In this document: one piece after another, positions 1-32,000 of the stretch | Layout of the letters: each line of letters begins with the position of its first letter | Numbering within the stretch: the stretch's first letter is position 1 | DNA from: an uncultured Chloroflexia bacterium | GTDB taxonomy: Bacteria > Chloroflexota > Anaerolineae > Anaerolineales > Anaerolineaceae | NCBI GenBank assembly: GCA_963704755.1 | Contig: OY969938.1 | Span: 450,001-482,000, forward strand | Direction of reading: 5' to 3' | Length of the DNA: 32,000 nucleotides | Translations under genes and position numbers: made by a program | The notes under the pieces: generated by a model | What the model was told of the DNA's origin: nothing | Database searches by the model: none | Seen by the model: the letters and a program-made list of their open reading frames with translations, nothing else

Positions 1-722
1 TGGCAGAATTTACACCACCTGGAGCAGATTACCAACGGGGTAAAACATTATGGGATTGGCTGGATTTACTTATTGTTCCCTTCTTTTTGGCAATTGGCGC
101 ATTATTGTTCAATCGACAAGAGAAGATTAGAGAACTAAGAACAGCTAAGGATCACCAGCAGCAAAGCTTTTTAGTCGATTACTTAGATAAAATGTCTGAA
201 CTGCTGCTCAAGGAAGACCTATTTGGAAAAAAAGCAAATGTAGGTGATCCCGTGAGAAGGGTAGCCCAGACAAGAACAACCACTGTATTACGAATATTAG
301 ATAAAAGTCGAAGGAAAATAGTGATACAGTTTTTGCGTGATGCGGGTTTGGTAGACGGTTTACTTATTGGTGCCTGGTTGAGTGGCGCTGATCTGAGCGA
401 TATAAATTTATATGAAACAAATTTGAGTAAAGCAGATTTCTATGGGACTGATTTACAGGGAGCTTTATTACAAAAAGCCAACCTTCAGGAAGCCAATCTA
501 AATTGGGCCAACCTGGAAGGAGCCTTTCTGATATCCGCCAACCTAAAAAGTGCTGAACTTATATGGGCTAAACTAGGCTGGGCTAATTTATCTGCCGCCG
601 ATTTAAGTGGAGCCCACTTCGAACAAGCTGACCTTCTGAGAGCAAGAGTCTCAGATGAACAATTATCCACAGCTGCTTCACTAGCAGGCGCAACCATGCC
701 TGATGGCTCGGTGCACGAATAA
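1..722 (+). CDS. Pentapeptide-repeat protein with an N-terminal TM helix. The 5' end is probably outside the window.
   Basis: The frame is open from nt 3, and the first in-window start is TTG at 87. There is a hydrophobic stretch, LDLLIVPFFLAIGALLF. Tandem A(D/N)LxX pentapeptides follow: ADLSDINLYETNLSKADFYGTDLQGALLQKANLQEANLNWANLEGAFLISANLKSAELIWAKLGWANLSAADLSGAHFEQADL. Stop is TAA at 720-722. Confidence 0.8.
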   Translation, partial: AEFTPPGADYQRGKTLWDWLDLLIVPFFLAIGALLFNRQEKIRELRTAKDHQQQSFLVDYLDKMSELLLKEDLFGKKANVGDPVRRVAQTRTTTVLRILDKSRRKIVIQFLRDAGLVDGLLIGAWLSGADLSDINLYETNLSKADFYGTDLQGALLQKANLQEANLNWANLEGAFLISANLKSAELIWAKLGWANLSAADLSGAHFEQADLLRARVSDEQLSTAASLAGATMPDGSVHE

Positions 723-1272
723 AAAGTATGGAAGAAGCAAGATGAATGACATTGAATAGAACGCGTGCAGTAACAGAAAGCTCGTGAGATGCTTCGATAA
801 CTCTTTCTAAAGCAAAGAGTTTTGTATCGCTCTCTATGAACAGCACACAATTTGCAGATGAACCAGTTATTGGGGGCAGGTCAACGGTTGATAGCTTAAA
901 AAGTATGAATGATGTAACTCATCTGGCCCATCCAGCAAATCGCAACCGAAAATATTTTAAAAGGCAAGTCATACTTCCGCTTTGGGTTTACCGATAGATG
1001 TTAAAAGGCTTGTTACATCCCAAAATACTCCAAGCACTTTCCTGAAACGACCGAGCTTGAAAAGAGGCACTTTGGAATCTTTTCTTGGGAGATACATATT
1101 TCCACTAACGCATTTGATAAAGAGATTTAGCAATTATAAAACGAAAGCCCCGACGAGCATATGTTTATTGCATTTACTACCAGGCAATCTCAATACTAGA
1201 GGGCGAACTTTCGAATATTATAATAAGTGAAAGTTTCCCCACCTTATATGAAACAAGTAAAGCGAAAAAACG

Positions 1273-3042
1273 ATGGATTTGACGAACAGCTTATACAATA
1301 TTGATTGTCTAAAATTAATTGAACGTTTGCCATCAAAAAGCATAGATTTAGTCTATTTAGATCCCCCTTGGACAACTTTTCGGTTGCCATATAAATTTAG
1401 GACGTATGGTGACGAAAAAGAAACCGATTATTTTTTGTTCTTGTCAAGACGCTTACAGCACATTCACAGAATCCTGAAAGAAACTGGAAATTTATTCTTT
1501 CATATAAACACAGAAAACTCACATCAAATCCACCTTCTAATCGACCACTATTTCGGGATTGAAAATTTTCGGTCTCAATATATTCTTCCCTATTTAGATT
1601 ATTCAGTGATCCTTTATCATGGGAAAACATCCGAGTCGATTTATAACCCTCAAATAAGGCCATATAAAAGTGAAGAAATAGAAGCAAGATACCCAAGTGA
1701 GGATGAACGCGGCAGATACCGCTTGATAAGTTTGATCACACCAAACGACTGTCCAAGTCTCCGATTTGAGTGGAATGGGATAACACCCCCCGCTGGACGT
1801 TCATGGAAAGTTAGCCGTGAACGGCTAAACCAACTTCAATTGGAAAATCTGGTTTCCTTCGGAATATCTAGCAATATTCCTTCAAAGAAGGAATATTGCG
1901 ATGAAGAGAAAGGATTACCAATACCGAGCATTTGGGATGACATAAACTACTTTATTCCGCAAGATGAAAGGACAGGCTTTGTCGCCCAACAAAGCATTGA
2001 ATTGTTATCGAGGATAATTAATATAGGCTCTGAAAAACAGGGCATAATCCTTGACCCATTTTGTGGTTCAGGAACAAGTTTGGTTGCGGCTAATCGGCTT
2101 GATCGAAGATGGATCGGCTGTGATATAACGCCTGAAGTATATGATTTGGCTTTAGAACGATTAATTGAAGAAGAGAAGGTTTCAACAAGTGCCTTTACAA
2201 GAGGCAATTGGGCAGTATTAGAAAAGGTTTACCCCAAGGTTTACACACTTCCAGACCCAAATTTTGAAATTATAATCAGAATTGCTAAAGACCAACCTCC
2301 TTCTCCACAACCGTCTTCAAAATTCTGGGATGAAAGAACTGAAGAAGAAGATACAGTTTCAGGTGAATCAAACAGTCAACAATTTATAAGACCTTTAATT
2401 TTTACGGAAGGGAAAACAGACTGGAAACATATAAAATCAGCCTATCACAGATTGATAGTGAGTGATTATTTGCCCAAAGGAATTGACATCGAATTCCATG
2501 AAGATGAATTGGAGACTGGGGATACTGAGTTGCTTGGAATGTGTCGTCATTATTCCAAAACCAAACAGACGCGAAAACACGTTTTTATTTTTGACCGAGA
2601 CAATGAAGATGTTCTTAAAAAGGTTTCTGATAGTGGAAAACCTTATAAGAATTGGGGAAATAATGTTTATTCCTTCGCAATTCCCATTCCTTCTCATCGA
2701 GCAAATCAACCGAAAATAAGTATTGAGTTCTTTTACTTTGATGAAGACATAAAAAAAACCGACACAAATGGTAGGAGATTATTTTTAAGTTCAGAATTTA
2801 ATCCTGATTTTGGAAGACATATCAGCGAGGATTTAAATTGTATTGAGATCAACCGTTTGCGAGGTGAAGTAAAAATCATTGATAATCGAGTTTTTGATAA
2901 GGGAAGTCGAAATGTAGCCCTCACCAAAAATGATTTTGCTGATCTTATATTGAATGGCGATAGAAATTTTAGGGAGTTGGATATTCAAGAATTTGCGAAG
3001 ATTTTTGAGGTGATCGAAAAAATATTACGAGAAAATAGGTAA
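1273..3042 (+). CDS. Beta-class N6A/N4C DNA methyltransferase fused to a C-terminal Toprim/DUF4435-like domain
   Basis: Motif IV, VYLDPPW, lies near the N-terminus. Motif I, ILDPFCGSGTSLVAA...IGCDI, is at about aa 260. The IV-before-I order indicates the beta class. After a Pro/Ser/Glu linker, the C-terminal roughly 215 aa carry LIFTEGKTDW, then VFIFDRDNED about 75 aa later, then ISIEFFY. This is a Toprim-like Glu ... DxD pattern. Confidence 0.75.
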   Translation: MDLTNSLYNIDCLKLIERLPSKSIDLVYLDPPWTTFRLPYKFRTYGDEKETDYFLFLSRRLQHIHRILKETGNLFFHINTENSHQIHLLIDHYFGIENFRSQYILPYLDYSVILYHGKTSESIYNPQIRPYKSEEIEARYPSEDERGRYRLISLITPNDCPSLRFEWNGITPPAGRSWKVSRERLNQLQLENLVSFGISSNIPSKKEYCDEEKGLPIPSIWDDINYFIPQDERTGFVAQQSIELLSRIINIGSEKQGIILDPFCGSGTSLVAANRLDRRWIGCDITPEVYDLALERLIEEEKVSTSAFTRGNWAVLEKVYPKVYTLPDPNFEIIIRIAKDQPPSPQPSSKFWDERTEEEDTVSGESNSQQFIRPLIFTEGKTDWKHIKSAYHRLIVSDYLPKGIDIEFHEDELETGDTELLGMCRHYSKTKQTRKHVFIFDRDNEDVLKKVSDSGKPYKNWGNNVYSFAIPIPSHRANQPKISIEFFYFDEDIKKTDTNGRRLFLSSEFNPDFGRHISEDLNCIEINRLRGEVKIIDNRVFDKGSRNVALTKNDFADLILNGDRNFRELDIQEFAKIFEVIEKILRENR

Positions 3043-3369
3043 TGTGGTTTTAGGACAAGTAGGGCTAGCTGCTTTGTTCAACTCGGACAGATACAGCGGC
3101 GCGGAGTTACCTCTTTTTTTTACTTGTGTTATCCCCGCCGCATTAATCCTTAATTCGTTAGCCCACTATTCAGCAGAAAAGGTTTGTAAATTCCAATATC
3201 CAATAAAGACAGTCTAGTTATCCAGCCAAGCGGGGAAGTTATTTCGCCCACGGCTTTGCAGTCAAACAAGATAATTATTGATGAAGAAGGACATCAAAAG
3301 GTGGTCCAAATACTGCGTCAAATTCCCGCTCTATCAGATGTAGCGAAAAAGGAAACTTCTCAATAAAAG

Positions 3370-3420
3370 GAAGTAGTGTGTTTGAAAACACGCTACGCGC
3401 ATTTTCAAACACACTACTTC
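3370..3420. repeat. Perfect 19-bp inverted repeat (hairpin) with a 13-nt loop
   Basis: GAAGTAGTGTGTTTGAAAA (3370-3388) pairs with TTTTCAAACACACTACTTC (3402-3420). The loop is cacgctacgcgca. It lies 56 nt upstream of the ATG at 3477. A T5 run starts 8 nt downstream on the + strand, and TTTT follows directly on the - strand. Confidence 0.7.
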
Positions 3421-3476
3421 TCCCACTTTTTCAGAAGGGAAGATTATTGGGCAGAAAACCATAAAGGAGATTTTCG

Positions 3477-4523
3477 ATGATGAAACGGTTATCCACATGG
3501 TGGCGAGAATTAGCAGGCATTGATTTGATTGCCCTCGGCCTGGGATTCGTCCTGACCATTGGGTTTATCCTCTATAAAAATGCGTTCCCAGACCAAAAAT
3601 CCCCCTGGCTCGATCTATGGCCGAATATATCGACTGACTTCCTCGGCGTTTGGGTCAGCGTACGGTTGATCGATGCATTAATCCAAAAGCGAGAAAGATA
3701 TCACTCCATAAGAAGAGAAATCATCAGCAATTTAAATTATATCCGCTCGGAATCTTTAAAACTCCTCCCGAAAATATATGATTTTAGCGTGAAAACTTTG
3801 GCAGCCGAGTTGATGTTCAGCCAGGAGCGGTTCCCAAAGAGAAAGAAATATCTGGATGGCGGAGAACAAAGGGCGATAGAACAAGTCAACCGGATCCTGG
3901 AACAAATAACCATACTGGCAGATGATTATTTACATTTACAAAAACAATTGATAGGCGGAAGATTCGAAATCCGCAACGCATTTGAAATAATCAATAACGA
4001 ACGAGAACGAGCTCAGGAAGCGATCGAAATTCTTAATCAACACAATCCACCAGCGCAAGACAGCGCGATCCAGGCCGATATCCATCTGCTGGAGACTTAT
4101 CTGGCAGCTGGAGCAATTTTTCTACCCGAGGAATTGGAGCCTTTTCGCGCCTTTCTTCGCGATTACCAGGCGCAGAGGGTCAATAATACACAACAGGCCA
4201 GCAGTTTCCTGGCTAATCCCTATTTCCGCCATATCAGTGAATATAAATATACCGCCTGGAAAACACTTGAAGAATCAGTGAATATGCTCAGCGACCTGAT
4301 CGATTTCGATTACAAAGAATTCTATTCGTTATCCGCGTCTACGGAACAACATCTGACATCAGAACCCGTCCCAGACTATGTTGTCCCGCTGATGAGGAAC
4401 TTCATTATGACGGCAAATCAGGCGGTGAAAAAGCACGAAGAAATCCGCGATACCATAATAAGCCTGGTGGAGTCAATCGATTCTGCGCGGAAGAATCTTA
4501 TGGAAGAATTGGGGTTTGATTAG
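3477..4523 (+). CDS. Hypothetical membrane protein with two N-terminal TM helices and a helical soluble domain
   Basis: The ATG is preceded by aaaggaga. Hydrophobic segments are IDLIALGLGFVLTIGFILY and FLGVWVSVRLIDALI. No catalytic motif was recognised. Confidence 0.6.
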   Translation: MMKRLSTWWRELAGIDLIALGLGFVLTIGFILYKNAFPDQKSPWLDLWPNISTDFLGVWVSVRLIDALIQKRERYHSIRREIISNLNYIRSESLKLLPKIYDFSVKTLAAELMFSQERFPKRKKYLDGGEQRAIEQVNRILEQITILADDYLHLQKQLIGGRFEIRNAFEIINNERERAQEAIEILNQHNPPAQDSAIQADIHLLETYLAAGAIFLPEELEPFRAFLRDYQAQRVNNTQQASSFLANPYFRHISEYKYTAWKTLEESVNMLSDLIDFDYKEFYSLSASTEQHLTSEPVPDYVVPLMRNFIMTANQAVKKHEEIRDTIISLVESIDSARKNLMEELGFD

Positions 4524-5290
4524 CTTCGCTGCCCCTTGCTGGCGATTATTGGCAGATCAAGCAGGTGATGAACAATGGGAAAATCCAGCTGGTATGAGTA
4601 GTACCCGAGGAGTGGCTCTATTGTTCATCGACTTGGGAAAATGCTTCGAAAAACGTTAGTCACTTGCCAGGAAATGGTACCGCAGACTGCCGCTCTTTTT
4701 TATGACGCCTTCTCTCGTAGTTTCGAGAACATACCTGACAGATGTAATCCTCCGATGACCTGTTAAAACGAAAAATGGTTCCCATCTGTTGTTTTTGATG
4801 TCCATTTCTGCGAGTGGTCAAACAAAATATATAGTATCTTCCCAATATAGAAAAGATACCGAAAAAGTAAATAGAAGGAAAAACCTACCAGACGATTTTT
4901 CCTCGAGAAGTTTCGGAACGAATATAAGATGGTTCGACTAGATTAGACAAGAAAGATAATGGGCTTTTCACCGCATTGATCAGGGATGTAGAAACAGGCC
5001 AAGTAATTGATCACGTTAGTTTGAAGGAAGTCACGCCCGATTTGCTCAGTTCGCTAATCCAGTTGGCAATACAGCAAACTTTAGCCAACATCCAATGTGA
5101 ATACTTCAACGCAATCGAAAATTATAGCTTATCTTTCAGCTGCAACATCTCCAAATGATCACAAAAACCACAATTAGCAATACGCCTACACAAATGCGTA
5201 AGTAAACGACGGCGTGTTGGAGTAGTTGGTACGGTAGCTGATCGCTAGCAAGACTAACGAGTAGTCAGTTAAAAGCTGTTCGTCAAACAT

Positions 5291-5320
5291 TTGCAAATGG
5301 TTTTAACAGGAAGATATAAT
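5291..5320 (+). promoter_or_regulatory. Putative sigma70-type promoter for the nuclease-NTPase gene
   Basis: TTGCAA (5291-5296), an 18-nt spacer, then TATAAT (5315-5320). An AGGAGA Shine-Dalgarno sequence at 5344-5349 precedes the ATG at 5354. Confidence 0.35.
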
Positions 5321-5353
5321 TAAAAAATTCAGGATCCGTTTTTAGGAGAGAAA

Positions 5354-5617
5354 ATGAGTGAAACAGGTGCGACTGCTGCTTTCAGAGGTTACCGTTTACA
5401 AACGTACTATATACTATCAAGGGTTCTGGAAAAAGGTGAGGCGATATCAAATGTCTTCCACCCAGAGGGAAGTGAAGACCTTAATATTGAAGATGCGAAT
5501 GAAAACATAATAGAAGCAATACAAGTAAAGTCCTATGAAAACTTAGTTCTGTCAGACCTCTCTCCTGGAAAAAGCACTTCTTTCTTTCATAGGGCTTTGA
5601 AATCTTTTAAAAGCTAA
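5354..5617 (+). CDS. Cap4/DUF4297-like PD-(D/E)xK nuclease domain. It is probably the N-terminal fragment of the following giant gene.
   Basis: ETGATAAFRGYRLQTYY resembles the GF-YQ opening of the family. PEGSEDLNIED...IIEAIQVKS supplies an acidic cluster plus QVK. At 87 aa it is too short for a complete domain. Frame 0 of the next ORF is already open from 5601. Confidence 0.6.
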   Translation: MSETGATAAFRGYRLQTYYILSRVLEKGEAISNVFHPEGSEDLNIEDANENIIEAIQVKSYENLVLSDLSPGKSTSFFHRALKSFKS

Positions 5618-5636
5618 CGAACACACAAGAATAACA

Positions 5637-8600
5637 TTGGCAAATTTCGGGCACTTTGGTCCAGAAATTGACCAAGCGTGGAAAGGTGATGGAGAGCAAC
5701 GAGATCGTGTATCACAAAAGCTTCGTGAATTCGGTTATGAACCAGAAGAAATCGAGTTAATGATCAACCATATTCAATTGGTTGTACTAACAGAAGAAGT
5801 GGTTCGTACAGAGGTATTTAGGAAACTTCAGGAACAAATCGTAGGTATTGACCCTGACAACGCCTTTGAACTGCTTCTTTACTGGCTATACCTGCAATCT
5901 GAAATTAGGACAAGAATTAAGTACAAAGATCTTATTGTAAAACTACAAAGCGTCGGAAAATTCCTAAGTGAGCGCTATCATCACAGCCAGGAATGGTTCA
6001 AATCAATTCATCCACTTGATGATCAGTCGATTTCAGAAGAAGAAAGCAAATCCCTTCAAGATGAATTTTATAGAGGTGTATCAGCCAGATATGAACATAT
6101 ATTGGCGGATTTGGATTTCCTTCGAGAACAAAAATTGGCGGAAATCGAAGCTGGTTTCGCTAATAAAAATGTTGTTATTGTTCATGCAGCTTCGGGCCAA
6201 GGGAAAACAACACTTGCATTTCGTTTTTTACATGACAAGTTTCCAAACAAATGGAGAGTGTCAGTTATTGCGATCGAAGATTTACAACATGCCCTGAGCA
6301 TCGCGACAGCGCTTAGCGGACATGCAAATGCAGTACACGCACCTATGGCCGTTTATATTGACGTATCACCAAGAGACGTCAACTGGGTAGATTTGGTCAG
6401 TCAGTTATCAAAACGTCCTTTTCTTAAGGTGTTAGTAACTATTCGGGAAGAGGATTTTAGAAGGGCAAACATTGTAAACTTATTTGATTATGAGCCTGTA
6501 GACTTAGAATTCAACAAAGAAGAAGCCCGATTGATTTTTAATAGAGCGCAAGATACGCGTTTGCTTTCTGATATCCTTACCTTTGAAGATGCTTGGCATT
6601 CGTTTGGTGAAGATGGTCCACTTATGGAATTTGTTTACCTTCTCACACAAACGGAAACGCTCCATCAACGTTTGGAAAGTCAAATAACGCGATTACGGCA
6701 TGAAGTTCGAGAGAAGAATTTATCGCCGGATGAACTACACATACTTAGACTAGTTTCCATTGCAACAGCATACGATGCGAGAGTAAATACGGCTGCTCTC
6801 CTAGGTTTAGTACATTTACCTGACCCCGGTCTAACCCTTAACTTATATGAGAAAGAGTATTTCTTACGGGTCTCTCCTGACAGAACATTTATCACTGGGG
6901 TGCATCCAATTCGTTCTAAGATCTTGAGTAGAAAACTTACGGAACCAGGAGTAACTCCTTGGGAAGCCTCTGTAAATCAAGTACTTCCGATCATTCAAGA
7001 ACAAGATTGGGAAGCCTTTATTCTCCAGGCGTTTCTCGATCATCCTGAAAGTTTCAACGAATTACTTGATATAGCAAATAATCAAGAACCTAGATCTTGG
7101 ACTGGGTATATGGGGATCATTCGATGTTTATTATGGGCAGGCGTCAAAAAATATATCGAAAGTATTTGGGATCAGGTTGAAGCTTCCAGGAACCTTTTTG
7201 GATCAGCCTGGCAATTTATTTTGGACCTCAACTTTGCTGGAGAGGAAGCACCTTCAATTGAAGGCTGGTGGAATGATTTAGGCGATTTGATTCCAGAAGA
7301 GAAACGTACCGAGATCGAGGGAATTAGAAGAAGCCAAAATCCAAAAGAGAATGTGTTTGATATGGCTATTATATTTATAAGCAAAACTAGCCATACACCT
7401 TTGCCTCCAAGTACTATCCAAGATTGGGATGCACTTCCAGAAATCCTTTATTGGGCTTATAGATTGGATCTTTCTGAAAACTTAAAAGGATGGATACCCA
7501 TTGAACATCTTAGATCAGCTATTAATGATCTGTCTCTAGAGTTATTATCGGAAGTTTTCTTTAGCATTTACCTTATAAATCAGGAGAAATATTTCACGTT
7601 AGTTGGTGAAGTCCGAACAGTAATCGAAAATCGGCTTGCTCAGGAATTAAATATCATTGCCCTCGTAGATAAGGATGATGTTCTATCAACACATTTTCTA
7701 ACTTTCCCTGATGAAAAAGGATTAGAGGTGGAGAACAAGAAAAAGGGATATTCTGTTCATGATAGGACACTTGAGAGGATTCAAATCGTACGTCAATTAT
7801 TTCCATACTACTCTAAGTATGGCTCTCAAGGCTACGGGCACCAAATACCTGGGATTGGATTGGTGCACGATGATAGCATAAAGGATGGAATAGAAAAGAG
7901 ACACCTGGTTCCCAAATGGCCTATCCGATTGAATGGAATAGCTACTGGAATTGTCCAATATCGCTTCCGCATTAATAAATGGGATGATTATTTCCAACAA
8001 ATTTTGACAATTCGCCAACAAATTGTTGCCTGTTTGTCAGCACTTCCTGATGGAATTTCCCGTTTTATTTCTCGCGACAAGCCATATAACTTATTATCCC
8101 TCGATGTAATTAAAAATGGCGACTGGGACCATAGTGCAAAAATTATTAACAGTGTACCTTTGTTACCAAAACCAACGGCAGATCCTTGGGGATTGGCTCA
8201 ACCAGAAAGTAAAGCTCTCGAAAAGCGAAACGAAAACCCCAACGGAAACTCAAAAAGTTTACACAGACTTTTCCCATCCTCAATTCTAGAGCAGATATAC
8301 AAGCCCTATCTTGACTTAGAGATGAAATATTACTCGTCAATGAGGAACTTCTTTGAGCAGTCAGGACAAGTGATGGTAACCAACTTTCATACAGGAAAGT
8401 TGCTTGAAGATTCACCTCAAAAGGTGGCAACACGAAAATTCATAGAAAGTGAAGGTGTGCGAACTAACCTTGGGTTTCTATCATTCTTTAACTTGACAGA
8501 AGCTCGAAACAATCTGACTGATTATCAAAAGAGCTTTCGAGATCTATTCAGCAATCGTATTGAAAATGATTATCTTACCGATTTAGAACTTCTAGAGATT

Positions 8601-9572
8601 CACGCTATGGATCAGCTATGGCCTTTATGGTATTTTTTTGCAATCCGACCAAGAACATCCGCCGCGAACCCAATAAAGCAACTGCCCATCAAGCTACAAA
8701 CAGTCCAGCAAAATATCCTTCGGAGAGCTAAAAAGGCGGTGGAGGCCATGAACGATGAGGGGATAAGGTCGATCTTTATCGACGAGAAATTTGAGTGGGA
8801 TGATGCTCCATCAGTTCTCATCTTGGTAGATGTTGATAACACTACGATCATATATCCTAAGGTAGAAAAGATAATTAATACCTTAAGGGAATCCATTGGG
8901 GTCGTTTCACCTAGCGATATTGAGCACCAATTAATTGAAAATGGGCTACGATATTTTGTTATTGTTGTAACTGTACGCGGAAATATGATTAACAAATTGG
9001 CGTGGCCCTTGCGAACGATCTATACGCTTTCAACGCATGATCCCATTCAGGAAAAGAGATGGGCTTTCATCCCTCAAGAATTACCTGAACATATATTGGA
9101 AAAGTTAAAACTAAAACAATGGGAAGGAGAACAGATTGAGTTAGCAAATCAGCTTGTTAGCGCTGTGAGCACGATGGCCTTGTATTTGTCTGTAATTGAT
9201 AAGGTTAGTGAAATGCCTGTTGCCACAGAGGCAGGTTCCGAGAGACTTAAAGCAATATTTGAAGAACAATCTACTGAATTGTCTAAACTACTTCAAATGA
9301 TCTTTGATTCATTGAACTTAATGTTGAACCAGTTTAGCAGTTTGTCAGAGGAGGAGCAGGAAAAGAGGCCCTATCAACTAAGTGCCGGTCCTCTCCTTAG
9401 AGAGGTTTATGAAAGTGTAAAGCCCATCGAGGATTTTTATGGACAATCAGAATTGGGACTGGAGAGAATTACCAAACATAAAGAAAGACTAACGGCGGCA
9501 GTACAATTGTGTGAGTTAATCAGACTATTATGGATACAAGACATAATTGAAGTGCAGACCGAGGGTTTGTAG
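5637..9572 (+). CDS. STAND-type P-loop NTPase with a long helical C-terminal region (Avs/NLR-like)
   Basis: Walker A is VIVHAASGQGKTTLAFRFL, Walker B-like is PMAVYIDVS, and an NB-ARC-like KVLVTIREEDF is present. About 1000 aa of helical sequence follow. The listed TTG start at 5637 has no Shine-Dalgarno sequence. Confidence 0.7.
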   Translation: MANFGHFGPEIDQAWKGDGEQRDRVSQKLREFGYEPEEIELMINHIQLVVLTEEVVRTEVFRKLQEQIVGIDPDNAFELLLYWLYLQSEIRTRIKYKDLIVKLQSVGKFLSERYHHSQEWFKSIHPLDDQSISEEESKSLQDEFYRGVSARYEHILADLDFLREQKLAEIEAGFANKNVVIVHAASGQGKTTLAFRFLHDKFPNKWRVSVIAIEDLQHALSIATALSGHANAVHAPMAVYIDVSPRDVNWVDLVSQLSKRPFLKVLVTIREEDFRRANIVNLFDYEPVDLEFNKEEARLIFNRAQDTRLLSDILTFEDAWHSFGEDGPLMEFVYLLTQTETLHQRLESQITRLRHEVREKNLSPDELHILRLVSIATAYDARVNTAALLGLVHLPDPGLTLNLYEKEYFLRVSPDRTFITGVHPIRSKILSRKLTEPGVTPWEASVNQVLPIIQEQDWEAFILQAFLDHPESFNELLDIANNQEPRSWTGYMGIIRCLLWAGVKKYIESIWDQVEASRNLFGSAWQFILDLNFAGEEAPSIEGWWNDLGDLIPEEKRTEIEGIRRSQNPKENVFDMAIIFISKTSHTPLPPSTIQDWDALPEILYWAYRLDLSENLKGWIPIEHLRSAINDLSLELLSEVFFSIYLINQEKYFTLVGEVRTVIENRLAQELNIIALVDKDDVLSTHFLTFPDEKGLEVENKKKGYSVHDRTLERIQIVRQLFPYYSKYGSQGYGHQIPGIGLVHDDSIKDGIEKRHLVPKWPIRLNGIATGIVQYRFRINKWDDYFQQILTIRQQIVACLSALPDGISRFISRDKPYNLLSLDVIKNGDWDHSAKIINSVPLLPKPTADPWGLAQPESKALEKRNENPNGNSKSLHRLFPSSILEQIYKPYLDLEMKYYSSMRNFFEQSGQVMVTNFHTGKLLEDSPQKVATRKFIESEGVRTNLGFLSFFNLTEARNNLTDYQKSFRDLFSNRIENDYLTDLELLEIHAMDQLWPLWYFFAIRPRTSAANPIKQLPIKLQTVQQNILRRAKKAVEAMNDEGIRSIFIDEKFEWDDAPSVLILVDVDNTTIIYPKVEKIINTLRESIGVVSPSDIEHQLIENGLRYFVIVVTVRGNMINKLAWPLRTIYTLSTHDPIQEKRWAFIPQELPEHILEKLKLKQWEGEQIELANQLVSAVSTMALYLSVIDKVSEMPVATEAGSERLKAIFEEQSTELSKLLQMIFDSLNLMLNQFSSLSEEEQEKRPYQLSAGPLLREVYESVKPIEDFYGQSELGLERITKHKERLTAAVQLCELIRLLWIQDIIEVQTEGL

Positions 9573-9785
9573 TACAATCCCGATTATTGCTGGAGCATTG
9601 TTGCTGAATATAGGAGGAGAATTTACGGTTTACTACTGACATTATTTTCATGAGTATCGCTTTGTGACCGAAACAATTCAAACCTTTAGCAAAACCCGAT
9701 CCCAATTGAGTTGCTCTACCTTTTCAGAAAGTGGCATTCTGGGGGCATATTAACCCAGTAAATCTAACGGCTCTCATATCCAAAT

Positions 9786-10739
9786 TTACGAAGGGTCACT
9801 TGAAACAGAAAAATTTTTATAAACCATGCCTGCGTATTCCACTACCAACCGATTTTCCATCATATTGTAAATACCAGCTCTCTTTCTGAATTCGGTAATC
9901 GTGGGGGTTATATTTTCTTCTTTGTATGATTTCCCAACCCAATCTATCCGCTTTAAAGCAAAAGCCTCAGGCGATTCAACGAGCTCTTCAAGCATCTTTT
10001 GAACTATTGGCAACCTTTGGATATTTATCCTAATCGCTCCAGGATGGCCACTCTCAATCAAAATTGCAGTCATGGTAACCTTAACGGGTTTGCCTTGTTT
10101 AGTTCGGATATTGTTGGCGGCCGTCTGAATTGTTTCCGACAATTTTAAATCCTTCGCCTTCCAATATGCCTGGGACCTTTTCTCTTTATTTTTATTTTTG
10201 GAAGGACGATTTTCATTCAGCCATTGTCTATCATTCCTTAGAAGCCATGTATATAGGCCTTTACCAATTTTTATTAATTGTGAATAAGATGAATCTGGAA
10301 ATCTTCTCAAGTTGGCAAGCCACTTTTCACGATACTCTTCTTTTGGATTTCGGCTAATTATCTTAACATCTTGGGGTTCTAAACTACTAAAATCTAAACC
10401 TCTATCCGGCAAATGTAACTGATGGGCGATTTTTTTTACTGTGCGGAAAGACAATTTCATTTCGGATGATATTTCTTTTATTGATATGGAATCGTTCCAA
10501 AGCTTAATAAAACAGTTACAAAACAGGTCTCCATATTCAATAATTTTGACCATTGGTTTAGTGTTAGTAGATTGTGACAAAAGTTTAGTTGTGGAGTAAG
10601 AGTACCCACAACCACAAGTTACAACACACTTATTTACTGATCTTCCACCCGGTGTATTTCTAGTGACATGGGTTGCAACCTTTACTTCATTAGAAAGAAT
10701 GCACTTCGGATTTAAACATTTATATAACTGATCCTCCAA
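9786..10739 (-). CDS. TnsD-like protein 2, C-terminal part (second Cys cluster plus DNA-binding region)
   Basis: CLNPKC...VVTCGCGYSYS parallels CLNPVC...FRCECGFEY in the other TnsD copy. The HTH-like SFRTVKKIAHQLHL parallels SMREIAKRLGADSNTIIKHAKK, and YTWLLRNDRQWL parallels YTWLYRNDREWL. Confidence 0.7.
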   Translation of the reverse strand: MEDQLYKCLNPKCILSNEVKVATHVTRNTPGGRSVNKCVVTCGCGYSYSTTKLLSQSTNTKPMVKIIEYGDLFCNCFIKLWNDSISIKEISSEMKLSFRTVKKIAHQLHLPDRGLDFSSLEPQDVKIISRNPKEEYREKWLANLRRFPDSSYSQLIKIGKGLYTWLLRNDRQWLNENRPSKNKNKEKRSQAYWKAKDLKLSETIQTAANNIRTKQGKPVKVTMTAILIESGHPGAIRINIQRLPIVQKMLEELVESPEAFALKRIDWVGKSYKEENITPTITEFRKRAGIYNMMENRLVVEYAGMVYKNFSVSSDPS

Positions 10740-10770
10740 GGGACTAATTTCTTCAGCTAGATTTTCGAAT

Positions 10771-11667
10771 TCAGAAAGCTTTAAAGTTTAAGAAGTGAAT
10801 CAAAAGGTAATAATGTACCGGATTTTTCGATCCTGCCGCTGGGTTCACCAAATTTCGTAAAAATATCGATGGGTCAATAACTGAAAAACTATTTAACACC
10901 TCCATAGAGAAAAATTTTACAAATTCAGAGGCTAATTTTTTGATGTAAATAGTATTATTAGAAGCAAAGCCCGCTCTGGAAAGGGCCGCATATAGTTTTC
11001 GTTTCAGAGAGTATAGGTTTAGAGTTTGGCCAGGGTCCTGGTATTCCAACAACCATAAAATATCGCGAGAATATTCAAATAAGAATTTTTCAACAATCAA
11101 TTCATCAATATATTCTCGCACATCCGTTTCAAAACTTAGTCTTTCCGCAGGCGTAAAATAATCTTGTTTTATTAAATTTGTTGTTAGTATATTGGTTTGC
11201 TTTAACCAAACATGGTGGATGGGACAAATATATACACACTGTACCTGGAAAAGCCGATGCCAATAGGTTTCTCCCAGCTGTCGCCTATTCTCAATGACAC
11301 ACATTGGGCAATAGTAGAAATGGATTTTACGCTTTAATATACGACGATTTTCTCCCAATGAAGACTTTACACCAATTCCTCGCTCCATCATACTTTCACG
11401 GACTTTTGAAAGTATATTAGGAGAGACAAACGGAATATAATATGGGAATATCGTATGGTTATCTATTAAGAAATCGGGGGGATAATCCCCTCCCGGGAAG
11501 TTGTGCCCACAGAAATACCTCAAGTTCACAGGCAAGTCGTGTATGGCAGTGGCAGATCTAGAACCAAAAAGTTCAGCCAGGATTTTCGATTTTGAAACTA
11601 AATTGAGGGATTCAATATGCCGAGCAATCCCACTATAAACCAATTCATGTTTGAATAATTCAATCAT
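10771..11667 (-). CDS. tniQ: TnsD/TniQ-like protein 2, N-terminal TniQ domain
   Basis: ELVYSGIARHIE, FPYYIPF, and a zinc-finger signature, YYCPMCVIENRRQLGETYWHRLFQVQCVYICPIHHVWL. The ORF ends in a different frame from the 9786-10739 piece. Confidence 0.8.
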   Translation of the reverse strand: MIELFKHELVYSGIARHIESLNLVSKSKILAELFGSRSATAIHDLPVNLRYFCGHNFPGGDYPPDFLIDNHTIFPYYIPFVSPNILSKVRESMMERGIGVKSSLGENRRILKRKIHFYYCPMCVIENRRQLGETYWHRLFQVQCVYICPIHHVWLKQTNILTTNLIKQDYFTPAERLSFETDVREYIDELIVEKFLFEYSRDILWLLEYQDPGQTLNLYSLKRKLYAALSRAGFASNNTIYIKKLASEFVKFFSMEVLNSFSVIDPSIFLRNLVNPAAGSKNPVHYYLLIHFLNFKAF

Positions 11668-11851
11668 GGTTTCTGTCTTTATCGTAAAGACTAGATCTCA
11701 ACTCAATATCACCCAAATATTTAATTATTTCTTCATGCGTCAACAGCCTAGAGACACCTGCACGTCGTATAATTTGCCACCGCTTCGGAACAATGGATTC
11801 ACGTCTATATTGCTCTATTGCCCAATCGATGCGACGAATTCCAAATTCTTC

Positions 11852-13003
11852 CTAAGTCTCAACACAATTTAACAATGCGGCCCTGGTAAAAGGAAGCTTA
11901 CAGATGAATTTTTGAAGCAACGACAAACAATTAAGCTCTCGTCCTATCGAGGAGATTGTTATTTGTACGAGTTTACCTGGTCGTGAAAGAATCCTGTCAG
12001 CCAACTCTTTGATTTGCCCAGATAATTCCCGATCCCGGTTTTCCCAATCTACGCGATTTTTATAATGCGCCTTCACTTTTGGAGGCGAGTTTTGAAACAA
12101 CCATTCTCGATCATTTCGATACAACCAGGTGTATGTACCAACCACTTTTTTCCTTAAGTTCCTCACTCCATCTTGCGGATTCGATAATATGCACATTAAC
12201 CATTTTTCGCGATAAAAAGATATTTTTTCTGCCATTGCGATGAGCAATCCGTCAGGTTTTTCTCGAAAGTCAACTCCGGGAATGTCGCTTATTCCATTCA
12301 TTAACCGTGGCCAAACTCCGCGTTTCTTAGCATGTTTAATAATGGTATTTGAATCGGCGCCAAGCCTTTTCGCAATTTCACGCATGCTGAGGGAAGAGTC
12401 CAGCAATAAGTCTTGCAGGGCTTGTTCCCACAATTCTCCATAAATTATCATTTTCCCTATTTTGAACTTATCAGTTTCTAATTGGTCTGGACCAGTCCTC
12501 TGATATTCAAAACCGCATTCACAGCGAAAAATGCCTATTGGAAGGCCATTGGTATAGACGCTTTTTCTTATTTCAATTGATTGAATGGTATTTTTCTTGT
12601 AATCGGCGCAAACAGGGTTCAAACATGGCCAAGGGGGGTTCCCAAAAGGTGCTGGGATATCCATGTTCAAAAACTCTTCTACTGACAACCCCAAAAAAAG
12701 AATTAATAAGATGTGTTTTAATGGATGATGAGTAGTTTTCTTACCCCTTAATATTCGGTACAGCCAACTCGATTCAGGTTTGTTACTCAATTGTAAATTG
12801 ATTCTGCTGAGATAATCGCCCCCAATAAACTGTTCAAAATCTTGTTGAAATGTCGCGAAGTCAGAAAACCGACCGGCATAATTACAGTAACCCTTTTGAA
12901 ATAACAGAAATATATATCTACGGCTCAACTCTTCTTGACCAATCGGTTTATGCCTTCTAGAAAATAAATTCTGAAATCTCCTGAGCAACGCGGATAAACA
13001 CAT
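11852..13003 (-). CDS. tnsD: TnsD-like protein 1, C-terminal part
   Basis: The ORF track extends this frame to 13207, but meaningful sequence starts near AAMCLSALLRRFQNLFSRRHKPIGQEELSRRY. It contains WPCLNPVCADY...FRCECGFEYQRTG and an HTH-like MREIAKRLGADSNTIIKHAKKRG. Confidence 0.7.
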   Translation of the reverse strand: MCLSALLRRFQNLFSRRHKPIGQEELSRRYIFLLFQKGYCNYAGRFSDFATFQQDFEQFIGGDYLSRINLQLSNKPESSWLYRILRGKKTTHHPLKHILLILFLGLSVEEFLNMDIPAPFGNPPWPCLNPVCADYKKNTIQSIEIRKSVYTNGLPIGIFRCECGFEYQRTGPDQLETDKFKIGKMIIYGELWEQALQDLLLDSSLSMREIAKRLGADSNTIIKHAKKRGVWPRLMNGISDIPGVDFREKPDGLLIAMAEKISFYREKWLMCILSNPQDGVRNLRKKVVGTYTWLYRNDREWLFQNSPPKVKAHYKNRVDWENRDRELSGQIKELADRILSRPGKLVQITISSIGRELNCLSLLQKFICKLPFTRAALLNCVET

Positions 13004-13592
13004 AGCTGCCGATATTATCTTGAACTGGTCGCATAGGAGGGACCCGGTTAATTTTTTCAGCCGATATAAACAATAATCGTTTGTCCCGATTATGGAATAA
13101 AAAAGGACTGTCCTCCAACCAAGTAAAGTGCTTGGGACAAATAAAGACACCAGAAACTTGATGTATCCTATGCCAATAGCATTTCCCAAATTTTCTGCGA
13201 TCCTCATAAATACACAAAGGGCAATATCGAAGTCTTATTGGCGACTTGACATCACTAGCCGCCAAACCCACTCGCATATAAATATCCGATCCTCTATCTC
13301 CTTTCATATCGTTCCGAATTTGATGAAATTTTGCCTCATCCATAAACGGTGCAAAAAGAGGGAAAAAGGTCATTTCATCAATGACTACATCGGAATCCAT
13401 TTCTGGGTCGCTTATTTGGCTAGTAAAATAATCAAGGTGGCTTGGAAATTCGATTGATGGAATAGCATTTTCTGAGCCAAACAAATGTAATAGCAAGGCT
13501 TTTTGCCGTGAACCATTCAAACTGTCAATATAGCGAGCAATCAGACTAAATGGCACCTCATCGTCAAATCTATCCTGAATATCAATTGACAT
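12957..13592 (-). CDS. tnsD: TnsD-like protein 1, N-terminal TniQ domain
   Basis: The likely start is the ATG at 13592 (MSIDIQDRFDDEVPFSLIARYID), 13 nt after the tnsC stop. FFPLFAPF and LRYCPLCIYEDRRKFGKCYWHRIHQVSGVFICPKHFTWL are present. The ORF stops at 12957, next to an ATTTTC run, while the continuation lies in another frame. Confidence 0.8.
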   Translation of the reverse strand: MSIDIQDRFDDEVPFSLIARYIDSLNGSRQKALLLHLFGSENAIPSIEFPSHLDYFTSQISDPEMDSDVVIDEMTFFPLFAPFMDEAKFHQIRNDMKGDRGSDIYMRVGLAASDVKSPIRLRYCPLCIYEDRRKFGKCYWHRIHQVSGVFICPKHFTWLEDSPFLFHNRDKRLLFISAEKINRVPPMRPVQDNIGSYVFIRVAQEISEFIF

Positions 13593-13605
13593 AAATCCAA
13601 TGCCT

Positions 13606-15399
13606 TTACAAAAGCAAAAATTCTTCGGCACTTCTCAAATAACCATTCATTCGTAATAAATCTAATATCGGCACCCCCGTAGCTTGACTCTTATCAAATA
13701 AGAGCCGCAAATCACCTTCATTAAACTTTTCCTCCACCTTTTCTGCCTTTGGCTTTTTGGGCCTCTTTGGCTTATGTGGATTTAGGATGGTTGAATTATT
13801 AGCTGATTTCGATGACGTGGGGCTATTTACAAGACGAGGTTTTTCAGCCAAAGCTAACTCCTCGGTTGCAGATGGTGATTTCACATCGTTTGTCTCAGAT
13901 ACAATTTTGAGGAGATCAGCTCGCCTGTCATTGAGGAAATTTTCAAAAAATTCTTTCAAATTAAATTGTTTAATGTCTGGAACATCCTCTAAATTCTCAT
14001 AGAGCCCCTTGGTAAGATTATTAATGATTGGCCACGCAAATGCGAATTCGTTCTGTGCCACCCATTCGAATAAGTCAGGAAATATTTGTTTATAAACCGG
14101 TTCATTTTTCTTAGATCCCAGATAAATTTCGGACTGAACTGCGCGAAACTGCACTAAAATATAGGCTTTTATCGCGAAATCAAAAATTCCTGCACTGGCA
14201 TCATACAGTGCATCAGCAATCGAGTTTACTTTATCTTTGTCGTCAATATCGACTGTCTCCATTGTGAACTGATATGCAAGGAGGGTTTTCACAAACAATT
14301 TCCATTCCGGATCATTCCTTGTGAATAGAGGCCATTTCAAATCACCAACACCACAGGCACGACGACACTGCTGTAACTCAGCAGTAAGATAAGGCAAAGC
14401 TTTCGGGGTTCCAATAAGAACAACCGGCATCCCAGAACTATTCACAAGACTCACAAAAAAATTCAGCATCATTGTAGAACCTTGTGATTTTGCCACATCA
14501 AGATTATGAATTTCATCAACGACAAGCAAACCGATACCATGTTTTCGAGACACGATTCGGATGTGCATTATTAGCCTGTCGAGCTTATCTTCCTTCCCTT
14601 TACAGTAAAGGTCCTCATATTTATGCCCTCCAAGAAGACGATCAACCTCGATAAAGAATTCATAGCAAAGAGCCTTTAAAGATGCGTCTGGAGGACAATT
14701 GATTTTTACCCAGACAATCTGCGTTCTGATAAATCTCCGCCCTTTATAATTGTGATGTTCAATGACTTGGTCATATAATACACTTAAGATTGTTTCTATT
14801 GTTGTTGATTTCCCAACACCACTTAACCCAACAATATAGAATCCGGTCGCGGTACTGCGAAGACGATTTTTTGCTTTTTCAAAATAACAATATATTAACC
14901 AGTTTTTCTCCCTCATCCACTTCAGGAATGAACGAATTTTTTTAGGTCGATGTGAATAAAGATTGGAGCGAAAATAACCTTTTCGGCTTTTTCGATAATT
15001 GGCCTGGGCAAGTCCCTTTTCCATATGGCGGTCGTAATGCTTATGAAGTGGATTCCGGCCAAGATATCCTGATCGAATTAATATCGACAATTTCATCGCC
15101 AAAACCAGATGAATGGTTAAAGGTCGAAAAAACTGGTTAAGGTTATAAATTAAATGGTAACGTAAATGTGACGGTAAGAACCTGGAGTTGGGATCTGTTT
15201 GTGGCAAAAACTTAAGCCGGTTGAACGTTTCTATATCCCCTATAATTCCCGGCAAAGATTCTATGTAGGGATTGCCCTGGTAATACGAAATTTCTTGTTC
15301 GCGATACTTTGCCATGACATGTGGAACTTGCATATCCGTTTCGGGTCGAATTTCGACATTCGCATCCCTTCGAAGAACCATCGGAATCCTTCTGGTCAT
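13606..15399 (-). CDS. tnsC: TnsC-type AAA+ ATPase (transposition regulator)
   Basis: Walker A is GLSGVGKSTTIETIL and Walker B is GLLVVDEIHNL. It sits between tnsB and tnsD and overlaps the tnsB stop by 4 nt. Confidence 0.85.
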   Translation of the reverse strand: MTRRIPMVLRRDANVEIRPETDMQVPHVMAKYREQEISYYQGNPYIESLPGIIGDIETFNRLKFLPQTDPNSRFLPSHLRYHLIYNLNQFFRPLTIHLVLAMKLSILIRSGYLGRNPLHKHYDRHMEKGLAQANYRKSRKGYFRSNLYSHRPKKIRSFLKWMREKNWLIYCYFEKAKNRLRSTATGFYIVGLSGVGKSTTIETILSVLYDQVIEHHNYKGRRFIRTQIVWVKINCPPDASLKALCYEFFIEVDRLLGGHKYEDLYCKGKEDKLDRLIMHIRIVSRKHGIGLLVVDEIHNLDVAKSQGSTMMLNFFVSLVNSSGMPVVLIGTPKALPYLTAELQQCRRACGVGDLKWPLFTRNDPEWKLFVKTLLAYQFTMETVDIDDKDKVNSIADALYDASAGIFDFAIKAYILVQFRAVQSEIYLGSKKNEPVYKQIFPDLFEWVAQNEFAFAWPIINNLTKGLYENLEDVPDIKQFNLKEFFENFLNDRRADLLKIVSETNDVKSPSATEELALAEKPRLVNSPTSSKSANNSTILNPHKPKRPKKPKAEKVEEKFNEGDLRLLFDKSQATGVPILDLLRMNGYLRSAEEFLLL

Positions 15400-17633
15400 A
15401 CCTTTTCCTCCGGTGTATGAGTTTCATCAATAATCGGTAAAAGACTTGGGCGCGACACATTTCCGGATGGTCGTGTCATTTTAGGGGCCTGCGGAGATTC
15501 GTCAAGGTCAATCATCTGATTTTGATCAGGATTTGGAATTAATGGGTGCTTTTCACGATCATATCTCTGTTGCTCTAAAGTATTTTGATCTAAGGCCTTA
15601 AGCTGTTGCGCCTTGGGGATATCCTTCCGTGCCGCTTGAGCTTCAATAGATGCTGCTTGAGATATAGCAGCCACTGCGGCGTCTTTAATTACCCGTGCCT
15701 GTGTCTCCTTGGCCTTTAATTCATGAGCTTGCAGATTTTCTAAACGTTTCATCTCCTTTATCTCATCTAGGGTTAAATTTAGATAGCGTTCAAATCCTGG
15801 TCCAAGTTTTAGCGGTGTGTATTTTTTCCCATCCAATTGTATGTAAACAATCGATGGCGTTTTCGGTCGAAATACAACTTTAAATTTTCTACGCTTATCG
15901 GTGAGGGCTAAAATTGCATAACGTTCGTTCAATTCTTTATCATCGCTCAGATAAATCATTTCCTGGAACAACCAGCCCTTCTCCGTATTCGATGCCGTCC
16001 CATTAGGTAACAGATTGAGCATGGCAATATTGCGATCGACCTCATGAAGCAAACAGCCACGATGGGCCACTCCCCAAGCCCATAAATACACTGGTATCGG
16101 CGGAACCTTTTCCGCTATCATTTCCGCAGTGCGGGGATAATTCTCTAGAACGTGATAATTGTTAAAGTAAATGAAAAATAAAAGGGAAATTTTCGTAATT
16201 TCTTCAGGAGTCAGGCTCGCCTCCAACATGCGATTTTTTTCACCTCGTTTATGTGGCCCATCTACTCCCCCAGGTTGATTTTGAAGCTCGATGTTGGCGA
16301 TTTTTAGAAAGGATTCGATAAGTGGTTTCCAGATGGGTGTATAACAAGGATTATTATCAACCCTAATTCCAAGGTTCTTTATGAACTTATTAGACGCTCT
16401 GGTCTTCATCTCCGCATTATCGGCCAAGAATGAAGCGGGTGCCCCCTCGGCTGGCCATTGACTTTCTAAAATAGATATGCCATATTTTTTGCAGAGTTCT
16501 ACCTTATTTTCTAAACAGTTATCGAAGCCGAGCAGCATGGTATCGAAACTAGAAGACTCCGAAGAATTGCAAAACCCACCTACCATACAAGAAAAACTAT
16601 CAAAAAAAACGTAGCAAGTTCTTCGAGATATAATCTTTGCTCTATCGGATGAACTCACCCCATAAAGGTCAATTATTGTAGAGTCCATCGAGTATTGCTC
16701 GCCAGGTGTGTCCACTTGAAGAGTCGCGTACCCTAATTTTGGATGAAAAGTTAAATTGAATTTTCGTTCACCCAATTTATTTTTGAAGAATTTTGCAGGG
16801 TCTTTGCGCCACTCTTTTTTGAAAAAGAAATAAAGCTGATCATATGTCAATCGCTGATTTGCCGGAACCAGTTCAGGTCCGGAACTGCCATGCTCGTCTG
16901 TGATAATGTTTCCCGTTGTGTAATATTTGGCAAGAATTTTTTCATGCACCTTAGTTAAAGGCGTGTCGTCCTTATAATATTTTTCTAAACTCAAGAACAT
17001 AATCATACGCTGTTCTTCTTGGGTATAAATCGGCTCAGCTCGCTTGATATTCGGGTTATTTAATCTGGCTTCGATTTCAGTCAAATTCAGCCTACCAATT
17101 TTTTTCTTAGATCCTTTTTTGTTGTTATGGGGCCTTCCAGGACCACCACAATTTTCGTAATCCGAGGCAATCGCGTCGGGAGTCATACCACCACGCCAAT
17201 ATTTTCGCACGAGACGAAGAATGGTCTTTTTGGAAAGATTGAATACGAGCGCAACATGCAAGATTATTTTCCCCAATTTTTCCTTATCATAAACGTCCGG
17301 ATTCGCCTTCCCGTTCTTATAAAGGACTAAGTCAATGATCTCGTTATTCCTATTTTTGAAATAGGTGTAGGTATCTGTGCGTTCTTCATCACGTGTCAAT
17401 CGACGATTTTCATAAGTCGCGTCTTCTTCTAAAATAATTAGTTTTCCTTCAGCCATTTTGGACTGGATTTCATCAAGCGAATAATTAAAAGCGTCAGGTG
17501 CTGGTTTTTCGGCCATTGGAAATAAAACACAATTCTCCACTCCTACCGACAGAATGCGGAAATCCTTGCCAGTAAAATCACCATCTGCGAAATGGATGAT
17601 CTTACCAATTTTGGGGGTTTTTGAAGATGCCAT
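15396..17633 (-). CDS. tnsB: TnsB-type DDE (Mu/rve-like) transposase
   Basis: An N-terminal HTH (KKTILRLVRKYWRGGMTPDAIA). Acidic triad candidates are YSMDSTIIDL, FLADNAEMK...LGIRV and PIWKPLIESF. It is 745 aa long. Confidence 0.85.
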   Translation of the reverse strand: MASSKTPKIGKIIHFADGDFTGKDFRILSVGVENCVLFPMAEKPAPDAFNYSLDEIQSKMAEGKLIILEEDATYENRRLTRDEERTDTYTYFKNRNNEIIDLVLYKNGKANPDVYDKEKLGKIILHVALVFNLSKKTILRLVRKYWRGGMTPDAIASDYENCGGPGRPHNNKKGSKKKIGRLNLTEIEARLNNPNIKRAEPIYTQEEQRMIMFLSLEKYYKDDTPLTKVHEKILAKYYTTGNIITDEHGSSGPELVPANQRLTYDQLYFFFKKEWRKDPAKFFKNKLGERKFNLTFHPKLGYATLQVDTPGEQYSMDSTIIDLYGVSSSDRAKIISRRTCYVFFDSFSCMVGGFCNSSESSSFDTMLLGFDNCLENKVELCKKYGISILESQWPAEGAPASFLADNAEMKTRASNKFIKNLGIRVDNNPCYTPIWKPLIESFLKIANIELQNQPGGVDGPHKRGEKNRMLEASLTPEEITKISLLFFIYFNNYHVLENYPRTAEMIAEKVPPIPVYLWAWGVAHRGCLLHEVDRNIAMLNLLPNGTASNTEKGWLFQEMIYLSDDKELNERYAILALTDKRRKFKVVFRPKTPSIVYIQLDGKKYTPLKLGPGFERYLNLTLDEIKEMKRLENLQAHELKAKETQARVIKDAAVAAISQAASIEAQAARKDIPKAQQLKALDQNTLEQQRYDREKHPLIPNPDQNQMIDLDESPQAPKMTRPSGNVSRPSLLPIIDETHTPEEKV

Positions 17634-17636
17634 TGC

Positions 17637-17840
17637 TCATTCACCTTTTCGATATGATGGTTGAGTTTTTAAGATCTTGATTGGTTTCGCAGTGTCAAAA
17701 GGCATGGTAAAGTCGTATTGCCATCGTTTTGTAGCGATAAAGTACTGAGCGGCATTGATACTCTTCCCCTTGATCAAACCAAGCAATTGATCACACTCAC
17801 TTGAGCATTCATATAGAGACAATTCACCCTTCATCACCAA
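17637..17840 (-). CDS. tnsA: Probable C-terminal domain of TnsA, displaced into another frame
   Basis: AAQYFIATKRWQYDFTMPFD resembles the TnsA C-terminal winged-helix region. The 212 + 67 aa total approaches the 273 aa of Tn7 TnsA. It overlaps the tnsA ORF by 17 nt in a different frame. Confidence 0.45.
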   Translation of the reverse strand: MVMKGELSLYECSSECDQLLGLIKGKSINAAQYFIATKRWQYDFTMPFDTAKPIKILKTQPSYRKGE

Positions 17841-18462
17841 CGGGGTTAACGTTGAGTAAATTCGCTGAAAATCTTCTTCTGAAATCCCCTTTAAGATGAT
17901 AATACGGCCATAATCTTCTACAGTTTTTCTTTATAACGTCTGGGATCAAGTCAACGATGACCAAGCCCCAATCATAATTTCGTGAAAGATAAAACATCCT
18001 TTCGATCTCCAGATGCTCAAAAACATTCCGCTTTTGTAGACCACTTAAATATTTGACTGACCGAACCACGAATTTTACTTCCCCGTCGGATAGCCGAACC
18101 TTTAAGAGAAAATCTGATGTCATTACTACATTGACCTTCGTATTTTTATCCGCCGGATGCTTAATTCCTAATCCTTTTGCGATGATTTCTGTTGCTTCTC
18201 GAGGCAGTAAAGCTGGTTGTTCTCGAACTTCCTCCACCACTCCTGCTAGGTTATTAATTGCATATACTAGGGTTTCTCCCCAGCTCAATGTTGTTTTAAT
18301 ACCATCTGACAGCGTCCCAGGTGATCTGGACGTAGTTCCAGATGAGGATAAATCGAAGACCTCCAGGTAGGATTGGTAATCTTCACCCTCTCCCTGACCG
18401 CGACCATCCTCTTTTTTCTGCTGGATGTTTTTTTCAGTAGCTCCGTAACGAAACCTTGGCAT
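17824..18462 (-). CDS. tnsA: TnsA-type endonuclease subunit (catalytic domain)
   Basis: Restriction-endonuclease-like pattern: YQSYLE, VMTSDFLLKV...FVVRSVKY and LEIERMFY...WGLVIVDLIP. It lies immediately upstream of tnsB. Confidence 0.7.
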   Translation of the reverse strand: MPRFRYGATEKNIQQKKEDGRGQGEGEDYQSYLEVFDLSSSGTTSRSPGTLSDGIKTTLSWGETLVYAINNLAGVVEEVREQPALLPREATEIIAKGLGIKHPADKNTKVNVVMTSDFLLKVRLSDGEVKFVVRSVKYLSGLQKRNVFEHLEIERMFYLSRNYDWGLVIVDLIPDVIKKNCRRLWPYYHLKGDFRRRFSANLLNVNPVGDEG

Positions 18463-18534
18463 AATTTATTTCTCGGTTATTAAGGATAAACTTCGACACT
18501 TTCAAAACTCCAAGTAATGGAGGTTTATAAAATA

Positions 18535-18756
18535 TTAAAGCGATGACTGCTTTTTAATATGCCCAATTTCATCAATCACAAAAAAGTGAATCCCGTTTTT
18601 GTCCAAGTAACGCCCTAAGATTTGATTTTTTAAATTCTGGGTGTTTTCGCTTGGTTGAGGAAAGCCAACTTCTAAAAACCATTTCAAAATCTGATCTTTA
18701 TATGTGATTTCAAAATCTGGTTGCTCAAATTCACTTCTGCCTACTTTGTCATCCAT
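18535..18756 (-). CDS. Hypothetical small protein upstream of tnsA
   Basis: A 73-aa ORF on the tns strand, 72 nt upstream of tnsA. No motif was recognised. Confidence 0.4.
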   Translation of the reverse strand: MDDKVGRSEFEQPDFEITYKDQILKWFLEVGFPQPSENTQNLKNQILGRYLDKNGIHFFVIDEIGHIKKQSSL

Positions 18757-18795
18757 CGTTACATCCTTTCCTAAGAAAATTCAACAAGAATTAAG

Positions 18796-19203
18796 TTATT
18801 CCGTTCTTACCTTGTTTCTTCTACAAGTGGATGAGCAATAGACCTGATTATTAACCTTTGGGAGAAATGGCCTATTACATCTCCTGCATCGTCGAGAAGC
18901 AAGTTCTAATAATGAGTTAGGTTCGACTAATCCTACCGGCGCCAGTATTTTGATCTTTTCAAGCTTCACACTATTCCCAGCAACTAATTCTGAATAGAGG
19001 TTTGAGATACCATACGCAAGTTTTCCGCTTGGTGTAATCGCCTTACGAGAGACCATGTGCAAGTATTGCCAGGTCCATGTCACACCTGGATTTTCTTCCC
19101 TTAGTGAAGAAGCGATTCTCCGGAAAGTCTCGGCAATTCCCATTTTAGGGTGATGGAAGTGGCTATAGAGAGCGTCCAGTTCCGTTAAAAGTACGTGCCT
19201 CAT
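18796..19203 (-). CDS. Hypothetical protein with a C-terminal zinc ribbon
   Basis: A strong Shine-Dalgarno sequence (GGAGGGA) precedes the ATG. The C-terminus is CRRCNRPF...YCSSTCRRN. Confidence 0.55.
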   Translation of the reverse strand: MRHVLLTELDALYSHFHHPKMGIAETFRRIASSLREENPGVTWTWQYLHMVSRKAITPSGKLAYGISNLYSELVAGNSVKLEKIKILAPVGLVEPNSLLELASRRCRRCNRPFLPKVNNQVYCSSTCRRNKVRTE

Positions 19204-19330
19204 CTATCCCTCCGTCTTTATCACTCTTGGTCAATAAATCCTCTGGCCTCATTTCCGATCATCCTTATAGGTTTCTTATAGCCTTAGAACGCTAATTTCT
19301 TCATGTTCACGATTTCTAAAAGAAATAAAA

Positions 19331-19360
19331 AAACAGTAACAGCATTCACTGTTACTGTTT
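19331..19360 (-). terminator. Rho-independent terminator downstream of the HTH gene
   Basis: AAACAGTAACAG (19331-19342) and CTGTTACTGTTT (19349-19360) form a 12-bp stem with a 6-nt loop. A TTTTTTTATTT run follows on the minus strand. Confidence 0.6.
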
Positions 19361-19408
19361 TACTCGATTGGGAGTTCCCAATGCAATCTCCCGCACTTTC
19401 CCAATTTT

Positions 19409-19732
19409 CTAATAATTTGGGGAGAATCCTTCTTCTAATTGCCTGCGTGTGGGAACTAAATTAGTTTTATAAGCCTTTCGCAATTTTGATAAACGGTTTT
19501 CAATCGTATGTGCTTCAACCTTCTTCTTGGGGGTAGCGATGGCCTCTGCAATCTCATCATCAGACTTTCCCTCCCAAAGAAGCTTAACAATTGCACGGTC
19601 TTTCTCATTGGAAATTATGAGCCACGGTTCTGTTGCGATGTATGAATGTTCGTATCCAAAATGCTTACAAATGTCAAAAATGATCCCTCTGGTAATTCTT
19701 TTTATACGCAAAAATTCGTCATTATTGATCAC
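19409..19732 (-). CDS. LuxR/sigma70-region-4-like HTH protein
   Basis: DRAIVKLLWEGKSDDEIAEAIATPKKKVEAHTIENRLSKLRK. The listed start is GTG. The frame stays open for a further roughly 30 codons upstream with no start codon, and it abuts the stop of the 19824-20141 ORF. Confidence 0.6.
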   Translation of the reverse strand: MINNDEFLRIKRITRGIIFDICKHFGYEHSYIATEPWLIISNEKDRAIVKLLWEGKSDDEIAEAIATPKKKVEAHTIENRLSKLRKAYKTNLVPTRRQLEEGFSPNY

Positions 19733-19823
19733 GACGAGTTTGTCAACTACATCGTCATGTTTTTCGTATGAATGAATGAAATATTTAGGGAACTCATCAA
19801 CTTTTTGTAGATCGGCTATCTCT

Positions 19824-20141
19824 TTAAATTTTAAGATACATTACTCTCGCAGCATCGCCTGTATATTCTTCTTCTGGTGCTTTCACAGGGTCATGGAGAT
19901 TAATGTAAATCTGAGCATCATTTTGTTCACCCGAAAATACATTAATTAAACCTAAATCTTCGCCATTAATAACGATTTGAAAGGAAGCATATTTTGAGGG
20001 AGGTGTTACATCTGGAATTAATTTATTGAAAACGTAGAATGGAAATTCCGATAGCGTCTTGTGATCGTACTCCAAAAATAGCTCGCAAAGATATTTAACA
20101 GTTGAGTCAAAATTTACATTCGCGACTATGGTAGCCTGCAT
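19824..20141 (-). CDS. Hypothetical protein, possibly the N-terminal part of the HTH protein
   Basis: A 105-aa ORF with GGAGA before the ATG. Its stop lies in CTTAAAATTTAAAG, where the downstream frame is already open. Confidence 0.45.
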   Translation of the reverse strand: MQATIVANVNFDSTVKYLCELFLEYDHKTLSEFPFYVFNKLIPDVTPPSKYASFQIVINGEDLGLINVFSGEQNDAQIYINLHDPVKAPEEEYTGDAARVMYLKI

Positions 20142-20250
20142 AGAATCTCCTTCTCAATCTATGTTAGGAATGAAATATAGCACCATGAGGGAACCTAAGT
20201 CAATTTTAAAGCCGCAAGCTTTTGAAAAGTGCTATAATCAATCTCGATTA

Positions 20251-20269
20251 ATGATTAATAATTAATCAT
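20251..20269. promoter_or_regulatory. Palindromic operator ATGATTAAT-A-ATTAATCAT, downstream of an extended -10 element
   Basis: A perfect 9+1+9 palindrome. TGcTATAAT lies at 20230-20238. The half-site recurs at 20600-20609 and 20662-20671. Confidence 0.55.
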
Positions 20270-20283
20270 AAATAGAGGAACGT

Positions 20284-20478
20284 ATGACTGACGCTTTCGA
20301 AACGAGCATTGAATTGCCCTACCCTATCATGTCTGATGTGAAGAAACTGATTGAACTCACTGGGATGACGTCCCAAGAGGTCATCCTTCAGCTTTTGGCG
20401 ATTGCTCTTTCTCAAGAATCTCAAGAGCAATCTTTAATAGTGAAATCACTTCTTGATTTAAAGAACGCCGATGGTTAA
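20284..20478 (+). CDS. Possible ribbon-helix-helix protein
   Basis: SIELPYPIMSDVKKLIELTGMTSQEVILQLLAIAL fits a beta-alpha-alpha RHH layout, and GAGGAA precedes the ATG. It overlaps the convergent RHH gene by 98 nt, so only one of the two may be real. Confidence 0.45.
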   Translation: MTDAFETSIELPYPIMSDVKKLIELTGMTSQEVILQLLAIALSQESQEQSLIVKSLLDLKNADG

Positions 20479-20584
20479 TCGCGTTCGCTTCGATTTTCTC
20501 TTTCATTGGCAGCGGCAAGCGAAGACTAAGGGTATATGTTTCTTCGTCCGGGATCAATTTTCGACGCGGCATCTCATAATCCAT
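20381..20584 (-). CDS. Arc/CopG/MetJ-type ribbon-helix-helix DNA-binding protein
   Basis: TYTLSLRLPLPMKEKIEANAINHRRSLNQEVISLLKIALE is a classic RHH signature. Confidence 0.7.
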   Translation of the reverse strand: MDYEMPRRKLIPDEETYTLSLRLPLPMKEKIEANAINHRRSLNQEVISLLKIALEILEKEQSPKAEG

Positions 20585-20599
20585 CCATCTCGATTTTTA

Positions 20600-20618
20600 A
20601 TTAATCATTATAAATCAT
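20600..20618. promoter_or_regulatory. Operator half-sites in the divergent promoter region
   Basis: ATTAATCATT (the reverse complement of AATGATTAAT) is followed by the related ATAAATCAT. On the minus strand, TATAAT overlaps these sites. Confidence 0.45.
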
Positions 20619-20661
20619 GCTTTCCATAAAGGAAGGAAAATGCCCTTCTTCGGAGGTAATC

Positions 20662-20671
20662 AATGATTAAT
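20662..20671. promoter_or_regulatory. Operator half-site overlapping the start codon of the 127-aa ORF
   Basis: AATGATTAAT spans the ATG at 20663. GGAGG lies at 20652-20656. Confidence 0.45.
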
Positions 20672-21046
20672 GTGGAATGGGAGAAGAATAGTGACCTCCT
20701 CTGTTGGATATTCGAGTCCGTAGTAAAGAATAGAATTGGTAATGATCGGTTGATAGAAGCCCAAAGAGTGTATTACGTGTTAAAAATTATGAATTTGGTC
20801 TGGTTCGAAACAATACCAAATAACTTGACATCCAATTTTGAATTATTTCTAAATTCATCCTGGCCTGGCCGTCCTCCTCTTTGGTTTCATCACCTCGCTG
20901 GTTTGCCAGTTGAATGTCTAGAGCTCATTGCAGGTAAATTGACCAAACCTGATTGGCTTGGAAATTCCTCGATCTCAACATCTATGAAAGTCTCTGGATT
21001 TGGCTATTATCTTGGCTGGAAAAACAAAACCAAAGATTCGATTTAA
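20663..21046 (+). CDS. Hypothetical protein
   Basis: A 127-aa ORF with a good Shine-Dalgarno sequence. No motif was recognised; the sequence is Trp-rich. Confidence 0.5.
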   Translation: MINVEWEKNSDLLCWIFESVVKNRIGNDRLIEAQRVYYVLKIMNLVWFETIPNNLTSNFELFLNSSWPGRPPLWFHHLAGLPVECLELIAGKLTKPDWLGNSSISTSMKVSGFGYYLGWKNKTKDSI

Positions 21047-21059
21047 GGGGTTCCAAAAG

Positions 21060-21293
21060 ATGGATTACGCTGCTTTCATTCAGTCTATAAAAAATATCCT
21101 AAATGAGGAACATCGTGATAAAGGGGAAATCCTCGATTTAATCCTTGAACAGGCTCAGATTTTTATTACAGTGATCGAAACTCAGAAAGCAATGCTCCAA
21201 CAGTTGGAAAGACGGATAAGTTCTATTGAGAACCTGCAAAAAGGCTTGAACGAAAATATCTCTACGCTCGAGGAAAAAATCTCGCGGCTTTAA
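21060..21293 (+). CDS. Hypothetical coiled-coil protein
   Basis: The ATG at 21060 lies behind AAGGGG. Heptad-like sequence: QKAMLQQLERRISSIENLQKGLNENISTLEEKISRL. The track's start at 21000 is an upstream alternative start. Confidence 0.5.
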   Translation: MDYAAFIQSIKNILNEEHRDKGEILDLILEQAQIFITVIETQKAMLQQLERRISSIENLQKGLNENISTLEEKISRL

Positions 21294-21330
21294 AACGCAT
21301 GTGGCTTTCCTGAGATGAATCTGACTAAAT

Positions 21331-21410
21331 TATCCTAAATATCTCAGTTGTAGCGCCTCACGTCTCCATTGAAAGTATAATTAACAAACCGAATAATTAT
21401 TTAAGGATAT
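21331..21410 (+). promoter_or_regulatory. Imperfect inverted repeat bracketing a candidate BREX promoter
   Basis: TATCCTAAAT (21331-21340) faces TATTTAAGGATAT (21398-21410). Between them lie TTGAAA (21369-21374), a 17-nt spacer and AATAAT (21392-21397). TATCCTAAAT also occurs at 21095-21104. Confidence 0.3.
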
Positions 21411-21416
21411 TGCGCT

Positions 21417-22178
21417 TTGATCATTCCTGAATCAAGTGTTCATTTTGGTTTTGTTATTAAAGGCATGGGGGCGCATACAGGGCGAACCATCATGTTTCGT
21501 GAAATCGCAGCTTTGTTCGCTGCCTGCCCAGGCGAAATGTCGATTGATGAATACCGTAACGCCATTATTGAAGAGAATGCGCTGCTAAAACCTACTGCAT
21601 CAGCTCGTGAAGAGAGCTTCCGGCGGCTGAAGCAGCTATACACTTTGGACGCACAGATCGTGGTGTTCCGCTCCCTGCGGATGTTGTGGGAACAAGACCC
21701 TGATCGGCAGCCTCTATTAGCACTGCTGGCAGCCACTGCCCGTGATCCCCTTCTTCGCGCCACAGTTCAAACCGTCATTGATTTACCTGAGAATGAGACG
21801 ATTACTGCCCTGGATTTTGCCCAGGTGATCAATGCGGCCTTCCCTGACCAGCTAACGAAAAACACCCTGGCCAGTGTGGGCCGCAACCTGGCGTCATCCT
21901 GGACTCAATCTGGGCACTTCAGCGGTGAGACGCAGAAGATGCGTAAGCCGGTGCAAGCCAGTCCAGTTGTGACAGCCTTTGCTCTGTTCCTGGCATATCT
22001 TTGCGATTTCCGTGGTGACGCGCTGTTTGATTCTCCCTGGGCACGGCTTTTGGACACCCCGAAACACATTCTGTCCGACCAGGCACAGCAAGCTTCTCAA
22101 CTCGGTTGGCTCGAATTTCGCCGCTCCGGCGCGATTACCGAAATTACTTTCCGTCATTTCTTGAAAGATCAATCATGA
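21417..22178 (+). CDS. brxA: BrxA (DUF1819-like)
   Basis: MFREIAALF...IDEYRNAIIEENALLKPTASAREESFRRLKQLYTL matches my memory of the BrxA family pattern. It is first in the A-B-C-X order. The start is TTG, and its stop overlaps the brxB start as ATGA. Confidence 0.75.
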   Translation: MIIPESSVHFGFVIKGMGAHTGRTIMFREIAALFAACPGEMSIDEYRNAIIEENALLKPTASAREESFRRLKQLYTLDAQIVVFRSLRMLWEQDPDRQPLLALLAATARDPLLRATVQTVIDLPENETITALDFAQVINAAFPDQLTKNTLASVGRNLASSWTQSGHFSGETQKMRKPVQASPVVTAFALFLAYLCDFRGDALFDSPWARLLDTPKHILSDQAQQASQLGWLEFRRSGAITEITFRHFLKDQS

Positions 22179-22732
22179 GCGAAGTCGAAGATTTACTCAA
22201 AGCATACGAAAGCATCGTCCGCTTACCCTGGAGTTCTTCTCTTTCTGGTCAGGAGCGAGTGTGGTTTGTTGTTTACGATCCTGCCCAGGAACGCCGTATC
22301 CGCCTGCGCTTGGGCGAATTTGAGAACATCACCAAAAAGGCCGGACACACCTGGAAAAGCCTGGATCTGACCGATTCGTTTGCGCAATGGATGAGCCAGC
22401 ACAAGTATCGGGATGCTTATTTTGAGGAACCGGAGGCTCTTGCCCCAGCTCTTAATAATTTCACCACCTCGGTTGCGGCCCAAATCAAATCGACCTTGAC
22501 TGCTTCCGATGTGGACAACAATACCGTCGTAGCACTTTCAGGTCTGGCATCGCTGTTTGGATTGACCCGCGTCTCCGTCACACTCGAGAAAGTGATTCCC
22601 GACTTGCGCGGTCGACTCTTAGTGTTCTTTCCCGGACAACACGACGGTTCAAATTACCGATTATTAGATGCACGAGATGGTTGGAATTACCTGGCTGTCC
22701 CGATTACTGCTAAAAAATGGGGAGTTGACTGA
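22175..22732 (+). CDS. brxB: BrxB (DUF1788-like)
   Basis: LLKAYESIVRLPWSSSLSGQERVWFVVYDPAQERRIRLRLGEFE. The real start is taken as the ATG at 22175 (ATGA overlap) rather than the track's start at 22106. Confidence 0.8.
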   Translation: MSEVEDLLKAYESIVRLPWSSSLSGQERVWFVVYDPAQERRIRLRLGEFENITKKAGHTWKSLDLTDSFAQWMSQHKYRDAYFEEPEALAPALNNFTTSVAAQIKSTLTASDVDNNTVVALSGLASLFGLTRVSVTLEKVIPDLRGRLLVFFPGQHDGSNYRLLDARDGWNYLAVPITAKKWGVD

Positions 22733-22734
22733 CT

Positions 22735-25700
22735 ATGAAAAATCGCGAATTATTCCTTGTTGACCCTCTTTCCTTCACCATCCCAAATGATGGGGTTACC
22801 TCGATCTACAATCCCCAAACAGAAAAAGAATGGGAAGTAATCCAGTATGAGCTCAAATCGTTTGTCTGCGAAGGTGAATATCATCGCGGCCTGGAACGCA
22901 TTCTCTCGTCATTTTTAGGAAATCTGGGAAATCCCAAACAACCTGCGGTCTGGGTCAGCGGTTTTTATGGGTCCGGTAAATCGCATCTGGTCAGGGTATT
23001 ACAGTATCTTTGGAATGACGTGGAGCTGCCCAATAAGGCCAGGGCGCGCAGCCTGGTCAATTTGCCTCCAGCCATTAAAGATCTGCTCAAGGAGCTTTCG
23101 ACGCGCGGCACCCAGGCAGGCGGGTTGTGGTCTGCGGCTGGAAAGCTAACCTCTGCATCCAACCAAAGCCTGCGGATCGGCTTGCTTGGGATCCTCTTCC
23201 AATGCGCTGGATTACCCGAACAGTATCATTTAGCCCGTTTCGTGATTTGGATGAAGCGAAATGGCTATTACAACGCTGTTCGAGAATGGATCGAAAAGTC
23301 GGGGGCCTCCTTCGAAGAGGAGTTGGAAAACCTGTATGTTTCCAAGATCGCGACAGGTCTACTGAATGTTTACCCTGGTTTCGCGGCAACTCCCGGGGAA
23401 GCGCGTAAATTGTTGGCGGCAAATTTCCCCCAGAAAGTGGATATCTCGGATGGCGAGTTTCTGGACACGCTCGAGGATGTCTTGGAGCTTCAACAGCAAA
23501 CGCCTGGGAAATTGCCGCTGACTCTGATCATTTTCGACGAGCTGCAACAATTCTTGGGTGAAGATCCGGAACGCACGCTCCAACTGCAAAATGTGGTTGA
23601 AGCCTGTTCTGCCCGCCTCGGGAGCAAGCTGCTTTTTATCGGCACCGGCCAGGCAGCACTGCAAAAAAACACGCAGCTCTCTAAATTAGTCGCACGTTTT
23701 ACCGTCAAGGTTATGCTGGAAGACACGGATGTGGAAACCGTCGTCCGCCAGGTTGTATTGCGGAAAGCAGCCGATAAGGTATCGAATCTCGAGAACGTTT
23801 TGGACTCAAACCAGGCTGAAATCGACCGTCACCTGGTAGGGACGCAAATCGCGCCAGTCGCCCAAGACAATGAAATTATGATCGCCGATTATCCCCTGCT
23901 GCCCACGCGGCGCAGGTTCTGGGAACGCGTCTTGCGCGCGATCGATACGGCTGGCACCGCGGCCCAATTGCGCACCCAGCTCCGGGTGATTCACGAATCC
24001 AACCGGTTGGTAGCCGACCGCCCCTTGGGAACAGTCGTCCCCGCCGATATGATCTATGAGCAGCAGGAATCGAGTATGCTGCAAAACGGCGTTCTTCTCA
24101 AGGAAATCGCGACCATCATCCACTCGCAGGAGAATGGCACGGAAGAAGGGCTACTCAAGAAACGCCTGTGTTCCCTGATTTTCTTGATCGGCAAGCTTCC
24201 CACGGAAGGAGCTGCGATTTCAGGAATTAAATCCAACCCGGATATGTTGGCAGACCTTCTGGTTGAAGATCTATCTAAGGGGAGCACTGCATTACGCCAC
24301 TCGATCCCTGGTTTGTTGGAAGAAATGACTCAACAGGGCATTTTGATGAAGGTGGATGATGAATACCGGCTTCAGACCGCCGAAGGGTCAAAATGGGAAG
24401 AGGATTTCCGCAAACGCTTCATGTCTCTACGCGCCAATGACACCCGGATTGCCAGCGAGCGCGACACAACCCTTCATCAGGCTATCGCCAAACCGCTAAA
24501 GACCATTACGCTAGTCCAAGGGGCCTCAAAAACAGCGCGAAAATCTGATCCTTATTACGGTTCAGACGTGCCGAAGGTTGACGGCAGTACAGTGCCCATA
24601 TGGATCCAGGACGAATGGTCGGTGACTGAAAAATCGGTGCGCGATGCCGCCCAATCGGCCGGAACGGAGAACCCGGTTGTGTTCGTTTTCTTCTCAAAAC
24701 GCGACACGGATGCTCTGCGGGATGGCCTGGCCGCCTCCAATGCCGCCAAAGAGGTACTGGAAACGCGTCCCAACCCAACCACCCCGGAAGGCTTTGAGGC
24801 GCGGCGGGCGATGGAATCGCGGAAAGTCATTGAAGAAAGGAAATTGTCCTCCATCATCGGAGGAATTGTTGAACGAGGCCGCATTTTCCAGGGCGGTGGG
24901 TATGAAATCGTTGATACCTCCTTTACCGACGCGATGAAAACGGCCCTCGAAGCATCTTTGGTGCGGTTATTCCCTAAATTTAACATCGGGGACCACAAAG
25001 ACTGGAAAAAGGTCGTTGATAAAGTGCAGGAAGGTGCCACGGACGCCTTGAAGTTTGTGGGCTATAACGGGAATGCCGATCAACATCCGGTTTGCCAGGA
25101 GATTCGCACCTTCATCGGCGGAGCAGGTAAAAAGGGCAGCGAGATCCGCAAGAAATTCACCGGTGCCGGTTATGGTTGGCCGCAAGACGCGGTTGACAGT
25201 GCCTTGTTGGTGCTGCTAGCAGGCGATTTTCTAAACGCCACTCAGAGCGGGCAACCAAAAGCTTTCAAAACGGTCAACCAAAGCAACATTGGCATCACCG
25301 ATTTCCGGCTACAAGGAATAACGATCACCATCACACAGCGGATTACCCTGCGTGGCTTGCTCAATGATCTCAAAATCCCTTATAAGCCCAACGAAGAAGG
25401 CGAGGCAATTCCGGCTGCCCTTCAGCTTCTCCTGGACCTGGCAAACGAGGCCGGTGGGTTGCCGCCGCTGCCCGAAAAGCCATCCACAATTAAAATCGAT
25501 GATCTGCGCGCCTTGAGCGGAAATGAGCAGTTCGCCGCGGTGGTAGAGGCAAAAGCGGAATTGCTCGGCAATTACAATGCCTGGACCGCGTTGAAAGACA
25601 AGAAATCGTTGCGAGTTCAGCGCTGGAATACCTTCCAACGGCTTAAGCATCACGCTTCCAACCTGGCGCTGGCAGCCGAGCTCAACCTCCAGATAGCCGC

Positions 25701-26187
25701 AATTCAAACCAACCGCAGCCTGTTGGAAGATCCTGACCCGGCGATTCCGCTTTTCAGCCAGCTGGTCGATGTGTTACGCCAGGCATTGCTTGGCGTTAGC
25801 CAGCGTTTCCAGGAAAGCTACACCACTCAGATTGAAAAGCTCAAGCAGAATGATGCTTGGCAGAAGATCAGCGAAGGCCAACGCCAAACCATCTTGATCC
25901 AAACCGACCTGGTAGCTGTCGCCGAGCCCAAAATGGGAACCGATGACGAATTACTGGCTTCATTCGATCGGCAGTCCTTATCCGCCTGGGAAAACAAGAT
26001 CGCAGCCCTCCCTGCGCGCGGCAGCCAGGCTATCCTCCTGGCGATTCAATTGATCACCCCCCAAGCGATCAAGGTAACGCCGAAAACAGCTACCATAACC
26101 TCGATCGAAGATGCAGACGCTTATTGGAAAGAACTGCGTTCAGAGATTAAAAAGCACCTCGATAACGGGAATCCAGTGGTTATTTAG
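22735..26187 (+). CDS. brxC: BrxC/PglY-type P-loop ATPase
   Basis: Walker A is VSGFYGSGKSHLVRVL and Walker B is LTLIIFDELQQF. It is 1150 aa long and lies after brxB. Confidence 0.9.
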   Translation: MKNRELFLVDPLSFTIPNDGVTSIYNPQTEKEWEVIQYELKSFVCEGEYHRGLERILSSFLGNLGNPKQPAVWVSGFYGSGKSHLVRVLQYLWNDVELPNKARARSLVNLPPAIKDLLKELSTRGTQAGGLWSAAGKLTSASNQSLRIGLLGILFQCAGLPEQYHLARFVIWMKRNGYYNAVREWIEKSGASFEEELENLYVSKIATGLLNVYPGFAATPGEARKLLAANFPQKVDISDGEFLDTLEDVLELQQQTPGKLPLTLIIFDELQQFLGEDPERTLQLQNVVEACSARLGSKLLFIGTGQAALQKNTQLSKLVARFTVKVMLEDTDVETVVRQVVLRKAADKVSNLENVLDSNQAEIDRHLVGTQIAPVAQDNEIMIADYPLLPTRRRFWERVLRAIDTAGTAAQLRTQLRVIHESNRLVADRPLGTVVPADMIYEQQESSMLQNGVLLKEIATIIHSQENGTEEGLLKKRLCSLIFLIGKLPTEGAAISGIKSNPDMLADLLVEDLSKGSTALRHSIPGLLEEMTQQGILMKVDDEYRLQTAEGSKWEEDFRKRFMSLRANDTRIASERDTTLHQAIAKPLKTITLVQGASKTARKSDPYYGSDVPKVDGSTVPIWIQDEWSVTEKSVRDAAQSAGTENPVVFVFFSKRDTDALRDGLAASNAAKEVLETRPNPTTPEGFEARRAMESRKVIEERKLSSIIGGIVERGRIFQGGGYEIVDTSFTDAMKTALEASLVRLFPKFNIGDHKDWKKVVDKVQEGATDALKFVGYNGNADQHPVCQEIRTFIGGAGKKGSEIRKKFTGAGYGWPQDAVDSALLVLLAGDFLNATQSGQPKAFKTVNQSNIGITDFRLQGITITITQRITLRGLLNDLKIPYKPNEEGEAIPAALQLLLDLANEAGGLPPLPEKPSTIKIDDLRALSGNEQFAAVVEAKAELLGNYNAWTALKDKKSLRVQRWNTFQRLKHHASNLALAAELNLQIAAIQTNRSLLEDPDPAIPLFSQLVDVLRQALLGVSQRFQESYTTQIEKLKQNDAWQKISEGQRQTILIQTDLVAVAEPKMGTDDELLASFDRQSLSAWENKIAALPARGSQAILLAIQLITPQAIKVTPKTATITSIEDADAYWKELRSEIKKHLDNGNPVVI

Positions 26188-26195
26188 GGGGAGAT

Positions 26196-27542
26196 ATGTC
26201 CGACCTCACTGAACATGATTGGTCTATTCATCAACATGATCATTTGCCCGTGAGATATTCACGACATGAATCCCGATCTTATCTGATCAATCATTTAAGT
26301 TGTCGAAAACTTACAACCCTCACAAATAGACCAAGAAAACCGATGGCAACGGATAAAACATTCCACACAAACGAGGATTTTTGGGGAAGGTTTTTACGAT
26401 CTACCAGGTATTATGGGTTTCAAAATGTCATCTTAAGTGGTTTTCGGATATTTGATTGGTTCCCAAGATCTCCGGGACTATCGTACACACTTGGAGCTGA
26501 CGAGGCATGGGAAAACGCTAGAAATCATTTAGAAGCTGGCTCATCATTTGTTTACACACCAGAAGGGAAAGAGTGGGCGCTCAAAGGCGGCATTGGTAGC
26601 TATCGTTTCAACCCATTCAGTTATCAGGGAACTACTTATTGCCTAGGCACGGCTTCTTCTTCGGAATTTTGCCATTCCGGTATCCCATTGGCCATCCCAA
26701 TGGAATTCATGGAAAACCTGGAATTCCGAGTATCGCACAAAATTGTAGGACACTATCAACCAATTGCTGAACCCATAGCAATATTATTGCCACACAATAG
26801 AGGTATTCCGAAGTTTTATTTTCTTGTTGAGGAAATCGAACGAATCAATCCTTTGGGGTCACCTTCACTTATCACTCCAGTTGTATTGATGCGTAGAGAT
26901 AATGGAGAGGAGCTGGTTTCATATTGTTCTTGTAATCCTGATGATCCCGATGACCTAAATTCGACTAGCGATTGGTTACAGGAATATGCCCACCGTTATG
27001 ATGCTTCGATCATAACTGATTATGATCAGCAAAATCCGGCATTTATCGACTTGCCCTTTAGTCTGCAAAATGTGATGGGCAATAAAATTAGTTATGCATC
27101 GCTCATTGATAATGGATTTTCCCCGAGAGAAGCGATGATTTTGAATGGCATGAGGAGGCCGATTGTGAATAACAAATATGAAGGAAACATCAATTTCGTA
27201 CAAGGAAATAATTCGGGTAACTTAACTGCTGCCACAAATATTTCTAACAGTTTTAATCCCACAACTAACTCTATTCCAGACGAAGCAATGTTGCTGTTTG
27301 AACAGTTAGGAAGTCAAATCGATGCTTTATGCAAGCAACTTTCTACCGATGAAGCGGCTATTGTCAAACAGGATCTTGATGTCGTAGCCAAGGAAGCTGC
27401 CAAAGAGAAACCAAGCAAAAAGATCTTCGAGATAAAGTTTGAATCGCTCAAGAAAGCTGCTGAGAATGTAGCAGAACTGGCAGGACCGATTGCTTTGACC
27501 GCCGGTAAACTCCTCTCCATCCTTCTAACATTAGCAAAATAA
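26196..27542 (+). CDS. Uncharacterised 448-aa protein embedded in the BREX operon
   Basis: The ATG lies behind GGGGGAG. There are 8-nt and 17-nt gaps to brxC and pglX. It is AT-rich relative to both neighbours. No catalytic motif was recognised. It has an Asn-rich linker and a hydrophobic C-terminal tail. Confidence 0.7.
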   Translation: MSDLTEHDWSIHQHDHLPVRYSRHESRSYLINHLSCRKLTTLTNRPRKPMATDKTFHTNEDFWGRFLRSTRYYGFQNVILSGFRIFDWFPRSPGLSYTLGADEAWENARNHLEAGSSFVYTPEGKEWALKGGIGSYRFNPFSYQGTTYCLGTASSSEFCHSGIPLAIPMEFMENLEFRVSHKIVGHYQPIAEPIAILLPHNRGIPKFYFLVEEIERINPLGSPSLITPVVLMRRDNGEELVSYCSCNPDDPDDLNSTSDWLQEYAHRYDASIITDYDQQNPAFIDLPFSLQNVMGNKISYASLIDNGFSPREAMILNGMRRPIVNNKYEGNINFVQGNNSGNLTAATNISNSFNPTTNSIPDEAMLLFEQLGSQIDALCKQLSTDEAAIVKQDLDVVAKEAAKEKPSKKIFEIKFESLKKAAENVAELAGPIALTAGKLLSILLTLAK

Positions 27543-27559
27543 ACTTCCTAGGATATTCC

Positions 27560-30500
27560 GTGCCTTCCTTAAACCCAACTTTGCGCAAGTCCCTCGAAAA
27601 CAAGATTCCCGCTGTCCGCCAGATTGCTGAGGAGGCAGCGCGGGCTGTTTTGAATACGCTGGCCATCAATCGACTGGAGCCTTTTCCAGGGATGACACCC
27701 GAACTGCGCAAGCTGCGCAATGCCCTTCGCGCCAAAGCCCGGCAGCTGGGCGAGGGCAGCCAGACCACCGGTTTCGAGCCGCTCGTGGAAGAGCTAGCCT
27801 ACCAGCAATGGCACCGCATGGTGTTTGCGCGCTTCCTGGCCGAAAATCAACTTTTAATGCACCCCACTGGCGTTTCGGTGACCTTGCAAGAATGTGGCGA
27901 GTTGGCACAGGAAGAGGGCGAAGTTGACGCCTGGGCAGTGGCGTCTAAATACGCAACCATAATGCTTCCAGGCATCTTTCGCCCGAATGACCCCGAAAGC
28001 CAGGTGCGCCTGACCCCGGAAGGTCAGCAGAAGCTTGAAATGGCCCTAAATGATATCGAACAGCCGGTCTTTCTGGCAGATGATGCGTTGGGCTGGATGT
28101 ACCAATTCTGGCAAAAGCTGAAGAAAGATGAAATTAACCGAAGCGAACGGAAGATTGGCGGCGCGGACCTCTCGCCAGTTACGCAATTATTCACCGAAGA
28201 TTACATGGTGTCCTTCCTTTTAGAAAACTCGCTGGGAGCCTGGTGGGCCACCCGCCATCCATCCAGCCCTTTGATCAAAGGCTGGAGATATCTCCGTTTT
28301 AATGATGACGGGAAGCCCGCAGCGGGCAGTTTTCCTGGTTGGCCTGAACTCGCCTCACAGGTGACGATGATGGATCCTTGCTTTGGCAGCGGACACATTC
28401 TGGTGGCGGGGTTCTACATGCTTGCATCAATGCGCATGGAAGAGCAAGGGTTAAATGCAGCCGAGTCTGGAGAGGCTGTACTACGTGATAACCTTTTTGG
28501 GTTAGAACTCGACCCGCGGTGCACCCAAATTGGCGCGTTTGCCTTGACTCTGGCAGCCTGGAAAAGCGGTGGTTACCGTATACTGCCTGTACCAAATCTG
28601 GCTTGCTCGGGCATCCCGGTGCAGGGTCAGCTAGAAACCTGGTTGGTATTGGCCGAGGAGGACACCCGCGTGCGCGCCGGGTTGGAACGCCTCTACAATC
28701 TTTTTAAGGATGCACCGACGCTAGGCAGTCTGATCAACCCGACTAATCTGCCAGCCGCTGATCGAATGTTTGTCGCCGACTACGAACAAATTTCGCCAGT
28801 ATTGGAACAAGCTCTAGACAAAGAACACAATCTCGACAATTCGATCTCCGAAATGTTTGGTGTTGTAGCAAATAGCGTGGGCAAAGCAGCAAAATTACTA
28901 TTGGGAAAATACACACTAACAATTACGAATGTGCCTTATTTAGCAAGAGGAAAACAAGATGAAGTTCTCCAAGATTTTTGCAAAGAATACCACCCATTAG
29001 CAAAGACAGATTTAGCCACCGTTTTTGTCGAAAGATGTCTTGATTTTTGTAATTTAATGGGAACGATTGCAGTTGTTACACCTCAGGGTTGGCTATATCA
29101 ACCCACATATAAAAAATTCCGGGAGTTCATGCTTTCAAATTCGTATTGGGACTTTGTAACCCCCTTAGGTGTTCGTGCCTTCGAAACTATTACCGGAGAA
29201 GTTGTCAATATCGTGTTACTGGTAATATCGTCGAACAAGCCAAAATCACAAAAAAAAATTGCTAGTCTTGATGCATCCTTTAATGATTCGCCTTCATCAA
29301 AAGCAAAATTTCTTGAGGAAGGAGAAGTTATCTGGATTTCCCAACAAAATCAATTACACAATCCCGATGCAAGGATTATTTTAGGCGACTCGTTGAAAGG
29401 TGAACTTCTTCAAAAAATAGCAGCATCTTATCAGGGAATAAAAACGGGTGATGACGGAAGATTCAAAAGAAATTTTTGGGAGTTATCATATTTAGGAGAG
29501 AATTGGCGTTTCTATCAGAGCACTATTAATCAGACAACATATTTTGGTGGAATGGAAAATGTTATAGATTGGCGGGAAAATGGGAAAAACTTGGCTCGGC
29601 TTCAAGGCTTAAAGGCATGGGGAAAACCAGGTATTGCAGTTAGTCAAATGACGGGTTTACCAGTTTCTCTATATACAGGTGAGATATTTGATAGTAATAT
29701 TTCTCCGATAATTCCTCACAAGCAAGAAATGTTAAAAGCACTTTGGGCCTTTTGCTCATCAAAAGAATATAAAGTTGCCGTTAAACAAATTGATAAATCA
29801 TTAAAAGTAACAAACTCAGCATTGATTCAGATCCCATTCGATATAGAACGTTGGCAAAAAGTCGCTAATGAGACTGCACCTATTCCATTGCCCTTTTCGA
29901 ATAATCCCACTCAATGGTTGTTCAATGGGCACCCCCGAAGCTCCACAGCACCACTTCATGTTGCGGTAGCACGGCTTTTGGGGTACCACTGGCCACAACA
30001 AGTAAGCGACTTGCTGGATGATCTCGCGGACGAGGACGGTATCGTCTGCTTGGTCCCTGTTGCTGGAGAACCTTTGCTAGCGGAACGCCTACGCAAAATT
30101 CTAGCAGCAGCCTACAGCAGCGAGTGGTCTCCACGTTTACAAGCAGAATTGCTTTCTACCGCTGGTATGGCGGGCAAATCATTAGAGGATTGGCTGCGGG
30201 ACGATTTCTTCGCCAACCACTGTCGATTATTCCAAAACCGGCCTTTCCTTTGGCAAATCTGGGATGGACGTATCGACGGTTTTTCTGCATTGGTGAATTA
30301 TCACAAGCTCAATGCAGCCCGCCTGGATAAACTAATTTATACATACTTGGGCGATTGGATTCGCTTCCAGCGCGCTCGACGCGATCACGGGGAGCCAGGC
30401 GCTGATGGACGGCTGGTTGCGGCGCTCGAATTGGAGAAAAAACTTAAGCTGATCAAAGATGGCGAACCGCCATACGACATTTATGTGCGTTGGAAGCCGC

Positions 30501-30718
30501 TGGCGCACCAGCCTATAGGCTGGGACCCGGACTTAAATGATGGAGTGCGACTGAATATCCGTCCCTTTGTTAACGCTGGGGTGCTGCGCAGCAAATTTAC
30601 GATCAACTGGAACCAAGATCGTGGTTCAGATCTAGATGGCAGCGAGCGATTGAATGATAAACATTTCAGTATCGCGGAAAAAATGGAAGCGCGGCGGATT
30701 TCTGGAACGCATAGATAA
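27560..30718 (+). CDS. pglX: PglX, the BREX N6-adenine DNA methyltransferase
   Basis: N-terminal AYQQWHRMVFARFLAENQLL, motif I MMDPCFGSGHIL, motif IV ITNVPYL, and C-terminal WDPDLNDGVRLNIRPF. The start is GTG. Confidence 0.9.
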   Translation: MPSLNPTLRKSLENKIPAVRQIAEEAARAVLNTLAINRLEPFPGMTPELRKLRNALRAKARQLGEGSQTTGFEPLVEELAYQQWHRMVFARFLAENQLLMHPTGVSVTLQECGELAQEEGEVDAWAVASKYATIMLPGIFRPNDPESQVRLTPEGQQKLEMALNDIEQPVFLADDALGWMYQFWQKLKKDEINRSERKIGGADLSPVTQLFTEDYMVSFLLENSLGAWWATRHPSSPLIKGWRYLRFNDDGKPAAGSFPGWPELASQVTMMDPCFGSGHILVAGFYMLASMRMEEQGLNAAESGEAVLRDNLFGLELDPRCTQIGAFALTLAAWKSGGYRILPVPNLACSGIPVQGQLETWLVLAEEDTRVRAGLERLYNLFKDAPTLGSLINPTNLPAADRMFVADYEQISPVLEQALDKEHNLDNSISEMFGVVANSVGKAAKLLLGKYTLTITNVPYLARGKQDEVLQDFCKEYHPLAKTDLATVFVERCLDFCNLMGTIAVVTPQGWLYQPTYKKFREFMLSNSYWDFVTPLGVRAFETITGEVVNIVLLVISSNKPKSQKKIASLDASFNDSPSSKAKFLEEGEVIWISQQNQLHNPDARIILGDSLKGELLQKIAASYQGIKTGDDGRFKRNFWELSYLGENWRFYQSTINQTTYFGGMENVIDWRENGKNLARLQGLKAWGKPGIAVSQMTGLPVSLYTGEIFDSNISPIIPHKQEMLKALWAFCSSKEYKVAVKQIDKSLKVTNSALIQIPFDIERWQKVANETAPIPLPFSNNPTQWLFNGHPRSSTAPLHVAVARLLGYHWPQQVSDLLDDLADEDGIVCLVPVAGEPLLAERLRKILAAAYSSEWSPRLQAELLSTAGMAGKSLEDWLRDDFFANHCRLFQNRPFLWQIWDGRIDGFSALVNYHKLNAARLDKLIYTYLGDWIRFQRARRDHGEPGADGRLVAALELEKKLKLIKDGEPPYDIYVRWKPLAHQPIGWDPDLNDGVRLNIRPFVNAGVLRSKFTINWNQDRGSDLDGSERLNDKHFSIAEKMEARRISGTHR

Positions 30719-30752
30719 GGAATTATGAAAAATGACGAATTAATCTTCACAG

Positions 30753-31244
30753 TTGAATCTGCCCATTCCTGAAGATATTAGCGATGAAGACGTTGATATC
30801 AGTGTGCCAGAAGAAAAGCGCAAAATTAATGCAATTCCTTCTGATCAGGAAATTCACTCAATAGTTCATAAATGGCAAAATGGCATTCTGATTCTTCAGC
30901 CGGATTTTCAACGTTATTATGTTTGGGATGAGAAAAAAGCCAGCCGTTTAATCGAATCAGCGCTCTTGTCAGTTCCTTTACCATTGATTTACCTTTCAGA
31001 AGACCCGAATGGTAACTTATCCGTAATTGACGGGCAGCAGCGTTTACACACGTTTATTTCATTTATTCACGGCAAGTATATCCATAACAACAAACCATTT
31101 GTTCTCAAAGACCTACGTGTTTTCAAGGAACTAAATGGACAGTCATTTAAAAATATCCCGGCGGTTTACCAGAATCGTTTGCGATATTTCACCCTCCGTG
31201 TAATTACCATTAAGCAGCGATTCGGATCCTCGCTTGAAGCATGA
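30753..31244 (+). CDS. DUF262 (ParB-like) domain protein, N-terminal part (GmrSD/BrxU-like)
   Basis: LQPDFQRYYVW...LIESALLSVPLPLIYL...IDGQQRLHTF. The listed start is TTG without a Shine-Dalgarno sequence. An ATG with AAGGA at 30725 lies in another frame. Confidence 0.75.
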   Translation: MNLPIPEDISDEDVDISVPEEKRKINAIPSDQEIHSIVHKWQNGILILQPDFQRYYVWDEKKASRLIESALLSVPLPLIYLSEDPNGNLSVIDGQQRLHTFISFIHGKYIHNNKPFVLKDLRVFKELNGQSFKNIPAVYQNRLRYFTLRVITIKQRFGSSLEA

Positions 31245-32000
31245 AATATTCGAACGGCTGAATACGGGCGCAGTTGCTTTGAACAATATGGAATTGCGCA
31301 ATTGTTTAAATCAAGGCCGAATTTTAACCCTTTTGAAAGAACTATCCGCATATCCTCCATTCAGAGAATTGTTAGGCCTGCAAGATGCCGATCCACGTAT
31401 GCGTGATGTTGAACTCGTTCTGCGTTTTTCCGCCTTTTATCATCATGGGTATACTGGCTATAGCAGCCCGATGAAAAAGTTTCTGAATGATGAGATGGAA
31501 ACTTATCAGAACATTACCGAACAGGATGCGGTTGCATTAAAGAAGAAATTCAAAATAACAGTGACGATAATCAAATCATTATTTGGAGAAAACGCATTCC
31601 ATCGGTATGTTGCCGGAAAAGTCGGTTCTATTGACGGTAACTGGGAGACAAAAACCTTTAACGCGGCACTTTATGACGTTTATATGAACGTTTTCAGTAA
31701 TAAAGATCGTAATCAGGTCCAAAAGTCGGCAGATTTAATCCGAGAATCGATAATCGACCTGATGTCAAACAATCAGGATTTCATTGATGCGATCCTTCTT
31801 GCCACCAGTAATACAGATCGAGTAAAAAAGCGCTTCTCTTTAATGTATCAACTGACCGATAATATCCTGGCAAAGAAACCAAAACAAGCGCGCCTGTTTT
31901 CTTATGAAATCAAAAAGCAATTATTTGATGCCAATCCTGTGTGCGAAATATGCAGTCAACAGATTTTTTCGATTGATGATGCTGCTGTAGATCACATTGA
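31204..32000 (+). CDS. Continuation of the DUF262 protein in the +1 frame, with a C-terminal HNH/His-Me finger. The 3' end is outside the window.
   Basis: My own translation gives KHEIFERLNTGAVALNNMELRNC..., the canonical DUF262 continuation. It ends with CEICSQQIFSIDDAAVDHI at the window edge. The frame is open from 31204. Confidence 0.75.

Follow-up and report, generated by a model that had tools for sequence, protein, structure and literature searches.

PrrC, which has ABC-type ATPase and anticodon-nuclease domains, is a latent suicide effector carried inside the EcoprrI type I R-M locus. Within BREX, PARIS (AriA/AriB) in the Salmonella type 1 locus and BrxU (GmrSD) in the pEFER locus are thought to be back-ups against phages that evade BREX, and the known BREX hotspot for nested genes is the interval between pglX and pglZ, not that between brxC and pglX (PMC11341690). 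The Ronin system described by Silas et al. pairs RonA with an HsdMS decoy; RonA is small and probably membrane-active, is released when anti-restriction proteins appear, and occurs in linkage with HsdMS and, in E. coli, with BREX (10.1101/2023.04.06.535777). The PDC candidates of PADLOC were chosen for their embedding in BREX, DISARM or type I R-M systems (10.1101/2024.01.29.577857), and "guilt by embedding" is the term for defence genes embedded in another defence system (Payne et al. preprint).

The window, that is the whole 32,000-nt stretch of DNA analysed here, carries a type 1 BREX operon in which an additional gene, hereafter X, lies between brxC and pglX. The features of this region are as follows:

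21417 to 22178, + strand: brxA (PADLOC BrxA model PDLC02450, E 2.6e-82)
22175 to 22732, + strand: brxB (PADLOC BrxB model PDLC02469, E 2.6e-74)
22735 to 26187, + strand: brxC, 1150 aa (PADLOC BrxC model PDLC02489, 1344 bits, full length)
26185 to 26195, + strand: brxC stop and 8-nt spacer with a purine-rich, Shine-Dalgarno-like run, TAGGGGGAGAT, directly 5' of the X ATG (read from the sequence)
26196 to 27542, + strand: X, an ORF with an ATG start, 448 aa plus stop
27543 to 27559, + strand: 17-nt spacer from X to pglX (read from the sequence)
27560 to 30718, + strand: pglX, 1052 aa (PADLOC PglX model PDLC02528, 1357 bits; Pfam Eco57I and N6_Mtase)
30753 to 32000, + strand: GmrSD/DUF262-type (NsnA-like) gene 3' of pglX (Pfam GmrSD_N, E 3e-22; PADLOC NsnA, E 5.6e-39)

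Translation of brxB likely begins at the ATG at 22175, where an ATGA joins it to the brxA stop; a TTG at 22106 is the start of the mechanical ORF, and the BrxB model alignment begins at ORF residue 24. Within pglX, a low-GC segment at 28800-29800 (GC 0.37) is probably the specificity region. The GmrSD/DUF262-type gene runs past the window end, and frame analysis shows its reading frame to be broken near 31215-31245.

The brxC stop codon, TAG, occupies 26185-26187, and the junction into X reads TAGGGGGAGATATG; X itself ends in TAA at 27540-27542, followed by the GTG start of pglX at 27560. No terminator-like site was detected on the + strand at the brxC/X or X/pglX junction, although this is a weak test, and the reading of these junctions suggests that X is co-transcribed with BREX. 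An initial sequence-only reading of this DNA had given the coordinates of X, its same-strand placement and the 8-nt and 17-nt spacers, all of which are exact, and the Shine-Dalgarno sequence that it placed before X corresponds to the purine-rich run in the 8-nt spacer. It had also set X outside the BREX core set, in agreement with the PADLOC BREX models, which match the neighbouring genes strongly and X not at all; X has no Pfam match either.

A protein identical to X is already on record, and three other BREX loci (L001, L002 and L005) encode homologues of equal length that share both its N-terminus (MSDLTEHDWSI / MPGLEDHDWSI) and its slot; because these homologues keep the two features, X is a real gene rather than a chance ORF. 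The nearest relatives among those whose context was read, P0002 (54% identity), P0003 (49%) and P0004 (43%), are all encoded between brxC and pglX with spacers of 14-26 nt. These three are mutually nearest relatives, with P0038, P0046, P0031 and P0034, of unread context, interleaved among them. At the brxC-pglX junctions of L001, L002 and L005, where the initial reading had suggested looking for homologues in related BREX loci, the homologue is same-strand and nested between BREX core genes as in the window.

The X protein can be divided into four parts:

26196 to 26345, + strand: variable, His/Arg-rich N-terminal ~50 residues (pLDDT <50 at residues 1-20 and 36-50)
26346 to 27110, + strand: conserved N-domain, residues ~51-305, ~255 aa (invariant columns in alignments A1 and A5)
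27111 to 27269, + strand: Asn/Gly-rich linker, residues 306-358 (pLDDT <50 at residues 321-357)
27270 to 27539, + strand: C-terminal four-helix module (C-module), residues 359-448 (predicted helices, pLDDT ~85)

The N-terminal ~50 residues share only 25-38% identity within the BREX clade. The N-domain, which AlphaFold2 models with a pLDDT of 88 and a pTM of 0.84 when folded alone, contains the motifs DWFPRSPG, K125, GGIGxxR137, TA[ST]SxxxCH[ST]GxPLAxP and ITDYDQQ. Across 22 proteins that share 24-54% identity with X, 19 alignment columns are invariant. We propose that this is a sensor domain and that the C-module is an effector or adaptor module. The linker had been described as Asn-rich and of low complexity; it is Asn-rich, but it ends in a conserved motif, IxNSFN (I349-N354, nt 27240-27257; alignments A1 and A4), that is common to all carriers of the C-module and also precedes this module in stand-alone proteins. 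The helices of the C-module span residues 362-379, 384-401, 408-423 and 426-447. The last of these was previously seen as a hydrophobic tail, and it is indeed moderately hydrophobic, with a conserved Lys and Pro retained in it, but its Kyte-Doolittle mean of 1.7 over 19 residues (1.2-1.8 in relatives) is borderline for a membrane helix.

The X family falls outside the models of Pfam, NCBIfam and PHROGs, and PADLOC covers, weakly, only the last ~100 residues. X gave nothing significant against Pfam, NCBIfam and PHROG, the matches to NCBIfam "thylakoid ssr2422" and to PHROG tape-measure proteins (E 0.06-0.13) being helical-segment noise, and PDB sequence searches with X and with profiles of the N-domain and C-module returned nothing below E 0.19. 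These Pfam, NCBIfam, PHROG and PDB searches bear out the initial impression that X has no P-loop, nuclease, methyltransferase or HTH motif, and the HMM and fold searches gave no confident match to a housekeeping, IS or prophage family. Foldseek searches of PDB and BFVD with models of full-length X and of the N-domain found no match at E<=1e-3. A sub-domain likeness over ~90 columns to the OB domains of AspRS/AsnRS, RPA, PriB, SSB and CST was seen and is weak (probability up to 0.96-0.99, E 8e-3 to 0.3, TM-score 0.2 for the query and 0.4-0.5 for single-domain targets). The C-module had no structural or sequence match that reveals its action. Neither a TIR domain (Pfam) nor a mobility domain (Pfam, PHROG) was detected in X itself, and the phage genomes searched gave no match and the viral contigs one partial match. 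Three candidate assignments were rejected: a protease site (Ser/His/Asp or Ser/Lys) in TA[ST]S..CH[ST]G, where some members have Asp or Ser in place of H160 and the fold searches matched no protease; an ADP-ribosyltransferase R-S-E pattern, which shows no conserved ExE and no fold match; and kinship of the N-domain with the PF27061 domain that adjoins a stand-alone C-module, to which it has no similarity.

A search with a full-length X profile recovered 2187 representatives at E<=1e-3, of which 459 also pass E<=1e-30, a representative being one protein per 50%-identity cluster. Common to the family is a ~255-aa N-domain joined to interchangeable partners, most often the helical C-module that X has; it is carried by 70 of the 166 members collected. 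Among 60 representatives chosen for absence of the C-module or for an N-terminal extension, 12 carry TIR_2 fused to the N-domain at either protein end; TIR carriers among the relatives include P0017-P0021, P0075, P0083 and P0161. Other fusions involve PNP_UDP_1, CHAT and caspase+GUN4, the partners at the N-terminal side include EAD7 (three cases) and HTH_31 (two cases), and the tail of P0016 appears PD-(D/E)xK-like by sequence reading, with no model match. The C-module also occurs as separate small proteins and, in L019 and L038, as a split adjacent ORF, and it is absent from two alleles of the BREX clade, P0003 and P0038.

The recurrence of X relatives extends to a second kind of host system, as P0009 is encoded between hsdR and hsdM of a type I R-M operon on three contigs. 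Homologues of X are therefore embedded in independent systems, BREX and type I R-M, and also lie un-embedded near defence genes, with neighbours that include AbiTii, SLFN_AlbA_2, HEPN/MNT, NACHT, TIR, SIR2, AAA_15/21, HNH and DUF4365 genes. At most of the 76 distinct loci examined the neighbours are unremarkable or uninformative, and only five loci (four BREX alleles including that of the window, and one type I system) show embedding in BREX or type I R-M. X is also not present throughout the BREX-1 loci of its BrxC subfamily, being found in four related loci and missing from three more distant ones: it is absent in Runella and Haliscomenobacter, and a UvrD-like gene occupies the slot in Deinococcus.

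The G+C counts from which separate acquisition of X was first argued are exact (21/60 in the line at 26401, 43/60 at 27721 and 32/60 at 21481), however the argument itself does not hold. By gene, GC is 0.413 in X, 0.525 in brxA-C, 0.481 in pglX and 0.395 in the left flank, which places X near the host background and makes the BREX core the outlier. In each of the four related BREX loci the BREX genes have a higher GC content than X, and in 36 of 40 loci the family member is AT-richer than its own flanks; low GC is a trait across the X family and therefore no evidence of recent insertion here. Judged from sequence comparison, the separate evolutionary history of X is nonetheless real, and its evidence is allele replacement by recombination. 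L001 and L002 are 94-98% identical in BrxA, BrxB and BrxC and only 44% identical in X, and at the DNA level an identity of 91-99% gives way to 42-61% exactly from the brxC stop to the pglX start, with the only comparable drop in the PglX specificity region. Because the fall coincides exactly with X, the gene behaves as a recombining cassette, like that specificity region.

The explanation that we favour, with a probability of about 0.5, is that X is a self-contained, single-protein sensor-plus-effector defence gene that travels as a co-transcribed passenger between brxC and pglX in one type 1 BREX lineage. The N-domain would recognise a cue of phage infection, and this recognition would free or activate the C-terminal four-helix module, which occupies the position taken in relatives by TIR, PNP, CHAT, caspase or nuclease-like domains. 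The C-module would then harm the infected cell, possibly at the membrane, so that X would provide an abortive-infection-like back-up layer once BREX has been evaded. An independent defence gene nested in BREX was one of the options raised at the outset, and it fits the effector fusions, the defence-type neighbourhoods and the type I R-M embedding of P0009. Further points in favour are the replacement of alleles between L001 and L002, which reads as the mark of an arms race, the portability of the C-module, the near absence of the family from phage records and viral contigs, and PARIS and BrxU as precedents for back-ups in BREX. Several observations sit less well with such a gene. X itself has no known toxic or catalytic domain, and the lack of the C-module in P0003 and P0038 implies that the N-domain alone may suffice, a poor fit to a pure sensor role. 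N-domain-only proteins that adjoin NACHT genes, together with the EAD7 fusions, fit an N-domain that acts as an effector or as the partner of an NTPase, not as a sensor, and conservation of the slot across 55-95% BrxC identity could equally mean a role within BREX.

A possible but tentative account is that X guards the methyltransferase module by the logic of PrrC, Ronin and PARIS, in which PglX or HsdM would hold X inactive until a phage anti-restriction protein disables the complex and frees X, leading to cell death; an Ocr-like DNA mimic or a SAM-depleting enzyme might be such a trigger, though this too is tentative. Wherever the gene is embedded, in BREX or in type I R-M, an N6-adenine methyltransferase gene directly follows it and an ATPase/translocase gene precedes it (brxC-X-pglX and hsdR-X-hsdM), and PrrC in EcoprrI, RonA and PARIS inside Salmonella BREX provide precedents. 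Ocr blocks type I R-M and BREX alike, through PglX binding (PMC11341690). Between L001 and L002, identity in the 5' half of pglX (~80%) is also lower than elsewhere in the locus, although a simple recombination tract could explain this. The embedded loci are few, however, and since the other loci have no adjacent methyltransferase, such an enzyme cannot be a general requirement of the X family. A bolder version appears unlikely, in which the N-domain is an undescribed immune sensor fold with which the embedded BREX and type I R-M clades watch over N6-adenine methyltransferase complexes, sense phage anti-restriction factors that put PglX or HsdM out of action, and then kill the cell through a new helical effector.

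It is doubtful that X is instead a lineage-specific BREX accessory subunit or regulator that acts within the system, for example on the activity or target choice of PglX or BrxC. Such a role would suit the shared slot of X in four BREX loci, which holds across BrxC identities of 55-95%, the tight spacers and missing terminators, and the persistence of alleles without the C-module. The pglX|pglZ slot offers a contrast, as its cargo varies between loci, with a GmrSD-like gene in the window and M78+DUF4411 in L001 and L002. Against this role, the Runella and Haliscomenobacter loci do without X and the Deinococcus slot holds another gene, most family members are found outside BREX and fused to death or effector domains, and the divergence of X far outpaces that of the proteins with which it would work.

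About as doubtful is a reversal of roles, in which the N-domain would be the effector, with an enzymatic or toxic action, and the C-module would serve, as would EAD7 in relatives, as an adaptor that docks the protein onto an NTPase (NACHT elsewhere, BrxB or BrxC here). In Nostoc genomes and on plasmid pNPM4, genes for N-domain-only proteins immediately follow NACHT genes, EAD7 fusions occur at the N-terminus, the invariant polar residues K125, R137, Y264 and D277 could form an active site with a Gly-rich loop, and BrxB has been described as an inactive STAND NTPase (PMC12839542). However, the joining of one domain to many bona fide effectors (TIR in 12 cases, PNP, CHAT and caspase) and to HTH is the usual pattern of a sensor or regulator, and the N-domain has no fold match to any enzyme class. 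It is very improbable that X has no part in defence and is a passenger or is decaying, as an ORF, selfish or neutral, that happens to occupy a permissive slot between genes. Low GC and hypervariability could reflect relaxed constraint, but the ORFs are intact and full-length with 19 invariant columns in 22 proteins, the predicted fold is confident, relatives number in the thousands, and the slot is conserved with no mobility domain detected.

Should X protect against phage as an embedded defence gene, it would represent a new defence family with thousands of members, and its N-domain would join the domains with which TIR, PNP, caspase and CHAT effectors are paired. The brxC|pglX slot has been studied much less than pglX|pglZ. 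Two otherwise near-identical BREX loci differ by swaps in X and in the PglX specificity region alone, and the swap of X points to a second site of phage pressure in this BREX lineage, beyond the choice of target site. If the guard reading with a new sensor fold and a new helical effector were true, X would belong to a new anti-anti-restriction family and offer a direct handle on phage attack against BREX in the poorly studied bacteria that carry these loci.

Compared with the described systems, X resembles PARIS and BrxU in being an extra same-strand gene inside a BREX-1 operon. PARIS combines an OLD-ABC ATPase with TOPRIM and BrxU combines DUF262 with HNH, whereas X matches neither family (PADLOC); in place of an AriA and AriB gene pair there is a single gene without matching models. 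The survey of embedded genes in PMC11341690 covered pglX|pglZ, whereas X is a single protein at brxC|pglX with no known fold match. The likeness to PrrC lies in the position of P0009, likewise inside a type I operon, but X differs from PrrC and RloC in having no P-loop and no match to either PrrC domain in Pfam, NCBIfam or PADLOC. With Ronin it shares linkage to R-M-like methyltransferase genes and to BREX. RonA, however, is a 61-aa protein with a clear transmembrane helix that needs its own HsdM and HsdS, while X has 448 aa, a large conserved N-domain, a borderline last helix and no adjoining hsdS or hsdM in the window. Literature searches on PDC-M14 and on "Gasdermin_protease" found nothing. 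Residues ~326-443 of X match profile positions ~154-262 of three PADLOC PDC-M14B models, weakly but recurrently (E 3e-5 to 4e-6), so that the likeness is confined to the C-module (~100 aa); the N-terminal ~150 residues of PDC-M14B have no counterpart here, component B is not matched over its full length, and no component A gene was found, the neighbouring ORFs scanned giving no match to PDC-M14A. Relative to SAVED/CARF-effector and STAND/Avs proteins, X shows no sequence or fold kinship, NTPase domain or associated cyclase, but its family follows the same logic, in which a single conserved domain takes TIR, PNP, caspase/CHAT, nuclease, HTH or helical modules as partners.

ORF X (26196-27542, positive strand), the 448-aa reading frame between brxC and pglX, opens with an ATG and is flanked by genes assigned by PADLOC models to BrxA, BrxB, BrxC (1344 bits) and PglX (1357 bits). 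Between the brxC TAG stop codon (26185-26187) and the ATG of ORF X stands GGGGAGAT, and the TAA of ORF X lies 17 nt before the pglX GTG at 27560; these are exactly the coordinates and spacers proposed in the sequence-only reading. Co-transcription was also proposed there from the tight same-strand packing; a simple scan detects no terminator-like hairpin on the positive strand at either junction of ORF X and places the best promoter-like site upstream of brxA, weak evidence that is consistent with a single BREX and ORF X transcript. The mechanically called brxB ORF overlaps brxA by 73 nt (22106-22178); because its PADLOC alignment begins at residue 24, the true start is probably the ATG at 22175, in an ATGA stop/start overlap with brxA. 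Other features of the window are as follows.

1273-3042, positive strand: N6/N4 DNA methyltransferase gene, beyond the TnsD/TniQ ORFs
5637-9572, positive strand: protein of 1311 aa whose nSTAND NTPase matches are weak and sub-threshold, beyond the TnsD/TniQ ORFs
9786-18462, negative strand: Tn7-like transposition module (TnsA-like; 745-aa unannotated ORF in the tnsB position; TniB/AAA_22 ATPase; three TnsD/TniQ-type ORFs)
30753-32000, positive strand: GmrSD/DUF262-type gene after pglX; its C-terminus is HNH-like and its PADLOC match is NsnA

The Tn7-like module has the BREX block (GC 0.52) on its tnsA-proximal side, in a host background of GC 0.40, and the ORF in the tnsB position has ~28% identity to Mu-type transposases. 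The methyltransferase gene and the nSTAND-like protein give the wider region the look of a defence island. The GmrSD-like gene fills the well-known hotspot between pglX and pglZ, and its reading frame breaks near 31215-31245, which means a pseudogene or else an error in the sequence.

ORF X has zero matches in Pfam, NCBIfam and PHROGs and no PDB sequence match, in keeping with the earlier failure to recognise a P-loop, nuclease, methyltransferase or HTH motif. A word-indexed search finds only 22 relatives, and an exhaustive profile search over 1.84 billion representative proteins returns 2187 at E<=1e-3, of which 459 reach E<=1e-30; ORF X is a genuine gene, and the large family to which it belongs is unannotated. 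The alignment defines a conserved N-domain at residues ~51-305, with invariant residues including D87, W88, P90, R91, P93, G94, K125, G131, G132, G134 and R137; Y264 and D277 are near-invariant in this alignment and invariant in two others. The N-domain is followed by a variable Asn/Gly-rich linker, recognised before as low complexity but closing with the conserved motif IxNSFN, and by a ~90-residue helical C-module. AlphaFold2 models the isolated N-domain confidently (pLDDT 88, pTM 0.84), the linker as disordered, and the predicted helical C-terminus as four helices. No fold match at E<=1e-3 is found by Foldseek against PDB and BFVD; weak matches over ~90 columns recur to OB-fold domains of the AspRS/AsnRS anticodon-binding domain, RPA, PriB, SSB and CST, a lead only, pointing to a possible OB-like sub-domain within an otherwise unmatched fold. 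A confident match to a housekeeping, insertion sequence or prophage family had been named as a refutation of the sequence-only reading; none is found in Pfam, NCBIfam or PHROGs, the OB-fold resemblance being all that Foldseek adds.

Whole-gene GC is 0.413 in ORF X, 0.525 in brxA to brxC, 0.481 in pglX and 0.395 in the left flank (21 kb). All three 60-base GC counts from which separate acquisition had been argued are exact on recount, but the argument does not hold. The gene is 8-11 points below the BREX genes in four of four BREX loci, in 36 of 40 loci the family gene is richer in AT than its flanks (median GC difference -5.8 points), and in the window and two other BREX loci carrying a homologue (L001 and L002) the gene is near host background with the BREX core as the GC-richer outlier. 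Low GC is therefore a family property and no evidence for recent insertion in the window.

Among relatives whose context was read, the three nearest (P0002, 54% identity; P0003, 49%; P0004, 43%) sit at the brxC-pglX junction of BREX-1 loci of the window's subtype, 14-26 nt from their neighbours. The BREX-embedded proteins, four with ORF X, are mutual best matches, interspersed with a few other representatives whose context is unread. Of the brxC-pglX junctions read, those of L001, L002 and L005 hold homologues; this slot is empty in more distant loci of the same BrxC subfamily (Runella, Haliscomenobacter) and holds a UvrD-like helicase gene in a Deinococcus locus, so it can hold other cargo. 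The UvrD-like gene (L100 12457-14478) is on a Deinococcus sp. NW-56 plasmid, in a distant BREX-1 locus with HNH and DarT genes after pglX. In the X-bearing lineage the slot always holds the X gene and the content between pglX and pglZ varies, being the frameshifted GmrSD-like gene in the window and, in L001 and L002, an HTH and Peptidase_M78 (ImmA/IrrE-like) gene with a DUF4411 gene (L001 11550-13216; L002 14692-16358), a pair 94-99% identical between these loci.

A more distant relative, P0009 (30% identity), is embedded in a type I R-M operon. In three contigs its gene separates hsdR from hsdM, with a gap of 41 nt behind the former and of 9 nt ahead of the latter. The gene is directly upstream of a methyltransferase gene in both embedded contexts, as might be expected if the protein guarded PglX or HsdM and sensed anti-restriction proteins; this role appears rather unlikely, since for most of the family no methyltransferase gene is adjacent. 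Across 76 distinct loci the majority are not embedded, and neighbours, as raw tallies over the surveyed loci without background control, include NACHT (3), TIR (2), AbiTii, SIR2, ArdC-N, Uma2, AAA_15/AAA_21, protein kinase, HNH and DUF4365 together with ordinary genes; in one locus (L028) a type I R-M system lies 4.6 kb away. The family is essentially absent from the phage genomes and viral contigs searched. In Nostoc genomes and plasmid pNPM4, N-domain-only members of 335-344 aa come immediately after a large same-strand gene (L015 7836-10990; L021 5193-8417; L032 1814-5198; L099 82-3446), annotated NACHT on pNPM4; with the three NACHT-matching survey neighbours, this suggests a two-gene NACHT-linked form.

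The part following the N-domain is interchangeable, and a few partners precede it. The C-module of ORF X is present in 70 of 166 collected members by strict HMM, and TIR takes its place in P0017-P0021. TIR_2 occurs, at either protein end, in 12 of 60 representatives selected for C-module absence or an N-terminal extension. Other partners are PNP_UDP_1 (P0094), CHAT (P0136) and an N-terminally placed caspase with GUN4 (P0150), and N-terminal EAD7 (three cases) and Xre-type HTH (two cases); the P0016 tail, with a D...ExK pattern read by eye and no model match, looks PD-(D/E)xK nuclease-like. Stand-alone C-module proteins have 120-200 aa, some being contig fragments, and in L019 and L038 the C-module is a separate ORF directly after the N-domain ORF. 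In L096 (4737-6363), a 419-aa PF27061 'Gasdermin_protease' protein is followed 4 bp later by a 120-aa stand-alone C-module ORF; the C-terminus of the PF27061 protein repeats the linker motif (NNSTVGD..VAA....SFN) and almost the same motif opens the next ORF, resembling a split or duplicated fusion junction. The C-module also matches, weakly but repeatedly, the C-terminal ~100 residues of PDC-M14B, a component of an uncharacterised PADLOC candidate; such candidates were selected for embedding in BREX, DISARM or type I R-M (10.1101/2024.01.29.577857). Two distinct BREX-clade alleles, 69% identical to each other, namely P0003 (L005 5293-6321; also L006 and L024, contigs from three samples) and P0038, end right after the linker without the C-module. 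These truncated forms would fit two improbable readings, as would the N-domain-only genes linked to NACHT and the fusions to EAD7: an accessory subunit of BREX, or reversed roles, the N-domain acting as effector and the C-module serving as adaptor.

Between L001 and L002, BrxA (94%), BrxB (98%), BrxC (95%), PglZ (95%) and BrxL (98%) are nearly identical, whereas ORF X shares 44%. In 200-nt windows, DNA identity of 91-99% along the locus drops to 42-61% exactly from the brxC stop to the pglX start; the pglX 5′ half is ~80% identical and the PglX specificity region 43-54%. Divergence runs through the whole of ORF X, peaking in residues 1-50 and in the linker, and its tree conflicts with that of BrxC: of the four proteins, that of L002 has diverged most, although the BrxC of L002 is nearly identical to that of L001. 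The confined drop and the tree conflict indicate, for this single closely related pair, that the gene is exchanged as a cassette, like specificity regions, the conserved ends of brxC and pglX serving as homology arms. Within pglX of the window, 1 kb at 28800-29800 has GC 0.37 against 0.51-0.56 in the remainder; its equivalent in L001 and L002 is the 43-54% stretch, and it is probably a swapped target-recognition region.

The family pattern is one conserved domain joined to TIR, PNP, caspase/CHAT, nuclease-like, HTH or helical modules. These partners, the repeated embedding in methylation-based defence operons, the defence-type neighbours, the cassette diversification and the absence from phages best fit ORF X as a single-protein sensor-effector defence gene carried by BREX as a second layer (probability about 0.5), favouring the nested independent defence gene of the sequence-only reading over the accessory factor it also offered. 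Layered defence has a precedent in PrrC of EcoprrI. Back-up nuclease effectors in BREX loci are catalogued in a 2026 survey, in the part of which covered by term search neither membrane or pore-type effectors nor a family resembling ORF X are mentioned (PMC12839542). Ronin is associated with HsdMS and, in E. coli, with BREX (10.1101/2023.04.06.535777), a further precedent, and PARIS and BrxU are precedents for layered defence within BREX itself (PMC11341690).

Follow-up and report, generated by a model that had tools for sequence, protein, structure and literature searches.

The window, by which we mean the whole 32,000-nucleotide stretch that was analyzed, corresponds to positions 450001-482000 of the genome of an uncultured Chloroflexia bacterium, which is represented by one 4.87-Mb contig of 54.8% GC. 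It contains most of a complete type 1 BREX operon, in which pglX is accompanied by brxA, brxB, brxC, pglZ, and brxL. On the plus strand lie brxA (21417-22178; PADLOC BrxA, 274 bits), brxB (22106-22732; PADLOC BrxB, 247 bits), and brxC (22735-26187; PADLOC BrxC, 1344 bits), followed by an AT-rich (GC 41%) cargo gene encoding 448 amino acids (26196-27542, plus strand), which fills the slot between brxC and pglX. The pglX gene (brxX; 27560-30718, plus strand) codes for a protein of 1052 amino acids, which in type 1 BREX is both the N6-adenine methyltransferase and the specificity factor. Its product matches the PADLOC PglX model PDLC02528 over essentially its full length (residues 3-1048; 1356 bits) as well as the Pfam Eco57I and N6_Mtase models, and its GTG start fits, the N terminus agreeing with the family consensus MPxLxxxLR. 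The slot between pglX and pglZ is occupied by an AT-rich GmrSD/NsnA-like gene (30753-32000, plus strand; Pfam GmrSD_N and PADLOC NsnA), which reads as two overlapping ORFs (30753-31244 and 31234 onward), both halves matching GmrSD_N and NsnA. Past the end of the window come pglZ (L001 2093-4447; PADLOC PglZ, 896 bits) and, after it, brxL (L001 4451-6496; PADLOC BrxL, 968 bits). An Rfam scan of 18000-32000 gave no match.

The GC content of all the BREX core genes (50-57%; 0.50-0.53 in the case of brxA, brxB, and brxC) is near the genome mean. The operon itself is surrounded by a tract some 60 kb long (444-504 kb of the genome), which has a GC content of about 40% and carries Tn7-like tnsA, tnsC, and tnsD genes. 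The pglX gene belongs to a subfamily known mainly from Chloroflexota-type metagenomes, and a search for orthologous BREX systems in 60 relatives, drawn from its genus, family, and order, found no pglX closer than 30-36% identity; the BREX operon is therefore itself a horizontal acquisition.

The GC content of pglX changes abruptly twice within a single open reading frame. In 200-nucleotide sliding windows, it lies at 0.50-0.62 up to about position 28780, at 0.355-0.405 between about 28800 and 29900, and at 0.50-0.54 beyond. In composition, this AT-rich block resembles the mobile DNA of about 40% GC around the BREX genes. The initial annotation had described the gene as a compositional chimera on the strength of six hand counts of G+C per 60-nucleotide line, and these (43, 33, 24, 20, 23, and 34) proved exact on recount, as did the continuity of the frame, which is open throughout 27560-30718 (1052 codons). 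When two breakpoints were fitted by likelihood to the third codon positions, the block, first placed at roughly aa 413-780, came to lie at aa 409-776 (nucleotides 28784-29887), with a log-likelihood gain of 40 and support ranges of aa 394-444 for the left edge and aa 770-807 for the right. The GC content is 55.6% in the part before the fitted block, 37.2% within it, and 51.4% after it; with the genome at 54.8%, the two GC-rich parts are host-like in composition. GC3 is 0.285 within the block versus 0.571 outside it. We considered amino acid composition as a cause of the dip and rejected it: the drop at codon positions 1 and 2 (0.465 and 0.360 in the block versus 0.62 and 0.43 outside) is much smaller, and the GC3 difference (0.27) is far above that of GC1+2 (0.11). 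When the same change-point scan was applied to all 172 genomic ORFs with 800 or more codons (median gain 5.9; 95th percentile 20), pglX ranked third overall and first among internal dips. The codon usage of the block is closer to that of the AT-rich island genes (distance 0.162) than to that of the BREX core (0.210), a comparison that, given the small samples, is only suggestive.

The three compositional segments encode different parts of the protein. The 5' scaffold (aa 1-408; 27560-28783, plus strand; GC3 0.61) codes for the N-terminal helical domain and the S-adenosylmethionine (SAM)-binding half of the methyltransferase, including motif I (DPCFGSG, at aa 272), which thus lies outside the AT-rich block and ahead of motif IV. 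The block itself, hereafter the cassette (aa 409-776; 28784-29887, plus strand), codes for motif IV and what remains of the catalytic domain, together with the hinge and the complete target recognition domain (TRD). The 3' scaffold (aa 777-1052; 29888-30718, plus strand; GC3 0.51) codes for spacer helices and the C-terminal domain. As the initial annotation had stated, the NPPY-type motif ITNVPYL (aa 455-461; 28922-28942, plus strand) is inside the low-GC block; it aligns with ANPPYM of BrxX, and its residues T456, N457, V458, P459, and L461 are invariant in an alignment of 32 sequences. Both motif I and motif IV are invariant in the family alignment and aligned to their BrxX counterparts, and the cassette retains every column that is invariant in the 32 homologs.

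The closest structural parallels are offered by the PglX/BrxX proteins of Salmonella D23580 and Escherichia coli HS (PDB codes 8C45, 8Q56, 9EWZ, and 8ZEK), which come from operons of the same type (brxA-brxB-brxC-pglX-pglZ-brxL) and display the same four parts, namely, an N-terminal domain, a gamma-class N6-adenine methyltransferase domain, a TRD, and a C-terminal domain. These proteins are the best structural matches of the AlphaFold2 (AF2) model of the protein studied here (mean pLDDT 78.5): the six best Foldseek matches in the PDB are all PglX/BrxX (E = 6e-38 to 2e-33), with TM scores of 0.40-0.47 that are limited by hinge flexibility. The protein is only about 18% identical to them over the structure alignment, is smaller by some 150-170 residues (1052 versus 1205-1225 aa), and has NVPY, the invariant form of its family, where BrxX has NPPY. 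The 5' scaffold aligns with BrxX residues 170-372, residues 364-562 align with BrxX 425-613, residues 873-1003 of the 3' scaffold align with BrxX 1057-1187, and profile positions 360-763 align with residues 422-848 of Salmonella PglX. In E. coli BrxX, the methyltransferase domain spans residues 211-650, with a BrxX-specific insert at 390-500, the NPPY motif at 508-511, and a base-reading loop at 587-601, and is followed by the TRD at 651-837 (PMC11842806); the TRD of Salmonella PglX comprises residues 662-849 (PMC11341690). Projected through these alignments, the cassette starts within the BrxX-type insert, about 50 aa before motif IV, and ends where the TRD ends, and it takes in the region equivalent to the base-reading loop. 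The initial annotation had also expected target recognition in this part of the protein. Taken together with the domain limits of the solved proteins, these correspondences imply that, by homology, all the elements that are known to read the 6-bp BREX site lie within the cassette. The AF2 model places the left edge of the cassette in a helical hairpin of low confidence (aa 405-448), directly ahead of the strand leading to NVPY, and its right edge in a loop after the helix at 762-771.

The sequence relationships of the gene break at the same places as its composition. The closest PglX, P0003, is encoded on the metagenomic contig L003; its identity to the protein studied here is 87% in aa 1-412 but 37% in aa 413-780, and it rises again to 80% in aa 781-1052 (85% for the two flanks together). 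In 30-aa windows, identity to this protein is 0.8-1.0 outside aa ~406-800 and 0.2-0.5 inside, so that the homology break coincides with the GC3 boundaries. The remainder of the L003 operon has the same gene order as the one described here, and its products are highly similar (BrxA 84%, BrxB 94%, BrxC 89%, PglZ 87%, and BrxL 96% identical). The slots between brxC and pglX and between pglX and pglZ are filled by different AT-rich cargo genes; that between brxC and pglX in L003 holds an AT-rich gene for a VWA protein, unlike the cargo gene found here. When the nucleotide sequences are compared, identity to L003 shows a gradual transition and no sharp step at the left boundary, and the exact crossover points are hence not visible.

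A cassette-only search of 5.8 billion protein clusters recovered nearest relatives that differ from those of the flanks, namely, P0093, P0014, and P0022 (~50-52% identical, the best match being 52%, to P0093 and P0014), along with P0010; the flanks of P0014, P0010, and P0022 are about 65-69% identical to the pglX studied here. No donor or near-identical cassette in another scaffold was present among these clusters (best 52%), a tblastn search on plasmids gave at best 43%, and a search in viral contigs gave no match.

Separate trees of the segments, as the initial annotation had suggested computing, are in conflict, just as the nearest neighbors are. In the flank tree, the window's PglX is sister to P0003 (support 100). 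In the cassette tree, it groups with P0022, P0093, and P0074 (support 95), and P0003 groups with P0007, P0016, and P0019. Both trees come from "quick" searches. In AU tests, the flank data reject the cassette clade (p = 2e-34), and the cassette data reject a clade of the window's PglX and P0003 at an only moderately strong p = 0.026. As P0007, P0016, and P0019 are in the same flank clade as P0003, the cassette of P0003 groups with its own flank clade and looks resident, and that of the window looks imported. The trees thus point, with moderate strength, to a replacement that would have occurred on the window's branch rather than on that of L003. The 60 relatives, which might otherwise have served to date this replacement within the lineage, offered no pglX close enough for the purpose.

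Comparable breaks recur across the family. Among 198 near-full-length homologs, flank identity and cassette identity are only weakly correlated (r = 0.28): many pairs have flanks that are 90-95% identical with cassettes that are 40-50% identical, and in 25 pairs the cassettes are 74-93% identical and the flanks 53-70%. For 70 pairs whose flanks are alike but whose cassettes are not, the fitted breakpoints have medians at aa 414 and 772; those on the left cluster at aa 380-420 or, as a second mode just after motif IV, at aa 460-500, and those on the right cluster at aa 757-784. These pair statistics come from related sequences, and the pairs are hence not independent events. The edges of the window's own cassette fall in these family clusters. 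They are adjoined by invariant stretches, G389-S390-L391 and T456-L461 on the left and F760-D761-W765...P776...S780-P783-Q785-F788 on the right, which could have served as crossover sites. One such case of cassette sharing is that of P0151 and P0189, whose nucleotide identity is 0.91-0.97 over aa ~398-797 and 0.55-0.65 elsewhere, the shared block having a lower GC3 in both genes. This sharing provides direct evidence for the movement of such cassettes from one pglX gene to another, divergent one.

The GC dip is likewise widespread. Of 81 homologous loci, which come from many phyla, 79 have a lower GC3 in the block than in the flanks (mean difference 0.159; maximum 0.44), the corresponding difference at GC1+2 averages 0.039, and in none of the 81 does the GC of the block exceed that of the flanks. 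The mean GC3 deviation along the gene in these loci stays near 0 as far as aa 375, reaches -0.09 at aa 401-475, and is near 0 again after aa 875; its deepest trough, -0.17 to -0.24 at aa 576-725, is centered on the TRD and present in 72-78 of the 81. The L003 pglX dips at the same place (GC 0.36-0.38; GC3 0.32 versus 0.60-0.72), despite its cassette being unrelated in detail to that of the window, and the GC3 dip of the window (0.27), although it ranks among the deepest eighth in the family, is not exceptional. With nearly every homolog showing the same dip, we regard it as a trait of the exchangeable cassette and not as the mark of one event at this locus; the trough in 79 of 81 loci also means that the low GC could partly be intrinsic to the region rather than a sign of foreign origin. 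The initial annotation had opposed to a swap an ancestral dip, with all segments having the same nearest homologs. Only half of that alternative holds: the dip is shared by nearly all homologs, but the nearest homologs of the segments differ.

Taking these findings together, we propose that pglX is a mosaic in which a cassette of separate ancestry took the place of another by recombination, with a new recognition motif as the expected outcome; as an account of the whole, we give this reading a probability of about 0.82. The two GC-rich scaffold parts derive from one BREX lineage, the closest sampled member of which is L003 (85-96% across scaffold, BrxC, PglZ, and BrxL), and the 1.1-kb cassette (aa ~409-776), of separate ancestry and with a much lower synonymous-site GC, is set between them. 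Replacement by recombination is the most likely origin, and we infer a crossover mechanism in which the exchanges would have taken place in the conserved borders, namely, LGSLINP or TNVPYL at the left edge and PFD..W...P...S..P.QW.F at the right edge. Such an exchange would have left unchanged the parts of the protein that presumably contact the remaining BREX proteins. Judging from the published PglX/BrxX structures, the expected result here would be a new BREX recognition motif. The swap of the catalytic and specificity module that the initial annotation had put forward is thus supported by the discordant relatives, the coincident breaks, and the conflicting trees, with the shared dip and the donor not found as caveats.

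An alternative is that no swap occurred and that diversifying selection made the specificity region diverge in place, with a drift toward AT because of lesser constraint or because less recombination with relatives meant less GC-biased gene conversion. The family-wide GC3 trough centered on the TRD is what one would expect from such a process, as are the cassette being the least conserved part of the protein (mean identity across homologs 44%, versus 66-69% for the flanks) and the gradual boundary against L003. However, divergence in place cannot make the cassette resemble proteins whose flanks are distant (52%) more than it resembles the sister operon (37%), nor can it yield significantly conflicting trees, and it does not account for near-identical cassettes lying, at the DNA level, in the divergent scaffolds of relatives. 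A halving of GC3 with box-like edges would also be hard to obtain by drift while the flanks hold at 0.5-0.6. Hence, we consider this alternative unlikely as the explanation of the window's cassette; divergence in place may nonetheless contribute to the family-wide trough.

A variable middle between constant ends is also what programmed inversion produces. In Lacticaseibacillus rhamnosus and Brevibacterium casei, programmed inversions switch the middle of PglX while the N and C termini remain constant (Milman et al. 2023, PMC9881135), and the logic of these loci is the same as that of the exchange seen here, the variable unit looking alike. The cassette could accordingly be viewed as one allele of a shufflon-type pglX locus. 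Those systems, however, switch within the cell by means of silent copies, inverted repeats, and an invertase, and the locus described here has a single copy of the gene and none of these. The whole 4.87-Mb genome holds no second or partial pglX copy, the operon has no recombinase gene, and the longest inverted repeat at or in the cassette is 23 nucleotides with 83% complementarity, which is at chance level; a search for direct or inverted repeats flanking the cassette found only short matches, again at chance level. This makes such an allele very improbable, and the exchange proposed here would instead be fixed, on an evolutionary scale, and presumably from another genome. As for a chimeric joining of two pglX genes in a metagenome-derived assembly, which the 5% marker contamination of the genome and the abrupt change in composition might bring to mind, we think it equally improbable in view of the continuous frame with all family-invariant residues kept, breakpoints that are the canonical ones of the family, the same architecture and dip in the independently assembled nearest relative, and the single 4.87-Mb contig.

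The recombinational mosaic has several precedents in restriction and modification. In the type I HsdS, type IIG/IIL (MmeI family), and type III Mod proteins, shuffling of TRDs or domains on a conserved scaffold changes the specificity of methylation and restriction. The case described here likewise combines a conserved scaffold with replaceable recognition modules and a discordant ancestry of segments. Unlike in those systems, the exchanged unit in the PglX family is larger than the TRD in most pairs: its start lies about 50 aa ahead of motif IV, so that the TRD moves together with the catalytic half of the methyltransferase domain. A further parallel concerns the neighboring slots, in that the Salmonella operon carries PARIS between its BREX genes and extra defense genes similarly lie between the BREX genes here. 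The cassette exchange is hence a clear case of known specificity shuffling and no new mechanism: the variable middle of PglX is already described from the inversion systems, module exchange is classical in type I, IIG, and III genes, and engineered changes in the PglX TRD have been shown to alter the motif. What may be new in detail is the documentation of a natural, fixed pglX mosaic with its breakpoints, the observation that the exchange unit usually includes the motif IV half of the methyltransferase domain, and the near-universal AT enrichment of the cassette at synonymous sites.

This last trait could have arisen by import from an AT-richer pool or from an intrinsic bias. We tentatively entertain, at somewhat less than even odds, the idea that the cassettes form a horizontally circulating pool that is semi-independent of the scaffolds, with an exchange unit running from motif IV to the TRD and with the AT enrichment as a footprint of circulation. 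The unit would then be bounded by LGSLINP or TNVPYL on the left and PFD..W on the right, and, within one gene, the cassette would behave like an accessory component and the scaffold like a core one.

Self and foreign DNA are told apart in BREX through one protein, PglX, and the range of phages resisted is set by its 6-bp motif. Against this background, the locus and its relatives would show, as far as can be read from sequence comparison, how BREX is retargeted in nature, a 1.1-kb cassette with a catalytic motif and the TRD being replaced between the scaffold parts and the accessory defense genes in both neighboring intergenic slots being replaced simultaneously. As a rule, pglX genes of this family have such an internal GC dip, so that on its own it is no evidence of a recent event. 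Attempts at grafting a loop alone between the BrxX proteins of E. coli and Escherichia fergusonii abolished defense (PMC11842806), and the recurring natural breakpoints (~aa 409 and 776 in the gene studied here) could guide the design of chimeras. If the cassettes do constitute a circulating pool, the conserved breakpoints would amount to natural design rules for retargeting BREX, and GC3 troughs could serve to locate exchangeable specificity modules in other defense genes.

The two slots that flank pglX in the BREX operon, between brxC and pglX and between pglX and pglZ, carry AT-rich cargo that differs between the window and L003, the metagenomic contig with the closest relative of this operon, while the core genes of the two are 84-96% identical. 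In the brxC-pglX slot, the window has an AT-rich 448-aa gene of unassigned function (26196-27542) and L003 an AT-rich gene for a VWA protein (8172-9980). The pglX-pglZ slot is occupied by an AT-rich GmrSD/NsnA-like gene in the window (30753-32000) and, in L003 (13210-16640), by an AT-rich set consisting of an AAA_15/21 ATPase, a 167-aa ORF and a GmrSD_N-HNH gene. Between the window and L003, both cargo slots change in step with the pglX cassette. The GmrSD/NsnA-like gene comprises two overlapping ORFs (30753-31244 and 31234-32091, the second running into L001, the sequence past the window's end), which match the N- and C-terminal halves of a single PADLOC model (NsnA positions 32-169 and 175-383); the split reflects either a frameshift or a sequencing error, located near 31234-31244.

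Within pglX itself, the 5' scaffold is conserved with L003 except for a patch around motif I (window 28325-28595), where identity falls to 0.73-0.93. Third-codon-position GC (GC3) here is 0.40-0.57, versus 0.87-0.97 in L003 10760-11040 (aa ~256-345 of its pglX). This patch might represent a second, smaller mosaic in pglX, arising in the lineage of either the window or L003.

Outside the window, another low-GC region of the genome holds two very long ORFs of 2400 and 1955 aa (genome 2441356-2448555 and 2472329-2478193). A two-breakpoint GC3 change-point scan of the 172 genome ORFs of at least 800 aa detected internal GC3 rises in both (0.65-0.67 versus 0.43-0.46). As their scores match that of pglX in size, they too may be mosaic genes.

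The window also contains Tn7-like transposition genes, all on the minus strand (9786-18462): a TnsA-like gene (17824-18462), an ORF of 745 aa that occupies the TnsB position and lacks a Pfam match (15396-17633), a TnsC/TniB-type AAA gene (13606-15399), TnsD (11852-13207) and another TnsD/TniQ, divided between two ORFs (10771-11667 and 9786-10739). Upstream of these, the AT-rich tract encodes a 589-aa N6_N4 DNA methylase (1273-3042) and a 1311-aa protein with weak matches to nSTAND NTPases (5637-9572), which are probably additional defence cargo. One possibility is that the entire low-GC tract (444-504 kb) is an attTn7-type accretion in which Tn7-like elements have built up around the BREX operon.
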